Source: an uncultured Planctomycetia bacterium
Lineage (GTDB): Bacteria; Omnitrophota; Gorgyraeia; Duberdicusellales; 4484-171
Assembly: GCA_964629655.1 (NCBI GenBank)
Contig: CAZVQU010000001.1
Coordinates: forward strand, 548,056 to 612,055
Length of the DNA stretch: 64,000 nucleotides
Direction: 5' to 3'
The position numbers were made by a program, and so were the translations under genes. The notes beneath the pieces are model-generated. The model made no database searches, had not been told where the DNA came from, and was given only the letters and a program-made list of their open reading frames with translations. Below are positions 1 through 64,000 of this stretch, one piece after another (position 1 is the first letter of the stretch; each line of letters opens with the position of its first letter).

Positions 1-1249
1 CTTTTTTAATCGTGTACTCAATTGTTCCTTCTAGCTCCTGGCCTAAGAATGGGGTATTGCTAGATTTAGAAGCTATATTTTCTTCTTCTACCTTCCACTT
101 CTGATCTAGATCAGCAATAACTAAATCAGCTATATAGTCTTGGGCAATTTTACCGCACTTATCTAAGCCGATGATAGCTGCCGGTTGAGTTGAAAGTTTA
201 TTAGCCAGGTCTTTTAAGCTAAGGGTTTTGTCCTTAACTAAACGATTGGTTAGAGAAAATGCCAATTCTAAACCGATAAAACCAAAAGGTGCAATCTCAA
301 ATGGTAACTCCTTCTCAGCTAGGGAGTGCGGAGCATGGTCAGTAGCAATACAATCAATTGTTCCCTCTCCCAAGGCTTTCTTTATGGCCGAAAGATCTTT
401 TTTATCTCCCAATGGCGGATTAACTTTTAAGTTTCCCGGAAAACCTTTTTTTTCTATATCATCAATAGTTAAAGTAAAGTAATGGGGGCAAGTTTCAGCA
501 GTAACTTTAACCCCTTCCGCTTTAGCCCTTTTTATTACCTTTAAGCTTCTGGCGCTACTTATATGAGCAAGGTGAATTCTAGCATCTAAATATTTAGCTA
601 ATTCGATATCGCGAGCAACAATTAAGCTCTCAGCAATATCAGGGATACCGGCGATTCCGTATTTAGATGAGATGAAACTCTCGCGCATGCTGCCTCCCCG
701 GGAGAGTTGGCTATCTTCACAGTGAGAGATAATCAGAAGGCCGAACATCTTGGCGTACTCATAGGCCCGACGCAAAACCAAAGTATCGTCTACCGGAAAA
801 CCGTCATCACTTAAAGCAAGGCACCCTGCTCTCTTCAAAGCTCCAAATTCAGTTAATTCTTTGCCAGCTCTGTTTCTGGTTATCGCTCCTACCGGATATA
901 TATCTATGAGCCCAATGCTTTGGCTCTCTTGGCTTATCCACTTAGCTAGGCCTTCATTGTCTATCGCCGGATCAGTATTAGGCATACAGAGAATTGTAGT
1001 AAAGCCTCCTTTAGCGGCGGCATTGGAACCACTTAAAAGATCTTCCTCATTTTCTCTCCCCGGAGTACGTAAGTGAGTATGCAGGTCAATAAATCCTGGA
1101 AAAACATACTTACCCTTAGCGTCTATTTCTTTATCAGCTCCTTTGATGCCTTTGCCAATACCAGCAATTTTCTCATTCTCGATGAGCAAATCAGCCTCGA
1201 TAATCTCATCGGCATTTACTAACTGAGCATTCTTTATTAAAATCTTCAT
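1..1249 (-). CDS. pyrC: dihydroorotase (PyrC), C-terminus truncated by window edge
   Basis: Minus-strand translation from ATG at 1249 reads MKILIKNAQLVNADEIIEADLLIENEKIAGIG...FPGFIDLHTHLRTPG...DHAPH, the amidohydrolase/dihydroorotase signature. The start overlaps the pyrB stop as ATGA. The gene runs off the window at position 1. Confidence 0.85.
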   Translation of the reverse strand, partial: MKILIKNAQLVNADEIIEADLLIENEKIAGIGKGIKGADKEIDAKGKYVFPGFIDLHTHLRTPGRENEEDLLSGSNAAAKGGFTTILCMPNTDPAIDNEGLAKWISQESQSIGLIDIYPVGAITRNRAGKELTEFGALKRAGCLALSDDGFPVDDTLVLRRAYEYAKMFGLLIISHCEDSQLSRGGSMRESFISSKYGIAGIPDIAESLIVARDIELAKYLDARIHLAHISSARSLKVIKRAKAEGVKVTAETCPHYFTLTIDDIEKKGFPGNLKVNPPLGDKKDLSAIKKALGEGTIDCIATDHAPHSLAEKELPFEIAPFGFIGLELAFSLTNRLVKDKTLSLKDLANKLSTQPAAIIGLDKCGKIAQDYIADLVIADLDQKWKVEEENIASKSSNTPFLGQELEGTIEYTIKK

Positions 1250-2187
1250 ATCTCTCTCTTCCTTGTTCCTACCAGATACAATACAGCCATTCTTATGGCT
1301 AGGCCATTCTCAGCCTGTTTCAAGATTAAAGGATGCACTCTTTCTTTTAAGGAAGAACTTATTTCAATATCCCAATTTACTGGCCCAGGATGCATAATCA
1401 AACAGTCTTTCTTTGCCTTTTTTAACCTGGCAGGGGTGAGGCCAAACCTATCTATATATTCTCTTAGAGTAGGAAAGAAAGCAGTACCTTGCCTCTCCTT
1501 TTGGATTCGAAGCATCATAATAATATCAGCTGAGGGTATCTCTTTGTCCAAATTATTAGATATTTTAATCCCTAATTTTTCGAATTCATAAGGCATGAGC
1601 GTAGTTGGCCCGCAAACAGTCACCTTGGAAGAGAATTTTTGAAACCCAAAGATGTTCGAACGAGCTACCCGAGAATGGGCTATGTCGCCGACTATTAAAA
1701 CATTCAACTTCTCCAAAGTCCCCTTAATCTCTTTTACCGTAAACATATCTAAGAGGGCTTGAGTCGGATGCTCATTGCGGCCGTCACCGGCATTTATAAG
1801 TGAGGCTTGAGTATACTTTGTAAAAGAACTCAGACAAACTCCTACTCCTATTCTCATTACCATAATATCAGGGTGATAAGACTCTAAATTCTTTATAGTA
1901 TCAATTATGGTCTCACCCTTGGTTAAGCTGCTGGTAGAAGATGAAAAGTTAACTACATCAGCGCTTAGACGCTTTGCCGCTAGCTCAAAGGAGGTTCTGG
2001 TTCGGGTTGAATGCTCAAAGAAAAAATTAACAATCGTTTTCCCCCGTAGGGCCGGGACCTTTTTAACCTCTCTCTGGGATATCTCCTTGAAAGAATCAGC
2101 CAGAGAAAGTACGGTTTCAAGCTCTTGGCGGCTGAATTCCTTAATCCCTAAAATGTGCTTTTTCTGCCACTCTTCCATCTCAATCAC
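1246..2187 (-). CDS. pyrB: aspartate carbamoyltransferase catalytic subunit
   Basis: 313-aa ORF with the STRTR and HPTQ carbamoyl-phosphate binding motifs. It sits in a pyrR-pyrB-pyrC operon order. Confidence 0.9.
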   Translation of the reverse strand: MIEMEEWQKKHILGIKEFSRQELETVLSLADSFKEISQREVKKVPALRGKTIVNFFFEHSTRTRTSFELAAKRLSADVVNFSSSTSSLTKGETIIDTIKNLESYHPDIMVMRIGVGVCLSSFTKYTQASLINAGDGRNEHPTQALLDMFTVKEIKGTLEKLNVLIVGDIAHSRVARSNIFGFQKFSSKVTVCGPTTLMPYEFEKLGIKISNNLDKEIPSADIIMMLRIQKERQGTAFFPTLREYIDRFGLTPARLKKAKKDCLIMHPGPVNWDIEISSSLKERVHPLILKQAENGLAIRMAVLYLVGTRKREI

Positions 2188-2731
2188 TAGCCTTTATTAC
2201 TACTACCTCGTCAGTCTTGTCGCTTTCCTTTAGGTTCACTTCGACAACTTCTTGGCGTGAGGTAGGAATATTCTTGCCTACATAATCAGCTCTTATCGGT
2301 ACCTCTCTATATCCCCTATCTACCAAGACCAGGAACTCAACCCTCTTGGGCCTGCCAAAATCCATAATTTCATTTAAGGCTGCCCGGGCAGTCCGGCCGG
2401 TGTAAAGAACATCATCAACAAGGATTACCACCTTGTCACTTAAATCAAAAGCGAGTTTGGTCTCCTTTACTATTGGCGTAGGGCCAATAGCAGTTAGGTC
2501 ATCCCTGTAAAGAGTAATATCCAACACCCCCAAGGGAACATCTTTACCTTCTATCTCTTTTATTATCGATTGGATTCTTCTGGCTAGATAAACTCCCCGG
2601 GTTTGGATGCCGACAAGAGCTAACTCTTCAGAGGAAGAGATCTTCTCTAAAATTTGGTGAGCGAGACGATAGAGTGTTCTCTTAATGTCGTCTTGGGAGA
2701 GTATTTTCTTCTTTTCCTTGTGACTACTCAT
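2180..2731 (-). CDS. pyrR: bifunctional pyrimidine operon regulator / uracil phosphoribosyltransferase PyrR
   Basis: 183 aa with the PRTase motif VLVDDVLYTGRTARAAL. It lies upstream of pyrB and overlaps it by 8 nt. Confidence 0.9.
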   Translation of the reverse strand: MSSHKEKKKILSQDDIKRTLYRLAHQILEKISSSEELALVGIQTRGVYLARRIQSIIKEIEGKDVPLGVLDITLYRDDLTAIGPTPIVKETKLAFDLSDKVVILVDDVLYTGRTARAALNEIMDFGRPKRVEFLVLVDRGYREVPIRADYVGKNIPTSRQEVVEVNLKESDKTDEVVVIKASD

Positions 2732-2737
2732 AAAAAT

Positions 2738-2830
2738 AAAAAAACCGTTCCAGCTTTATGCTAAAACGGCCCACTTTTTGAGATTCTTTAAAGTTTCTCA
2801 TAATATGTCCTTGTCGGCCTCACTGGACCG
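2738..2830 (-). promoter_or_regulatory. candidate pyr attenuator: PyrR-binding loop plus intrinsic terminator in the pyrR leader
   Basis: The minus-strand RNA would contain GGUCCAGUGAGGCCG (plus 2815-2830), resembling the PyrR binding-loop consensus UCCAGAGAGGCU. Downstream is the hairpin CCGUUUUAGCAUAAAGCUGGAACGG followed by UUUUUUU (plus 2738-2769), directly before the pyrR ATG. Confidence 0.45.
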
Positions 2831-2964
2831 ACTTAAAGGCTACATAATATATACCTTATCTGAGATATTTTGTCAAGACAAATCTACGAAAGTAGATCTG
2901 TCTTTATCCTGAGGCTGCCAAGCTGAAGGATCTTATCGTTAAAACCCTTATTTTGCAGGCTCTT

Positions 2965-3639
2965 TTACCCTTTACCCTTGCGGTTATCTATAGCTATAAC
3001 AAACTCGCCCTTGGGTTGTTTTTTGCTAAAATGGCCGATAGCCTCATCTACCCCGACCTCAAGAACCTCTTCGAACTTCTTGGTCATCTCGCGAGCAATA
3101 ACTACCCGGACCTTGCCCAAAACCTCTCCTATCAATTTCAATGATTTTAGAATCCGGTAAGGAGATTCAAAAAAAACCAGAGCGAGATCCCATTCTTTTA
3201 CTCTTTCTAGTAATTTTTTCTGAGCGCTTCCTTTGCGCGGCATATAGCCTAGGAAAACAAACTTGTCATGTGGTATTGAAGACAAAGCTAAACAATTAAT
3301 AATACTGCTCGGTCCAGGCAAAGAGGTAACCGGGATGTCTTCTTCTCTACAAGCCCTTATTAATTTATACCCCGGGTCTGATATGGTTGGCGTGCCGGCG
3401 CTTGAAACCAGGGCGATATCTTTTCCTTTTTTTAGCTCCTCGATAACCAAAGGTATTTTTCTTATCTCGTTGTGCTCATAGAAACTAACTAAATCCTTTT
3501 TTATATTCAAGCGCTTTAGGAGCATTCCGGTCTTTCTGGTATCTTCAGCTAAGACGAGACTAACCTCTGCTAAAACCCGGCAAGCCCGCACGGTAATATC
3601 TTCTAAATTCCCAATAGGAGTAGCGACTATATATAGCAT
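2965..3639 (-). CDS. rsmI: 16S rRNA (cytidine1402-2'-O)-methyltransferase RsmI (tetrapyrrole methylase family)
   Basis: 224 aa starting MLYIVATPIGNLEDITVRA with a TP_methylase fold signature. Confidence 0.8.
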   Translation of the reverse strand: MLYIVATPIGNLEDITVRACRVLAEVSLVLAEDTRKTGMLLKRLNIKKDLVSFYEHNEIRKIPLVIEELKKGKDIALVSSAGTPTISDPGYKLIRACREEDIPVTSLPGPSSIINCLALSSIPHDKFVFLGYMPRKGSAQKKLLERVKEWDLALVFFESPYRILKSLKLIGEVLGKVRVVIAREMTKKFEEVLEVGVDEAIGHFSKKQPKGEFVIAIDNRKGKG

Positions 3640-3654
3640 TTTGTTTTGTGTTTA

Positions 3655-5484
3655 TTATTCTACGGTAACTGACTTTGCAAGATTTCGTGGTTGGTCTATT
3701 TCGCAGCCTCTATTCTTAGCCACAAAGTAAGCAAATAGCTGTAGACTTACCGCTACCAGAAAAGGGCTTAGGTCTTGATTTATAATTTTAGGAATGTAGA
3801 TTATCTGATGGCTTAAAGTGCTTGCCTCTTTGTCTCCCGCATTAAGTACTGTCAAGACCTTACCTTTTCTCGCCTTTACCTCTTGTATATTAGCAACCAT
3901 CTTCTCGTAGAGTGAGCCCCTGGGAGCAATGCAGACGACTGCCCGATACTCGTCGATTAAAGCAATCGGCCCATGCTTCATTTCGCCGGCTGGATAACCT
4001 TCGGCGGGGATGTAAGAAATCTCTTTTAGCTTTAAAGCCCCTTCTAAGGCTGAAGGGTAATTTATGCCCCGGCCCAAGAATAAAAACGAACCGAACCTTG
4101 AGAACTTATTAGCAATTCTCTTGACCTTTGGACTAGTATTTAAAATCTCTTGGAGATACTGCGGGGTTTTCTTTAAACCGCTTAAGGTCTCTTGGATCTC
4201 TCCTCTCCTCATTGCCTTACTTAACTTAGCTAAGTAGAGAGAGAATAGATAGAGACAAAAAACTTGAGCAGTGTAAGCTTTAGTTGAAGCAACACCAATT
4301 TCGGGACCGGCTAAGGTAGAAATAACGCTATCGCTCTCTTTAACTAAACTTGAGCCCAGAACATTGCAGATACTTAATATCTTTGCCCCAGATTTCTTAG
4401 CTTCTCTCACTGCCGCTAAAGTATCCGCTGTCTCCCCGGATTGAGAAATGGCTAAAAGCAGATCCTCCTTTCTTATTTTAAGTCTTCGGTAGCGAAATTC
4501 TGAAGAAGTATCTATCTCAACATCTATATCGCAATACTTCTCAAGGAAATACTTAGCTATATAGCCGGCATGATAAGCGGTCCCACAGGCAGTTATGAAA
4601 ACTTTTTTTATCTTTTTTAGATAGTTATCGGAAAGCTTAAAGCCGGGAAAGTGCACCCTCGAGCCTTTACAATACAAAGAGAGAATCTTTCGCAAAACCG
4701 CCGGTTGCTCGAAAATCTCTTTGAGCATAAAGTGCTCATATCCTTTTTTCTCTGCTTCCTCTAGCTTTACCGTAACATTTTCTACCTTTGGCCTTAATAC
4801 TTTTTTCTGAAAATCAAATACTCTCACCCTCCCCTTCTCAAGAACCGCTAGTTCTTGATCTTTTAGATAAATAACTTTCTTGGTAAAGGAGAGTAAGGCC
4901 GGAATATCTGAGGCTAAGAAATTGCCTTCCTTGCTTAAACCAACAATCAAGGGGCTGGCTTTTCTAACAGCAACAAGTTTATCGGGCTCATCAACAGAAA
5001 CTACTCCCAAGGCGAATGACCCTTCTAGCTTGCTTATTGCTTTAAGAACAGCGTCTTCGAGAGATTTCTTATAAAACTTTTCGATTAAATGGACTACGAC
5101 CTCGGTATCGGTTTCACTTAGAAACTTATACCCCTCTTTAACTAGTTGCTCCTTTAAGGGAAGAAAGTTTTCAATGATTCCGTTATGGACAATAGCAATT
5201 CTTTTTTTGGAATCTAGATGCGGGTGGGCATTAGTCTTGTTCGGCCTACCATGAGTTGCCCAACGAGTATGCAAGATGCCAAGAGATGTCTTTGCGTCTA
5301 GCTTACCTCTTAGCTCCTCTTTCAGCTTCTGAATCTTACCGAATCGTTTCTTTAAAAAAAGTTTCTGCCTGTCTATCGCAGCGACTCCACAAGAGTCATA
5401 CCCTCTATACTCTAGCCGCGATAAACCCTCAACCAGCAAAGAGAATGATATTCCTTTGCCTACGTACCCAAAAATCCCACACAT
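3655..5484 (-). CDS. glmS: glutamine--fructose-6-phosphate aminotransferase
   Basis: 609 aa starting MCGIFGY (N-terminal nucleophile Cys) and carrying two SIS domains. The C-terminal ...KSVTVE is typical of GlmS. Confidence 0.95.
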   Translation of the reverse strand: MCGIFGYVGKGISFSLLVEGLSRLEYRGYDSCGVAAIDRQKLFLKKRFGKIQKLKEELRGKLDAKTSLGILHTRWATHGRPNKTNAHPHLDSKKRIAIVHNGIIENFLPLKEQLVKEGYKFLSETDTEVVVHLIEKFYKKSLEDAVLKAISKLEGSFALGVVSVDEPDKLVAVRKASPLIVGLSKEGNFLASDIPALLSFTKKVIYLKDQELAVLEKGRVRVFDFQKKVLRPKVENVTVKLEEAEKKGYEHFMLKEIFEQPAVLRKILSLYCKGSRVHFPGFKLSDNYLKKIKKVFITACGTAYHAGYIAKYFLEKYCDIDVEIDTSSEFRYRRLKIRKEDLLLAISQSGETADTLAAVREAKKSGAKILSICNVLGSSLVKESDSVISTLAGPEIGVASTKAYTAQVFCLYLFSLYLAKLSKAMRRGEIQETLSGLKKTPQYLQEILNTSPKVKRIANKFSRFGSFLFLGRGINYPSALEGALKLKEISYIPAEGYPAGEMKHGPIALIDEYRAVVCIAPRGSLYEKMVANIQEVKARKGKVLTVLNAGDKEASTLSHQIIYIPKIINQDLSPFLVAVSLQLFAYFVAKNRGCEIDQPRNLAKSVTVE

Positions 5485-5960
5485 TATTTCTTCTCCTCTG
5501 CCTCTTTCTTTTTCCGAGGAAGAACAAACAGCTTCTCAACATCTTTGTTGGTAAGATAAAGAATGAGTACGCCCGGATATATTATCTGCAAAAGGGCACT
5601 ATTAATTAATGAAGACTGAAATAAGACTGATATCGCGGCTAAGATAACCAAAAAGAAAGAAAAGTAAAGAGTAAGGCGGCGACCCCACTCTTTGCGGTTC
5701 AGGATTCCCCATCCTGAAGCCAGGAATATTCCGGCTAAAATTATTTGTGATAAGATAACTGACTTAAATTGCCCCATAGTTAGAGTTTTATCGGGGAGGT
5801 GTTTACTAAACTCATCCAAAAGAGCTTTGCCGGTCTCAGAAGTTGGATCACTGTAAACAAGAAAGAAAAACCCTAGAGAGAGAACTCCGAGTATAACAAA
5901 GTTAAACCCCCCCAAAATTAATATACCTAAAGGTTTCTTCTTTCCTTGCGTCTCTTGCAT
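5484..5960 (-). CDS. hypothetical polytopic membrane protein
   Basis: 158-aa ORF with 4 predicted hydrophobic helices and a Lys/Glu-rich tail. No recognisable domain. Confidence 0.45.
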   Translation of the reverse strand: MQETQGKKKPLGILILGGFNFVILGVLSLGFFFLVYSDPTSETGKALLDEFSKHLPDKTLTMGQFKSVILSQIILAGIFLASGWGILNRKEWGRRLTLYFSFFLVILAAISVLFQSSLINSALLQIIYPGVLILYLTNKDVEKLFVLPRKKKEAEEKK

Positions 5961-5988
5961 TTCTTAGGCCCCTATAAAAATAAAAAAG

Positions 5989-6063
5989 CGACCCCAGCCG
6001 GATTTGAACCGGCGCCGTCGCCGTGAAAGGGCGATGTCCTGGACCGGGCTAGACGATGGGGTC
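5989..6063 (-). tRNA. tRNA-Glu (anticodon TTC)
   Basis: The reverse complement folds as a cloverleaf: acceptor stem GACCCCA / TGGGGTC, anticodon loop CUUUCAC, T-loop GGTTCAAATCC. CCA is not encoded. Confidence 0.8.
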
Positions 6064-6158
6064 GAAAGTGTTTCTATTTTAGATTATACAGTTAATTTGT
6101 CAATAAACTTTCTCGGGTCGCTAACCACGCTACTAATCAACATCTAACAGGCTACCCT

Positions 6159-8600
6159 CTACTCTTCGGGAACAATTCTAGCGATAGTTGAAAGTTTATC
6201 GCCTTTCTCCAGATTGATTATCCTGACCCCTTGGGTTGAACGGCCGGAAACTCGTATATCCTGGACTTTTGTCCGGATAAGAATTCCCTTCTGGGTAATA
6301 CACATTACTTCATCATCCGCTCTAACCAAAACTAAAGCCCTTACCTCTCCTATCTTGGAAGAGAGTTTTATGTTGATTACTCCCTTACCGCCCCTGGATT
6401 GCAAACGGTACTCTTGGACCAGGGTTCTTTTAGCAAACCCATTTTCAGTAGCTGTAAGAAGATAGAAGTCTTCCTTTTTGAGTGCTGCCTTAACCAAAAC
6501 CATCTCTAAGGCGATGTCTTTTTTAGATAGCCTTATGCCTCTGACGCCTTGCGATTGTCTACCAGTAGGCCTTATATCGCTACTCTTAAATTTTATTGAG
6601 ATACCTCCTTGGGTAGCTAAGATAACTTCTTCTTCTCCACCGCAGATTCCAGCGCCGACAAGATTGTCGTCTTTGCCTAAACTAATAGCAAATATTCCGC
6701 CCTTGCGCATGTTCGAGAATAGCCCTAAGGATGTTCTTTTAACCATACCTTCTTGGGTGGCCATGAAGATAAATTTCTCAGGGTCGAATTCCGATATAGA
6801 TAAGACTGTAGTAATTCTCTCTTTACCGGAGAGACTTAAGAGATTAACAATGGCTCTGCCTTTGGAAGTTCGGGATCCGGTAGGAACTTCATAGGTCTTA
6901 AAAGGATAGATCTTGCCTTGGTTAGTAAAGAATAAAAGAGTATCTTTGCTTGAGGCAACAAAAAGATGTTCAACGAAGTCCTCTTCGGCAGTAGCCATGG
7001 CAGTAACTCCTCTGCCACCTCTTTTTTGTTGCCGGTAGGTAACCAGAGGCATTCTCTTGATATAGCCTGAACCGGTTATACTGATAACCATATCCTCTTC
7101 AATGATCAAATCTTCAACTTCTATTTCCTCTTTTTGAGCTACGATTTCTGTGCGCCGAGGGTCAGCAAACTTCTCTTTTATCTCTTTTAATTCTTCCTTT
7201 ATTAAAGCTTCTTGCTTCTTCTCTGAAGCCAGTATGCCTTTTAAAATCTCTATTTGCTTTAAGAGCTCTAAATACTCCTGGTCTATTTTTTTCCTCTCCA
7301 AGGCGCAAAGCCTCTGTAGTTGCATCTCTAAAATTGCTTGGGCCTGGACATCAGTGAGCTTGAACTTCTTTATCAAGGCTAGCTTTGCCTCTTGGGGATT
7401 CTTAGATTTTTTAATTGTCTCGATTACCCTATCAAGAAACTTTAAGGCTATTTTTAAACCTTCTAAGATGTGGGCCCTTTTTTCAGCCTTATCGAGTTCG
7501 AACTTACTCCTTTTTACGATAACTTCTTTGCGGAAATGAATATGGTGGAAGAGCATTTCTTTTAGATCCAAAGTCTGGGGTTTACGGTTTACTAAGCATA
7601 AGAAGATTGCCCCAAAAGTTGTCTCCATGCTAGTATGCTTATGAAGACGGTTTAAAATTATATCAGCTTGTGCATCACGCTTAAGCTCTAAAACTATTCT
7701 TATACCCTCTTTGTCTGACTCATCACGAAGATCAGAAATTCCTTCCACCCTCTTGTCAGTAATAAGCTTTGCTATCTGCTCCATAAGGGTAGTTTTGTTT
7801 AGCTGATAAGGAATTTCGGTAATGATAATTTGGCTCTTGTTCTTTTCGCGCTCAATTGTTGTCTTGGCTCTAACCGTAAGCTTACCTCTGCCCTCTTTAT
7901 ACATATCTAAGATATTGGTTCTTCCGCAGATTATTCCGCCAGTAGGAAAATCCGGCCCCTTAACATATTTGTAGAGATCTTTCACTGAAGCCTTGGGGTT
8001 ATCTATCAAATAATCTAAAGCATCGCAGACCTCTCCTAAATTATGCGGCGGGATGTTGGTTGCCATTCCGACAGCAATACCGCTTGCACCATTCATCAAC
8101 ATGTTTGGCAGCACTGATGGCAATACTTCCGGTTCGGTTAAAGAGTTGTCGAAATTAGGGAAGAAATTAACTGTCTTCTTGTCAATATCTTGAAGGATAT
8201 ACTCGGTTATCCGAGACATCCGGGCTTCAGAATAACGCATGGCTGCCGGCGGGTCTCCGTCGATAGATCCAAAGTTACCTTGACCATTTATCAAAGGATA
8301 GCGCAGAGAGAAATCCTGAGCCATTCTAACTAAGGCTTCATAAACCGCACTGTCACCATGAGGATGGTATTTACCTAAACATTCACCAACTATTCTTGCA
8401 CATTTTTTATGAGGTTGGTTGTAGCGCAGATGCAGATCCTGCATAGCATAGAGAATTCTTCTCTGTACTGGTTTTAGACCGTCTCTAATGTCCGGTAGGG
8501 CTCTGCCGACGATTACGCTCATCGCATAAGAGAGGTAAGATTCTTTCATCTCCTCTTCTAAATACCTATCGATGATTTTTTCTTTAAATCTTTCGTCCAT
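6159..8600 (-). CDS. gyrA: DNA gyrase subunit A
   Basis: 813 aa carrying the QRRILYAM and active-site Tyr region motifs. It lies immediately downstream of gyrB. Confidence 0.95.
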
Positions 8601-8617
8601 TATCTATATCTTTTTGG

Positions 8618-11247
<2,630 letters not shown>

Positions 11248-11253
11248 AGCTAA

Positions 11254-12351
11254 TTATGGTTTCATTGGAAGGAGAAGGTATATATACCCCTCTTTTCTCA
11301 ATACGGCTGGCTTATCAGCACCAAAAAAATCAATACAAACCTCTTCGTCGCCCAAATTCTTTAGGGCATCTATTAAATAGTTAGGGTTAAACCCTATCTC
11401 AAGGTGGGCCCCGCTATAATGAACATCTACTGTTTCTCTCACCTCTCCCAATTGAGGTGTGTTTTTGTAGATATTTATATGGTCTTTTTTTAGCTCTAGT
11501 TTTACTCCCTGATGGTCAGTTGTTGAGAGCAAACTAGCCCTCTTCAAAGCAAAGAGTAGTTTTTTCCTCTCAACCACAAGTTTATCTTTACCTTCCTTAG
11601 GGATATATTGTGAGTAATCCGGAAATTCTCCTTCTATCGGCCGGGCAATAAAGTGGGTGTCTTTAAAGTCAAAACCAACCCTGTTGCCTTCCACAGATAG
11701 GTAAGCCTCTTCCACCTTGTCCTTTATTAGTTTTTGCAATTCGTTTACGGCTTTAATCGGAAGGATAAAGGATATTTTTGAGGTTAGCTCTGGTTGTTTG
11801 GGGGGCAGCTTCTTCTGAGCAAACGATAGCCTCTTGCCGTCAGTAGAAATTAACTTTATCTTGCTCTGGTCTATCTCAAAAAGGATGCCTCCTAAAACAT
11901 AGCTAGAATCTTCGTGCCCGACGCAGAACGAGGTTAGCTTAATCATTTCTTCCAATTCTTGAGGGTCTACCTTTATTAAAGATACCCCCCCTTTCTCTTC
12001 GATTTTGGGGAATTCCTCAGCATTTAGAGTGCTCACCTTAAACTCAATTTTTTCACATCTTATCAAGAGGTTGTTTTTGACTTTTTCAATGGTTATTTTC
12101 TCTGGTGGGAGCTCCCGGATAATTGAGAAAAATTTCTTCATTGGGATGGCTACTTCCCCTGGCTCGATTTCTCCAAGCCCTTGTAAAGATATTGTGGTTA
12201 TGTCTAAATCGGTGGTGGTAAATTTTAAATTATTTTTTGTAGCAGTTAGAAGAACACTGCTTAACATAGGAAAGTTCTGCTTGGTTGTTGTTGGTCCCAA
12301 CACCTTCTGTAGATTCTCTACTAATATATCTTTATTAATAATAAACTTCAT
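11254..12351 (-). CDS. dnaN: DNA polymerase III beta sliding clamp
   Basis: 365 aa, MKFIINKDILVENLQKV... with the three-domain beta-clamp pattern. It lies immediately downstream of dnaA. Confidence 0.9.
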   Translation of the reverse strand: MKFIINKDILVENLQKVLGPTTTKQNFPMLSSVLLTATKNNLKFTTTDLDITTISLQGLGEIEPGEVAIPMKKFFSIIRELPPEKITIEKVKNNLLIRCEKIEFKVSTLNAEEFPKIEEKGGVSLIKVDPQELEEMIKLTSFCVGHEDSSYVLGGILFEIDQSKIKLISTDGKRLSFAQKKLPPKQPELTSKISFILPIKAVNELQKLIKDKVEEAYLSVEGNRVGFDFKDTHFIARPIEGEFPDYSQYIPKEGKDKLVVERKKLLFALKRASLLSTTDHQGVKLELKKDHINIYKNTPQLGEVRETVDVHYSGAHLEIGFNPNYLIDALKNLGDEEVCIDFFGADKPAVLRKEGYIYLLLPMKP

Positions 12352-12429
12352 AGTAGTAATAGTAGTATACTCTGTGAATTCTGTTGAGAGGCCACTATTG
12401 TATCAAAACCAAAGACAAAAACAAACAAT

Positions 12430-12438
12430 TTATTCACA
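12430..12438. promoter_or_regulatory. DnaA-box-like 9-mer (TTATTCACA) in the dnaA-dnaN intergenic region
   Basis: One mismatch from the TTATCCACA consensus. Confidence 0.4.
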
Positions 12439-12446
12439 AAAATTCT

Positions 12447-13781
12447 TTATAAGTTCTTAATTTCCTGTGTAAGGGTGTTAACAGCTAATTTTAACTTAAC
12501 ATTCGCTTTTAAATCTTGGCGGATCTTCTTGCATGCGTAAAGAATAGTTGTATGGTGCTTAGCCCCGAAGAAGCCACCGATTTCAGGTAATGATAATTCC
12601 GTTAGCTCTCGGATTAGGTACATTGCTATTTGACGCGGCATAACCAGGGCCTTGTTTCTTTTCTTTTTCTTCAACTCCTCTCTGGATATCCCAAAGTGGT
12701 CCCCGACCCTAGATAAAATAGTCTCAGGGGTTATCCGCCGGTAGATCTCTTTTACCATATCTTTTAGAATATCTTTTGCTAGCTCTAAGCTAATCGGCTT
12801 ATTCTCTATAAGCGAGTAAGCAATGATCCTGACCAAGGCCCCCTCTAGCTCCCGGATGTTAGTGGTAATGTTTTCAGCAATAAAGTGAATAACGTCAGAG
12901 TCTATTTTGATTGGGTCCTTTTCCAGCTTCTTCTGTAAGATTGCCACCCTAGTTTCAAAGTCAGGAAGCTGGATGTCCACCACCAGACCCCAATTAAACC
13001 GGGAAGCCAGCCTTTCTTCAAGCTTAGCAATCTCTTTTGGCGGTTTATCCGAGGAGACGATAATCTGCTTATGGTGGTCGTATAAGACATTAAAGGTATG
13101 GAAAAATTCTTCTTGAGCAGCTTCCTTACCGGCAAGGAATTGGACATCGTCTATTAAGAGCACATCAATCTCTCTATACTTCTGGCGGAATTTTTCAGTG
13201 GAACGGTTGCGAATGGAAAAAATAAGTTCGTTAGTAAACTTTTCTGAGGAGGTGTACTTTACTTTCACTTGCTGGCCGCGAGAAAGAATCTGGTGAGCGA
13301 TTGCCTGCATAAGGTGGGTTTTGCCTAACCCCACTCCTCCATAAATAAAAAGAGGGTTGTACGATTTTCCGGGAGCGTTGGAGACAGCCAAAGAAGCAGC
13401 ATGGGCCATTCGGTTAGAAGCGCCCTCAATAAAATTATCAAAAGTAAAGCGAGGGTTCAGGCGCAGAGAGTCTTGGGGCTCTTCGCGGAAACTCTTTTGG
13501 ATTGTTTTAAAAACTTTGTTAGCTTTTCTTTTTAAGAGACTAGGGTTTACATCAAAGATAACTTCGAAGTCTCTCTGGGTAACGTCATTTAAGGCTTGCT
13601 TTATCTGAGGAAGGTGGCGGCTTTCAACCCAGTTTTTAAAAAAACTATCCGGTGCCTCCAGGACCAAAGATGAGTGGCTTATCTTTTTTAGGTTCAAGGG
13701 TGCGATCCAAGTATCGAAGGAGGTGTCACCTAAGATATTCTTAAGTTTCTCTTTGCAGGTTTGCCAAATTTGTTCTGCCAT
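12447..13781 (-). CDS. dnaA: chromosomal replication initiator DnaA
   Basis: 444 aa with Walker A GGVGLGKTHL, AAA+ motifs and a C-terminal DnaA-box-binding HTH. Confidence 0.95.
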   Translation of the reverse strand: MAEQIWQTCKEKLKNILGDTSFDTWIAPLNLKKISHSSLVLEAPDSFFKNWVESRHLPQIKQALNDVTQRDFEVIFDVNPSLLKRKANKVFKTIQKSFREEPQDSLRLNPRFTFDNFIEGASNRMAHAASLAVSNAPGKSYNPLFIYGGVGLGKTHLMQAIAHQILSRGQQVKVKYTSSEKFTNELIFSIRNRSTEKFRQKYREIDVLLIDDVQFLAGKEAAQEEFFHTFNVLYDHHKQIIVSSDKPPKEIAKLEERLASRFNWGLVVDIQLPDFETRVAILQKKLEKDPIKIDSDVIHFIAENITTNIRELEGALVRIIAYSLIENKPISLELAKDILKDMVKEIYRRITPETILSRVGDHFGISREELKKKKRNKALVMPRQIAMYLIRELTELSLPEIGGFFGAKHHTTILYACKKIRQDLKANVKLKLAVNTLTQEIKNL

Positions 13782-13791
13782 TTTAAAGCTG

Positions 13792-13819
13792 AGTTCACAA
13801 AATTCACAACTTATTCACA
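13792..13819. promoter_or_regulatory. cluster of three tandem DnaA-box-like 9-mers upstream of dnaA (oriC / dnaA promoter region)
   Basis: AGTTCACAA, AATTCACAA and TTATTCACA lie head-to-tail (the last has one mismatch to TTATCCACA). The region is AT-rich between the divergent dnaA and rpmH genes. Confidence 0.5.
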
Positions 13820-13915
13820 CTTGACCAGCGAGGCGAAAATAATTATACCGCAATAAAACTTCTTTGCAACATTTTTATAGTTGACACAAGGCCAATATAT
13901 GCTAAAATTTCACCT

Positions 13916-14053
13916 ATGAAAAAGAACTTAAAGACACCAACCAAGATAAAAGCCAAAAAAAAGAGAGGTTTTCGTGCCCGCAAGGCTACTGCCGGCGGCA
14001 GAAAAATCCTAAAGCGGAGAATGAAAAAGGGGCGGAAAAGGCTTACTATATGA
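13916..14053 (+). CDS. rpmH: 50S ribosomal protein L34
   Basis: 45 aa, MKKNLKTPTKIKAKKKRGFRARKATAGGRKILKRRMKKGRKRLTI, a near-canonical L34. It is below the ORF-track length cutoff. A TTGACA-17-TATGCT promoter precedes it. Confidence 0.85.
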   Translation: MKKNLKTPTKIKAKKKRGFRARKATAGGRKILKRRMKKGRKRLTI

Positions 14054-14256
14054 GGAGAGTAGCCCTTTTTCTTGTAGGGATATATCGCTTTGTTTCAAAG
14101 GGTTTCCCAGGCCACTGCGTTTATCTTCCAACTTGTTCAGAATATGCCCAGGAAGCTTTCTCAAAACACTCTTTTTTTAAGGCCTCAAAGCTTACCCTTT
14201 GTCGCATCCTCCGATGCAATCCTCTTATGAAAGGGGGGTTTGACCCTGTAAAGTAA
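14050..14256 (+). CDS. yidD: membrane protein insertion efficiency factor YidD
   Basis: 68 aa with YRF.S......C.Y.P.CS.Y..EA, typical of YidD. Its start overlaps the rpmH stop as ATGA. Confidence 0.85.
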   Translation: MRRVALFLVGIYRFVSKGFPGHCVYLPTCSEYAQEAFSKHSFFKASKLTLCRILRCNPLMKGGFDPVK

Positions 14257-14257
14257 T

Positions 14258-15709
14258 ATGGAAAAACGACTTTTTTTAGCATTTTCTATAACCCTTGTTT
14301 TTTTTATTGTTTATTCGCAGCTTGTTGCTAAGTTTGTTCCGCAACCTGTTCCGGTTCAAGGTGATAGCAAAGAACAAGGGGGACCGATGGGGTCCGGCCA
14401 GCTTCCCCCAGAGATTTCTCGAGACACCTCTCCTCTAGCTCTCGAAGAGAAGGAAGAGCTTGTAGATTTGCCACAAGCTTTTATAGGTAATTTTATTGTA
14501 ACATACTCTCCTGTAGGAGGTTACATAAAAAAAATTGCTATAGGCAATGAGGAATATGAGCTTCCTTTTCAAAATATAGGTTTTTTGCCCGAAGACCGCG
14601 ACAAGCAATTTACTCCTAATCTTGGAGATCGGAGTATTAAATTCAAAGGGCCAAGGGGCCAGAAAAAGGAATTCATCTTCAAGGATTACACCATGGAAAT
14701 AAGGCTTGACCCTCCTCCGGCAACGCCGCTAGTTTTATTCTCTAACTATTTGAGCTCCAGTATGTTAGACCAAAGATACCAAGAGATTTTCTACTCCCAA
14801 AATAGGGATTTGAAGAGAGCCTCGCCAAGAAAAATAAAGGATGATACCTATAATAATATAGAATTTGCCGGGGCCAGAGACAGATACCATTGTTTTTCTT
14901 TGCTTAAAGGAGCTTATGACTTAAGGTGGGTGAATGAGGACAAGAAAAGAATCCATCTGTACCTGTCTTCCCCTGGTGAGCAGACTTTCGTTTATATAGG
15001 TCCGCAAGTGGAAAAAGAGCTAGAACATTTTGGCCTGCAAGGGATTATGTACTATGGGTTCTTCCATGGCATAGCTGTGGTAATGATAAAACTTCTCTAT
15101 CTTTTGTACGGGCTGGTTAAGAACTGGGGTTGGAGTATTGTTTTGTTCTCGGCTTCAGTCTCTCTAATCCTCTTCCCGTTTACCTCCAAAAGTAGTAAGG
15201 CAATGCGGAAGATGCAGCAAATTCAACCCGAAATCGAGGAGTTAAAGACAAAGTACAAGGAAAATCCTCAAAAGCTCCAGAAAGAGACCATCGAGCTATA
15301 TCGCAAATACAAGATAAACCCTTTAGGGGGATGCTTGCCCTTATTGTTCCAAATTCCAGTAATTATGGCTTTTTATCAGGTTGTCTACCGGTTTGTAGAG
15401 CTTAAAGGGGCAAGTTTCTTGTGGATCAAGGATCTTTCTTCTCCAGACCGATTTGCAGCGCTGCCTTTTCCAGCCCCTGTAAATTATTTGAATCTCCTCC
15501 CTATTTTGCTGATGTGTATGGGAATTCTTCAGCAAAAAATAACCACCTCTTCCTCTACAGCTTCACAACAGAAAACTATGGGCTTATTCTTTGCTGTGTT
15601 TATCGGAGTTATCTTTTATGGATTTCCTGCAGCCCTAACTCTTTACTGGCTTATCCAGAACATATTTACCTTAACTTATCAAACACGCCTATCCCGGGCT
15701 CAAGCCTAA
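14258..15709 (+). CDS. yidC: membrane protein insertase YidC
   Basis: 483 aa with an N-terminal TM, a periplasmic domain and the conserved C-terminal 5-TM YidC/Oxa1 core (...LPLLFQIPV...). Confidence 0.9.
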   Translation: MEKRLFLAFSITLVFFIVYSQLVAKFVPQPVPVQGDSKEQGGPMGSGQLPPEISRDTSPLALEEKEELVDLPQAFIGNFIVTYSPVGGYIKKIAIGNEEYELPFQNIGFLPEDRDKQFTPNLGDRSIKFKGPRGQKKEFIFKDYTMEIRLDPPPATPLVLFSNYLSSSMLDQRYQEIFYSQNRDLKRASPRKIKDDTYNNIEFAGARDRYHCFSLLKGAYDLRWVNEDKKRIHLYLSSPGEQTFVYIGPQVEKELEHFGLQGIMYYGFFHGIAVVMIKLLYLLYGLVKNWGWSIVLFSASVSLILFPFTSKSSKAMRKMQQIQPEIEELKTKYKENPQKLQKETIELYRKYKINPLGGCLPLLFQIPVIMAFYQVVYRFVELKGASFLWIKDLSSPDRFAALPFPAPVNYLNLLPILLMCMGILQQKITTSSSTASQQKTMGLFFAVFIGVIFYGFPAALTLYWLIQNIFTLTYQTRLSRAQA

Positions 15710-15756
15710 GGTATTCCTTTATATCCGCTAACCTGTTTTTACTCGTAACGGTCTGC

Positions 15757-15950
15757 GTTTCCACGTGAAAACGCAAAAAAGTGTGATAATACCTCACTTT
15801 GTCAGAGGTGGCAAATTAGGCAATGCCGTTTCCACGTGAAAACCCAACAATGCAGGCGATACCGTTTTCACGTGAAAACGCGAAAAAGCTCGATAATACC
15901 GCACTTTACAAGGGGTGGCAAATTAATCTCTGCCGTTTCCACGTGAAAAC
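15757..15950. repeat. two tandem ~107-bp direct repeats carrying four parS-like palindromes (GTTTYCACGTGAAAAC)
   Basis: Palindromes lie at 15757-15772, 15828-15843, 15864-15879 (perfect GTTTTCACGTGAAAAC) and 15935-15950. Spacing is 71/36/71 bp, with a conserved gataatacc.cacttt...ggtggcaaatta element in each unit. They sit directly upstream of parAB. Canonical parS is TGTTTCACGTGAAACA. Confidence 0.6.
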
Positions 15951-15960
15951 GCGAAAAAGC

Positions 15961-15989
15961 TTGACATTGCCACGCTTTCTATTAAAATG
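15961..15989 (+). promoter_or_regulatory. candidate sigma70-type promoter for parA (TTGACA-17-TAAAAT)
   Basis: TTGACA at 15961-15966 and TAAAAT at 15984-15989. It abuts the annotated ATG, so the true parA start may be the second Met (MGKVIGI..., 15996). Confidence 0.4.
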
Positions 15990-16787
15990 AACAATATGGG
16001 CAAGGTGATTGGTATTTGCAATCAAAAAGGCGGAACTGGCAAGACGACCACAGCCATTAATCTAAGCTCAATTTTGGGCCTAGCCGAGAAAAAGACCTTG
16101 CTTATAGATATGGATCCCCAGGGTAATGCTACTTCAGGGGTTGGGTTTAATAGCCAAGAGAAAAACTCAATTTATGATGTAATTATGGACAAGGCCAACT
16201 TGTCCGAAAGTATTTACCCCACTCAGTGGCCCAATCTGCATATTATTCCTTCGGACATTTCTCTTACTGGTGGAGAAATCGAGCTAGTCAATATTGAAAA
16301 TAGAGAGTTACGGCTAAGAGATAAGATCGAGGCCATAAAAGATGACTTTTCCTATATTATTATCGATGCGCCACCGTCTTTAAGTTTGCTTGCAGTAAAC
16401 GTTTTGGCTGCTTCTGACAGTTTGATTATCCCAATCCAATGTGAATACTATGCTTTGGAGGGAGTTTCTAAATTAGTTAATACCATAGAATTAGTCCGTG
16501 AAAGGATGAGTCCTTCTTTAGATATTGAAGGGGTGCTTCTTACCATGGGGGATTTCCGTACTCGTCTTACCTTACAAGTAATAGAGGAGGTACGAAATTT
16601 TTTCCAGAAGAAAACATTTAATATTATTGTGCCTCGGAACATCAGGCTTGCTGAGGCGCCTAGCTTTGGTAAACCAATATGCTTTTATGATCCAGCTTGC
16701 GTAGGCAACAAGGCCTACTTGAATTTAGCCCAGGAAGTATTAAAGGAAAAAATAGAAATTAATCAATTAGCAAAGACAAGGAGTTAA
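15987..16787 (+). CDS. parA: chromosome partitioning ATPase ParA/Soj
   Basis: Deviant Walker A KGGTGKTT, of the MinD/ParA family. 266 aa. Confidence 0.9.
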   Translation: MNNMGKVIGICNQKGGTGKTTTAINLSSILGLAEKKTLLIDMDPQGNATSGVGFNSQEKNSIYDVIMDKANLSESIYPTQWPNLHIIPSDISLTGGEIELVNIENRELRLRDKIEAIKDDFSYIIIDAPPSLSLLAVNVLAASDSLIIPIQCEYYALEGVSKLVNTIELVRERMSPSLDIEGVLLTMGDFRTRLTLQVIEEVRNFFQKKTFNIIVPRNIRLAEAPSFGKPICFYDPACVGNKAYLNLAQEVLKEKIEINQLAKTRS

Positions 16788-16788
16788 A

Positions 16789-17616
16789 ATGGAGAGAAAG
16801 GTTTTGGGCAGGGGGCTAGACGCGCTTATCCCTAAGAAGACAGCGGCGATGCTACCGCGAGAGTTCAGTTATTTACCGGTGAGCAAGGTAAGGCCAGCTA
16901 AGCGCCAACCTCGGCAAGAAGTAAGCAAGAAGGAATTAGGAGAGCTAACTCGGTCGATTAAAGAGAAGGGGTTTATCCAGCCGATTGTAGTAAGGCAAGT
17001 CAGTGGTGGAACCTATGAAATTGTGGCTGGAGAGAGAAGGTATCAGGCTGCTAAGTCATTGGGGCTCAAGGAGATACCAACAATTATTAAAGAGCTAGAT
17101 GATAAGGATGCCTTTATTTTGGCAATCGTTGAGAACCTCCAGCGTCAGGATTTAAATCCAATAGAAGAAGCCCAAGCCTTTAAGCGGCTGTTTGAAGAGT
17201 TTAAATTTTCCTTAGAGGACATTGCTCAATTTGTTAGTAAAGACAAGACCACGGTAGTTAACACCTTGCGGTTGCTCAGGCTGCCTGATAAGATAAAGCA
17301 AGCTTTGCAGGAGGGGGTAATCACTCGGACTCAGGCCCGGACAATCTTAGGGGTGGAAAAACTCCAAGCCCAAGAAAAGCTATTCCACCAAATTCTAAGA
17401 GATGGTCTCTCAGTTAGAGAGATAGAAAAAAAAGTTCGGCTGGTATCAAAGAAGAAGAGAAAAGCAGATCCTTTTATCATTGAAGTAGAGGAGAGGTTTC
17501 AAAAATTACTGGGGACCAAAGTTAAGGTCTTTAACAAAAGGAATAATCGTGGTAGAATTGTTGTCGAATATTATTCCCTGGAGGACTTAGAGAGAATCAT
17601 TAAGAGACTGGGGTAA
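16789..17616 (+). CDS. parB: chromosome partitioning protein ParB/Spo0J
   Basis: 275 aa with the ParB N-terminal box (GERRYQAAK) and an HTH. It lies immediately downstream of parA. Confidence 0.9.
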   Translation: MERKVLGRGLDALIPKKTAAMLPREFSYLPVSKVRPAKRQPRQEVSKKELGELTRSIKEKGFIQPIVVRQVSGGTYEIVAGERRYQAAKSLGLKEIPTIIKELDDKDAFILAIVENLQRQDLNPIEEAQAFKRLFEEFKFSLEDIAQFVSKDKTTVVNTLRLLRLPDKIKQALQEGVITRTQARTILGVEKLQAQEKLFHQILRDGLSVREIEKKVRLVSKKKRKADPFIIEVEERFQKLLGTKVKVFNKRNNRGRIVVEYYSLEDLERIIKRLG

Positions 17617-17652
17617 AATCTCGTAAGTTTTTAGAAGGAGGTTTGTAAGCGA

Positions 17653-18159
17653 ATGGAAAACGAAGCTACCTTAGTTATTATTAAACCCGATGGGCTGAAA
17701 AAATCCCTTACCGGGAATATCTTAAGTAGGCTTTCTGAGGGTAAGTTGAAAATAATCGGAGCCAAAGTAATAAAAGTAGATATTAAGTTAGCCCATGAAC
17801 ACTATCACCATCTTCAGAAAGAACCGTTTTATCCGGAATTAACCAAATATATTACCGGCCAGCTTCACGGCGAGAACAGGGTTATGGCCCTTGTCTATTG
17901 GGGTGAGGATGCTATAAAAAAAGTTAGAGCTATAGCCGGCGAGACTAATCCTGAGCAAGCCGATCCGATAAGTATAAGGGGTGCCTACGGAAGGATTCTA
18001 ACAACTGGTTTGTTTGAGAATGCAATTCATGCCTCAAGCAGCATCGAGGAAGCTGAGAGGGAGATAAAACTTTGGTTTGAGCCAGATGAGATTGTTTATG
18101 CGCTTTATCCCTCAAAAAAAGTAGCCGAAGGAAATGGCAAAAAGGAGATTTGGGCATGA
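17653..18159 (+). CDS. ndk: nucleoside diphosphate kinase
   Basis: Starts TLVIIKPDG... The NDK active-site His region is present. 168 aa, with a C-terminal extension. Confidence 0.8.
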   Translation: MENEATLVIIKPDGLKKSLTGNILSRLSEGKLKIIGAKVIKVDIKLAHEHYHHLQKEPFYPELTKYITGQLHGENRVMALVYWGEDAIKKVRAIAGETNPEQADPISIRGAYGRILTTGLFENAIHASSSIEEAEREIKLWFEPDEIVYALYPSKKVAEGNGKKEIWA

Positions 18160-18938
18160 GATCAATGACTGCTTATGCTTCTGCCCAAAGAAGCAGAGGG
18201 CTTCAAACTGTTCAGGTAATTCTGCGCTCCCTAAATTTTAAATATCTGGATGTCTGCATTCATAACTTACCAGTTGAGGATATCTTGGTAGAGGAGAAGG
18301 TTAAACGAGAGATTAAAAAGAAGGTTCATCGCGGGAAGGTTGAAGTTTTTATCTTCTCAGCTAAACCACAGTCTAAGAAAATATATGTTGATGAAAGGGT
18401 AGTTTCCGGTTATATCTCCCAGATAAAAGCTTTAGGGAAAAAGCATAGTTTAAAGGCGGAGATAAACATAAGTGATATTTTGAGCTTGCCTCAAGCAATA
18501 TCTTGGAGACACAGAGGCAAGATTGATGAAGGGTTGATGCTGCCGGTGATAGATGAAGCCCTGAGCAGGTTCGTAAGATTTAAAGAAAAAGAAGGCCGGG
18601 CTATAAAGAATGAGATCAAAGATAACCTTGCCAAGCTAAAGAGTAATGTAGAGAAGATCAAAAAACAGAAACCCAAGGTTAGTAAGATCGAAAATGGGAA
18701 AGAGGATATCGACGAAGAGCTTTCTCTGACATTATTTTACATAAGCAAAATAGAGAATAAGATTAACTCTAAAAAATGGACACCTCAGGGGAGGGCAATA
18801 GATTTTTTAACCCAAGAGATTTTAAGAGAGCTGAGCGCTGCTGCCAGCAAAACCAAAAAGAAAAACTTAGCCTTATTGATAATTGAAGGGAAGAATTATC
18901 TGGAAAGAATAAAAGAACAGGCGCAGAATATAGAATGA
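18150..18938 (+). CDS. yicC: YicC-family protein
   Basis: N-terminal (M)RSMTAYA... and a C-terminal DUF1732-like region. The gene order yicC-gmk-rpoZ is conserved. Confidence 0.7.
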   Translation: MGMRSMTAYASAQRSRGLQTVQVILRSLNFKYLDVCIHNLPVEDILVEEKVKREIKKKVHRGKVEVFIFSAKPQSKKIYVDERVVSGYISQIKALGKKHSLKAEINISDILSLPQAISWRHRGKIDEGLMLPVIDEALSRFVRFKEKEGRAIKNEIKDNLAKLKSNVEKIKKQKPKVSKIENGKEDIDEELSLTLFYISKIENKINSKKWTPQGRAIDFLTQEILRELSAAASKTKKKNLALLIIEGKNYLERIKEQAQNIE

Positions 18939-19507
18939 AAAATCCAGCAGTTTTTGTTATTTCGGGACCAGGAGGGGCAGGCAAGACTACTATTGTTGAG
19001 AAACTATTCTTATGCGAGAAGATAAAAAAAGATTTCATAAAAGGAATAACAATCACCACTCGAAAGAGGCGGCCTCAGGAAAAAGAGGGTAAGGATTATT
19101 TCTTTATTGAGAAGGAAGAGTTCTTAAGATTAAAGAAGAGGAAGTTTTTTCTCGAAAGCCAGGAGGTTTTAGAGAACCACTATGGGACGCCAAAGATTCT
19201 TTATGCTTTAGCCAAAAGGGAAGGCAAAAGCCTTGTTTTGTGTATCGACGTTAAGGGGGGGATGTGTCTTAAAAAAGACCCAAAGGTTAAGAAGGTAACT
19301 ACCATTTTTCTTGTTGCTCCATCAGAAAAAGAGCTTTACCGGCGGATGAAAAAGAGGGACGAGAAAAAAGGGGTAATCCAAAAAAGAGTGAAGCTTGCAA
19401 AAAAAGAGTTGCAATTTTCCAAGCTCTACGATTACCTAGTAACAAATCGGAATATAAAAGATACCCTAAAGGAATTAGAAGGAATTATTCTCAACGCAAG
19501 CAACTAG
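18935..19507 (+). CDS. gmk: guanylate kinase
   Basis: P-loop GPGGAGKTT. 190 aa. Confidence 0.9.
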   Translation: MKNPAVFVISGPGGAGKTTIVEKLFLCEKIKKDFIKGITITTRKRRPQEKEGKDYFFIEKEEFLRLKKRKFFLESQEVLENHYGTPKILYALAKREGKSLVLCIDVKGGMCLKKDPKVKKVTTIFLVAPSEKELYRRMKKRDEKKGVIQKRVKLAKKELQFSKLYDYLVTNRNIKDTLKELEGIILNASN

Positions 19508-19542
19508 ATTATATTTAACACGATTAATTTTCGGAGGTTAAA

Positions 19543-19746
19543 ATGTACGAAGTAAATATTCCTTTAGAGAAACTTTTAGAAGCAAGTGAGGGTTCTATTT
19601 ACAAGATAACTATTTTAGCTGCGAAACGAGCAATTACTTTAACCGATGGGGAGAAACCTTTGGTCGAGAAACCTGGTGAGAAGGTTTTGGATAATGCTAT
19701 AAGGGAAATCAAGAGCGGAAAGATAAAGGTGAAAAGTAAAAAATAG
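19543..19746 (+). CDS. rpoZ: DNA-directed RNA polymerase subunit omega
   Basis: 67 aa containing ...KITILAAKRA..., the conserved omega-subunit motif. It lies downstream of gmk. Confidence 0.8.
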   Translation: MYEVNIPLEKLLEASEGSIYKITILAAKRAITLTDGEKPLVEKPGEKVLDNAIREIKSGKIKVKSKK

Positions 19747-19798
19747 CTGTCTTCGGGAATCTTTAAAGAAGAAAAGTAAAGAAATGATATCAAACAGT

Positions 19799-19873
19799 GG
19801 CGTGGTAGCCAAGTGGTAAGGCAGCGGTCTGCAAAACCGCTACGCGCCGGTTCAAATCCGGCCCACGCCTCCA
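19799..19873 (+). tRNA. tRNA-Cys (GCA)
   Basis: Cloverleaf with acceptor GGCGTGG / CCACGCC, anticodon loop CUGCAAA, T-loop GGTTCAAATCC. CCA is encoded. Confidence 0.85.
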
Positions 19874-19900
19874 AAATAAAAATCGTAAGCAATAAAATAT

Positions 19901-19986
19901 GCCGGGGTGTTGGAATTGGCAGACAACACAGACTTAAAATCTGTTGTTCCGTAAGGAACGTGCGGGTTCGAGTCCCGCCTCCGGCA
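19901..19986 (+). tRNA. tRNA-Leu (TAA), type II long variable arm
   Basis: Acceptor GCCGGGG / CTCCGGC, anticodon loop CUUAAAA, long variable arm, T-loop GGTTCGAGTCC. Confidence 0.85.
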
Positions 19987-20002
19987 TATTTTTATTTAGA
20001 GC

Positions 20003-20076
20003 GGGCGATTAGCTCAGTTGGCTAGAGTACTTCCTTGACATGGAAGGGGTCACAGGTTCAAGTCCTGTATCGCCCA
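20003..20076 (+). tRNA. tRNA-Val (GAC)
   Basis: Acceptor GGGCGAT / ATCGCCC, D-arm TAGCTCAGTTGG, anticodon loop UUGACAU, T-loop GGTTCAAGTCC. Confidence 0.85.
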
Positions 20077-20161
20077 TGGTTTTATATTATTTAGTGGAGG
20101 AAGAGGCACCAAAAGTTTATTTGACAGCACAAGAAAAGTTATCTATAATCTTACATCTGTC

Positions 20162-20240
20162 GGGGTTGTCGATTAGCCTGGCTTAAGTCCCCTGCCTGTC
20201 ACGCAGGTGATCGTGGGTTCAAATCCCATCGACCCCGCCA
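20162..20240 (+). tRNA. tRNA-Asp (GTC)
   Basis: Acceptor GGGGTTG / CGACCCC, anticodon stem-loop CCTGC-CTGTCAC-GCAGG, T-loop GGGTTCAAATCCC, CCA encoded. The D-loop is slightly long. Confidence 0.75.
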
Positions 20241-21911
20241 TTGAAACCAATTCGAACTCTTGTTCTTCTCATCGAGAAGGGCAAGAGTTTTTGCTTTTAT
20301 ATGGGCCAGATAATAAGGCTTAAACTTCCCTTCCTGAGCATTAACCACCGAATAGAAGTCATTATCAGAATCCAACACAGGCTCAAGTGCTATCGGGGAT
20401 AGGAGCTCTTTTAAGGCAAGCCCTGCAGAGGTGGCATTCTTGCTAAGGGTTTCACGTAAACGTCTTAAACGGTGTCTTATCCATTCTGCAGGAGGGGATT
20501 TAAAGGTGTTCTGCTTCTGGAATTCTAGAGATTTTATCTCTTCTGTTAACAACTCAAATCTCGATTCACAGTGCTTTAATGCCTCGGATACGGCCTTTGA
20601 AAAGTTACCTAACTTAATGTAATTAAGGTAGTTTTGCATCTCCAAAGAAAGCTTATCATATTGGGCTCTTTTCTTTTTAGTAGTCTCAGGGTTGGTGTTT
20701 AATCTTTTTGCTATTTCGGTTTCTAGATTCTTGTAAATGTAGCTTACATTATCGGGAGTTAAGATCTTTTCTTGCAATGCAGCGAGGATGATTTTTTCTA
20801 TGCGTTTACGGGATACCAGTAATTTATTAGTACAGGTTTTACGCCGAAAATTATAACAACCGTAGTAACCGCCGCCTTTTCCGCTGACAAGAACAATTGG
20901 CCCGTTACAACAGTGGCATTTCATGGTTCTTGAAAAAAGATGAGTTGGGGCACAATGGACATAACTTCTTTGTTTTTGGCCGCTCGCTCTTGCCTTTTGA
21001 GATAGAGGATAGGCGCCTACCATTTTGGACCATCTTTCTTGGGTTTTATTCCAAACATCCTGCTCAATAATTATTAAATCTTTTCTGGGTGTGGATAAAT
21101 GTTCTTTTTCGGGGCGTGAAACAATTTTCTTTTTTCCGGTTAAAGGATCTCTTACAGTTTTGGTTGTTTTCCATATCCATATACCGATATACTTTTTGTT
21201 CTGTAAGATTCTACGTAAACTGGAAATATTCCAACCGCCGGAAAGGCCGCGTTTAGTAGGGATTTTGCCCTCATTGAGGGCTGCCGCTATTTTCCGTAAG
21301 CTTTTACCTCTGGAGAATTCAGTGAATATTCTTTTTACTATATCGGCTTGCTCAGGATTTATTTTATGAACCATCCCATCATGTTTTGCTTCGCCTCTTT
21401 TACCAACCCTTAGCTCGCCGACCGGTTCGGTAAAATAACCAAATACATTCTCGCCTACACTAAAGCCGCGGATTTTCTGGCCTTCTAGTCCACGCATAGT
21501 TTTCTTTTTGAGGTCATCAAGATAAAGCTCATTCATTAGCCCGCGCAGATGAATGCCTAATTTTGAATTATCGTCATCAGTAGAAATACCGTCGGAAACA
21601 GAAGTAATCTTTATCTGCAGATAGTTGAATTTTAGAACCAAAGTTAACATCTGATGGTTGCTTCGCGATATCCGAGATAAGTCGTCTACAATTACAGTAT
21701 CAAATTCTTTATTCTCAGCAGCTTTCTCCAAAGCCTGCAACCCGGGCCGGTCAACAATAGAACCCGAGATTGCCTCATCAATGTAGATATGCTCATCTTC
21801 CACAAGAAAGTTATTTTTGCTGGCATAGTCTTTGCATACGCGTATTTGATCGTCAATACTCCTAGCGCTTTGGTTTTCAGAGGAGTAGCGGGCATATATG
21901 GCAACTTTCAT
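20199..21911 (-). mobile_element. large serine recombinase (resolvase catalytic domain + recombinase domain + zinc-ribbon/coiled-coil); its 3' end overlaps the tRNA-Asp 3' end
   Basis: 570 aa. The N-terminus MKVAIYARYSSENQ...DDQ is the serine-recombinase catalytic motif. A C-terminal Cys cluster (C..C..CYNFRRKTC) follows. The last ~14 codons are encoded inside tRNA-Asp on the opposite strand. Confidence 0.85.
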
Positions 21912-21952
21912 TTTTGGCCTCTCAATGACTCCGTCAACGGCGGAGGGATTGA

Positions 21953-22009
21953 TCCCGCCGAGTGCGGGTAAATTATCACAGAAAATTTACCCGCTATATA
22001 GCGAGGCGG
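21953..22009. repeat. nested imperfect palindrome (CCCGCC..GCGGGTAAATT-9bp-AATTTACCCGC..GGCGGG) upstream of the recombinase gene
   Basis: A perfect 11-bp inverted repeat GCGGGTAAATT / AATTTACCCGC is separated by atcacagaa and flanked by an outer CCCGCC / GGCGGG. It lies 40-100 bp upstream of the recombinase start codon. Confidence 0.5.
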
Positions 22010-22022
22010 GACACATTTGTTA

Positions 22023-22199
22023 ATATTATTTTTCATTTGAGAATACATCATGGTTCTTTTTGGCTATCTCTATATATTCCTCAGCGAGAATAGAGGAGAT
22101 TACATCCAGCAGATTTTTGACAGCAGGATTGTCAGGCCAATTAAAATTTATTGGCTGAATAGGTGATTTAATATGTTTAGTTAACTGTTTAATGGCCAT
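22023..22199 (-). CDS. small hypothetical ORF (58 aa) upstream of and co-oriented with the recombinase
   Basis: MAIKQLTKHIKSPIQPINFNWPDNPAVKNLLDVISSILAEEYIEIAKKNHDVFSNEK. It is below the ORF-track cutoff and has no recognisable motif. Confidence 0.2.
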
Positions 22200-22305
22200 A
22201 TTTAAAATACTTGATTCTTTTTAAAGACGAGCTAAAATATCATTAAATTAAAAGCAATAAAGTAATAGCAATCTATTAATACAATATTAGCAATATATTG
22301 ATAGT

Positions 22306-22530
22306 TTGTCAAGCAAAAAAATAGGAGTTTTTATGCTCTCAGCAAACATTAAAAAACTAAGAAAAAGACACCACTTGTCTCAAGAACAACTCGCCCAAAA
22401 GGCAGGAATTACCTACAGCACTCTTATCAAGATAGAATCCGGGTCAAACAAAAACCCAACCCTGGAGACCTTAACAAAACTGGCTACTGTATTTAAAATC
22501 AAGATAGATGAGTTGGTGAAAAAGTTATAA
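22306..22530 (+). CDS. XRE-family helix-turn-helix transcriptional regulator
   Basis: 74 aa with the HTH_XRE core LSQEQLAQKAGITYSTLIKIESG. Confidence 0.7.
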   Translation: MSSKKIGVFMLSANIKKLRKRHHLSQEQLAQKAGITYSTLIKIESGSNKNPTLETLTKLATVFKIKIDELVKKL

Positions 22531-22559
22531 AAGGTCACTCTGCATTTCTTGAGAGAGCA

Positions 22560-23195
22560 ATGAAAAGGATAAGTTCAGAAAGGGAGTTGTTAAGTAAGTG
22601 TTTGTCGAATGACAAGCATGCATGGGATGAATTTGTCCAGCGTTATACTAAATTAATTTTTAGCTTAATATATCGAACCCTTGAGTTCAAAGGGTATCGG
22701 ATAGAAAAGGATCTTGTGAGCGATCTTCACCAAGATGTTTTTTTGTCCGTCCTAAAGGATGATTATGCGAAATTAAGAAGATTCAAATGGAAGAATGGAT
22801 GTTCTCTGGCTACGTGGATTGGTGTCATAACAAGAAATTTAGTCTTAAATTTCATTAGAAGCAATTCAAAACAAAAGTATCTAACAAAATCTCTCGATGA
22901 ATCTTTTGGCAATGAAAACGAAAAACAGGCAACGCTTTTAGATGTAATCAAAAACCCCGCCCCAAACGCTAAAGAGGTAATGAATGAATCTGAAATGATT
23001 GATTTGCTCAATGCTTCTATAGAAAAACTTGAGATTACAGAAAGAGTAATCCTCGATTTATTCTATGCTCAAACCTTACCGCTTGAAGAAATAGGGAGAG
23101 TTTTAAACAAATCTGAAGATGCTGTATTTATGCAGAAAAAGAGAGTTCTTGCAAAATTACAAGAAATAATGAAAAAAGGCGTTGGTTTTAGATAA
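22560..23195 (+). CDS. ECF (sigma-70 family) RNA polymerase sigma factor
   Basis: 211 aa with sigma region 2 (DEFVQRYTKLIFSLIYR...DLHQDVFLSVL) and region 4 HTH (LPLEEIGRVLNKSEDAVFMQKKRVLAKL). Confidence 0.8.
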   Translation: MKRISSERELLSKCLSNDKHAWDEFVQRYTKLIFSLIYRTLEFKGYRIEKDLVSDLHQDVFLSVLKDDYAKLRRFKWKNGCSLATWIGVITRNLVLNFIRSNSKQKYLTKSLDESFGNENEKQATLLDVIKNPAPNAKEVMNESEMIDLLNASIEKLEITERVILDLFYAQTLPLEEIGRVLNKSEDAVFMQKKRVLAKLQEIMKKGVGFR

Positions 23196-23226
23196 TTTAG
23201 CTGTCTATTGATTACGGGGTGATAAT

Positions 23227-23952
23227 ATGAAAAATAAATTTGAATCTATTCTGAAAAAAGTTCTTAATGCTGTGAAAAAACGAAAAAATAGCAATACTGG
23301 AAAAAGGTGCTTAACTGACGAAGATTTAACCGTCATTGTTGAGGGAAAAACTTCAGAGGTTGAACGGGATAAGGTATTTAGCCATATCCTATCTTGCCAA
23401 AATTGCGCTTTGTTACTGAAAGAGCATTTATTAATCATGGGTGATTTAGATAAAAAAGGCATGCTAGAGACTCCTCAAGAATTAATTCAAGCCGCGATGG
23501 ATCTAGTCGGTCCAGGTATAGCATCTAATATGTTAGAAGTTGTTTTAAATCTTAAGGAGAAGGTAATAGAATTAGTAAAAGCCACGGGTGATGTTCTAAT
23601 CGGGCCGGAATTAATCCCTGTGCCGGTTTTGAGAAGCCAAGGGAAAGACGACAAATTCGAGAACAAGGTGAAAATTGTCAAAGCTTTTGATAATGTTTTG
23701 ATAGAAGTAGTTGTAGAGAGAAAAAAGCCAAATATCTGTGATATCGAGTTAAGATTAACGGAAAAGGATTTGAAGAGAAAGGCAGAAGGTTTACGAGTTA
23801 CGTTAATGAAAGACAATAAAGAAATAGAGTCATCTTTGATAGATGAAGGTAAAATTATCTTTAGGGAAATTAAACCAGATAGATATAAAATTTCTATCAT
23901 GAAAGAGGGGAAACAACTAGGCGCAGTCGATATTTCGATGAATTTAACTTGA
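23227..23952 (+). CDS. putative zinc-finger (ZAS, zf-HC2) anti-sigma factor, soluble
   Basis: 241 aa with the H-x3-C-x2-C motif (HILSCQNC) near the N-terminus and no TM segment. It lies immediately downstream of the ECF sigma gene and 12 nt upstream of the CHAT gene. Confidence 0.55.
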   Translation: MKNKFESILKKVLNAVKKRKNSNTGKRCLTDEDLTVIVEGKTSEVERDKVFSHILSCQNCALLLKEHLLIMGDLDKKGMLETPQELIQAAMDLVGPGIASNMLEVVLNLKEKVIELVKATGDVLIGPELIPVPVLRSQGKDDKFENKVKIVKAFDNVLIEVVVERKKPNICDIELRLTEKDLKRKAEGLRVTLMKDNKEIESSLIDEGKIIFREIKPDRYKISIMKEGKQLGAVDISMNLT

Positions 23953-23964
23953 TAAGCCGCTATT

Positions 23965-26900
23965 ATGGTTACTTTAGTCGTTGAAATTAGCAAAGAAGGT
24001 GACCGTCTGAAAATGGGTGCTTTTGAAAGGTCAAAAGGCCTAGATGTAACTTTAAAACACTATAACGATTGTTACGTCTCAGATGAAAAAATTGAAAATC
24101 TTTGTGGAGAGATAACCTACCTTTTTAATAAGGCAAATCGACAAGGAAAAGTAGGCGAAAACTTTGCTAGTGATTTAAAGAAGATTTGCCGAACCCTTTT
24201 CGACCAACTACTTACCTTTGAAGTCAAGAAAGCAATAAAGAACACTGAGGCAAAGTTCTTACTGATCTCTATTGATGAAAAATTAGTTCAGATTCCTTGG
24301 GAGCTTCTTCATGATGGAGATGAGTTTTTATGTATCCGTTTTGCAATGGGTAGAAGCGTAAAGACTAAGCAAAAGAATTATGGAAGTCGCTACCGTAGCG
24401 TGAGCAGTCCCACAAAAATGTTGATTGTTGCAAATCCGACAGGAGATTTGAATTCTGCTTACGAAGAAGGTATATATATCCGCAATGAATTAGATAAAAG
24501 AAAAGGTAAGGTAAGAGTATTTTCAAAGACAGAAGATGTAAGTATTGACTTTGTAAGAAAGAATATCAGAGATTACGATATCTTTCATTTTGCTGGCCAT
24601 GCGGAATATAATTCAATAAATCCTTCTGAAAGTGGCTGGATTTTAAAAGATGGTAAATTTACTGCTAAGGAAATCGTAGAACTCGGAGCAACATCCCCTT
24701 TACCCTCAATAATTTTTTCTAATGCTTGTCAATCTGGCAAGACAACCGAGTGGAAAGTAGGTAAAGAATTCGAAGATGAAATATACGGGTTAGCTAATGC
24801 TTTTCTTCTAGCAGGGATTCGTCATTATATAGGCACATTTTGGAGAGTTTTGGACGAACCGTGTTTGTGCTTTGCTAACGAATTTTATAAGAATGTTACC
24901 GATGGCTTACCAATTGGAGAAGCTATACGATTATCTAGAATACAACTTATTAATAAGTATGGATATTCTTCAATTGTCTGGTCAAGCTATATGCTTTATG
25001 GAGATCCCGCAATCAATCTGTTCTTTGTCTCGACAGTCAAAAAACCATTAAAAGAGAGAATTTTTCAAAGGCAGATCATAATTTTGTCTATAATATTGGG
25101 TTCAATTATTGGGACAGGCTTATCAGGGTTTCTTCTCTATCGAAACTATTTCTCACGGCCAATTGCTCAAGAAAGCCCCGCGTGGGCACATAGAAACATT
25201 GTTTTGATTATGCCTTTCGAAAACTTGAACAGGGATAAAGAAACTGATTGGATGGGTCTAGGGATTGCTAATGTCGTGGCTACAAAATTAAACAAATTAG
25301 ACAAAATAAATGTAGTCGATAGGTTTCAGGCTGAGCTAATATGGAAAGAAATTAAAAAGGCCGACTACGTTGATAAAGAAAGCGCTTTGAAGATAGCTAA
25401 GATTTTAGGTGCAGACCGGATTATTCTTGGATCGTTTCAGAAAATTGATGATGATATACGAATATCAGCTCAGCTGTTCAATGTTAAAGACGATTCCTTG
25501 ATTGGGTCAGTTGATGCCAGTGATTCATATAGCAATTTCTTTTCTTTGGAAGATACCGTGGCTTTAAGCATAGGGGATAAATTGAATATTAAAATAAGTA
25601 AGCGGGAAAGATCTGAGTTGAGCAAGTTTTTGCCTACAGAAAACATTAGTGCATTTGAATTCTTAACCAAATCTATCTCGGCGTTTACTGAGAGAGATAT
25701 AAATAAAGCAGTAGATTTCTGCAAAAAAGCTCTAGAATTAGACCCTAATTATATTCAAGCAAATACAAATATGGGGTTATTGTATGATTCATTAGGCAAT
25801 TTAGACCTGGCTAAAGTTTATTACGAGGAAGCATTAGAATTAACCAAGAAGAGCGAAGATAAAAATTTATTTGTAACGGCCTATTTTAATTTAGGTAAAC
25901 TTCTTGGACGAACAGGTCAATGGAAGGAAGGAATGGAGCTTCAAAGAAAGGCACTAAAAATTGCAGGAAATCTAAGTAATCAGCAAGTTTATGCTTCGAT
26001 TTTGTACAATATAGGACTATCTTATATTGCAAATAACGAGTTTAATGAGGCTAAAAAGTCATTATTTGAAAGCAAAGCTATTTACGAGACATTGAATAAT
26101 CAATTTGGTTTGGCAGCTATTCATCTGGGATTAGGAATCTACTACTCTTACAACCAAGAAGCAGATTTTGATAAGGCTGAGAAGTATTATGATGAAGCAA
26201 TAAGGATTTCCGAGAATCTAAACTCTAAAGAAGGACTTGCTAAAATTTATTCTATTTTGGGTGGACATTATCATACAAGAGGAGAGTGGGAGAAAGGCAG
26301 TATTTACTTTGTTAAATCTTTGAAGGTGAGTCAAGAAATTAATGACAGTTGGTCAGAGAATCTAGCCTATTGTGGTCTTGCTAAGAGCTATGAAGAAAAA
26401 GGAGAGTTTGGTAATGCTCTAGAATATTACAAAAAAAGTCTAAAACTGACCGAAGAGGCAGGTAATCGCACGGGACACAAAAATACTCTATATTCGATAA
26501 GTTCGTTATATTTAAGACAATTGCGTAATGATATGGGATTAAAGTATTTGAATATGTTAGTTGAAGAGGCAAAAAAAGATAAAGATGAACGTAACCAGAT
26601 ATTAGGGTTACGGTGGATAGCTAGTACTTATTATTCAATGGGAAGATACGAGAAAGCTATGGAAGGATATAATAAAGCTTTAACTTTTAATGAGGCGCTC
26701 AATAGCGACAGAAATAGTTTAATGCAGATATATCTTGGTTTAGGAAAATGTGTTGGTCAATTAGGTAATAATACCGAAAGCGAAAAGTATTTTGAATTAG
26801 CTAAAAAAGAAGTACTTGGTGTGAAGGAATATATTACACTGGGATATATTTATCAACAAATTGGAACATTTTATGAGAATAAAGGCAGAATGGATAGAGC

Positions 26901-29694
26901 GATACGAAATTACATGAAAGCAAGCGAAAGTTTAACCAAGGACAAGCTAAATAACTATTCTAAGTTTCAATTAGTGGGTATATATTTTGGGTTAGCCGAA
27001 TGTTATAAAAAGCAGAATAATAAAGCTAAAGCCTTTCAGTATTACAAAAAAGCCTTGCCTTTTGCCGAAGAAACCAGTAGCCCAATCATTAATACCATTA
27101 AAAGTAATTTATATTTTATCGATAAGGGGAAAGAGGAGCAAGCCGATGAGATAAAAAACATTGAAGCAAAAAAATTATATATCCAGGCTAGAAATAATTT
27201 TTTCAATGGTGAGCACGATAAAGCCTTGGTGGCGATTAAAAAAGCTTACAAGAAAGAGCCATTCAGTAGCAATATCGTTAGTTTGATTTGTTTAACTTAT
27301 GAGGATATGGGTCGATATGATGAGGCTACTGATATTCATTTAAAATATATAAAATTGTTAGACAAAAAAGAAGACATTTCTGAAATTATTGCCCAATATT
27401 CTTGGATAGGGGGAAATTATCGTAAGATTGGGAAATTAGATAAAGCAAAAACCTATTATGATAAAGCTCTAGGATTAGCCAAGAATGCTGGGAGCAAAGA
27501 AGATATAGGTTTAGTTTATGCTGATTATGGTATGGTGATGGAGGCCTTGGGACAAGATGAAAGAGCTATAGAGTTTGCGAATAAAGCGATTGAATTTTAC
27601 AAGGGGGCTTCAAAAGTAAATTATTTAACTAATGCATATCACGTATTGAGCCTTGTTTATTCGAAACAAGGAGATACGAATAAAGCTTTAGAGTATGCTC
27701 ACTTAAATCTTAAAATTAAAGAAGAGTCAGGTAGCGGGGACATGGAAAGAAGTTACATAAATTTAGGGTCACTCTATAAAGATATAGATATCGTCAAGTC
27801 TTTGGAATACTTAAATAAAGCTATAAGTTCTCTTGAGAAGAAAGGGCAGCTATCTCTTTTAGGCAATGCGTACCATGAGACTGGCTCAGTATATGAAGGA
27901 ATGAAACAAAGTAATAAAGCTTTGGAGTTTTACAATAAAAGTCTTGCGCTTTCTGATAAGTTGAATGATGCATGGACGACATATGCGAACTATCTGGCGT
28001 TAGAGCATCTATACTTTAAGACAAAAGAATATAAACTTTCAGAAGAATTTAGAGAAAAACTTATAAATCTAGCTAAAGAATTAGGACGAGAGATAGACTT
28101 AGGCATAATTTACGGGGCTATTGGGGATAGGTATATTGATGAAGATTTTGACAAAGGAGAAAAGTACTTTTTAATGAGTATAGAGATTTTAGAAGGATAC
28201 AAGAACAACGAATATAAAAATAAGGAGATTTTGAAAACACTAGCTATTGATTATGATACTTTGGGCATGTTATTTGGCAAAAGGAAAAATTGGGATAAAG
28301 CAATAATGAATTTTCAAAAAGCTATTGATATTGCAGAGTCACACAATGTTTTAGATAAATCTTTGCTTGGAAATACGTATTATTGGTTCGGTGTTTGCTA
28401 TCATTATAAGAATGATTTTAAAAAGGCGTTAGAATATTACAGAAAAGCTAGACCCGCTCTTTTAGCAGCCGAAGAAGGTAGAAGCCTTATAAAGAAACTA
28501 GATAATCAAATAAACATATTAGAGACTTATCTTTCTCTTGCAGGGGAAGTTCAAGATTTTGATGGAATTTTAAAAGCAGCTGAGGATTATCATAGAGAAG
28601 ATAAGTGGGAATTAGCACTTGAAAATTACAAAAAGGCATTAGCGATTGCTGTAACGCTTAAAGATGGTGCATTAAAGGATTCAGTCAACAAAAAAATAGA
28701 GTGGATACATAAGCAGATAAACAGAATAGAGACCTATTTTAAAGAAGTGGAAGTATCCAAAAAAGCGAAACCAGCAGGCTACCTAGAAAGCAAGGCCATT
28801 CTATATATGAGACAAGGCAAATATAATGTGGCGTTAGATAATTTCAAAAAAGCTTTAAAAATCTATGAGAGTGTGGATTATAAAGAGCAGATGAATCTTA
28901 GCAAAATGCGGATAGGATTTGTTTATCTAACCAAAAATGATTTTAAAAATGCCGAAAAACTATTCAAGGAAAGCATGAATACATTTAAAGATTTGGAAGA
29001 TAAAGAATATATTGGCTTGGTTCATGGAGCATTTGGTATTTTATTTGAGAAAAAAGGGAAATATAATCAATCTGAAAAAGAATACCATATAGCGATAGAT
29101 TTGCTTAAAGAAAGTGAGTCGTCAAAAACATACGATGTAGCATATTATAACTGTTTGGGATCCGTATATTATAAAAAGCAAAATTATAATAAATCCTTGG
29201 AAAGCTACCAAATGGCTCTTGAATTAGGGAAAGAGATAGAGGATCCAAACTCGATTAGTTTAACCTATGCTATGATGGCATATGTAAGCTTTTTGAATGG
29301 CTCTTTTGAAAAAGCTAATAATTTTGCTGATAATTCCTTAGTTGTAGCGGAAAGACTAGATGACATGGAACTTATTTGTATTGCTAGTTTAGTGAAAGGA
29401 AAAGCTTTCATGAGGCAAAGTGATTATGAGATGGCCACCCAGTTTTTTGATAAAGCTATTAATAGTGCTAATTCTTGCAATAAAAATAAATTAAAGTTGG
29501 TTTCGTATTCGAATATGGCTTTACTTGCCAAAAAAGAGAAGGACGGAAATTCATATAAGAAATTACTTAGTTTTATTAAGGAAATGGGTAGTTTTGATTG
29601 TATCAAGGGTGACGAAATACTAGATAACAGGTTGGAGATACTATTTAAGGAAATAATTGAAGAAAAGGACTTTTTTAAGCGAATTTGGTTATGA
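23965..29694 (+). CDS. giant CHAT-domain (caspase-like) protease with one TM helix, a TolB-N-like domain and a ~30-repeat TPR array
   Basis: 1909 aa. CHAT motifs IPWELLHDG, the His FHFAGHAEYN and the Cys IIFSNACQSG are present. A TM helix lies around aa 365-392. FENLNRDKETDWMGLGIANVV... resembles TolB-N-like sensor domains. The remaining ~1400 aa are TPR-like repeats. Confidence 0.85.
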   Translation: MVTLVVEISKEGDRLKMGAFERSKGLDVTLKHYNDCYVSDEKIENLCGEITYLFNKANRQGKVGENFASDLKKICRTLFDQLLTFEVKKAIKNTEAKFLLISIDEKLVQIPWELLHDGDEFLCIRFAMGRSVKTKQKNYGSRYRSVSSPTKMLIVANPTGDLNSAYEEGIYIRNELDKRKGKVRVFSKTEDVSIDFVRKNIRDYDIFHFAGHAEYNSINPSESGWILKDGKFTAKEIVELGATSPLPSIIFSNACQSGKTTEWKVGKEFEDEIYGLANAFLLAGIRHYIGTFWRVLDEPCLCFANEFYKNVTDGLPIGEAIRLSRIQLINKYGYSSIVWSSYMLYGDPAINLFFVSTVKKPLKERIFQRQIIILSIILGSIIGTGLSGFLLYRNYFSRPIAQESPAWAHRNIVLIMPFENLNRDKETDWMGLGIANVVATKLNKLDKINVVDRFQAELIWKEIKKADYVDKESALKIAKILGADRIILGSFQKIDDDIRISAQLFNVKDDSLIGSVDASDSYSNFFSLEDTVALSIGDKLNIKISKRERSELSKFLPTENISAFEFLTKSISAFTERDINKAVDFCKKALELDPNYIQANTNMGLLYDSLGNLDLAKVYYEEALELTKKSEDKNLFVTAYFNLGKLLGRTGQWKEGMELQRKALKIAGNLSNQQVYASILYNIGLSYIANNEFNEAKKSLFESKAIYETLNNQFGLAAIHLGLGIYYSYNQEADFDKAEKYYDEAIRISENLNSKEGLAKIYSILGGHYHTRGEWEKGSIYFVKSLKVSQEINDSWSENLAYCGLAKSYEEKGEFGNALEYYKKSLKLTEEAGNRTGHKNTLYSISSLYLRQLRNDMGLKYLNMLVEEAKKDKDERNQILGLRWIASTYYSMGRYEKAMEGYNKALTFNEALNSDRNSLMQIYLGLGKCVGQLGNNTESEKYFELAKKEVLGVKEYITLGYIYQQIGTFYENKGRMDRAIRNYMKASESLTKDKLNNYSKFQLVGIYFGLAECYKKQNNKAKAFQYYKKALPFAEETSSPIINTIKSNLYFIDKGKEEQADEIKNIEAKKLYIQARNNFFNGEHDKALVAIKKAYKKEPFSSNIVSLICLTYEDMGRYDEATDIHLKYIKLLDKKEDISEIIAQYSWIGGNYRKIGKLDKAKTYYDKALGLAKNAGSKEDIGLVYADYGMVMEALGQDERAIEFANKAIEFYKGASKVNYLTNAYHVLSLVYSKQGDTNKALEYAHLNLKIKEESGSGDMERSYINLGSLYKDIDIVKSLEYLNKAISSLEKKGQLSLLGNAYHETGSVYEGMKQSNKALEFYNKSLALSDKLNDAWTTYANYLALEHLYFKTKEYKLSEEFREKLINLAKELGREIDLGIIYGAIGDRYIDEDFDKGEKYFLMSIEILEGYKNNEYKNKEILKTLAIDYDTLGMLFGKRKNWDKAIMNFQKAIDIAESHNVLDKSLLGNTYYWFGVCYHYKNDFKKALEYYRKARPALLAAEEGRSLIKKLDNQINILETYLSLAGEVQDFDGILKAAEDYHREDKWELALENYKKALAIAVTLKDGALKDSVNKKIEWIHKQINRIETYFKEVEVSKKAKPAGYLESKAILYMRQGKYNVALDNFKKALKIYESVDYKEQMNLSKMRIGFVYLTKNDFKNAEKLFKESMNTFKDLEDKEYIGLVHGAFGILFEKKGKYNQSEKEYHIAIDLLKESESSKTYDVAYYNCLGSVYYKKQNYNKSLESYQMALELGKEIEDPNSISLTYAMMAYVSFLNGSFEKANNFADNSLVVAERLDDMELICIASLVKGKAFMRQSDYEMATQFFDKAINSANSCNKNKLKLVSYSNMALLAKKEKDGNSYKKLLSFIKEMGSFDCIKGDEILDNRLEILFKEIIEEKDFFKRIWL

Positions 29695-29739
29695 TAATTT
29701 GATATAAATCATTTTTGTACAAGGAGTTAGGTACTTATA

Positions 29740-29770
29740 GGGCACATACTAAATGTGCCCTATTTTTTTG
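29740..29770 (+). terminator. intrinsic terminator after the CHAT gene
   Basis: Hairpin GGGCACAT-actaa-ATGTGCCC followed by TATTTTTTT. Confidence 0.7.
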
Positions 29771-29820
29771 TTGGTTTTGCGATCTTGTGTTGTCTATTGT
29801 TAGTGAAGGAGGTGATAAGA

Positions 29821-29988
29821 ATGAAAAAGCTAATGTTTTCAATAGCAATTTTGATTGGGTGCATGAGTGTAGTTAATAATGCTTTTGCTAGAGTAGACCG
29901 CGATACCAATAGGTATATTTGTAATAGATGGGAAAGCTCACAAGAAGCTAGTGGTTTAAGTGATTTGTTAAAAGGAGGTTTAAGATGA
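29821..29988 (+). CDS. small secreted peptide 1 (signal peptide ending NAFA|R)
   Basis: MKKLMFSIAILIGCMSVVNNAFARVDRDTNRYICNRWESSQEASGLSDLLKGGLR. AAGGAGGTGA SD lies 7 nt upstream. This is the trimmed start of ORF 29755..29988. Confidence 0.5.
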   Translation: MKKLMFSIAILIGCMSVVNNAFARVDRDTNRYICNRWESSQEASGLSDLLKGGLR

Positions 29989-30136
29989 GAAGAGTAGTTA
30001 TTAGCTTGATGGTTGCTTTGGTGATTATGGGAAGTTCAGTATTAGCCTATGCACACTCAGGAAGGACAAGGACTGACAGTTGGGGGCGAACGGGACACAC
30101 CAACAGGTCAACAGGAGTATGGGAGACACATTATTA
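29985..30136 (+). CDS. small secreted peptide 2
   Basis: MRRVVISLMVALVIMGSSVLAYAHSGRTRTDSWGRTGHTNRSTGVWETHY, 50 aa, with signal peptide and AAGGAGG SD. It is below the ORF-track cutoff. Confidence 0.4.
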
Positions 30137-30180
30137 ATACTTTTATGGATAATTCTAAAGAGTTAAAGAGGAGGTACAAA

Positions 30181-30372
30181 ATGAAAAAATTTATAATTTC
30201 CTTAATAGCAATAGGCATAATTTTTAGTTCAGCTGGTAATGCATTCGCACGGATTAAGTATATTAACGGCTATTACAGAAGTAGTGGAACCTACGTTAAT
30301 GGACATTACAGAGATGTATCTAACGACGGGAATCCTTACAATAACGCAAATTATCTTGGCTATAATTGGTAA
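30181..30372 (+). CDS. small secreted Tyr/Asn/Gly-rich peptide 3 (signal peptide ending NAFA|R)
   Basis: MKKFIISLIAIGIIFSSAGNAFARIKYINGYYRSSGTYVNGHYRDVSNDGNPYNNANYLGYNW. GAGGAGGT SD lies upstream. This is the trimmed start of ORF 30049..30372. Confidence 0.5.
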   Translation: MKKFIISLIAIGIIFSSAGNAFARIKYINGYYRSSGTYVNGHYRDVSNDGNPYNNANYLGYNW

Positions 30373-30390
30373 TATATAAATATAATAAAA

Positions 30391-30418
30391 GGGTGCCATC
30401 AAGGGCACCCTTTTATTT
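30391..30418 (+). terminator. intrinsic terminator
   Basis: Hairpin GGGTGCC-atcaa-GGGCACCC followed by TTTTATTT. Confidence 0.75.
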
Positions 30419-30556
30419 ATAGGGCTTAAGAGACTAAATTCGAAAGAAGGCAAGTAAGACGCAGATCTTTAATATGTGTAGTAATGGGGATCGTGGACTA
30501 CAAAAAAGTAAAATCTTCGCAAGAAAGAGCGGAGTTTTTGTATTTTTAGAAGGATT

Positions 30557-31819
30557 ATGAAGTATAAGTTTCTATTAATTTTATCATTTTTCTTATTAGC
30601 TATACCAGTGTCAGCCATGATTAAAGTTAAAACTGGCATAGAAAAGCTTTACGAAAGAGCTTCGGAAGACCATAGAAATCAAAGGCTCATTAAGGCAATT
30701 AAGGAGGCTATCAAGGAAGAGCCCGATAATTACAAGCACTACTATGAGCTTGCTTATGTTTATGAATATATCGGAGATTACGATAAGCAGTTAGGATTAT
30801 TCAAACAGATAATAAAATATTACCCGAAAGGTTACCCCGATTTGGATATCCATTATGGCAATCTTGCAATGTCTTACATTCGTGCTGGAATGTTAGATAA
30901 AGCTAAGTTATTGTTAGATAAAGCACTGTTACTTAATCCTAAAAATTCCTACAATCATTGGCATTTGTTAACTTGTTATACGTTAAAGGGGCTTTACGAA
31001 GAAGCAGCTTTGGAAATGAAAATATTAAGTGATCTTAATCCAGGGGATGATTGTTATTATGATATTTATAGGTACATTTTAGATAAAGACGAAGATTTAG
31101 AAAAGATGGCGAACCTTTTTAGAAAGGCCGTGAAAGTTAACCCCAACAGTCATCTATCTCGTAGAATGCTGGCGATAGCTTTACGAAATAATCCAGATAG
31201 TTTTTTACAAAATCTTCCTATAGTGATGAAAGAATTTAAAAAAGCTTTAAAACTGAACCCTAAATATTTACCTACATATATCAGCATAGCAGATACATAT
31301 ATGTTGCACGCTGTGAAAGTGGGAAATAAAGCGTATTTCAAAAAAGCTCTAAAATGGTTTAATAAAGCCCAAAAAATAGATCCAAACAACATAAGATTAT
31401 TTTATGCAATGGGGAATTGTTATGTATATATGGGAGAGTACGACAAAGGAATAGAAAAACTTGAATATGTAATAAGCAGAGGCCTTAGAGATGTTGGCCC
31501 GGTAGAGGTATTAGCCAAAGCTTACAATAATAAAGCATATGACCTATACATAAAAGGTGAGGACTTAGAAGAAGGGTTAGAAATGATTAACAAGGCAATT
31601 AGGTTAGTGCCTGACAATGGAATTATTTTAGGTACAAAAGCAGAGATTTTATATAAAATGGAAAGGCACGAAGAGGCCTATGAATATATCCAGAGAGCTT
31701 TGGTGTTGGAACCTAACCATCTAGAAATGAAACAAGATTTAGAAAACATTGAAAATGCATTAAAAAGAGCTAAAATAGAGCCAAATAGTGGAAAAGGGGA
31801 CGGTTCTATTTTAAAATAA
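30557..31819 (+). CDS. secreted TPR-repeat protein
   Basis: 420 aa with signal peptide MKYKFLLILSFFLLAIPVSA and multiple TPR-like repeats. Confidence 0.65.
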   Translation: MKYKFLLILSFFLLAIPVSAMIKVKTGIEKLYERASEDHRNQRLIKAIKEAIKEEPDNYKHYYELAYVYEYIGDYDKQLGLFKQIIKYYPKGYPDLDIHYGNLAMSYIRAGMLDKAKLLLDKALLLNPKNSYNHWHLLTCYTLKGLYEEAALEMKILSDLNPGDDCYYDIYRYILDKDEDLEKMANLFRKAVKVNPNSHLSRRMLAIALRNNPDSFLQNLPIVMKEFKKALKLNPKYLPTYISIADTYMLHAVKVGNKAYFKKALKWFNKAQKIDPNNIRLFYAMGNCYVYMGEYDKGIEKLEYVISRGLRDVGPVEVLAKAYNNKAYDLYIKGEDLEEGLEMINKAIRLVPDNGIILGTKAEILYKMERHEEAYEYIQRALVLEPNHLEMKQDLENIENALKRAKIEPNSGKGDGSILK

Positions 31820-31828
31820 TTAAGTATT

Positions 31829-34081
31829 GTGTCCCCGGAATTCGCAAAAATTAAGGCAAGAGAAATTATGAACCGCAGAATGAAATGGGTAAAGACAAAG
31901 GTTGAAAACACAGCCATGAAAGCGATGAAAGTATTTGCTGGGGTTGTGTTTCTAATGAAAAGAATTGAGGCATGGGTTTCTAATGTCATTGTTTCTTTGC
32001 TTGGTATTGCAGTAGCTGCTTTTTTGTTTTTGCCAAAAAATCAGAACTTGCTTGGTCACATAGAAAGTCCCAATGCAATTTTCCTAGCTATAGGTGGGCT
32101 GATTGGAACGGTACTCGCGCTCGTTTTTTCTTTATCGATTATTCCTATCCAGAACGCTGCCGCTAACCTTACTCAATCTGTAATCAAGCTCTACAGCAGA
32201 GATAGATTATCAAAATACATTTTTTCTACACTTTCAATTTTTTGTTTATCATCATTCCTTATGGTTTTTGGCAACAGCATGGGGATAAGCAAGCCAATTT
32301 TGCTGACGGTTGATTTCCTATTCATAGCTTTTTCTTTTGATTTATTGCGGCTTTATCATCGGCACGTTATTAGCTTATTAGAGTCAGACAAAGGAATTAA
32401 TAAGTTGAGGGACAGTATTAAGAAAAAGATTTCTTGGTTTCAAGGAAAGATTTCTTTTTTGGCGAAAATAAGAAGTCTTTTTTTAACAAAAGAAGACAAG
32501 AAAAAATTACCGTTAAATCAACTTGAGTCATTTTTGTATATTAATTTATCTCACGTGGTTTATGGCTTTAGACTGTTAGTCAATGAGTTAGCCGAAATCG
32601 CCCTAAAGGCCGTCGCAAGAAGTGAGGTGTCCCGAGCGCAGCTGGCAATTTTCGCGATGTCTGACGTTGCTTGTCATTACGTAACTGTAAGAAAAAATAA
32701 CTTAAGAATTCAAGGTGAACCAGGTGTAGCTGGCATGCTCGGTGTAAAAGGAAGCGATATAGACGATCTCCTTAGCCCGATATACGAGCATTTCAAAGAT
32801 ATTAGTCGAAGCGCAGTATCTTCCAGGAATGAAACCACATCTTTACATTCAATAAGAGCGCTATCTCAACTCGCTATACATTTAACGACGTTAGAGAGCC
32901 CGGCCTACAGAAAACATTCTGTACCTTTGACCCATATGTCTATTGCATATATGGGAGTATGCATTGAAGCCGCACAGAGGCAGGGCTTGGATGATGTTCC
33001 GCATCAAGGCGCAGGTAATTTGCTAGAAATAACGAAGAATGCCCCAAAGAATGTTGACATTTGTGATATTTACTTACCTGTTTTAAATGAGTTAAATAAA
33101 ATAGCTTTAGCGTTTCTTGTATCCAACAAGGATACTCTTCTGAACAGTTGCATTGAAAAGATAATGACCGTATCTCACCATGCCGTTTATAATAAGCATT
33201 TCAGAGCAGCTGATGTAATCGGCGATATTACAAAGAAATTAGAAGTGCTGTTACCTATCGCTTTGTCTTATGAAAAAATCTATGGTTCAAAGTTTTTAGG
33301 CCAACCTTTAACTCCTGCATATGATCTTTCAAATCAAAGATCGTTAGGATATTTAATTGCAAGGGCAACAGAGATGATTAAAAAAGATGAAAAAAGAACC
33401 CATGTTAATCCATACGGAAACTTCATTGATATAAATGAAAAAATACAGGGGCATCTTTATGATATTGGAAAGAACAATGAATTTGGTGATTCGTTCATAT
33501 TATGGCATATTCTGCATACGATAAAGCACATAGCAAAGATTTTTATACAGCTGGTGGAAAAACCCGTAACACATGATCCAGCTTTTCTCGAGAAACTCAC
33601 AGAATGCTTTTCGCGGTATTGTAGTTTCTTTTGGTTGGCATTTGACGAAAAGAAAACAGTAAATTACACACAAGCACAAGAAGCATGTGATATATCTGGC
33701 TATATAGGCTTAAACTTCTTTAGACTTAAAAAACAAGATATTGTGAAGTTCTGTATAGATAATATAGCTACAATAGCCAGTTCTTATAAAAATATCAGCG
33801 AAAAAGAAGAGCGGTATAATGAGTTTAATATAGCAGATTTATTAATGCCTTTATGGCATCTATATTTGGCTGCCGAGCACGCTGGTGGTACTGAAACTAC
33901 TAAATTGATCAACGAAAAGCTTAAAGAATTCGATGTTTTCAAAAACAGCTCAAAAGAAGCGGAGGCTTTTGAAAATAGAAAAAGGCATTTGCAAAGAGAT
34001 TTTAGCGAAGGCCTACATTGGTCTCGAAATGATAAATCAATTGGAATATTAAGAGAATTGCTGGACAGAAAGCCTGTATAA
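31829..34081 (+). CDS. large polytopic membrane protein of unknown function
   Basis: 750 aa with about 5 N-terminal TM helices and a ~500-aa soluble domain with no motif I recognise. Confidence 0.5.
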   Translation: MSPEFAKIKAREIMNRRMKWVKTKVENTAMKAMKVFAGVVFLMKRIEAWVSNVIVSLLGIAVAAFLFLPKNQNLLGHIESPNAIFLAIGGLIGTVLALVFSLSIIPIQNAAANLTQSVIKLYSRDRLSKYIFSTLSIFCLSSFLMVFGNSMGISKPILLTVDFLFIAFSFDLLRLYHRHVISLLESDKGINKLRDSIKKKISWFQGKISFLAKIRSLFLTKEDKKKLPLNQLESFLYINLSHVVYGFRLLVNELAEIALKAVARSEVSRAQLAIFAMSDVACHYVTVRKNNLRIQGEPGVAGMLGVKGSDIDDLLSPIYEHFKDISRSAVSSRNETTSLHSIRALSQLAIHLTTLESPAYRKHSVPLTHMSIAYMGVCIEAAQRQGLDDVPHQGAGNLLEITKNAPKNVDICDIYLPVLNELNKIALAFLVSNKDTLLNSCIEKIMTVSHHAVYNKHFRAADVIGDITKKLEVLLPIALSYEKIYGSKFLGQPLTPAYDLSNQRSLGYLIARATEMIKKDEKRTHVNPYGNFIDINEKIQGHLYDIGKNNEFGDSFILWHILHTIKHIAKIFIQLVEKPVTHDPAFLEKLTECFSRYCSFFWLAFDEKKTVNYTQAQEACDISGYIGLNFFRLKKQDIVKFCIDNIATIASSYKNISEKEERYNEFNIADLLMPLWHLYLAAEHAGGTETTKLINEKLKEFDVFKNSSKEAEAFENRKRHLQRDFSEGLHWSRNDKSIGILRELLDRKPV

Positions 34082-34099
34082 ATTTTGGCGATACAATAC

Positions 34100-34590
34100 C
34101 TAATTATCCAACTGAACTTTCTTTAGTGTAAATTTCAAAAACGCACTTTCTTAACCTTATCTTATATACCCGCGACTTAGGAATCCAGATTTTCTTGCCG
34201 TTGCAGTAAACCAAAATAGCCTTTTCGGTTTCGTGGAGGAAGCGGATTTTTAGCCATATTTTTCCTCGCCAAGGGTATTTTGGGTAATAACTGTAGAAAA
34301 ACTAAAACATATCTTATCCTTCCTTATAATTACAGGCTTTTCGCGCTGTTGTTTTGTCAATATTTAGGCTTTTGGCTATGCTTTCATAAGACATGCCTAG
34401 TAGACGTAATTGTTTGACTTTTTGGGATATTATCTGGTATAATGCTCTTCGCTTGGCGGGTTCAATAACAACGGTAACCTTGATTTCTGATAAGGTTCGA
34501 ATTGGTTGCAGGCGCGCCCGCCATTTGTTTTATTATCCAGCTGTTTTTCGAAAAAGAATAACTTTACGTGCATCCTTGACTTTTTATCGA
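34100..34590 (-). pseudogene. decayed transposase/IS remnant (HTH fragment, no intact ORF)
   Basis: Minus-strand frames give ...LRLLGMSYESIAKSLNIDKTTARKACNYKEG* (a transposase-type HTH) and ...KIPLARKNMAKNPLPPRNRKGYFGLLQRQENLDS*. They are interrupted by stops and frame changes. The ~500 bp has no plus-strand coding. Confidence 0.3.
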
Positions 34591-34596
34591 AATATA
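34562..34596 (+). repeat. 35-bp element TTACGTGCATCCTTGACTTTTTATCGAAATAT (copy 1), immediately upstream of the BTLCP-like gene
   Basis: Identical copy at 35266-35297 upstream of the BY-kinase gene. It contains a TTGACT -35-like hexamer. Confidence 0.55.
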
Positions 34597-34599
34597 AAA

Positions 34600-35250
34600 A
34601 TGCCAAAGAGACCAAACAAGCCCCAGGTTAAAACAATCCTGGCAAGACACTACAGAATCTTGGGGAAATCTTTTCTTCCCATCCTAGCACTTATTTTTTT
34701 CCTGAATCCCATTCTTGTTTTGGCGAATTCAGAATTTACCGGCAACATTGTTATTAGGCAGCAGACAAAAACCGCTAGCGGTATTTCAGTTTGCGGACCG
34801 GTTACAGTAGACCTGGATATTTTAGATATTATTTGCCGGGCGAACATAAAGTCCCTTGAAGATTACGAACGCTGGCTGCAAAAAACAGTTAAATACAAAG
34901 GGGACGATGGTGCTGATGTATGGTCCTTGCCGGAGGAAACCCTTACCAAAAAGTATGGCGATTGTGAAGATCTTGCGTTTTTAAATAAAGCGTTTCTCCA
35001 TGTATTGGGTTATCAGCCGAAAGTAATGGCCCTGGTAAGATTTGGCGATAAAAAAGGACATGCCATCTGCGTCTTTGAAGAAAACGGTTATTACCTATGG
35101 TTTGATAATACCAGTCTTAATAAAATTTCAGCAGCATCTATTGAAGAATTTTCCGATTATGTCCTCATGAATGGTTTGTATACTATGCTTTTTGAAATTA
35201 ATGTTGGCGACGAGAAGCAAAATATTCTAAGCGCTGGCATTATAGAATAG
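34600..35250 (+). CDS. secreted transglutaminase-like cysteine peptidase (BTLCP-like)
   Basis: MPKRPNKPQ... with signal/TM, Cys motif YGDCEDLAF and downstream His GHAICVF. The long N-terminal extension of ORF 34393..35250 is discounted. Confidence 0.55.
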   Translation: MPKRPNKPQVKTILARHYRILGKSFLPILALIFFLNPILVLANSEFTGNIVIRQQTKTASGISVCGPVTVDLDILDIICRANIKSLEDYERWLQKTVKYKGDDGADVWSLPEETLTKKYGDCEDLAFLNKAFLHVLGYQPKVMALVRFGDKKGHAICVFEENGYYLWFDNTSLNKISAASIEEFSDYVLMNGLYTMLFEINVGDEKQNILSAGIIE

Positions 35251-35265
35251 AACAGAAAACAGCCT

Positions 35266-35297
35266 TACGTGCATCCTTGACTTTTTATCGAAATATG
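35266..35297 (+). repeat. second copy of the 35-bp TTACGTGCATCCTTGACTTTTTATCGAAATAT element
   Basis: Exact repeat of 34565-34596. Confidence 0.55.
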
Positions 35298-35319
35298 GTA
35301 TTAAAAGAAGGGGGGCAAA

Positions 35320-36258
35320 ATGATACCATCGCTAAAAGCCAGAAGGCTTACTACCAAAGAGCATCTCAACATAATCTTTTGCAGACACGCTATAACAATC
35401 ATAATCCTAACTATTAGTTTTGGGATTTTTGCTATTGTTGCCCAAAGGAATATTCCTTTAACGATTATGGCTGGGTTTGTCCTTAGTGTAGCCCTAAGCT
35501 ATTTTTTAGAGTCCCTAGACTCAACATTAAAGACCCCCGAAGATGTAGAGTGTTGTGCGCGGTTGCCTTACTTAGGATATATCCCTTCGATAGAAAAAGA
35601 ATTCAAGAACAGGAAGGATGCTGATTTAGTTTTTCACCATCGACACTATTCTTATGTAGCCGAAGCCTTCAGAAAGGCTAAGGAATCACTTCTTTCTGCT
35701 TGCTCGACAGGGAATCCGCTTAAGACTTTTGTGGTTAGTAGTTTTATACCTAAAGAGGGAAAGAGTTTTGTGGCTACAAATCTCGCTATAGCCTTTGCAG
35801 CTGCCGGAGAACCAACACTGTTGATTGATGGAGACATGCGAAAAGGAAGGCTCAATAAAATCTTTGATGTTGAGAATGTGAAAGGACTGTCTAATGCTCT
35901 GGCTGGAGCGTCTTCTTTCCAGGAAACAGTCACCCCGACAAAGATAAAGAACCTTTCGCTGCTACCTTTAGGCGCAGCGTCTCCTAACCCTATAGAGCTG
36001 TTAAAGGTAAATAAGATAAAAGCGATTCTGCAAGAAGCTGGAACAAAATTCAAAAAGATAATTATTGATGCCCCTCCGGTGCTAAGTGTTACTGACGCTC
36101 TTGTGTTTGGCAGTGAATGCGACGGGTTAGTTTTTGTGATTAAAGCCGGCGTGACTCCTTTCCAACACATTGTAGATGCCCAAAAAATGATTGGCGGCAG
36201 AGTAAAAATTCTAGGCGCACTATTAAATAGCGTAGATGTTAAAAAGAGCCGGCAGTAA
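35320..36258 (+). CDS. polysaccharide co-polymerase / BY-kinase family protein (CpsD/Wzc-like tyrosine kinase ATPase with N-terminal TM segments)
   Basis: Two TM helices followed by a ParA/MinD-like ATPase with Walker A FIPKEGKSFVATNLA, Walker A' LIDGDMRKG and Walker B IIIDAPP. Confidence 0.7.
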   Translation: MIPSLKARRLTTKEHLNIIFCRHAITIIILTISFGIFAIVAQRNIPLTIMAGFVLSVALSYFLESLDSTLKTPEDVECCARLPYLGYIPSIEKEFKNRKDADLVFHHRHYSYVAEAFRKAKESLLSACSTGNPLKTFVVSSFIPKEGKSFVATNLAIAFAAAGEPTLLIDGDMRKGRLNKIFDVENVKGLSNALAGASSFQETVTPTKIKNLSLLPLGAASPNPIELLKVNKIKAILQEAGTKFKKIIIDAPPVLSVTDALVFGSECDGLVFVIKAGVTPFQHIVDAQKMIGGRVKILGALLNSVDVKKSRQ

Positions 36259-36346
36259 CTCCTGATAACTGCTAAATTTCTATAACCAGTCACTTAAACT
36301 TTAGTATAGATTTTTCTTAGGACTTTGATATAATTTAGATACTTTT

Positions 36347-36420
36347 GGCGGCGTAGCTCAGGCTGGTAGAGCAAACGGCTCATACCCGTTGCGTCAGTGG
36401 TTCAAGTCCACTCGCCGCCA
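36347..36420 (+). tRNA. tRNA-Met (CAT) (could be the tRNA-Ile2 lysidine type)
   Basis: Acceptor GGCGGCG / CGCCGCC, anticodon stem-loop AACGG-CTCATAC-CCGTT, T-loop GGTTCAAGTCC. Confidence 0.8.
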
Positions 36421-36446
36421 TTTTTAATTTTAAAAAAAAGGGAAAA

Positions 36447-36734
36447 GTGATGAGTGAAAATATGGATTTAGATGCTATTAAAGAATCTATTGTGAAAAAA
36501 GTATATCATATTCATTCAGATACAAAAGTCCCTCTGCACAAACACGAGGAACAGGATGAAATATTTTATTGCATAAAAGGTTCTGGCTTTGGAGTTTTAA
36601 AAGATGGGGAAGTAGAGTTGAGTGTAGGAAAATCATTTATTGTTTCTGCGGGAACAATGCATTCACTCAGAAGCGAAGAAAATCTTTATGTAAGTGCTTT
36701 TCTTGTTTCTGTAGTGGATGACAGATTAAAATAA
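36447..36734 (+). CDS. cupin-domain protein
   Basis: 95 aa with HKHEEQDEIFYCIKG...GTMHS, a cupin_2 His pattern. Confidence 0.55.
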   Translation: MMSENMDLDAIKESIVKKVYHIHSDTKVPLHKHEEQDEIFYCIKGSGFGVLKDGEVELSVGKSFIVSAGTMHSLRSEENLYVSAFLVSVVDDRLK

Positions 36735-36794
36735 TTTAGGATATATACACCCGAGTAAATAGCTTAAAGAGCAGTTTAAATAAGGAGGTAGGTT

Positions 36795-37109
36795 ATGGTA
36801 GGAGAAGGTAGTGCCAAAAAAATTGAGGCAATTAGTGGGAGTTTATTTCTACTTTGGATAGGTATAGCGTGGTTAATGAGCCTCGGTCCAAACATAGGGT
36901 CAATTGGCATAGGGGTTATAATTTTAGGTGCTCAAGCCACTAAAAAATATTTTGGCTTAAAACTCGAAGGATTCTGGCTAGTTGTTGGAGCTTTTTTTGT
37001 AGTCAGTGGGCTAGGCATATTATCCGGAGTAAACATCCCCTTAATACCAATTATTCTTATTGTTTTGGGAGGAAAATTTCTCTATTCGGCGTTAAAGGAA
37101 AAGAAATAA
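36795..37109 (+). CDS. small membrane protein
   Basis: 104 aa with 3-4 hydrophobic helices. Confidence 0.45.
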   Translation: MVGEGSAKKIEAISGSLFLLWIGIAWLMSLGPNIGSIGIGVIILGAQATKKYFGLKLEGFWLVVGAFFVVSGLGILSGVNIPLIPIILIVLGGKFLYSALKEKK

Positions 37110-37183
37110 CATAACGATAAATTAAAAATTCTAAAAGGAGGTGAGAGGTTTCAAGGAAATACTAAAGTTAGTGGGTTCTTGTA

Positions 37184-37227
37184 GGCTCATACCCGTTGCG
37201 TCAGTGGTTCAAGTCCACTCGCCGCCA
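37184..37227 (+). repeat. 44-bp perfect direct repeat of the tRNA-Met 3' half (att-site-like duplication)
   Basis: GGCTCATACCCGTTGCGTCAGTGGTTCAAGTCCACTCGCCGCCA is identical to 36377-36420 and is followed by TTTTTTT. Confidence 0.75.
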
Positions 37228-37252
37228 TTTTTTTCGTCAAGAAAGGAGTATT

Positions 37253-37897
37253 ATGAGTGTTGTAATTGTATCGATTCTTGTATGCGCCCTGCCATTTGTA
37301 ATAATTTTTATAATAGCTAATTTCGTTAAAACAGCCCGGACCAAGAAGATAAAGACTTTTGCTGATGCAGAAAAGCTCTCTTTCATAAGCAAGAGGGATG
37401 ATTCCTACCTTTCTAAATTCCCAAGCTTTAGTATATTCTCCAAGGGTCGGAAAAAGACGGTGCGAAATATTCTAGGCGGTCAGAGAGATACTTTTAAAAT
37501 TTCAATATTTTACTATTCTTACCGCGAAAATTCCGGCGGAGAAGATGATCAGTCGTGTACATATACAGTAATATCTTTCGAGTCTGAGAAATTTTCAATA
37601 CCAGATTTTTCTCTTAGGCCCAAGAAGCTTATTGAATTCGGTAAATCCAAGGTTATTAAAATTAGCTCGAGCCAGACCTTTAGCAAACGATACGTACTCC
37701 TTGGTGATGACAAGGAGGCAGTAATGAATCTTTTTAACCCCGATATTCTTAGGCTTTTCGAAGAGGAAAAAGGATGGTATGCCGAGTCGGTCGATAATAA
37801 ATTACTCTTTTATAAAGGCAGATATCTCACTCCAAAGAAACTGCAACCTTTCCTAGACAAGTCCCAGCGTATAGCGGCGATGTTTGTCGGAGGGTAG
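37253..37897 (+). CDS. hypothetical membrane-anchored protein
   Basis: N-terminal TM (VVIVSILVCALPFVIIFIIANFV). Start trimmed to MSVV... Confidence 0.45.
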   Translation: MSVVIVSILVCALPFVIIFIIANFVKTARTKKIKTFADAEKLSFISKRDDSYLSKFPSFSIFSKGRKKTVRNILGGQRDTFKISIFYYSYRENSGGEDDQSCTYTVISFESEKFSIPDFSLRPKKLIEFGKSKVIKISSSQTFSKRYVLLGDDKEAVMNLFNPDILRLFEEEKGWYAESVDNKLLFYKGRYLTPKKLQPFLDKSQRIAAMFVGG

Positions 37898-37995
37898 GTT
37901 TTTAAGCGGCGTGCACACTCAAATTTACTTACTCAAGGGGTTATTTTGTAGTATACTGGGTTTTGTAACCGGTGAGTTTTTTATAAGGAGAGAAG

Positions 37996-38286
37996 ATGAA
38001 GTGTCCGAGTTGCGGTAGCGAGAAGGTGGTGAAGGGTAGAATTTTTAACCAGGCCGATTATGTTTCTCCTCAAGCCTTTTTCAGGCCCAAAGAGCTAAAG
38101 CCCTTTTCATTATTCGGGATAAATATTCGGGTAAAGAAAAATGATTTTGCTGCTTGCGGAGAATGTGGACTTGTCTGGTCGGTAGTTGATGTGGATGAAT
38201 TAACAAAAGTCGTTGCTAAGAGCGGCCGAAAGAATACTAAAGACATGCTCGGGATAAAAGAGAAACAAGAATCGGAGCATGATTGA
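37996..38286 (+). CDS. zinc-ribbon protein (CxxC...CxxC)
   Basis: MKCPSCGSEK...ACGECG. It overlaps the start of the downstream GGDEF gene by 8 nt. Confidence 0.5.
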   Translation: MKCPSCGSEKVVKGRIFNQADYVSPQAFFRPKELKPFSLFGINIRVKKNDFAACGECGLVWSVVDVDELTKVVAKSGRKNTKDMLGIKEKQESEHD

Positions 38287-39121
38287 GCAGGTTCAAAAAG
38301 ACCATCTTACCGGATTTTTTTTAAGAGAAGCCCTAGACTCTTTCCTCGATAAGCTTATATCCGAAGCTGATTCTAAAAACAAGAGTTTTTCAATAGCCCT
38401 CATTGATTTAGATAAATTTAAAAGATATAATGATAAATTCGGCCATCTCTTTGGAGACGAAGTCTTAAAGTATGCAGCCGGGATTTTTCGGTCGACCTTC
38501 TATGGAGACCCTCACCATTATTATCGTTATGGAGGCGATGAGTTCATAATAATATTTCCTGACACTCAAGCCCAAGAGGCCGGCTCTTTCCTGAGACAGT
38601 GTGTCTACAATACCTTCCGGCAACCGTTTGTGTTTAAAAGTAACTTTTACAAAATCACCATGAGCTTTGGTGTTGCTTCATACCCTTGTGATGGCAGAAC
38701 AAGAGAGGAGTTAATCAGGAAGGCTGACCAGGCAATGTATTATTCAAAACATGCCGGCACTAACCATGTTACTTTAGCTGATAACCTTTCTCATCTAAAG
38801 GCACGAAAGTGGGCCATAACGCTCAGCGTTGCGCTAATCCTTGCCTTGGTTGGGCTTATAACCTATAAGTTCGCCTTTAAGACAATTATCAAGCCTACGG
38901 TGCAAGGAGTTAAAAATATAAATATAGTTGCTAAGCCCGGGGATCTAGACCTAGTGGTTCTAAAAAACGGAAGCTTCTATGAAGGAAGAATTATTGAGGA
39001 AACAGATGACATAGTAACGATAAGTTTGTATATGGAAAAGGGCCAAGGCGTCATGGCTTTTAAAAAGGGAGAAGTATTAAAGACGGAACGTGGTAGGAGC
39101 GGTCTGCCCCGACCGGAATAA
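38279..39121 (+). CDS. diguanylate cyclase (GGDEF domain, intact RYGGDEF) with C-terminal TM and extracytoplasmic region
   Basis: DHLTGFFLR...LIDLDKFKRYND..GH..GD...RYGGDEFIII. A TM helix lies around aa 180-200. Confidence 0.8.
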   Translation: MIEQVQKDHLTGFFLREALDSFLDKLISEADSKNKSFSIALIDLDKFKRYNDKFGHLFGDEVLKYAAGIFRSTFYGDPHHYYRYGGDEFIIIFPDTQAQEAGSFLRQCVYNTFRQPFVFKSNFYKITMSFGVASYPCDGRTREELIRKADQAMYYSKHAGTNHVTLADNLSHLKARKWAITLSVALILALVGLITYKFAFKTIIKPTVQGVKNINIVAKPGDLDLVVLKNGSFYEGRIIEETDDIVTISLYMEKGQGVMAFKKGEVLKTERGRSGLPRPE

Positions 39122-39153
39122 AATAACCTTGAGATACAAAAGGGAGGAGCGAG

Positions 39154-39423
39154 ATGGATATAGAAGTAAGAAAGCCTAACCGAGAAGAGTTAGAGAGTTT
39201 AGGCGTTGAGACCTGGCCTATCTGGGAAAAGGGAGCTAGCAGTTTTGATTGGCACTATGATTCGAAGGAAGTCTGTTACTTTCTAGAAGGAGAGGTGGAG
39301 GTAGAGGAGCCAGGCGGCAAGAGAGTAAAGATTGAAAAAGGCGATTTGGCAACTTTTCCTCAGGGGCTAAGCTGTAAATGGCATATTAAAAGAAAAGTGA
39401 GAAAGCACTACAACTTTAGCTAG
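39154..39423 (+). CDS. cupin-like small protein
   Basis: 89 aa with a beta-barrel cupin_3/DUF861-like pattern. Confidence 0.4.
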   Translation: MDIEVRKPNREELESLGVETWPIWEKGASSFDWHYDSKEVCYFLEGEVEVEEPGGKRVKIEKGDLATFPQGLSCKWHIKRKVRKHYNFS

Positions 39424-39424
39424 G

Positions 39425-39613
39425 TTAAGCAGAAGTTGCTTTCTGTTTCTTGCCTTTCCTTAAGAAATGCTTTGCACGCTGGGTAAGCTTCTCGTAAGGG
39501 ATTTCTCCTTTTGAGTGTTGCTTTGCTTCTTTGCGAGCTTTTTTAGTCTTTTTCTTATGGATTTTTTTTAGTTCATGTTTCGGTCTTCCCATATAGCCTC
39601 CTAATTCAGACAT
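39425..39613 (-). CDS. small highly basic hypothetical protein
   Basis: Lys/Arg-rich 55-62 aa ORF, MGRPKHELKKIHKKKTKKARKEAKQHSKGEIPYEKL..., with a GGAGG-like SD upstream. Confidence 0.3.
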   Translation of the reverse strand: MSELGGYMGRPKHELKKIHKKKTKKARKEAKQHSKGEIPYEKLTQRAKHFLRKGKKQKATSA

Positions 39614-39764
39614 ATAACTTATGCTTAATATATCGGTAAGTTATGTCTTTATTAGATTATTTATAGAAAACACTTTTTGTCAAGTTATTTCTCCAAAACG
39701 CCTGCTGTCCCCGGATAAATATTTTGTTGCTTAAATCGACTTTTCTTCATATAATAGTAGCCTG

Positions 39765-40214
39765 ATGGATGGATTTTGGGAAGGGATAACTAAGAATAAG
39801 GCTTTCTGGGCGATAACTTTCAGCGCTATAGCTGCACAGGGCCTAAAGATTGTCTTAGGGGTAATAAAGGAGAGAAGATTCAACTTTTATTGGCTTCTCG
39901 GTACAGGGGGAATGCCGTCTACCCATAGCGCTGCAGTAGTATCTTTGGTTGTCTGCATTAGCAAGGAGCTGGGTAGCTCTTCGCCTTTCTTTGCTCTAAG
40001 TATACTTTTTGCTTTGATTACTATGTTTGATGCTCAAACTTGGCGGCGTTCTATAGGATTCCAAGCCAAGATTCTTAATAAAATAATGGTGGACTTTCAG
40101 GAAGGGAAGAAAATCCGAGAAGACAGATTAAGAGAACTCGTCGGGCACACTCCGATAGAGGTTCTTATGGGCGCCTTTGTCGGTGTCGCTGTTACTTTTA
40201 TGTTTTACCGCTAG
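39765..40214 (+). CDS. divergent PAP2 family membrane protein (DUF212)
   Basis: 149 aa with the ...GGMPSTHSA... motif and 4 TM helices. Confidence 0.7.
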   Translation: MDGFWEGITKNKAFWAITFSAIAAQGLKIVLGVIKERRFNFYWLLGTGGMPSTHSAAVVSLVVCISKELGSSSPFFALSILFALITMFDAQTWRRSIGFQAKILNKIMVDFQEGKKIREDRLRELVGHTPIEVLMGAFVGVAVTFMFYR

Positions 40215-40227
40215 AAAAGGAGTTTTC

Positions 40228-41055
40228 ATGAAAAAAGTACATATAGGTATTATAGTCGGCGGAATTATTGCAGCAATTATACTAGCTTTGAGCCTATCGT
40301 CTGAGGGCGAAAAAGGCCAAGACGCTATCTCAAAGATTCCTTTGTTAGAAGATGCCGAGAGCGCCTACAGAGACGGGAGGCTTCTAGAGGCAAGGACTCT
40401 CTATGGGAGTGCAGTCGAGAATATTACCGATGTGAATAGGCTCAAGGAGGTCCGAGGAAAATTAGAAGAGCTAAATATTAAAATTATCCTTTCACCGGTT
40501 ATAGATGAGTGTAGTACCGAGTATATAGTTCGGTCTAGAGATGCTTTGGAAAAAATCGCCAGGAAGTTTGGTACCACAGTAAATCTTATAAAGAGATCAA
40601 ATAACCTACCTTCGGATACAATACGGCTAAGGCGAAGGCTTAAGGTAAATACCTGTAAGTTCTCTATAGTCGTAGACAAATCCCAAAATTCCCTTTTTTT
40701 AAAGAAAAAAGGCAGAGTCATCAAGACATACACTGTCTCTACCGGTAAAGATAATTCGACCCCTACAGGAACTTTCCATATTGATAGAAATAAGCTCATA
40801 AAACCTACTTGGTATAAGACCGGTGCGATTATCCCTCCAGATAGTCCAGATAATATTCTTGGCTCGAGGTGGATGGGTTTAGAAGGAGTTGACGATGGTG
40901 GGGTAGAGATAGAGGGCTATGGCATTCACGGGACAACTAAACCCAACGATCTAGGAAAGCAAATCACCTTGGGTTGTGTGAGAATGAAGAACGAAGACGT
41001 AGAAGTTTTGTTTGATATTGTTCCTGTTGGCACTGAAGTAATCATCATTGATTAA
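40228..41055 (+). CDS. L,D-transpeptidase with LysM domain
   Basis: Signal/TM, LysM (YIVRSRDALEKIARKFGTTVNLIKRSNNL), and a YkuD catalytic domain with HGT...LGCVRM. Confidence 0.8.
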   Translation: MKKVHIGIIVGGIIAAIILALSLSSEGEKGQDAISKIPLLEDAESAYRDGRLLEARTLYGSAVENITDVNRLKEVRGKLEELNIKIILSPVIDECSTEYIVRSRDALEKIARKFGTTVNLIKRSNNLPSDTIRLRRRLKVNTCKFSIVVDKSQNSLFLKKKGRVIKTYTVSTGKDNSTPTGTFHIDRNKLIKPTWYKTGAIIPPDSPDNILGSRWMGLEGVDDGGVEIEGYGIHGTTKPNDLGKQITLGCVRMKNEDVEVLFDIVPVGTEVIIID

Positions 41056-41074
41056 GTTTGGAGTGCAGTAGCTT

Positions 41075-42028
41075 ATGATGCAGAGTTGGGATTTTGAAAA
41101 ACCGATTATTGAGCTAGAGAGAAAGATAGAGGGGCTAAAAAAATTCTCTGAAGATAAAGCTGTAGATCTTTCTTCAGAGATTATCGATTTAACCGAGAAG
41201 CTAAAAAATCTTAAAGAAGAGATTTACTCTAAACTTTCTCCTTGGCAGAAAATTCAGATTTCTCGCCACCCCGAACGGCCGACCACTCTTGATTATATTA
41301 ATATGACAATGAAAGATTTTGTTCCCTTAGCCGGAGACCGCCTCTTCGGAGAGGATAAGGCACTTTTAACTGGCTTTGCAATGCTTGACCAAAGAAAGAT
41401 TGCTATTATCGGCCATCAGAAAGGGAAAGATACTAAAGAGAATATTGAAAGAAATTTCGGGTGTGCTCATCCCGAGGGCTATCGCAAAGCAATGCGAATA
41501 ATGCGTTTGGCCGAGCGGTTTAACATGCCAATTGTATGCCTTATCGATACCCCTGGCGCCTATCCGGGAGTCGGGGCTGAAGAGCGAGGACAAGCTCAGG
41601 CTATTGCTGAGAATATCAGAGATATGTTTTCTGTAAAGGTGCCGGTTTTGGTTACAGTTATTGGCGAGGGTGGTAGCGGAGGAGCCCTAGGCATTGGAGT
41701 GGGCGATAAGGTTTTAATCATGGAATATGCTTATTATTCAGTAATATCTCCTGAAGGGTGTGCAGCTATTTTGTGGAAAGATGCCTCTAAAAGAGAAGAG
41801 GCAGCAAAAGTTTTAAAACTAACTGCCCCTGATCTTCTTAAGATGGGCATAGTTGATGAGATTATTCCTGAGGCTGAAGGCGGTGCCCATAGAGGGGCCG
41901 AGCGTTCGGCACAGAATCTTAAAGAGGCGATAAATAAAAACTTAGATGAACTTTCTCATCTTTCCCTAGAGACGCTGCTGGATCAGAGATACCAGAGATA
42001 TAGGAAGATGGGAATTCTTAATGAATGA
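41075..42028 (+). CDS. accA: acetyl-CoA carboxylase carboxyltransferase subunit alpha
   Basis: 317 aa with LDFEKPI.ELE..I..L, SRHPERP, and carboxyltransferase motifs GGSGGAL. Confidence 0.9.
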   Translation: MMQSWDFEKPIIELERKIEGLKKFSEDKAVDLSSEIIDLTEKLKNLKEEIYSKLSPWQKIQISRHPERPTTLDYINMTMKDFVPLAGDRLFGEDKALLTGFAMLDQRKIAIIGHQKGKDTKENIERNFGCAHPEGYRKAMRIMRLAERFNMPIVCLIDTPGAYPGVGAEERGQAQAIAENIRDMFSVKVPVLVTVIGEGGSGGALGIGVGDKVLIMEYAYYSVISPEGCAAILWKDASKREEAAKVLKLTAPDLLKMGIVDEIIPEAEGGAHRGAERSAQNLKEAINKNLDELSHLSLETLLDQRYQRYRKMGILNE

Positions 42029-42546
42029 GTATGCAGAAGTTGGTAATTTTAGGGATTCTAAAAGAAGGACCTAAGCACGGCTACGAGATAAAAAAAATAA
42101 TCAAAAAAGAACTGGGCATCTTTGCTTCCCTAGAGAATAAATCAATTTACTATCCCTTAAAGATGATGAAGGAGGGAGGGTTGATAAAAAAGAGTACTTC
42201 TAGAGACCGCGGAAAAATAGAACGACACGTTTACTCTCTTACCCCCCGGGGGAACAAAGAATTTCTTAGGCTAGCCATGGCTGCTCTGCTCTCCCAGAAA
42301 CGTCCCTTTATTGATATAGATATTCCCCTATATTTCTTACCCCACCTAGAGGAGAAAAAAGTCTTTGCTCACCTGCGGGTAAAGAAGAGATTTTTAGAAA
42401 AGGTCAGAAAGTGGCTGACTAATAATCTTAAAAGAAAAGGTGAATTTTCTCCTCACCAAAAACTCCTTTTAAAACATCATCTCAACCTTTTAAATACCGA
42501 GGAAGGGTTTGTTGATGAGGTTATGAAAATAGTTAAGGATTACTAG
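42025..42546 (+). CDS. PadR-family transcriptional regulator
   Basis: LVILGILKEGPKHGYEIKKII...YYPLKMMKEGGLI, a winged-HTH PadR signature. Confidence 0.7.
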   Translation: MSMQKLVILGILKEGPKHGYEIKKIIKKELGIFASLENKSIYYPLKMMKEGGLIKKSTSRDRGKIERHVYSLTPRGNKEFLRLAMAALLSQKRPFIDIDIPLYFLPHLEEKKVFAHLRVKKRFLEKVRKWLTNNLKRKGEFSPHQKLLLKHHLNLLNTEEGFVDEVMKIVKDY

Positions 42547-42638
42547 GGCAGAATCAGTACTTTAAGGCTTTTGTGGAGTGTTGATTTAAGGGTTCAAAAG
42601 TGGTAATATTTAATTAGGGAGGAGAAATAACTAATATT

Positions 42639-43040
42639 ATGAGAAAAGCTTTGACTATACCGGAAGTGCTTGTTGCTACGATATTTTTAACGGTTGTGCT
42701 CAGCGGTATTTTAATGCTTTTTATAAATTGCATGTTTTTAAATGAAGCCAATCGTAATTCGACCGTAGCTATTACTCATGCCCAGTATATAATGGAGGAG
42801 ATACGAAGCGTACCCTTTACCTCAATACAGACGATGGCTGATAATGGGGATTGGGATTTAGATGCGACTGAGCTCGAGGCCTCCCCTTATGGCCTGAGCG
42901 TTTTAGATGTTGAAGCAATAGACACAACGGTTACAGCTGTAGGTGATCTTCTCGAGGCGACAGTAGCCGTGAGTTGGCAAGACCGGCGAGGAAGAACCAG
43001 GAGTGATCAACTAACAACCCGAATGGCAGACTATCGATAG
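42639..43040 (+). CDS. pilin-like protein with atypical N-terminus (possible minor pilin)
   Basis: N-terminal KALTIPEVLVATIFLTVVLSGILM resembles a prepilin hydrophobic helix with Glu at +5 but lacks the GF motif. Confidence 0.35.
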   Translation: MRKALTIPEVLVATIFLTVVLSGILMLFINCMFLNEANRNSTVAITHAQYIMEEIRSVPFTSIQTMADNGDWDLDATELEASPYGLSVLDVEAIDTTVTAVGDLLEATVAVSWQDRRGRTRSDQLTTRMADYR

Positions 43041-43049
43041 GAGAAAACA

Positions 43050-43598
43050 TTGGAGAAGCACAAAAGTTATTATGGCAGCAGAAAGGGATTTACCATAATT
43101 GAGATAATGATAACCTTGGCTATTTTTTCGATTGTAATTGCCGCTATACACCAGGTGTTTGTTGCCGGTGAGAAGGTTTGGGATAATGATTTGAGCATGT
43201 TAGATATGCAACAGTCAACCCGTCGCGGGCTTTATTCAATAACAAGGGAGGCCAGAGCAGGCAGCCTTGCTAGCATGAGTGTGGCCGGTGGCTGTGACCA
43301 TATTGCATCTCCAGAGAATTGTACTCAGGTTACTCTTGATACTCCGGCTGAGAACAATATTTTATTCTTTCACGATAACTCTACTAACCAGGTTATTCGC
43401 CAAGATTCATTAGGCGTTCAAAGAATTTTAGCTAGTGATATTACTGATGCCTATTTTTGTTGTGCCCATGGCGATGGTGACTGCAGCTGTAATGCGACTT
43501 ATGATACTTTAGAAGTTCGGCTCCAGGCCGAGAAGGATACTCTAGGACGAACCTTGGATTTTTCTTTAAGGGCAAAAATAAAGGTAAGAAATGATTAA
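43050..43598 (+). CDS. prepilin-type N-terminal cleavage/methylation domain protein (minor pilin, PilW/GspJ-like)
   Basis: KGFTIIEIMITLAIFSIVIAA is the canonical G|FTxxE class III signal. Confidence 0.7.
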   Translation: MEKHKSYYGSRKGFTIIEIMITLAIFSIVIAAIHQVFVAGEKVWDNDLSMLDMQQSTRRGLYSITREARAGSLASMSVAGGCDHIASPENCTQVTLDTPAENNILFFHDNSTNQVIRQDSLGVQRILASDITDAYFCCAHGDGDCSCNATYDTLEVRLQAEKDTLGRTLDFSLRAKIKVRND

Positions 43599-44718
43599 AA
43601 AACGGAAGGCAGTAGCTTTAATAACAGCATGTATTGTAACCGTATTTCTTAGCACAATCGGGATTGCCTTTACTTTCCGCAGTATCCAGGAACGTAATTT
43701 AGCCTCTAGATATGTTGACTCTGTAAAAGCTTTTTGGTTGGCTGAGGCAGCAGCAGCTAAAGGCTATAGTGAGTTAATGAGTAATCCTGCTTATAATGGT
43801 GAGGATTGGACACCACTGGCAGGCGGTAACTACAGAATTATAAGAGGCGTTTCATCTGGGGGTGTTGAGGTCAGAGCCGAGGCCATATCAGGCTCAGCTA
43901 CTCAGGCTTTAAGCTTTACCCTTGCTTTTATCCCTTATCCGTTTGAAAATACTATGTCTGCCGGAGATAGTATTACTTTAGATGGATTTCTCGGCAGCAT
44001 AAGTGTTTTCGGCAAGACCCGGCTCTCAGGAGCATTTTCCAAATCGGGGTTTATTACATCAGCCTGGTTTGAAGATAAAGTAGAAGGTGTAGACCCAGGT
44101 TATACATCTATGCCAGTCTCTGACTATAGCGGTAACGGAACAGCCGATGAATTTAGCGATTTTGTTATTATGGGTCAGGAGGTAGTTGCTGATTATCCGC
44201 CTGAGGAAGTAGTTTATCTGCAGACAAACGGAACCGTAAACATCTTTCCTGATTCGGCCCTAATTGGCAAGAAGGTGATTTTCATTGAAGGCGAGAGTCC
44301 CGGCCAAGGCAGTGCAAACATTTTTTTTGATGCTACCTGGCAAGACCAGGAAGATCTAACAATTATTTCTACCGGTGAGGTTACTTACGTTCAACCCTTA
44401 CAGTTCCAGGAAGATGCCCGTTTGAGCACTGTTTCCTGGGGTGATTTTAGCGAAGTGTCAATTTTCCAAAATGCTCACGAGAGTGTAATCTATACCCACG
44501 ATGATGCCCATTACATGGATATTCTGGATTGGGGCTCTACCACTGGTAATATTATTGCCCAAGATGATATAAGTATATTAGAGGTGATAACTAACGAGAA
44601 GTTTTACTATTCAGACCGCGCCTTTAACGGGGATTTACCGCCGGGTTTTGGCCGTTTGGGTTCAGCGTCAGGTATTTTATCTGACCAAGCAGTAGATTGG
44701 CAGGAGAGATATGATTAG
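43591..44718 (+). CDS. PilX-like type IV pilus assembly protein
   Basis: N-terminal TM plus ...RSIQERNLASRYVDSVKAFWLAEAAAAKG... resembling the PilX N-terminal domain. It lies in the minor-pilin operon. Confidence 0.45.
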   Translation: MIKKRKAVALITACIVTVFLSTIGIAFTFRSIQERNLASRYVDSVKAFWLAEAAAAKGYSELMSNPAYNGEDWTPLAGGNYRIIRGVSSGGVEVRAEAISGSATQALSFTLAFIPYPFENTMSAGDSITLDGFLGSISVFGKTRLSGAFSKSGFITSAWFEDKVEGVDPGYTSMPVSDYSGNGTADEFSDFVIMGQEVVADYPPEEVVYLQTNGTVNIFPDSALIGKKVIFIEGESPGQGSANIFFDATWQDQEDLTIISTGEVTYVQPLQFQEDARLSTVSWGDFSEVSIFQNAHESVIYTHDDAHYMDILDWGSTTGNIIAQDDISILEVITNEKFYYSDRAFNGDLPPGFGRLGSASGILSDQAVDWQERYD

Positions 44719-45184
44719 GAGAAAAGTTGTAGTAGGCATTTTATTATCTTGTTTGGCCATTGGTCTATTTTTATCCCTAAGTAAAGTCAAAGAAGAAGAA
44801 GAGGTTACCCTTAAAGTAAAGACAGAGAAAGAAGAAATAAAGGCAAAAAGGATTCGCCGCGAATTGGTTCCTGATAATCCCGAAGATTACGGCATGATTG
44901 TCTTTGAGCAGAGGGAAGAACCAGTGACCCAGGGGGAGTGGGATGAGTTGTTGGGAGAGAAGGTAAAAAAACTTAAGTCTAAGTCTTCTCTTGACACCTG
45001 GGATAAGCTAGAGAAAGCGGTAAAAGAAAAACCTCAAAAGACCAAGGAAAAAATCAAGGATCTTGACAAAAGACTTAAAGAGGCAGAGGCTGTTTTGAGA
45101 AAAGAGCCAAATAACCAAGAGACACAGAAGAGAATTAAGCGTCTGAGGATGCTTAGGGCTATTTCTCGAAGCCTTGTCCCTTAA
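44711..45184 (+). CDS. Lys/Glu-rich coiled-coil protein with N-terminal TM
   Basis: 157-aa low-complexity KE-rich ORF in the pilus operon. Confidence 0.35.
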   Translation: MIRRKVVVGILLSCLAIGLFLSLSKVKEEEEVTLKVKTEKEEIKAKRIRRELVPDNPEDYGMIVFEQREEPVTQGEWDELLGEKVKKLKSKSSLDTWDKLEKAVKEKPQKTKEKIKDLDKRLKEAEAVLRKEPNNQETQKRIKRLRMLRAISRSLVP

Positions 45185-45313
45185 TTTTTCCCAAGTAGAC
45201 AGACCCCGATACGCTTCCCCCCAATGCCTTAATAGTGGCTAATTGACAGAGATTATAAAAAGTGATAATATTTACACTAAGAAGAAAAGTCTAAATTAAT
45301 AAAGGAGGCAAAG

Positions 45314-46624
45314 GTGAAAGAGAAATTTTCTTTATCTAATTTGAGCTTAAAGAGAAAGGTATGTATTGCCATAGCTCTAGTATCTCTATTGCCGGTAATC
45401 GTCCTTTTTTACCATTTTTCCGGGTATTATGTCTCTTTTTGGACCACTTTAATCCTAGCTGTAGTAGTAATTTTAGGGTGGTGGGTCGTATTTGAAGTTT
45501 TTTCATCTATTATCAAAATCTATACCCGTTCCCGAAATACCCTTGAAGACATAGGGGAAAGCGTTCCGGCTATCCCTGATGAAGTCCAAAGCTTAGAGAA
45601 GATGATTGGTCTTCTTTCCGATAAGGTAAAGAGCGGTTTTGAACAGCTAAGGGATTTTACCCGGATGACCGAGGATTTGAACAAGGAAGTCTCGCGAACA
45701 GTACTTATTTTATCTACTATTCTTCAAGCTAACGATTTATTCTCCAAAGAGGCCCCGGCAGAATCAGTAATTAAGCTAATTATTAACCATCTCAAGCATC
45801 TAATCCGGGCCGAAACCTGTTTTTGCGGCTTAGAAGATAGGGCAAAGGGTAGATTCGCAACAGTAGCCCGAGCAGGCATAGATTCTTTAAGGATCGATAG
45901 CTTTTTTAGAAAGAAAGACAAGGCACTTTCCCATCTTAAGGATATGATCGTGGTCGACAGACGTAATAAGCCAAAAGGTTATTCTTCCTGGATCCAGGAG
46001 TTAGAAGTAAAGAATATTGCTATTGCTCCAGTTAGCACCAAAGGGCGGATTATAGGTTTAATCGGGGTTGGCAATAACGAAGATGATTTCGCATTCAGCA
46101 AGGATGATTTAGAAATCCTAGGCCTGTTTGCCCAAAACGTTACTCTTATCTGGCAACACGAGAGGCTTTCAGAGAAGATCGAAGAGTTAGAGATTGTTGA
46201 CAGCTTAACCGGTCTTTATAACGAGAAATTGATAAAGACAAGATTAAGTGAAGAGATCAAAAGGTCTACTACTTACCAGAGACCTTGTGGGTTTATTGAG
46301 GTAGAGATAGTAAACTACGATGATTTTCGCAAGAAACGCGGGATGATTGAAGCTGAAAAAGTTCTCAAGAAAATGGCTAAGGCTTTTAAAGGGGCCTTAA
46401 GGCCTGTTGATATTGCTGGTAGAACCGGACCGAGTAAGTTAGGGGCTATTCTTATCGAGAGTAACAAAAGACAATCCCAGGAGATTGGCGAAAACCTAAA
46501 AAAGAGCCTGATTGAGGTTTGCGGGCCAGAGGTCAAACTAAAATTTTCTGTGGCAGCAAGCCCGATACATGGAGTTACTGCCCAAGAACTTATGTCATTC
46601 ATTCAAAAATCCAATAATACATAA
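45314..46624 (+). CDS. membrane-anchored sensor with GAF domain and degenerate GGDEF-like domain
   Basis: 2 TM helices. The GGDEF-domain start VDSLTGLYNE is present but the active-site position reads AGRTGPSKLGAIL instead of GG(D/E)EF, so it is likely catalytically inactive. Confidence 0.55.
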   Translation: MKEKFSLSNLSLKRKVCIAIALVSLLPVIVLFYHFSGYYVSFWTTLILAVVVILGWWVVFEVFSSIIKIYTRSRNTLEDIGESVPAIPDEVQSLEKMIGLLSDKVKSGFEQLRDFTRMTEDLNKEVSRTVLILSTILQANDLFSKEAPAESVIKLIINHLKHLIRAETCFCGLEDRAKGRFATVARAGIDSLRIDSFFRKKDKALSHLKDMIVVDRRNKPKGYSSWIQELEVKNIAIAPVSTKGRIIGLIGVGNNEDDFAFSKDDLEILGLFAQNVTLIWQHERLSEKIEELEIVDSLTGLYNEKLIKTRLSEEIKRSTTYQRPCGFIEVEIVNYDDFRKKRGMIEAEKVLKKMAKAFKGALRPVDIAGRTGPSKLGAILIESNKRQSQEIGENLKKSLIEVCGPEVKLKFSVAASPIHGVTAQELMSFIQKSNNT

Positions 46625-46630
46625 GAAATT

Positions 46631-47077
46631 ATGGCAAAATTTCACAAACAAATTGATAAGCCTTTGGGGCAAATTTTAGTAGAGAGGGGTGTTATAAACA
46701 ATGCCCAACTTCAGCAGGCTATAGAAGCGCAAAAACATGGCGGAGGGCTTATCGGAGAGATAATTGTAGAATTAGGGTTTGCAAAAGAAGAGGATATTGC
46801 TTATTGTCTGTCATTGCAATTCGGTTACCCCTACCTTTCTTTAGAGAATTATGAGATATCCCCGGATGTTATAAAAATTATTTCTAAAAATGTTGCCACG
46901 CATTATTGTTTAGTACCTATAGATAAAATAGGAAATACTCTTACAGTTGCCATGGCTAACCCTCTGAATATCCAGGCTATAGAGGATTTAGAGGATGTAA
47001 CCCAGTGTGATATTCAAATATTTGTAAGTACTCCTTCGGACATACGAAGTAGTATAAAACGATTTTCCGGCAAGTAA
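46631..47077 (+). CDS. standalone T2SSE_N / MshEN-like domain protein (candidate c-di-GMP receptor)
   Basis: 148 aa with PLGQILVERGVINNAQLQQAIEAQ, matching the 24-residue MshEN c-di-GMP-binding motif RLGxxLVxxGxIxxxQLxxALxxQ. It also has GspE-N-type ...LVPIDKIGNTLTVAMANPLN. Confidence 0.6.
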   Translation: MAKFHKQIDKPLGQILVERGVINNAQLQQAIEAQKHGGGLIGEIIVELGFAKEEDIAYCLSLQFGYPYLSLENYEISPDVIKIISKNVATHYCLVPIDKIGNTLTVAMANPLNIQAIEDLEDVTQCDIQIFVSTPSDIRSSIKRFSGK

Positions 47078-47105
47078 GACTAACCCCCGAGCTTGGTTAA
47101 GACTT

Positions 47106-48806
47106 ATGAAAAGAAAGAAGTTTGCAGATTATTTGGTAGAACAAAAAGCGCTCAGCCAGGAAGATTTGGATAAAGTCTTAGAGATCCACAAAAAAAAGGA
47201 TGGTTCATTAGTCGAGCTGCTTGTAAAATTGGGCTACCTAAAAGAAGCCCAGCTTGTAGACATTCTATCTGGCTATCTTTCAATCCCACCAATCAGAGTC
47301 CTTAACTTAAATATCCCCAAGAATGTTTTAGGCCTGGTCCCGGAAAGAATGGCCCGGGATTATCAGGTTTTACCAATAGGAAAAATTGGTAATACCCTTA
47401 CTCTGGCTATGGGTGACCCGTTAAATGTTTTAATTATTGATGATATAAAAAATATTACTAAGTGTGAGATAAATCCGATCATAGCTCCGCTTTCTGAGAT
47501 CAGAGAAGCTATCTCTAATTACTATGTCCAAACTACAGAGTCTATTGAGGAGATAATAGAGGGTCAGGATGCTGAGGCTTTAAAGTATATACAAGACGGT
47601 AAAAAAGGAGTTACTCAAGAGGAAATCATCCACTCGATAGAAGAAGCGCCGATATTAAAGTTTACAAATCATTTTCTTAAGGTGGCGGTTGAGGAGAAGA
47701 CATCAGACATATTGATAGAACCCTTAGAGAGTACTAGCAGAATTAGGTTGCGCGTAGACGGTATTTTAAGAGAGGCAGAGACCTTCTCTAAGAAAATTCA
47801 CCCTTTCATAATATCAAGGATAAAGGTAATGTGTAACCTTAATATCTCTGAGCATAGGTTGCCCCAGGAAGGAAGATTCCGAGGAAAGATTTTGGATAAA
47901 AATGTAGATTTTAGAGTATCAATTCTGCCTTCTAGCATGGGCGAGAAGGCTGCAATCAGAGTTTTAGACAAAACCACAGCCCTTCTAAACTTAGACCTTT
48001 TAGGATTCGAGGAAGATGTTTTAAAGAGGATAAAAGAAGATAGCTTAAAAGCTCACGGCATGATTTTAGCTTGCGGGCCGACCGGAGCTGGCAAAACTAC
48101 AAGTTTATATTCGGTAATAAATCATATTTTTAGCCCTGAGAAGAATATCGTTACCGTAGAAGATCCGATAGAGTATCAATTAAAAGGAATTAATCAAGTA
48201 AGCATAAAGCCGTCTATAGATTTGACTTTTGCGACTACCTTACGTTCTATATTGCGGCAGGATCCCGATATAATAATGGTTGGTGAGATCAGAGACGGTG
48301 ATACTGCTGATATGGCTATAAAGTCTGCGTTAACCGGGCACCTAGTCTTGTCTACACTTCATACCACAACCAGCGCCGGTTCAATTACACGGCTTATCAA
48401 TATGGGGGTAGAGCCATTCTTGCTTTCCTCTACTCTCGTCGGAGTCCTTACGCAAAGATTAGTAAGGAAACTCTGTCCTAAGTGCAAGGAGAAGACTGAG
48501 ATGCCTAGTAGCATAAGGGAGAAGTATCTAATTAGCAAAGAGGCTGAGGTTTACAAGGCTAAAGGGTGTAATTCCTGCCAAAAGAGGGGTTATAAAGGAA
48601 GAGTGTCTTTATGTGAATACTTACAGGTTTTACCTAAGATGAGGAAACTAATAAGTATTTCAGCCTCAGAGAGTGTGATAAAAAAAGGAGCCCGAGAGGC
48701 TGGAATGCATACCCTAAGGGAAGACGGAATAATTAAATTAGAAAAAGGAATAACTACCCTAGAAGAAGTATTGAAAACCACAAGTGCTGACGAGCAGATG
48801 AAATAA
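47106..48806 (+). CDS. pilB: type IV pilus assembly ATPase PilB/MshE (paralogue 1)
   Basis: 566 aa with an N-terminal T2SSE_N domain, Walker A GPTGAGKTT, Asp/His boxes and tetracysteine CPKC...CNSC. Confidence 0.9.
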   Translation: MKRKKFADYLVEQKALSQEDLDKVLEIHKKKDGSLVELLVKLGYLKEAQLVDILSGYLSIPPIRVLNLNIPKNVLGLVPERMARDYQVLPIGKIGNTLTLAMGDPLNVLIIDDIKNITKCEINPIIAPLSEIREAISNYYVQTTESIEEIIEGQDAEALKYIQDGKKGVTQEEIIHSIEEAPILKFTNHFLKVAVEEKTSDILIEPLESTSRIRLRVDGILREAETFSKKIHPFIISRIKVMCNLNISEHRLPQEGRFRGKILDKNVDFRVSILPSSMGEKAAIRVLDKTTALLNLDLLGFEEDVLKRIKEDSLKAHGMILACGPTGAGKTTSLYSVINHIFSPEKNIVTVEDPIEYQLKGINQVSIKPSIDLTFATTLRSILRQDPDIIMVGEIRDGDTADMAIKSALTGHLVLSTLHTTTSAGSITRLINMGVEPFLLSSTLVGVLTQRLVRKLCPKCKEKTEMPSSIREKYLISKEAEVYKAKGCNSCQKRGYKGRVSLCEYLQVLPKMRKLISISASESVIKKGAREAGMHTLREDGIIKLEKGITTLEEVLKTTSADEQMK

Positions 48807-48811
48807 TAATC

Positions 48812-50524
48812 ATGACTGTCAAAGAGAAGATATTAGCACAAATTCAGAAAGATAAGAATCTAGACAAAAAGGTGTTTGCTGAAATTAGCAAGAAAACGGG
48901 TAGCTACAAAGAGTTTAGGCAGATGCTTCTAGAGAAGAACCTTATTGATGAAGAAGGATTATTGCTTATCCTCTCCAAAGAGTTGAAAATTCCCTTTTTA
49001 GACTTAAAAAAGTTTAAGGCGCCCCTAAGCAATCAAGAATTTCTTCCCCAAAACATAGCTTCCAAATATAAGGTTTTACCTATTTGCAAAATCGGCAACG
49101 CACTCACTCTTGCCACTGCTAATCCTTTAGATGTTATAGTTTATGATGATATTAAAATTATTACCGAAGCAGATAAGATCGACTTAGTACTCTCTCGAGA
49201 AGAGGATATAGTCAGAAGTTTAAATTCTCTGTATAAGACTACAGAAGATTTCTCAAAGTCCTTTGATGAAACATCTGCCGTTGACGTTCCAGAAGTTAGC
49301 GAGGCTAAAGAAGCCAGTGAGGATTTAGAGAGTTTAGTCACCGAGAGTAAACACCCTCCTATTGTAAGGGCTATCGATCTGGTTGTTTATAGCGCTTTGA
49401 AGAAAAGGGCATCTGATATTCATGTAGAGCCTTACGAGGATAAGCTATTAGTAAAGTATAGAATCGATGGCGCTTTGAATGAAGAATTTAGCTTCCCTAA
49501 GCGAAACCAGCAGGCGGTAGTAGCCAGGCTGAAGATAATTTCGGGATTAGATATAACTGAATCACGCATGCCCCAAGATGGTAGGTTTAAAGTAAAGTTT
49601 GAGAATAGAGAGATAGATTTTAGGGTTTCTAGTCTTCCTACTAATTTTGGAGAGAAATTTGTTTTGCGAGTCCTGGATAGGAAAAGTCTATCTGTAGGAT
49701 TGGAAAAATTAGGCTTTTCCGAAAAACCTTTAAAATTATTTGAAGAGGCGGTAGCAGCGCCTTTCGGAATAATCTTAGTAACCGGACCCACCGGTTCAGG
49801 TAAGTCAACGACTCTCTATTCAATAATCAGCCAAATAAATAGTCCGGAAAGGAATATAGTAACTATTGAAGATCCGGTTGAGTACCACTTAGAGGGGATA
49901 ACCCAGATTCAGGCTAATGCCGATATAGGCCTAACATTCTCGGCCGGATTGCGGTCGGTATTGCGACAATCTCCGGATATTATAATGGTAGGAGAGATAA
50001 GGGATTCAGAGACTGCCGATATTGCCATTAAGGCTTCTTTAACCGGAGAAATTATTTTTTCTACCCTCCATACCAATAGTGCTGTTGGAGCAATCAGCAG
50101 GTTAAGGGATATGGGAACAGAGCCTTTTCTCCTGGCCTCATCATTAGTTGCCTTAACTGCTCAAAGATTAGTAAGAAAATTATGTCCAAAGTGTAAAGAA
50201 AAGTATAAAATGGATAAAGAGACTTTGGAGAGGGCAGAGCTGGATTCTTTCTGTCGTGACCATAAGGGAGTGAGTGAGTTTTACCGGCCGAAAGGGTGCC
50301 CTTATTGCGAGCATAGTGGGTATCGAGGTAGAGTTGCTATCATTGAGGTCATTCTCCTAGATGACAAAATAAAAGAAATGATTGTCGAAAAACTTTCTGA
50401 AAGTGATATTATTGAATATGCCAGGAAGTTTAGGGGGTATAATTCTTTAAGGGAAGATGGATTATTGAAGTGTTTAGCCGGAGAGACCTCTATTGAGGAA
50501 GTCATAAGAGTAACATCAGAATAA
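48812..50524 (+). CDS. type IV pilus assembly ATPase PilB/GspE (paralogue 2)
   Basis: 570 aa with an N-terminal T2SSE_N domain, Walker A GPTGSGKSTT and CPKC...CPYC. Confidence 0.9.
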   Translation: MTVKEKILAQIQKDKNLDKKVFAEISKKTGSYKEFRQMLLEKNLIDEEGLLLILSKELKIPFLDLKKFKAPLSNQEFLPQNIASKYKVLPICKIGNALTLATANPLDVIVYDDIKIITEADKIDLVLSREEDIVRSLNSLYKTTEDFSKSFDETSAVDVPEVSEAKEASEDLESLVTESKHPPIVRAIDLVVYSALKKRASDIHVEPYEDKLLVKYRIDGALNEEFSFPKRNQQAVVARLKIISGLDITESRMPQDGRFKVKFENREIDFRVSSLPTNFGEKFVLRVLDRKSLSVGLEKLGFSEKPLKLFEEAVAAPFGIILVTGPTGSGKSTTLYSIISQINSPERNIVTIEDPVEYHLEGITQIQANADIGLTFSAGLRSVLRQSPDIIMVGEIRDSETADIAIKASLTGEIIFSTLHTNSAVGAISRLRDMGTEPFLLASSLVALTAQRLVRKLCPKCKEKYKMDKETLERAELDSFCRDHKGVSEFYRPKGCPYCEHSGYRGRVAIIEVILLDDKIKEMIVEKLSESDIIEYARKFRGYNSLREDGLLKCLAGETSIEEVIRVTSE

Positions 50525-50525
50525 A

Positions 50526-51740
50526 ATGAAAATATTTTTTTACAACATCAAAAATAAAGAAGGTAAAGTGTTAAAGGGAATGATTGAGGCTGAGTCCCAA
50601 GAAAAAGCAATAGAGCACTTCCAGAAGGAAGGGCTCATAATTCTGTCAATCAAAGAGACTAAGAAGAAGATAAAAGTAAAGGCAAAGGGCAAGGTTAAAG
50701 TTGATGATTTAGTGGTTTTCTCCCGCCAATTCACAACCTTAATCGAGAGCGGAATACCAGTCGTTGAATGTTTGAGTATCTTAGAAGAGCAAGTAGAAAA
50801 TCCCTATTTTAAAGGGGTTATCAATCTAATACTCAAGGATGTTCGTGAAGGAGCAGCTCTTTCCGATGCTTTATCTAAACATAAGGATGTATTTCCTGAT
50901 ATCTACCTAAGTATGGTAGAAGCAGCCGAATTCTCAGGGAATTTACCTGAAATATTAGACCGGGTATCAATTTATTTAGAGAAGAGCAGCGCTTTGAAGA
51001 AAAAGGTAACTTCAGCTCTTTACTACCCGGCTATTATTATATTAATGGCGGTAGGTATAACTGGATTTTTAGTGTTTAAGGTAATCCCTACCTTTAAGGG
51101 GATATTTGCATCTTTGGGAGGCAAATTGCCTCTGCCGACCCAAATTTTAATAAGTTTTTCTGATGCTTTGACCAAGAAAGAATCTGTTGTTCTCCTAATC
51201 GCGCTCATTTTCGGGGGTTTCTTTAGCATCAAGGCTTACATTAATACTCCTAAGGGTAAGAAAGTCTTTCATAGACTTATACTTAAACTTCCAGTAGTCG
51301 GAGGACTAATAAGAAAAATGGCTATTGCTAAATTTTCCCGGACATTCTCTACTCTGGTAAAAAGTGGCGTATCCATAGTCAAATGTTTAGAGATTGTAGG
51401 CAAAACCTCGGGAAATAAAATAGTAGAGGATGCTGTAATGGAGTCCAAGATTGCCATCCAGGAAGGCCAACCTATTTCTGTTCCTCTTGAGAAGACCGGA
51501 GTATTTCCGACCATGGTTATTAAGATGATATCTATAGGCGAGAGGAGTGGTCGGCTAGAGGAGATGCTGTCAAAGATAGCTCAGTTTTACGAGGAGCAGA
51601 CTGATGCTATGGTGGCAGGCCTAGCCAGCCTTATAGAGCCCCTGGTAATAGCTTTTTTGGGCATTATTGTAGGGGGAATAGTCATCTCTTTATTCCTGCC
51701 AATAATAAAAATGACCCAATTTATAGGCGGAATGAGCTGA
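50526..51740 (+). CDS. pilC: type IV pilus platform protein PilC/GspF
   Basis: 404 aa with two T2SSF repeats and 3 TM helices. Confidence 0.9.
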   Translation: MKIFFYNIKNKEGKVLKGMIEAESQEKAIEHFQKEGLIILSIKETKKKIKVKAKGKVKVDDLVVFSRQFTTLIESGIPVVECLSILEEQVENPYFKGVINLILKDVREGAALSDALSKHKDVFPDIYLSMVEAAEFSGNLPEILDRVSIYLEKSSALKKKVTSALYYPAIIILMAVGITGFLVFKVIPTFKGIFASLGGKLPLPTQILISFSDALTKKESVVLLIALIFGGFFSIKAYINTPKGKKVFHRLILKLPVVGGLIRKMAIAKFSRTFSTLVKSGVSIVKCLEIVGKTSGNKIVEDAVMESKIAIQEGQPISVPLEKTGVFPTMVIKMISIGERSGRLEEMLSKIAQFYEEQTDAMVAGLASLIEPLVIAFLGIIVGGIVISLFLPIIKMTQFIGGMS

Positions 51741-51742
51741 CA

Positions 51743-51771
51743 TTGACATTCCATGCCCCCTGTGGTATATT
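51743..51771 (+). promoter_or_regulatory. sigma70-type promoter (TTGACA-17-TATATT) for pilin gene 1
   Basis: TTGACA at 51743-51748 and TATATT at 51766-51771, about 100 nt upstream of the ATG. Confidence 0.5.
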
Positions 51772-51876
51772 TTAGGTGCGTTCTTTTATATATATATTTA
51801 GCCGCAGGGTCCTTAAAAAGGGGGTGAAAAAAGGTACAAAGATGGACCTTGGCCATTAAAAAACGGAGGTGTAAAG

Positions 51877-52296
51877 ATGAGAAAAGGTTTTACATTAGTT
51901 GAGATTATGATCGTTGTTGCCATTATTGCTCTTTTGGCAGCAATAGCTATTCCAAACCTTCTAAGAGCAAGAGTAAACGCTGCCCAAGCTTATGCCCAGG
52001 CTGCTTTGAGAACTATATCTACAGCTTACGAGAGCTACGCTTCAGCCAATGCCGGAAGTTACAATGAGACTCTGGCTAATTTGGCAACCGTCGCTGTACA
52101 CGACCCAGTTTATCTTAATCAGAACTTTGCAGCTTGTACAGCAGGAGCTCCTTGTCAGAATTACTCATTTGCCTGTACTCCTGCTGCAGGAAGCTATACT
52201 TGCACAGCTACCGGCCAGGGGGCTATCGCGGGGAAAGCAAACAACTATCAGGTTGTAACCGGAGGGAACCTAACTTCAACCGGAACCGGCTCATAA
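51877..52296 (+). CDS. pilA: type IV major pilin (prepilin)
   Basis: MRKGFTLVEIMIVVAIIALLAAIAIPNLL class III signal, and a C-terminal Cys-containing D-region. Confidence 0.85.
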   Translation: MRKGFTLVEIMIVVAIIALLAAIAIPNLLRARVNAAQAYAQAALRTISTAYESYASANAGSYNETLANLATVAVHDPVYLNQNFAACTAGAPCQNYSFACTPAAGSYTCTATGQGAIAGKANNYQVVTGGNLTSTGTGS

Positions 52297-52321
52297 TTAA
52301 CTTCAAAGGATTCAATTCTAA

Positions 52322-52352
52322 CCGCCTCTTTGCAAAAAGAGGCGGTTTTTTA
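52322..52352 (+). terminator. intrinsic terminator after pilin gene 1
   Basis: CCGCCTCTTT-gcaaaa-AGAGGCGG followed by TTTTTT. Confidence 0.75.
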
Positions 52353-52416
52353 TTGCCTTGGTTTTTTCTTCCCTTGTCATGCCTAAGATATTTTGTTATT
52401 ATTTTACTATTAGACT

Positions 52417-54411
52417 ATGAGTCTCGAAAACAAAACAAAATTTAATACTACTATTGCCGAAGCCTCTAAGATAACAACAGGCCTGACCTTTCTTTTGATA
52501 TTCTTAGAGTCTTTAGGGAATTACACCTTTTTTTATAATCATTTTCCCCGCAGAGGCTTCTTTACCATTATCTTTAATACCACCATATTAAAGTTTATCA
52601 GCTTGCCAATATTGCAACTTACTCTGGTTACTTTTTCAGTATACTTTTTCGTGATTTTCTTCTTTATCTATACGCTTTTCTTATTGAAAGAAAACTTATG
52701 CTTAAACGGCAAAAAGGCTAATTATTTTTTCTTCATATTTTCGGTAATAAGCATCTACATAGCTCTCTATGCTTGCTATGGCTTAAATGGATTTTTATGT
52801 CCCCATTCGCAAGAACGACATCCCTTTCTTTATGAGACATTTTTTTTCCTAGAAAATAATTTTTATCAGCCTTTACCAGTTTGGGTCAAGATCAGTTACT
52901 ATCTCGCTTTTTTTTATTGGCTGGGAATATTTATATTTACCCTAAAAAAAGCAAAACGAAGGGCACTTCTGATTTCAATGCCAATAATCGCTGCGTTTAT
53001 TGTAGGCCTTTCTTTGCTGGTCTCTAGTTTTCTTCCGATTAGAGAGTTTAAAAAGAAGGATAATATTATTTTTATTGGCATAGATTCACTTCAATACAAC
53101 CAGCTTTCTCAGGATTGGGGGTACGGGAAAGATTTAGCTCCCAATATCTATGAGTTTCTAGAGGACTCAACTTGCTTTATGAATGCCTGGACCCCCTTTG
53201 CCAGAACCTACCCCTCCTACAATAGCATATTGACTGGCCGCTACCCGATAAACAATGGAGCCAGGGCAAATTTAGTCCAGGACCATCGTCTCAGCTCAGA
53301 CAATTTATACTTAGGAGATGTTTTAAAAGAAAGGGGCTACTATAGACTGCACTGCACTGATGATGTACGATTTAGTAATGTCGGGGAACAACATGGTTTT
53401 GATGAGGTGTTTAGTCCCCGTAAAGACATTGCTGGCCTTTTAGCTACGGCTTTTTATGATTATGCTTTTTGTAACATAATGATTCAGAAGGATATTTTGC
53501 CATGGTTTTTCAGCCCTGTTTCCTATAACCGGGCCCATATTGCCTACAATCCTAAAGGCTTTATAAGGGCTGTGGCTAGGCGCATCAACAGTCTTCCCAG
53601 GGATAGGCGCCAATTTATTACTATTCATTTATGCGCCAACCACCAACCATATTCTTCCTCATATCTCTATGAGCGGGACCAGACTTTAACAGATCCCTCT
53701 GAGCGGTGTATAGCCATGGTTGATGATCAGTTTAAAGAGCTGATCCAATATCTTAAGAGGAGTGGGTTGTATGATAAATCAAAGATTGTATTGTTATCTG
53801 ACCATGGGTGTGGGTGGAGTGATAAGGAAATTAACTTAACTCATGGAAGTGATTTTTATTCTCCCTGGGCCAACAGGATAGTTCTTGGATTTCACCCTAA
53901 CTTAAAAGGTGAATTTCCCCGAAGAATCACCAATTTAGCAAGAAGCATAGATATTTACCCTACAATTCTTGAGATGCTAAATATAGACATACCTGAAGAT
54001 ATAGACGGTAGGAGTCTGTTGCCGTTAATGCGAGGGGAGGAAGAAGATCCGCGAAGATTATTTGCTGAATCAGGATATTCTTTTCGTATTCATTTTGGCC
54101 AAGAGATTATGGTCGATCCCAAAAGCATTCGTTCCCAGATAAAGCGCTTTAAGGTAGACTCTGAGACCGGCTTTGTCTATGTGCGCGATGAGGATTACCA
54201 GGAGATTATAGATAAGAAGTGGTATATGCTAATAGATAAAGATCAGAGATTAGCATATAATCCTTTCCTGGATATTGCCGAAGTGTTTAGAATAGATACG
54301 GAATCCGGAGAAGATATTCCATCTGTGCCCCAAGGGCAAGATTCACAGCTATATTCGGAGAGAGGAAAAGGACTGCTAAGAGAGCTTAAGAGACATTTTA
54401 AGCTAAGGTGA
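52417..54411 (+). CDS. polytopic membrane protein with sulfatase / alkaline-phosphatase-superfamily domain (LtaS/EptA/PptA-like)
   Basis: About 7 N-terminal TM helices, then IIFIGIDSLQYNQLS... and a metal-binding-like DHG (LLSDHGCGW). It sits between the two pilin genes. Confidence 0.65.
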   Translation: MSLENKTKFNTTIAEASKITTGLTFLLIFLESLGNYTFFYNHFPRRGFFTIIFNTTILKFISLPILQLTLVTFSVYFFVIFFFIYTLFLLKENLCLNGKKANYFFFIFSVISIYIALYACYGLNGFLCPHSQERHPFLYETFFFLENNFYQPLPVWVKISYYLAFFYWLGIFIFTLKKAKRRALLISMPIIAAFIVGLSLLVSSFLPIREFKKKDNIIFIGIDSLQYNQLSQDWGYGKDLAPNIYEFLEDSTCFMNAWTPFARTYPSYNSILTGRYPINNGARANLVQDHRLSSDNLYLGDVLKERGYYRLHCTDDVRFSNVGEQHGFDEVFSPRKDIAGLLATAFYDYAFCNIMIQKDILPWFFSPVSYNRAHIAYNPKGFIRAVARRINSLPRDRRQFITIHLCANHQPYSSSYLYERDQTLTDPSERCIAMVDDQFKELIQYLKRSGLYDKSKIVLLSDHGCGWSDKEINLTHGSDFYSPWANRIVLGFHPNLKGEFPRRITNLARSIDIYPTILEMLNIDIPEDIDGRSLLPLMRGEEEDPRRLFAESGYSFRIHFGQEIMVDPKSIRSQIKRFKVDSETGFVYVRDEDYQEIIDKKWYMLIDKDQRLAYNPFLDIAEVFRIDTESGEDIPSVPQGQDSQLYSERGKGLLRELKRHFKLR

Positions 54412-54423
54412 CCCTTGCTGGTA

Positions 54424-54452
54424 TTGACAGAGGCGTTTATGTGTAATAGAAT
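54424..54452 (+). promoter_or_regulatory. sigma70-type promoter (TTGACA-17-TAGAAT) for pilin gene 2
   Basis: TTGACA at 54424-54429 and TAGAAT at 54447-54452. Confidence 0.5.
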
Positions 54453-54476
54453 AGACACGATATTTGGTGAGGCATA

Positions 54477-54899
54477 ATGGATAGAAAATATACAAAAAAA
54501 GGGTTTACCCTTGTTGAGATTATGATTGTAATCGCTATTATTGTTATAGTAATAGCAATGACTAGCGTTAATCTCGTCAGGTCAAAAACGACTGCGGTTG
54601 AAGCCAACGCCCAAGCTACCTTAAAAACAATAGGCACTGCAATGGAGTCTTATTCCGGTGTGACTGGTGGGCGATATCCCCAGGGTATTGATTTAAGCCA
54701 GTTATATGATCCTGACCCTAAGTATATCAATAAAGATTATGTTGCCGATTGCACCACTGGTTCTCCTTGCCAAGGATATGCTTATAGTTGCGTTTTAGCC
54801 TCATCAGGTTACACCTGCACAGCGACTCCTGACGAAAATTACACCGGTGCTCGAACTTACCAAATTGTGACCGGAAGCAAATTGACAACGGTTGAATAA
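54477..54899 (+). CDS. type IV major pilin paralogue 2
   Basis: KKGFTLVEIMIVIAIIVIVIAM. The C-terminus is paralogous to pilin 1 (GSPCQGY..SC....GYTCTAT). Confidence 0.85.
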   Translation: MDRKYTKKGFTLVEIMIVIAIIVIVIAMTSVNLVRSKTTAVEANAQATLKTIGTAMESYSGVTGGRYPQGIDLSQLYDPDPKYINKDYVADCTTGSPCQGYAYSCVLASSGYTCTATPDENYTGARTYQIVTGSKLTTVE

Positions 54900-54997
54900 C
54901 AACCCTCTTTTTAGTTTCTCAAACCGATATTTTTAAGCAAGTTTTCGTTAATTTCCGCTAAGGTGTTGTTGAGAAGCCTTTTTGAACAAGAGATACG

Positions 54998-55026
54998 TTG
55001 ACATAGCTAAGCTTAAGTAATAAAAT
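54998..55026 (+). promoter_or_regulatory. sigma70-type promoter (TTGACA-17-TAAAAT) for the pilMNOPQ operon
   Basis: TTGACATAGCTAAGCTTAAGTAATAAAAT, about 95 nt upstream of pilM. Confidence 0.45.
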
Positions 55027-55120
55027 ACTTACAAAGGATATATTTTTTTCTTAGAATGCGTTTTTTGAGTGAAAGCGCAAGGGGAAAAGTGTATCAAGAG
55101 GTAGCTCTGACTATAAACTA

Positions 55121-56119
55121 ATGGATTTAACCTTCCTACAAAATAAATTTGTAAAAAAAGAAGTTGAGAAATTTGTCGCAATTAACCTAGGAGAGTACTA
55201 TATAAAAGGGTTAATTGTTGAGGCCGGCAAAGTTACAGATTACTTTTTAGCCAAGAGAGAAGATTTATCGACCACGATAAAAAAGCTTTGGGCCGAAAAG
55301 AAGATCTCGGTTAAAAAAGTAAAGGTATCAGTCAAAAATCCGGCCTGTTTAGTCAGATACTTTCCTTTTCCTAAGATGGAGAAGAAGAAGCTAAGCCAAG
55401 CCCTCTTCTACGAGATGAACAAATTCATTCCTTTTGCTTCCGATAAGGTATACTTTGATTTTTCTGTCCTCAAAGAGAATTCTTCCGCAGAACTATCGAT
55501 ATTGCTTGCAGTAGCCAAGAAGGAATTTATCGATAATATTTTAGAGTCTTTTGGGAAGGTTGGCTTGAGAGCAACTGAGGTTAATCTGGACAGCATATGT
55601 CTTACTAATCTCTTTTTAAATAATTACCAAGATATCAAAGATGTAAATTCTTGTATATTAGATATCGGGTATAATTTTTCTACCATGACTATTGTAAATA
55701 ATGGTATTCCTTTTCTTACCCGAGATGTGAAGTTCAGCGCAAGAGAGGTATTTCAGATTTTATCGCGCATAAAAGGCCAATCTCTTGCTGACATAGAGAA
55801 AGATCTATTCGCTTCCAAAGACAGTAGCGAGTTTCTAAAGTCAACCCAGGATAGTATCTTAAGCTTTTGTAAAGAGCTGAAGAGCTCCTTTGATTATTTT
55901 GAGGTGAATAAAAGCGAGCCAATAAATAAATTATACCTTAGCGGAGGCTTAGCTTCAGTGAAGGGCATAGAGAATGTTTTCATCGAGGCTCTGGATATCG
56001 AGGTAGAGATATTAAGACCTTTTTTTGAAAAGGATGAAAAGCTTGATAAAGTCTTCTCTAGCAAAGAATTTAATATTTTTAAGAATAGCTTTTCAGTACC
56101 TTTTGGTTTGATTCTATGA
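55121..56119 (+). CDS. pilM: type IV pilus assembly protein PilM (actin-like ATPase fold)
   Basis: 332 aa starting the pilMNOPQ order, with an FtsA/PilM-like fold. Confidence 0.8.
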   Translation: MDLTFLQNKFVKKEVEKFVAINLGEYYIKGLIVEAGKVTDYFLAKREDLSTTIKKLWAEKKISVKKVKVSVKNPACLVRYFPFPKMEKKKLSQALFYEMNKFIPFASDKVYFDFSVLKENSSAELSILLAVAKKEFIDNILESFGKVGLRATEVNLDSICLTNLFLNNYQDIKDVNSCILDIGYNFSTMTIVNNGIPFLTRDVKFSAREVFQILSRIKGQSLADIEKDLFASKDSSEFLKSTQDSILSFCKELKSSFDYFEVNKSEPINKLYLSGGLASVKGIENVFIEALDIEVEILRPFFEKDEKLDKVFSSKEFNIFKNSFSVPFGLIL

Positions 56120-56679
56120 AGAAGATAATCATAAACTTAAGCCCTCAAAAAGAGACCGCTGCAACTGCCCTTTTGCAAAGAGTAGTCTCTTATACATCTC
56201 TGGGGGGATTAACTGCTGCCCTTGTTTTAGTACTAATCATATTCTTACAGATGTTTATCATTAAACAGACCTACGATTGTTCAAAATACAATAAGAAGTG
56301 GGAGGCATGGGAGAGTAAGTATAAGGAAATGAAGGAGATAAAGAAGGGAATAGCTAAACTAGAGAAGGTGAAAAACAAGCTAGAAGAAATCGCTACCCCC
56401 AAGTATGACATTGTTCTTATCCTTGAAGGTATCTTCTCTTCTCTGCCTAAAAACGTATGGTTTGAGGGTTTAGATTTTGAGAAGGGGGTCATTAGTTTAA
56501 GGGGTTATGTTGTAAAATGGAGAGAAGATTATCTGGTTTCCGTCGATAGTTTCATAAATTCTTTACGGGAACAGGAGTACTTTTCTTCAAAGTTTAAGAA
56601 GGTGAATATAAAAGAGTCTAAAAGATCAAGCTTCAATGGCGTCGAGACGCTAAAATTTATTATCGAATGCAAAAAATAA
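56116..56679 (+). CDS. pilN: PilN-like bitopic protein
   Basis: N-terminal TM, coiled coil, positioned after pilM. Confidence 0.6.
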   Translation: MKKIIINLSPQKETAATALLQRVVSYTSLGGLTAALVLVLIIFLQMFIIKQTYDCSKYNKKWEAWESKYKEMKEIKKGIAKLEKVKNKLEEIATPKYDIVLILEGIFSSLPKNVWFEGLDFEKGVISLRGYVVKWREDYLVSVDSFINSLREQEYFSSKFKKVNIKESKRSSFNGVETLKFIIECKK

Positions 56680-57209
56680 ATATAGATAAACCAACTTTGG
56701 GTTTTATTGTTGTGGCAGCCATTCTGGTGGTTGAGTTGCTTGTTATATTTCCCTGGGAGGTCAGCAAAATAGGGGCTTTGACTAGAAGAGGAAATAAGCT
56801 TATTGAAAAGCTTAACGCTATTGAGAATGAATGGCCGAGAAAGGAGCAATACCTAGAAAGCAAAGAGTTATTAAAAAAGGAGATTCAAAGAGCCCGCGGA
56901 AAGTTTATTGTCCGCGATCAAGAGTCTAAGGCACTTTCGTTTATATCCGTCAGCAGCAAAGCTTTTGGAATCGAAATCAATCTCCTTACACCCGGAGATT
57001 TAAAAAGTTATACCAAGACAAAGGTCGGTAACTTTAAATATCTACCGATTAAGGTCAAAGCAAAGGGGAATTTTCATAATTTAGCGATGTTTTTAGATCA
57101 CCTTAGCGATAGCCAGTATTTTTTCGAAGTTAAAAAGTTAACTATATTGTCCGGTTCTCCTTATAATTCAGTGGAGATAATGATATGCGGAGCTGTTGCA
57201 GTAAAATAA
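56667..57209 (+). CDS. pilO: PilO-like bitopic protein
   Basis: N-terminal TM plus periplasmic domain, positioned between pilN and the secretin. Confidence 0.55.
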   Translation: MQKINIDKPTLGFIVVAAILVVELLVIFPWEVSKIGALTRRGNKLIEKLNAIENEWPRKEQYLESKELLKKEIQRARGKFIVRDQESKALSFISVSSKAFGIEINLLTPGDLKSYTKTKVGNFKYLPIKVKAKGNFHNLAMFLDHLSDSQYFFEVKKLTILSGSPYNSVEIMICGAVAVK

Positions 57210-57550
57210 CCTCAATATTTTTTATTACGATCTTATCTTTTATGATCATTTATCCTTTCTGTTTCGGGGAAAGTAAATATGCTTTTAAGCTAACCGATAG
57301 AGATCCTTTTTCTCCTTTGGTTAGCAAGAATGGCACCTTGATAATACCACGGGAAATAGATTTAGGACGTTTGGTTGTAAAGGGTATAATATATTCTAAG
57401 GAATCCCCGGTGGCTATCATTAATGATGAAGTAGTCGAAAGAGGTGAAAAAATTGGCGATTATCTTGTTTTAGAGATAGAGGAAAAAAGAATTATTTTAA
57501 AAAAGGGTGATAAAGAATTCATATTAAAACTAGAGGAGGATGAAGAATGA
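57185..57550 (+). CDS. PilP-like small periplasmic protein
   Basis: 121 aa with a signal peptide, lying immediately upstream of the secretin. Confidence 0.4.
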   Translation: MRSCCSKITSIFFITILSFMIIYPFCFGESKYAFKLTDRDPFSPLVSKNGTLIIPREIDLGRLVVKGIIYSKESPVAIINDEVVERGEKIGDYLVLEIEEKRIILKKGDKEFILKLEEDEE

Positions 57551-59055
57551 GAGAAAGGATAAAGTTAGCACTTTTGCTGATACTTTTTAGTTTTTGTTTT
57601 CCCTCTTTTGGTTTTGCCGAGAGCGATGACTTAATTCCAGTAATCAAATTCAAAGATGCTGATATCAAGATAGTATTACAGTCAATAGCTCAGAAAGCAA
57701 CCAGGGACGGCGAAAAAGTTAACATTGTAATCAGTCCAAACGTAGAAGGCTTAGTCAGCGTAAATTTAGAGAATGTTGACTGGTTTTCAACTCTTGAAGC
57801 AGTGCTAAGGCCTTACGATTATAGTTATGAGTGGGTCGGGGACACTATACTACTGGTAGATACTACTGACAAGATAAGTGAAAGAGAATCTTTAGCCAAG
57901 GAAAGAGAGGAGGTAGAGCCTTCGCGAACCCGGGTCTTTAAGCTAAGATTTATTGATGCTAATGATGCTAAGAAAGCGATTGAGCCGATACTTTCTCCGA
58001 TAGGAAGAGTCTCGGTATTGGAAGTCACTGGTCAAGCCGGTTGGGAGTTCGGTACAGACATTACGAAAAGGTCTCGATCAAAAGAGGGAAAGGTTTCGCG
58101 AACAAAAACCTTAATCGTTTCTGATATATCTAAGAAGCTAGATGATGTCGATTCTCTTCTTAAGAAGATTGATGTTATGTCTAAGCAGATTTTAATAAAG
58201 ACCAGGATTATGGAGGTTAACAGAGACATTCTTGAAGATTTCGGCTTTGATTGGGGAACAGGTATAAACGGTGCTTCTTCGTCAACCTTGGCTTATACCG
58301 GGGCAAGCGATTCGAATAGAGAAGAGATGGCCGGGCATATGTTATCTGATCAAAATACTCCGTCATTGTTTGGGGCAAAGACTACCGGTCTAGATAGTGG
58401 CGATACCGGTTTGAAGCTGGCCTTTCGTAAATTAACCGGTAGCCAATTTGAAGCTATAGTTCATGCTTTAGAAGAAGATTCTCGGACTAATACTCTTTCT
58501 GCGCCGATAATCCTTACTTTGGATGGCCAGGAAGCATCCATACTGGTTGGGCAGAAATATCCGATCATAAAGACCGAGGTTAGTACTGAGACTAACCAAG
58601 TTACCGGAGGCTCTCTAGATTACTATCAGGATATCGGCATCCAAGTTAATGTGGTCCCGCAAATATGCGGCGCAGACGAAGGCTATATCAATATGATTAT
58701 TCATCCGGCAGTAACCGGCCGCTTAAGCGATGTCTCTATCACTCAAGGTGAGACAACCTTAGTTTCTTATCCCTGGTTAACCTCTCGGGAGACAGAAACA
58801 CAAGTCATAGTGAAGGACGGAGAGACAATTGTTATCGGAGGCCTGATCAAAGATGTATTATCAAGACAGGAAATAGGCGTACCGGTTTTAAGCAAATTAC
58901 CAATACTAGGCTGGTTGTTTAAGCGTGAAACAGAGGATATTGAGAAGATAGATCTAATGATTTTTATTACAGCTAAGATTGTAGCTCCCGGTGAACTTGT
59001 TCCTTTGGAAATTATGGATATTGATAAATTTACTACTATGTTTGACAAAATGTAG
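57547..59055 (+). CDS. pilQ: type IV pilus secretin PilQ
   Basis: Signal peptide, N-domains, and the C-terminal secretin domain (...LSAPIILTLDGQEASILVG...VIVKDGETIVIGGLI...). Confidence 0.85.
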   Translation: MRERIKLALLLILFSFCFPSFGFAESDDLIPVIKFKDADIKIVLQSIAQKATRDGEKVNIVISPNVEGLVSVNLENVDWFSTLEAVLRPYDYSYEWVGDTILLVDTTDKISERESLAKEREEVEPSRTRVFKLRFIDANDAKKAIEPILSPIGRVSVLEVTGQAGWEFGTDITKRSRSKEGKVSRTKTLIVSDISKKLDDVDSLLKKIDVMSKQILIKTRIMEVNRDILEDFGFDWGTGINGASSSTLAYTGASDSNREEMAGHMLSDQNTPSLFGAKTTGLDSGDTGLKLAFRKLTGSQFEAIVHALEEDSRTNTLSAPIILTLDGQEASILVGQKYPIIKTEVSTETNQVTGGSLDYYQDIGIQVNVVPQICGADEGYINMIIHPAVTGRLSDVSITQGETTLVSYPWLTSRETETQVIVKDGETIVIGGLIKDVLSRQEIGVPVLSKLPILGWLFKRETEDIEKIDLMIFITAKIVAPGELVPLEIMDIDKFTTMFDKM

Positions 59056-59088
59056 TAATACTAATTATTCTTTAGGAGGTAAGGGCAG

Positions 59089-59886
59089 ATGTATCTAGAA
59101 CTATATGGTTTAAAAAGTTCTCCCTTTAATATAACCAGTGACCCTCAGTTTTTCTTTGAGAGCCTATCTCACAAAGGGGCCTTGGCTGCCCTTATCTATG
59201 GTATCCAAGAGAGAAAAGGAATAATTTTGATCACTGGGGAGGTAGGTACAGGAAAGACCACTCTTTGTAAGGCCCTTTTAAAAAGGTTGTCTTCGGAAGT
59301 TAAAACTTCTTTGATCCTTAACCCTTATTTTAGTGAAGTCCAACTCTTACAAGCAATAGTCGAAGATTTTGGTTTAGAGATAAAGAAGAAGAGCCGGCTA
59401 GATATGGTCGAGAAGCTAAACTCTTTTCTGGTAAATATTAGCTTATCAGGGAAGAATGCAGTTTTAATTATCGACGAAGCCCAAAATCTCACCAATCGGC
59501 AATTAGAGCAGATCAGGCTTCTCTCTAACTTAGAAACAGCAAAAGAGAAACTATTGCAAATTATTCTGGTTGGCCAACCGGAGTTAAAGGAAAAACTTAG
59601 CAAATTTAACTTAAGACAGATTCGACAAAGAGTTTTTGTAAAACATGACATTTTTCCTTTAAGGGAGGAAGAAGTTAAAGAGTATGTAGAATATAGACTT
59701 CAACAGGCCGGTACAAATGATGTTAATATTTTGCCCGAAAGCTATAAGGTAATTTATGAATTCTCCAAAGGCATACCCCGTCTGGTCAACATGATCTGTG
59801 ATCGGGCATTGCTTCTGGGGTTTGTTAATGAGAGCAAAATTTTTGATCAGGAGATGTTTAGAATCTGTATGGAGGAGCTCCTATGA
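59089..59886 (+). CDS. ExeA/GspA/MshM-like AAA ATPase
   Basis: LYGLKSSPFNITSDPQFFF...ITGEVGTGKTTLC, the AAA_22 ExeA signature. Confidence 0.7.
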   Translation: MYLELYGLKSSPFNITSDPQFFFESLSHKGALAALIYGIQERKGIILITGEVGTGKTTLCKALLKRLSSEVKTSLILNPYFSEVQLLQAIVEDFGLEIKKKSRLDMVEKLNSFLVNISLSGKNAVLIIDEAQNLTNRQLEQIRLLSNLETAKEKLLQIILVGQPELKEKLSKFNLRQIRQRVFVKHDIFPLREEEVKEYVEYRLQQAGTNDVNILPESYKVIYEFSKGIPRLVNMICDRALLLGFVNESKIFDQEMFRICMEELL

Positions 59887-60389
59887 GCATAATCTATGAA
59901 GCCTTGAAGAAAGTAGAGGGCCAGAAGGAGATCTTATCGCCCCAAAGCACTCCTGGGAGTATGGTTTTTCCAGTAGATAGAAAAGAAAAAAGGGTCAACA
60001 AAGAAAAGAAGATATTTCTTTTGCCAGTAGTTTTGCTTTTAGTAGCCTTAGTTATCTCGGCTTTACCATTCATTTTGCCGCTTCAAAAGCGAAAGGTTGT
60101 GACTTCAGTGGTCGATAGGAGAGAAATCGATCCGGCTAGAGTCTATAGAATCACTGAGCCTAAAAGCCAAGTCCCTGAAGAAATAATTTTAGGGAAAGAA
60201 CCTGTTCAAGAGTACATCCTTGAAGGGATTATCTACGATCCAGAAGCTCCTTCTGCGCTTATTAATGGAAGGGTTATGAACGAGTCGGACAACTTAGGTA
60301 ACTTCCGTATAGATAGGATTAGTGAGAATAATGTTGAGATGATCAATACCGAGGATAACAATAAAGTGATTCTTTCTTTGCCTAATTAA
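59883..60389 (+). CDS. GspB/ExeB-like bitopic partner protein
   Basis: MSIIYEALKKVE N-terminus resembles GspB, followed by a TM. It overlaps the ExeA-like gene stop. Confidence 0.4.
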   Translation: MSIIYEALKKVEGQKEILSPQSTPGSMVFPVDRKEKRVNKEKKIFLLPVVLLLVALVISALPFILPLQKRKVVTSVVDRREIDPARVYRITEPKSQVPEEIILGKEPVQEYILEGIIYDPEAPSALINGRVMNESDNLGNFRIDRISENNVEMINTEDNNKVILSLPN

Positions 60390-60409
60390 CCAGCCAAGCA
60401 ATTTCAATC

Positions 60410-62083
60410 TTACCAGTTGAGAAAATCTTTGAAAATATCTTTTATTCCGTCAATTTTATCTAGGGCCGGGATTAAGGAGATATGAGTGGTATATACGGGG
60501 TTTTTTATAGTTCCGCTTATGCTAACAGAAAAAGCTCCTTCGTCTAAGAAAGCAGCCAGATATTTCTGCAGGCCCTCTGAAGAGTCTATGACCTCTTGGC
60601 TAAATTGAGGAAAAAGCATAAAATCAATATTACCTACAGTAGTTATTTTACCTTTTCCTTCTATATTCATCTGGGTAGCGTTTAACTGAAAGTTCTCAAA
60701 GAAAATATCTCCGCCTTCAAAAAAGAGATCGCTGTAAGCTCTTTTAAATACTATATTCTCAAAACCCGGAATAGATAAAAATTTACCTAAACCTTTTAGG
60801 AAGTTTATCTGGTAGATATCCCCTTCACTAATAAGGATTTTCCCCTCACCGAGTAAGTTTTGCCATTTAAAGAGATCAAGGCTTCTTAAATTAGCCTCAA
60901 GGGATAATTTCCCGCGTGGTTTTTTTCCTTCCATGTTTAATTCATACATAGTTTGGGCGATATCTATATTATTGGCGGTTACACTTAGATTTCCCCTGTT
61001 GCTGGAAAGGCTTAACGCTCCTTTAAGATTAATCTCCCCTCCGCCTACCTCAGCTTTAAGAGGGGAGATGGTGAGCTTATCTTTATCCCTGAGAAGCCCA
61101 ACTTTTATGTTTTTTACTTTAAAATCTTTAACTTTTAACTCTTCAGAGGTACTACTGAGTTTGATCTTCCCTTTGTCTTGATCGGATTCCTTGCTAATAG
61201 AAAATTCTAGGTCTAGTGAGCCTTGAGGGTCTAGTTTAGATAGAAAAGAAGGCTTGGGCTTAAAACTATCGCGAGCCTCGAGGAGAGCACTAAAGCTTGT
61301 ATAACCTTTCCCTTGAATTTCTACCCAGGGGCTCTTAAGGCCTATATTTACCTCAGCGGTAATTTCAGTGTCTTTACCTTCGATAATAAACTCCGACACT
61401 TTCAGCGTTTCTCGATTAGCTGCAACTTTAGCTTTTAAATTGCAAAGATTGCTGGTGATTTCTAAGCCTATCTTTGGAGATGAGAAATTTTCTATTTGAA
61501 CAGTTGCCTTTAAGGGTAGATTTTTATAGATTAGCTCGGACTTAGTCAAAAATAGCTTATCTTTTTTCAGAAAACCTTTTGCCTGGATTTCTTTGATGTT
61601 TTTAAGCTTGGAGAAGTACCCATCTTTTATCTGGTAGTTGATATGATAGTCGAGTTCTTGCCTAAGGATTTTCAAGTAACCCAGAAGCTTGATATCTCCT
61701 TTAAGGTCTATATCTTTGGCAGTGAGCTTTAACACATTTGCCTCGAGCTCACCTTTTAAAGAGATTACTTCGTCTATTTCTATATCTAAATCCCCTTTTT
61801 TAACATAACCGGCTATAGGAAGTTTTATACATTTATTAAGCTGGTTGAGGTCAAGGTCTTCTATAGAAGCTTTTACTTTTAACGACTTATTTTCGGGGCT
61901 ATACTCACCTTTTAAATCTATTTTATTAATAAAAGAGAGTTCCAGGCTTGTTTTTGAAGGATTTCTAAGGTCAAGAGAGACATATATGCTGTCAGAGGTT
62001 TTTACATCGATAAATTTAGACTCGGCTGTAAAGAGGGGAGAAATCGAGAGGATAGCTAAAAGGGATAGTATTATGCGAAACAT
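60410..62083 (-). CDS. AsmA-family outer-membrane biogenesis protein
   Basis: 557 aa with an N-terminal signal anchor, and a long beta-rich repetitive domain typical of AsmA/DUF3971. Confidence 0.5.
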   Translation of the reverse strand: MFRIILSLLAILSISPLFTAESKFIDVKTSDSIYVSLDLRNPSKTSLELSFINKIDLKGEYSPENKSLKVKASIEDLDLNQLNKCIKLPIAGYVKKGDLDIEIDEVISLKGELEANVLKLTAKDIDLKGDIKLLGYLKILRQELDYHINYQIKDGYFSKLKNIKEIQAKGFLKKDKLFLTKSELIYKNLPLKATVQIENFSSPKIGLEITSNLCNLKAKVAANRETLKVSEFIIEGKDTEITAEVNIGLKSPWVEIQGKGYTSFSALLEARDSFKPKPSFLSKLDPQGSLDLEFSISKESDQDKGKIKLSSTSEELKVKDFKVKNIKVGLLRDKDKLTISPLKAEVGGGEINLKGALSLSSNRGNLSVTANNIDIAQTMYELNMEGKKPRGKLSLEANLRSLDLFKWQNLLGEGKILISEGDIYQINFLKGLGKFLSIPGFENIVFKRAYSDLFFEGGDIFFENFQLNATQMNIEGKGKITTVGNIDFMLFPQFSQEVIDSSEGLQKYLAAFLDEGAFSVSISGTIKNPVYTTHISLIPALDKIDGIKDIFKDFLNW

Positions 62084-63942
62084 ATCCTGACAGAGAGTTC
62101 TTTTTTCTTTATCTTTGTTAGTTCGGACTTTTTTATAATATACTTATTATCAAGTTTAAGGATCCTTTTCCCTTCAAAAAGCACCTTTTTTATTTTTGAG
62201 CTTTTTCCTTTTAGATAAAAGATTCGAATTGTTTTTCCAGACAGAGCATAGGTAGTCTCGAGAGTGGTTTTGAAAAAGTCTGATGGCATGAGTTTTGGAG
62301 TCAAAACAATGTCACCCAACTCAAAGCCGACTCCTAATATTTCCTCTACCAGGGTATAGATATACCAGCTTGCTGAGCCGGTGAGGTAAAGATAAAGGCC
62401 AGCTCCGGCGTTATTAAAATACTCTGGGATTGAAGGATAGATCTTTGCTCTTTCGGCAGTAGCCATCTTATAGATTGAACTTAAAGCAAGGGAGCCTTCT
62501 TTTATAAAACTACGTCGGTATAGGGAATTAGCCAGCATTACTACCATATGGTTAAAAAATGCCCCATTTTCCTTATCGCCATAAGAAAAAGAAAAAGCTC
62601 TTCCTAAATCAAGGCAAGATCGGCCAAAGTTTGTGTTAAGCCTAAATCCGCCAAAGGGTTTGTCGTAGAGATGATTTTTTATTGAACCCCAGATTTTCCT
62701 AATCTGTTTCGGAGTAGCTACTCCGCTCATTATGGCAAAGACCTGGGAGGAGAGGTTCATTCTTGTTTTTCCCTCCACCCTTTTTCCTTTATTGTCATAA
62801 TAACCGTTAAAGGAACCTGATTTTAACCACTCTTTTTTATTTAGCCAAAGGGATAAATGGTTACTCTTTTTCTCTAAGTCATAGATTAACCTGTCAATTC
62901 TTACCTCTTGTTTTTCTCCGCTTATATTTTGAGATGTTTCTAAATACTTTTCTAATCTTTTTTGTTTTTCTTTAAAATGATTGTAATTTATTGGCTTATT
63001 TATTTGATCCAGAAGAAGAGACAATTCTTTTATCAAAGATACTTTTTCTGTTTTTTTGCCCAAATGTTTTAGGAAAAAACATATATTTTTTAAATTATGA
63101 GCATACATAAAGCTAAAAGTAACGCTTTCTCCTAACTTAGAAGCCATATCTAATCCATCATTCCAATCAGCATTTTCCAAGCGGATAATATTATGCTTAC
63201 CTACATTAAAGAAAGAAGTTAAATGTTGAACTAAGAGGTGTTCTAAAATGCTGCCTTTGTGGATATCGCCTTTGTTGTTTCGCAGGAGAAAGTCTTTTTG
63301 ACAAAATTTAGAGTCTACTTCTTTTGCTCTTCTTAGAAGATGATCTCTAAAGTAAGTGGCATTTTTATTAAGGATTCCTAAATTCCCAGTCCTATTTATA
63401 TACAGGCCTAGAGTGATAAGAGGCCAAATGCCATGGTCGGACCAGACTCGGCTTATTTTATTCCGGTCTGAAAGCAAACTTCCCTTTTTAGTAATTATGG
63501 TGGCGTTTGAGCCGTCAATTCTTACTCCCTTAAAGCTATTCAAGAGTAAGGCTTTTGCTTTATTAGGTTCGTTAATCAGTAGTGTTAAAGCATCTTGCCA
63601 GAGATCGCGCCAGCCTCGGCCACCCTTGCCATAATCAAAGTGTGGTAAGAATGAACAGCCGAATAATTTCCGCAAAGACGGTTGTAATTTTACCCAGAGA
63701 AGCCAGTTATTAAAGGCCTTATCTTTAAAATCAAATTCTATTCTTGAAAGATAATCAAGCCAGTATTTTTTTGTTTCTTCAAAAATTCTTTTAATTTTTG
63801 CTGAAGAGTTTATCTTACTAAAAGTGGCCATTATTTTTTGCTTAGGATTTTTGCTAGAGCCTGAATCAACTCCCATGATAAAAAAATAATTTACGCTCTC
63901 ACCTTTTTTTAGTTTTTTATCTTTGAATCTAAATGCTGCCAC
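62071..63942 (-). CDS. (alpha/alpha)6-barrel glycoside hydrolase/phosphorylase-like protein, probably N-terminally incomplete at window edge
   Basis: 623 aa with motifs RGWRDLWQD and NADWNDGLD. The upstream region runs to the window end, so the true start may lie beyond 64000. Confidence 0.4.
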   Translation of the reverse strand: MAAFRFKDKKLKKGESVNYFFIMGVDSGSSKNPKQKIMATFSKINSSAKIKRIFEETKKYWLDYLSRIEFDFKDKAFNNWLLWVKLQPSLRKLFGCSFLPHFDYGKGGRGWRDLWQDALTLLINEPNKAKALLLNSFKGVRIDGSNATIITKKGSLLSDRNKISRVWSDHGIWPLITLGLYINRTGNLGILNKNATYFRDHLLRRAKEVDSKFCQKDFLLRNNKGDIHKGSILEHLLVQHLTSFFNVGKHNIIRLENADWNDGLDMASKLGESVTFSFMYAHNLKNICFFLKHLGKKTEKVSLIKELSLLLDQINKPINYNHFKEKQKRLEKYLETSQNISGEKQEVRIDRLIYDLEKKSNHLSLWLNKKEWLKSGSFNGYYDNKGKRVEGKTRMNLSSQVFAIMSGVATPKQIRKIWGSIKNHLYDKPFGGFRLNTNFGRSCLDLGRAFSFSYGDKENGAFFNHMVVMLANSLYRRSFIKEGSLALSSIYKMATAERAKIYPSIPEYFNNAGAGLYLYLTGSASWYIYTLVEEILGVGFELGDIVLTPKLMPSDFFKTTLETTYALSGKTIRIFYLKGKSSKIKKVLFEGKRILKLDNKYIIKKSELTKIKKKELSVRICFA

Positions 63943-64000
63943 AGCCTCTTTTCCTTGGAATTGATCTCTTTCTTTCCTAACTGGTTTTACTTCTTCCTTA

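Follow-up and report, generated by a model that had tools for sequence, protein, structure and literature searches.

What does a free-standing c-di-GMP receptor domain do directly ahead of two pilus extension ATPases? We examined a 64-kb stretch of DNA (the window) from an uncultivated Omnitrophota bacterium. Four tightly packed genes on its + strand, at 45314-50524 (positions as in an earlier note on this DNA), encode a membrane protein with GAF and degenerate GGDEF domains (GAF-GGDEF*), a standalone MshEN protein and the ATPases PilB1 and PilB2. The platform protein PilC completes the order of the motor operon.

45243..45271, + strand: promoter-like site TTGACA-17-TAATAT with TG, predicted by consensus scan only
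45314..46624, + strand: TM-GAF-GGDEF* protein, 436 aa (Pfam GAF_2/GAF and GGDEF; NCBIfam; AF2; Foldseek)
46631..47077, + strand: standalone MshEN protein, 148 aa (Pfam MshEN, PF05157, 72.7 bits; NCBIfam NF053729)
46661..46819, + strand: 53-residue c-di-GMP signature, codons 11-63 of the standalone MshEN (NF053729, motif scoring)
47106..48806, + strand: PilB1, PilB-class extension ATPase, 566 aa (Pfam T2SSE 423 bits)
48812..50524, + strand: PilB2, second PilB-class ATPase, 570 aa (Pfam T2SSE 448 bits)
50526..51740, + strand: PilC platform protein, 404 aa (Pfam T2SSF 209 bits; NCBIfam PilC and GspF models)

The putative promoter, a consensus match only, lies 43 bp 5' of the operon's first gene. 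The intergenic gaps in the operon are 1-28 bp, and PilC starts 1 bp past the PilB2 stop codon. The four genes and PilC are followed by pilins, PilMNOP, a secretin and an ExeA-like ATPase, and are preceded by minor-pilin-like genes and a candidate cyclase.

38279..39121, + strand: candidate diguanylate cyclase, 280 aa (Pfam GGDEF 129 bits; TIGR00254 133 bits)
42639..45184, + strand: four small minor-pilin-like genes (133, 182, 375 and 157 aa; sequence features, synteny)
51877..52296, + strand: pilin A, 139 aa, with its own promoter-like site at 51743-51771
52417..54411, + strand: polytopic membrane protein, 664 aa, with a sulfatase/alkaline-phosphatase-family domain
54477..54899, + strand: pilin B, 140 aa
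55121-56119, + strand: PilM
56116-56679, + strand: PilN-like protein
56667-57209, + strand: PilO-like protein
57185-57550, + strand: PilP/GspB-like protein
57547-59055, + strand: secretin
59089-59886, + strand: ExeA/MshM-like AAA ATPase (TIGR03015 296.7 bits, below the 324.5 cut-off)
59883-60389, + strand: 168-aa membrane protein

PilC, prepilin-type pilins, PilM/N/O/P and a secretin are thus all present, and on this gene content the region is the motor operon of an Omnitrophota type IVa pilus. The gene order from PilM to the secretin (55121..59055) was conserved in relatives, while the presence of the four small genes 5' of the motor operon varied among them, as judged by synteny. Of these small proteins, the 182-aa one carries an N-methylation motif and the 133-aa one a prepilin-like hydrophobic N-terminus. 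The two pilin genes are separated by that of the 664-aa protein, a lineage-specific insertion, and the pilin A gene is accompanied by a strong terminator-like hairpin at 52320-52347. Among the genes of the 64-kb window none was recognised as a prepilin peptidase, and domain and profile searches gave no family match for the 168-aa membrane protein.

We observed the order MshEN-PilB1-PilB2-PilC in 41 of 43 testable loci of other species, with the MshEN gene unfused and followed by two full-length ATPases. Since dozens of independent genomes share this gene order, the arrangement is not due to chance. The earlier note had called it uncommon. This is correct when the comparison is with characterised model systems, and our literature search found no published description of a detached MshEN with twin ATPases; within Omnitrophota, however, the detached layout is the norm. 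Two loci (L029 and L041) keep the MshEN gene with no adjoining ATPases. The mean identity of the MshEN protein (73%) was no lower than that of the motor proteins PilB1, PilB2 and PilC (68%). In one further case (L065), MshEN and PilB1 form a natural fusion of 765 aa, followed by PilB2 and PilC. That the detached domain serves the motors is supported because this fusion exists, although each of the fusions reported here was seen in one contig only and might result from faulty assembly or sequencing.

The earlier note had also reported that a retraction ATPase was missing. This holds for the locus and for the 64-kb window, where tblastn with both ATPase cores revealed no third PilB/PilT-like ATPase, but it cannot be extended to the system. 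In a second, sister clade of Omnitrophota, pilT lies directly 5' of the MshEN gene, and PilT-MshEN-PilB1-PilB2-PilC was seen in five independent loci; one contig encodes a PilT-MshEN fusion. The partner of MshEN could on this count be the retraction motor, or the exchange between PilB and PilT. These loci speak for a detached MshEN that governs the choice between extension and retraction, binding PilT or a docking site on PilM/PilC instead of activating PilB1. It might then, in a c-di-GMP-dependent way, block the retraction ATPase or be a decoy whose N1 domain competes with those of PilB. The C-terminal half of MshEN is indeed of the T2SSE_N1 type, modules of which contact GspL/PilM-type partners in solved complexes, and Foldseek gave weak matches to 2BH1 and 4PHT. 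MshEN also persists where the ATPases are broken. It is, however, equally kept in the window's own clade, where no pilT adjoins it, and an extension ATPase as the partner is favoured both by the MshEN-PilB1 fusion and by the cis (MshEN)n-PilB proteins found in other phyla. Characterised MshEN domains are reported to promote extension in MshE. We consider control of the extension/retraction choice unlikely, though it is the strongest of the competing explanations.

We further evaluated whether the 148-aa protein has what is needed to bind c-di-GMP. It scored 63.3 bits against the NCBIfam model NF053729 'c-di-GMP_motif' (cut-off 38), with residues 11-63 covering the whole 53-position model. Residues 11-34 form motif I (PLGQILVERGVINNAQLQQAIEAQ; 9/11 strict and 11/11 relaxed positions) and residues 40-63 motif II (LIGEIIVELGFAKEEDIAYCLSLQ; 7/11 strict and 10/11 relaxed), as the strict and relaxed motifs are defined by Wang et al. 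2016 (PMC5013675). The spacer between them (residues 35-39, KHGGG) is exactly 5 residues long, and the two motifs together reach 21/22 relaxed and 16/22 strict positions. The standalone MshEN-like protein with a c-di-GMP motif, as first described in the earlier note, is thus real. The peptide quoted there is motif I minus its first residue and is genuinely present, and 'near-perfect' was a fair description, the exception being the first-position Arg, which is Pro11 in motif I (after Lys10) and Leu40 in motif II.

In MshE this Arg stacks on guanine, and changes of charged residues have at most a fivefold effect; the relaxed motif permits Pro at position 1, and a Leu at position 1 of motif II falls outside it (PMC5013675). 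Replacement of the guanine-stacking Arg in both motifs, by Pro and Leu, is a counter-point to the reading that we prefer. The glycine at position 3 of each motif (Gly3) reads the guanine edge through its backbone amides (PMC5013675), and in V. cholerae MshE c-di-GMP binding is lost with the change G11L and is 72-fold weaker with G40I (PMC5013675, supplementary Table 1). In the standalone protein these residues are G13 and G42, and both were present in 49/49 orthologues. A search returned 768 homologues, the best 120 of which were nearly all about 145-160 aa long (three were 202-218 aa), and the motif residues were near-invariant across 121 as well as across 49 family members.

The AF2 model of the protein (pLDDT 89.8) has helices at 12-18, 24-37, 41-47 and 53-64, followed by an alpha/beta unit, which is the four-helix bundle plus T2SSE_N1-type subdomain that an MshEN domain requires. 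The best Foldseek match was 5HTL, the V. cholerae MshE N-domain with c-di-GMP (TM 0.77-0.82, rmsd 2.4 Å). In its fold and in its complete two-motif signature the 148-aa protein is like a c-di-GMP-binding MshEN domain, and we infer that it binds c-di-GMP. It could instead be a purely structural adaptor of the motor that no longer binds the nucleotide, its motif residues only holding the four-helix bundle together. Degenerate, non-binding MshEN domains such as that of XpsE are well known, and such an adaptor would agree with the loss of the first-position Arg from both motifs and with a Leu at motif II position 1 that is invariant in the standalone family. All the other signature positions, including both glycines and both terminal Gln, are kept in 49/49 orthologues, however, and these are exactly the positions hit by a loss of the XpsE type. 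The curated NF053729 model is exceeded by 25 bits, and the operon's first gene encodes another c-di-GMP-related protein. A purely structural role is improbable.

The two ATPases that follow were correctly described in the earlier note as tandem PilB-class proteins with N1 domains, directly 3' of MshEN. Besides T2SSE (423 and 448 bits), each carries an MshEN/N1 domain, and their closest solved relatives are the PilB proteins of Geobacter and Myxococcus. Both aligned full-length to the PilB model TIGR02538, with scores (569.8 bits for PilB1, 596.2 for PilB2) that do not reach the equivalog cut-off of 675.65, and the GspE model TIGR02533 scored nearly the same. Judged by these profiles, they are PilB/GspE-class ATPases and not equivalogs by the NCBI threshold. 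Walker A, the Asp box, an atypical Walker B with the catalytic Glu, the His box and the tetracysteine Zn site are conserved in both paralogues. All five of these motifs are canonical in PilB1; the PilB2 His box reads TGE..STLHT, with a first His to Glu change that is conserved among its orthologues. Neither is PilT-like, as had been claimed: the AIRNLIRE-type C-terminus is absent, the lengths are 566 and 570 aa as against 340-360 aa, and scores with the PilT subfamily model were far under its cut-off.

When the motifs were scored in all three N-domains, a check proposed in the earlier note, the standalone protein stood apart with its 21/22 relaxed positions. PilB1 had 17/22, with Gly3 changed to Ala and Val and Gly10 to Lys, and was a borderline pass on NF053729 (40.9 bits against 38); it may retain weak c-di-GMP binding. 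The PilB2 N-domain had no NF053729 match and no c-di-GMP motif, and the median among its orthologues was 13/22 relaxed positions. The c-di-GMP signature has thus been lost from the N-domains of both ATPases. The view that the motors obtain their c-di-GMP sensing from the detached domain is supported because the pair of Gly3 residues was present in all the standalone orthologues and in no PilB1 orthologue (0/46). Together with the MshEN-PilB1 fusion, this strengthens the suggestion made in the earlier note.

PilB1 and PilB2 share 41.5% identity and formed reciprocally monophyletic clades in a tree with PilT as the outgroup. They are ancient paralogues, and their duplication is older than all the sampled lineages; on these grounds we rejected recent, simply redundant copies. 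The two always co-occurred, adjacent in 41/41 loci and always with PilB1 first, and their junctions across loci were often overlapping or 1-5 bp. Separate homohexamers that serve different filaments or functions (one ATPase per pilin, or a T2SS-like pseudopilus beside a true pilus), with MshEN gating only one of them, are improbable: the window does have two pilin genes and ExeA-like and GspB-like components, an 83-aa core segment of PilB2 matches GspE better than PilB among solved structures (121 vs 105 bits) and MshEN is found fused to an extension ATPase only in the case of PilB1, but PilC, the PilMNOP set and the secretin are each encoded once, both ATPases are kept by many relatives that have a single pilin gene, and the constant adjacency with tight junctions is more in line with stoichiometric co-production than with independent use. 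That the two motors are differentially gated, as suggested in the earlier note, as opposed to forming a PilB1/PilB2 hetero-complex, is speculation.

The first gene of the operon encodes a 436-aa protein. Two membrane helices with a minimal loop lie at its N-terminus, and it further contains helical linkers, a GAF domain and a GGDEF domain that is catalytically dead. Its AF2 model (pLDDT 75.7) had GAF/PHY-coiled-coil-GGDEF cyclases as the nearest folds in Foldseek. GPSKL stands in place of the GGDEF signature, and an alignment to active cyclases showed that the residues for metal and substrate (Asp, Asn, Asp) were replaced, so that an active diguanylate cyclase was rejected. The public annotation 'diguanylate cyclase' is doubtful, because of these replacements and because the GGDEF motif was absent in 43/43 orthologues. 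The earlier note was right about a membrane GAF protein with a degenerate GGDEF; as the RxxD I-site (R363-P-V-D366) is retained, it is better seen as more than a sensor. Among the 43 orthologues, R363 is kept in 35 (with Lys in 3 more) and D366 in 42, and next to the site G369 in 42 and R370 in all 43; the Arg is lost in a divergent clade (e.g. TEID in L060). With the I-site kept in a dead GGDEF domain, the protein is probably a second, membrane-anchored c-di-GMP receptor, and this prediction has a precedent in the PelD proteins, which bind c-di-GMP by the same logic through a TM-GAF-degenerate GGDEF with RxxD (PMC7112168).

The 436-aa protein shares with PelD the domain order, the dead catalytic site and the retained RxxD. 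It had no PelD chain match at E<=1, PelD was absent among the best 50 Foldseek matches, and scans of ORF domains revealed no pel genes around it. By these comparisons it would be PelD-like in its working at most, and not a member of the PelD family. A possible local source of c-di-GMP is the 280-aa candidate cyclase, which lies 6 kb upstream, outside the operon, and has an intact GGDEF motif (YRYGGDEF) and a C-terminal membrane segment.

The standalone MshEN can be compared with several known systems. V. cholerae MshE, the PilB proteins of Myxococcus and Chloracidobacterium and Clostridium PilB2 have the same receptor fold, two-motif signature and ATPase class, and presumably the same logic, in which c-di-GMP licenses pilus extension. 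In these the receptor is covalently part of one ATPase, whereas in Omnitrophota it is a separate protein beside two ATPases whose own N-domains no longer have the critical glycines. As in Omnitrophota, each motor is served by more than one MshEN/GSPII module in Thermus thermophilus PilF and in the (MshEN)2-4-T2SSE proteins of Clostridia, Deinococcus-Thermus and Nitrospirota; (MshEN)n-T2SSE architectures were listed by Wang et al. 2016 (PMC5013675). The PilF GSPII domains matched the standalone protein with a summed E of 9.6e-45 and at Foldseek ranks 3, 4 and 8-17, and the domains of Nitrospirota (MshEN)2- and (MshEN)4-T2SSE proteins scored like the standalone family. The standalone MshEN and PilB1 thus resemble an (MshEN)2-T2SSE protein split in two. 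Unlike in PilF, each module in the window has an ORF of its own, the two being in different reading frames and divided by a stop codon; the modules are likewise separate in 41 related loci, with only L065 fused, and the second paralogous ATPase is an added Omnitrophota feature.

FimX (with or without PilZ) on the PilB of Xanthomonas and Pseudomonas follows the same concept, a trans-acting c-di-GMP receptor on the PilB N-terminal domain, and the 148-aa model also matched the PilB N-domain of the PilB-PilZ complex 7LKM/7LKO in Foldseek. The chemistry is unrelated, since FimX is a degenerate EAL receptor with PilZ as adaptor while Omnitrophota use an MshEN domain; no EAL or PilZ domain was found in the scanned ORFs of at least 80 aa from 37 to 64 kb. 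Pseudomonas aeruginosa PA3740 is likewise a small MshEN-only protein with no ATPase domain. It consists of MshEN and a diverged N1 and is listed as c-di-GMP-binding and swarming-linked (Wang et al. supplement, PMC5013675). Its N1 half is highly diverged; that of the Omnitrophota protein is canonical (Pfam MshEN 72.7 bits).

Together, these observations are best explained by a detached MshEN acting in trans, a GAF-GGDEF* receptor, and PilB1 and PilB2 on one platform, a reading to which we give a probability of about 60%. The 148-aa protein would bind c-di-GMP and, in the bound state, serve the extension motor in trans as its sensory N-terminal module. It would dock most likely on PilB1, in the manner of the cis MshEN/GSPII domains of (MshEN)2-4-PilB proteins. 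The GAF-GGDEF* protein would make no c-di-GMP and, with its RxxD kept, would be a second, membrane-tethered receptor or a scaffold of the same machine. PilB1 and PilB2 would work jointly on one platform and not as spares. The standalone MshEN would then be a detachable subunit through which the PilB1/PilB2 motor senses c-di-GMP, and extension of the pilus at the one PilC/PilM platform would in this way be coupled to the c-di-GMP level.

We observed that the four genes between 45314 and 50524 all lie on the + strand with gaps of only 6, 28 and 5 bp, and that pilC starts 1 bp after the fourth. The gene calls, Pfam and NCBIfam matches, PDB relatives and neighbours agreed with the earlier note's description of these genes, including its two tandem PilB-class ATPases with N1 domains. 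The features, together with a GGDEF protein encoded nearby, are as follows.

38279-39121, + strand: putative active GGDEF protein, 280 aa, 6 kb 5' of the operon, intact GGDEF at the N-terminus.
45314-46624, + strand: GAF-GGDEF protein, 436 aa, with two N-terminal hydrophobic helices, a minimal loop, helical linkers, a GAF domain and a degenerate GGDEF domain (Pfam; AF2 model).
46631-47077, + strand: standalone MshEN protein, 148 aa, a complete MshEN domain alone (Pfam MshEN, 72.7 bits).
47106-48806, + strand: PilB1 (third gene), 566 aa, full-length PilB/GspE-class ATPase with an N1 domain.
48812-50524, + strand: PilB2 (fourth gene), 570 aa, full-length PilB/GspE-class ATPase with an N1 domain.

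The best solved relatives of both ATPases were the Geobacter and Myxococcus PilB proteins. On the 5' side the motor genes are preceded by four minor-pilin-like genes, and on the 3' side come PilC and one pilin, a membrane protein of the sulfatase family, another pilin, then PilM, proteins like PilN, PilO and PilP, a secretin and an ATPase resembling ExeA/MshM. A consensus scan placed a promoter-like site just 5' of the first gene, and another, with a strong hairpin, around the first pilin; as a pattern match this would fit a motor operon of five genes. The Rfam and tRNA scans gave no match inside the operon.

Two of the neighbours deserve description. The membrane protein inserted between the two pilin genes (52417-54411, + strand, 664 aa) is polytopic, carries a sulfatase/alkaline-phosphatase-family domain and was seen among the relatives only at loci L011 and L014 (L numbers denote the related loci of our genome scan). 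No specific family match was found for it, and it may be a pilin-modifying (phospho-form) transferase. The regions 59089-60389 and 57185-57550 encode an ExeA/GspA-like AAA ATPase (TIGR03015, 297 bits, just under the cut-off) and small proteins with weak T2SSB (GspB) matches. Such components normally go with the assembly of secretins in type II secretion and MSHA systems; in this window they lie inside a type IVa pilus locus.

Farther away, the window includes a chromosomal replication-origin neighbourhood at 6159-17616 (gyrA, gyrB, dnaN and dnaA on the - strand, then yidC, parA and parB on the + strand), where the GC skew reverses at about 12-16 kb. The stretch 19799-34081 has the look of an island that has integrated: a group of four tRNA genes (Cys, Leu, Val, Asp) adjoins a 570-aa large serine recombinase (- strand), and the low-GC stretch after it (32-36% vs about 41%) encodes a factor of the sigma-70 family, a CHAT-protease/TPR protein of 1909 aa, a second TPR protein and a membrane protein of 750 aa. 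A PyrR-binding RNA element (2736-2843, - strand; Rfam RF00515, 59 bits vs a gathering score of 54) sits 5' of the pyrimidine-biosynthesis gene for aspartate carbamoyltransferase (1246-2187).

The MshEN site consists of two 24-residue motifs, RLGxx(L/V/I)(L/V/I)xxG(L/V/I)(L/V/I)xxxxLxxxLxxQ, with a five-residue joiner, and a relaxed search form, [RKPN]hGxxhhxx[GAS]hhxxxxhxxxhxx[QNKRYWST], has also been published (Wang et al., PMC5013675). Residues 11-63 of the 148-aa protein read PLGQILVERGVINNAQLQQAIEAQ, KHGGG, LIGEIIVELGFAKEEDIAYCLSLQ, which scored 16 of the 22 strict positions and 21 of the 22 relaxed ones, and the 53-residue NCBIfam model matched end to end (63.3 bits vs a cut-off of 38). 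The departures are at the first residues of the motifs, which are Pro (after Lys) and Leu; MshE has Arg. Altering charged residues in MshE, Arg9 included, changed affinity by at most about fivefold, G11L abolished binding and G40I weakened it 72-fold (PMC5013675). When we examined 49 standalone orthologues, all 49 had glycine at the third position of both motifs (median 21/22 relaxed positions). Lys10-Pro11 and Leu40 are near-invariant in the window's clade, and a divergent clade has Arg or Lys at position 1 of motif I.

The AlphaFold model, for which 25 family members were used, was confident (pLDDT 89.8), and its best PDB match was V. cholerae MshE(1-145) with c-di-GMP (5HTL; TM 0.77-0.82, rmsd 2.4 A). 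Behind this came the GSPII domains of Thermus PilF and the N-domain of Xanthomonas PilB as solved in complex with PilZ. The 148-aa protein probably binds c-di-GMP. It is not the N-terminus of a frameshifted or split PilB1 gene, being in another frame with a TAA stop and a 28-bp gap, and in 41 related loci it is likewise a separate ORF, with a gap of up to ~180 bp by approximate longest-ORF starts. Its family is publicly named 'hypothetical protein' or 'type IV pilus assembly protein PilB', and the family of the GAF-GGDEF protein (homologues P0392-P0511) 'diguanylate cyclase' or 'sensor domain-containing diguanylate cyclase'; both sets of names mislead.

We also scored the N-domains of the two ATPases, as the earlier note had suggested. 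PilB1 kept 17/22 relaxed positions, with Ala and Val at the two third-position glycines and Lys at Gly10. It passed the NCBIfam threshold, though barely (40.9 bits vs 38), and so may keep residual c-di-GMP binding. PilB2 had no recognisable motif by the NCBIfam model or by motif scoring. Across the related loci, none of 46 PilB1 orthologues kept both glycines (the residues there being T/V, S/V, M/Q etc.), and PilB2 orthologues had a median of 13/22 relaxed positions. Such a pattern would be expected had c-di-GMP sensing passed from the motors to the detached MshEN.

The arrangement recurs widely. The 148-aa protein had 768 homologues at E<=1e-5, and the best 120 were almost all 145-160 aa with 67-90% identity; names were present for a minority only of the database proteins, and every named one among these 120 was Candidatus Omnitrophota. 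A representative search gave many short MshEN-only proteins, and of ten looked up the four with names were all from Omnitrophota. Scanning one genome per species gave 50 loci, all in Omnitrophota MAGs (a few with evidently wrong labels), the scan using family-specific peptide patterns that are able to find this family only. The MAGs bearing L008-L010, L014, L015, L018, L020, L024, L025 and L031 are titled 'uncultured Planctomycetia bacterium' or 'Methanosarcinales archaeon', probably as taxonomic mislabels or contaminated bins.

ORFs were called at every locus and assigned by comparison with the proteins of the window. At 41 of the 43 loci with enough downstream sequence, two full-length ATPases came after MshEN. 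Directly 5' of MshEN, the 47 loci with enough upstream sequence had the degenerate GAF-GGDEF gene (39), pilT (5) or neither (3), and the upstream housekeeping genes DUF212, YkuD, accA and padR were also syntenic. Since this gene order recurs among the sampled loci, the layout is not peculiar to one genome; MshEN-PilB1-PilB2 is the standard Omnitrophota pilus motor operon. The earlier note's view of the arrangement as uncommon thus fails within Omnitrophota; it holds against characterised model systems. Literature searches on standalone MshEN and on pili, PilT or c-di-GMP in Omnitrophota, which reached few subscription journals, gave no published account of the arrangement.

In the 32 loci with five complete genes, MshEN was the best conserved (mean identity to the window 73%), followed by PilC (69%), PilB1 and PilB2 (68% each) and the GAF-GGDEF protein (52%). 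Some loci depart from the layout. At L005/L029 (CP070797.1, a complete Omnitrophota chromosome) the motor operon is broken, since the first ATPase is truncated (~300-375 aa) and unrelated opposite-strand genes follow; the GAF-GGDEF and MshEN genes are intact despite this. L041 has an MshEN gene without adjacent ATPases.

Aligned end to end, PilB1 and PilB2 share 41.5% identity. We built a neighbour-joining tree of the ATPase cores of 41 loci with PilT as the root, and the first- and second-position genes separated into two clean clades with 41 members apiece (mean identity 0.65 and 0.69 within clades, 0.47 between). The duplication therefore predates all sampled Omnitrophota lineages, and recent, redundant copies are ruled out by the identity and the reciprocal monophyly. 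By sequence, the two genes have been retained side by side since then, often overlapping or with 1-5 bp junctions (approximate distances, as starts in the related loci were set by the longest ORF). Walker A, the Asp box, Walker B with its catalytic Glu and the tetracysteine site are present in both paralogues. In PilB2 the His box is TGEIIFSTLHT (window 50036-50068, residues ~409-419) and TGE(L/I)I.STLHT across orthologues in L008-L061, where PilB1 and the solved GspE/PilB proteins have TGH; at least 80% of 41 PilB2 orthologues have Glu for the first His. In Geobacter PilB this first His, H413, and H420 pack around T411 where the neighbouring subunit makes contact (PMC5424180). The change is compatible with a specialised subunit interface, though it does not show one.

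It is conceivable, if unlikely, that PilB1 and PilB2 form an obligate hetero-hexameric motor with MshEN as a third, exchangeable subunit, c-di-GMP-loaded MshEN on PilB1 deciding whether the mixed ring or PilT (where adjacent) takes the single PilC/PilM platform. The His to Glu change would then reflect adaptation at an interface between non-equivalent subunits. To our knowledge, characterised PilB motors are all homo-hexamers; a mixed hexamer, if true, would therefore be a new motor architecture.

In the GAF-GGDEF protein the GGDEF signature is GPSKL, and alignment to active cyclases showed that the upstream metal- and substrate-binding residues are replaced. The catalytic motif is absent in 43/43 orthologues, with signature positions varying freely. 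The I-site is kept in the same 43: R363 is Arg in 35 and Lys in 3, D366 and G369 are each present in 42, and R370 in all 43. A divergent-clade homologue (about 25% identity) has lost the I-site Arg. PelD binds c-di-GMP by such retained-I-site logic (PMC7112168). The best fold matches of our model were GAF/PHY-coiled-coil-GGDEF cyclases, and membership of the PelD family was rejected since neither sequence nor fold matched PelD; by analogy, the protein is a candidate I-site c-di-GMP receptor with PelD-like logic. In the 38279-39121 protein the GGDEF comes first, ahead of a membrane segment and, at the C-terminus, a short domain, which is not the usual order in a cyclase; it has no RxxD I-site.

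As the earlier note had seen for the locus, there is no retraction ATPase: no PilT/PilU-like gene was found in the 64-kb window. A second Omnitrophota clade (L053, L055, L058-L061) carries PilT (358 aa, AVRSLIREQK motif) directly 5' of MshEN, and thus the phylum has retractile machinery. The gene order there is (GGDEF-like)-PilT-MshEN-PilB1-PilB2-PilC, located 3' of mreB-mreC-mreD-pbp2-rodA and not of accA-padR. As this clade also has both paralogues, replacement of PilT by one of them was rejected as a general explanation. We also found two fusions, each on a single contig and possibly an assembly artefact: PilT-MshEN (L058:112-1671, P0207, 519 aa), and MshEN-PilB1 followed by PilB2 and PilC (L065:7001-9298, P0250, 765 aa). 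They may be Rosetta-stone evidence for the partners of the detached MshEN, or artefacts. Nitrospirota (MshEN)2- and (MshEN)4-T2SSE proteins have domains that score on the standalone-family profile like true members, and (MshEN)2-4-T2SSE architectures have been described in Clostridia, Deinococcus-Thermus and Nitrospiraceae (Wang et al., PMC5013675).

Taken together, the fusions and the Nitrospirota proteins favour the reading that the detached MshEN corresponds to one more N-terminal MshEN module on PilB1. Our data show the detached MshEN's fold, signature and conservation, signature loss in both motors, operon linkage, ancient paralogy, and a GGDEF domain with a dead A-site and a conserved I-site. 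In the proposed mechanism, c-di-GMP from cyclases such as the 38279-39121 protein would bind the 148-aa protein, which would then join PilB1 or a PilB1/PilB2 complex through its N1-type half, or pair with the degenerate PilB1 N-domain, and so promote productive engagement with PilC/PilM. The membrane GAF-GGDEF protein would supply a second, localised c-di-GMP input. We give this mechanism as a whole a probability of roughly 0.6, with every functional part of it inferred from sequence, structure models and gene order. A switch that works on PilT or on the platform instead of PilB1 is a real alternative, with pilT next to MshEN in the second clade and the PilT-MshEN fusion pointing that way and the MshEN-PilB1 fusion pointing to PilB1. 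Another rival is that the two ATPases are independently used motors, a reading that has the window's two pilin genes on one side and the retention of the two ATPase genes side by side on the other. The last, a non-binding adaptor, has the departures at the first motif positions to draw on and the invariant glycines against it.

Much of this has precedents: c-di-GMP control of pilus extension through MshEN is already known for MshE, PilB and PilF, trans-acting receptors for PilB from FimX/PilZ, an ATPase-less MshEN protein from PA3740, and an I-site-only GGDEF receptor from PelD. What is new is the combination and its conservation, i.e. a detached MshEN that looks fully competent, two site-less ancient PilBs and an I-site GGDEF protein in one operon fixed across a phylum. 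For the pilus field this is a natural 'split' MshEN-PilB, whose fused forms occur both in this phylum and in others, and it is suited to asking how c-di-GMP binding at the N-domain reaches the ATPase ring and whether two PilB paralogues can share one platform. Omnitrophota are ultra-small, uncultivated and thought to be predators or parasites, and their nearly universal type IVa pili have been proposed to serve host attachment (PMC10066038); the main text of that paper, the main genomic account of the phylum, reports pili and mentions neither PilB, PilT nor c-di-GMP. A probable detached receptor, a candidate second receptor with an I-site and two old ATPases offer a testable route for the timing of pilus extension in these bacteria.
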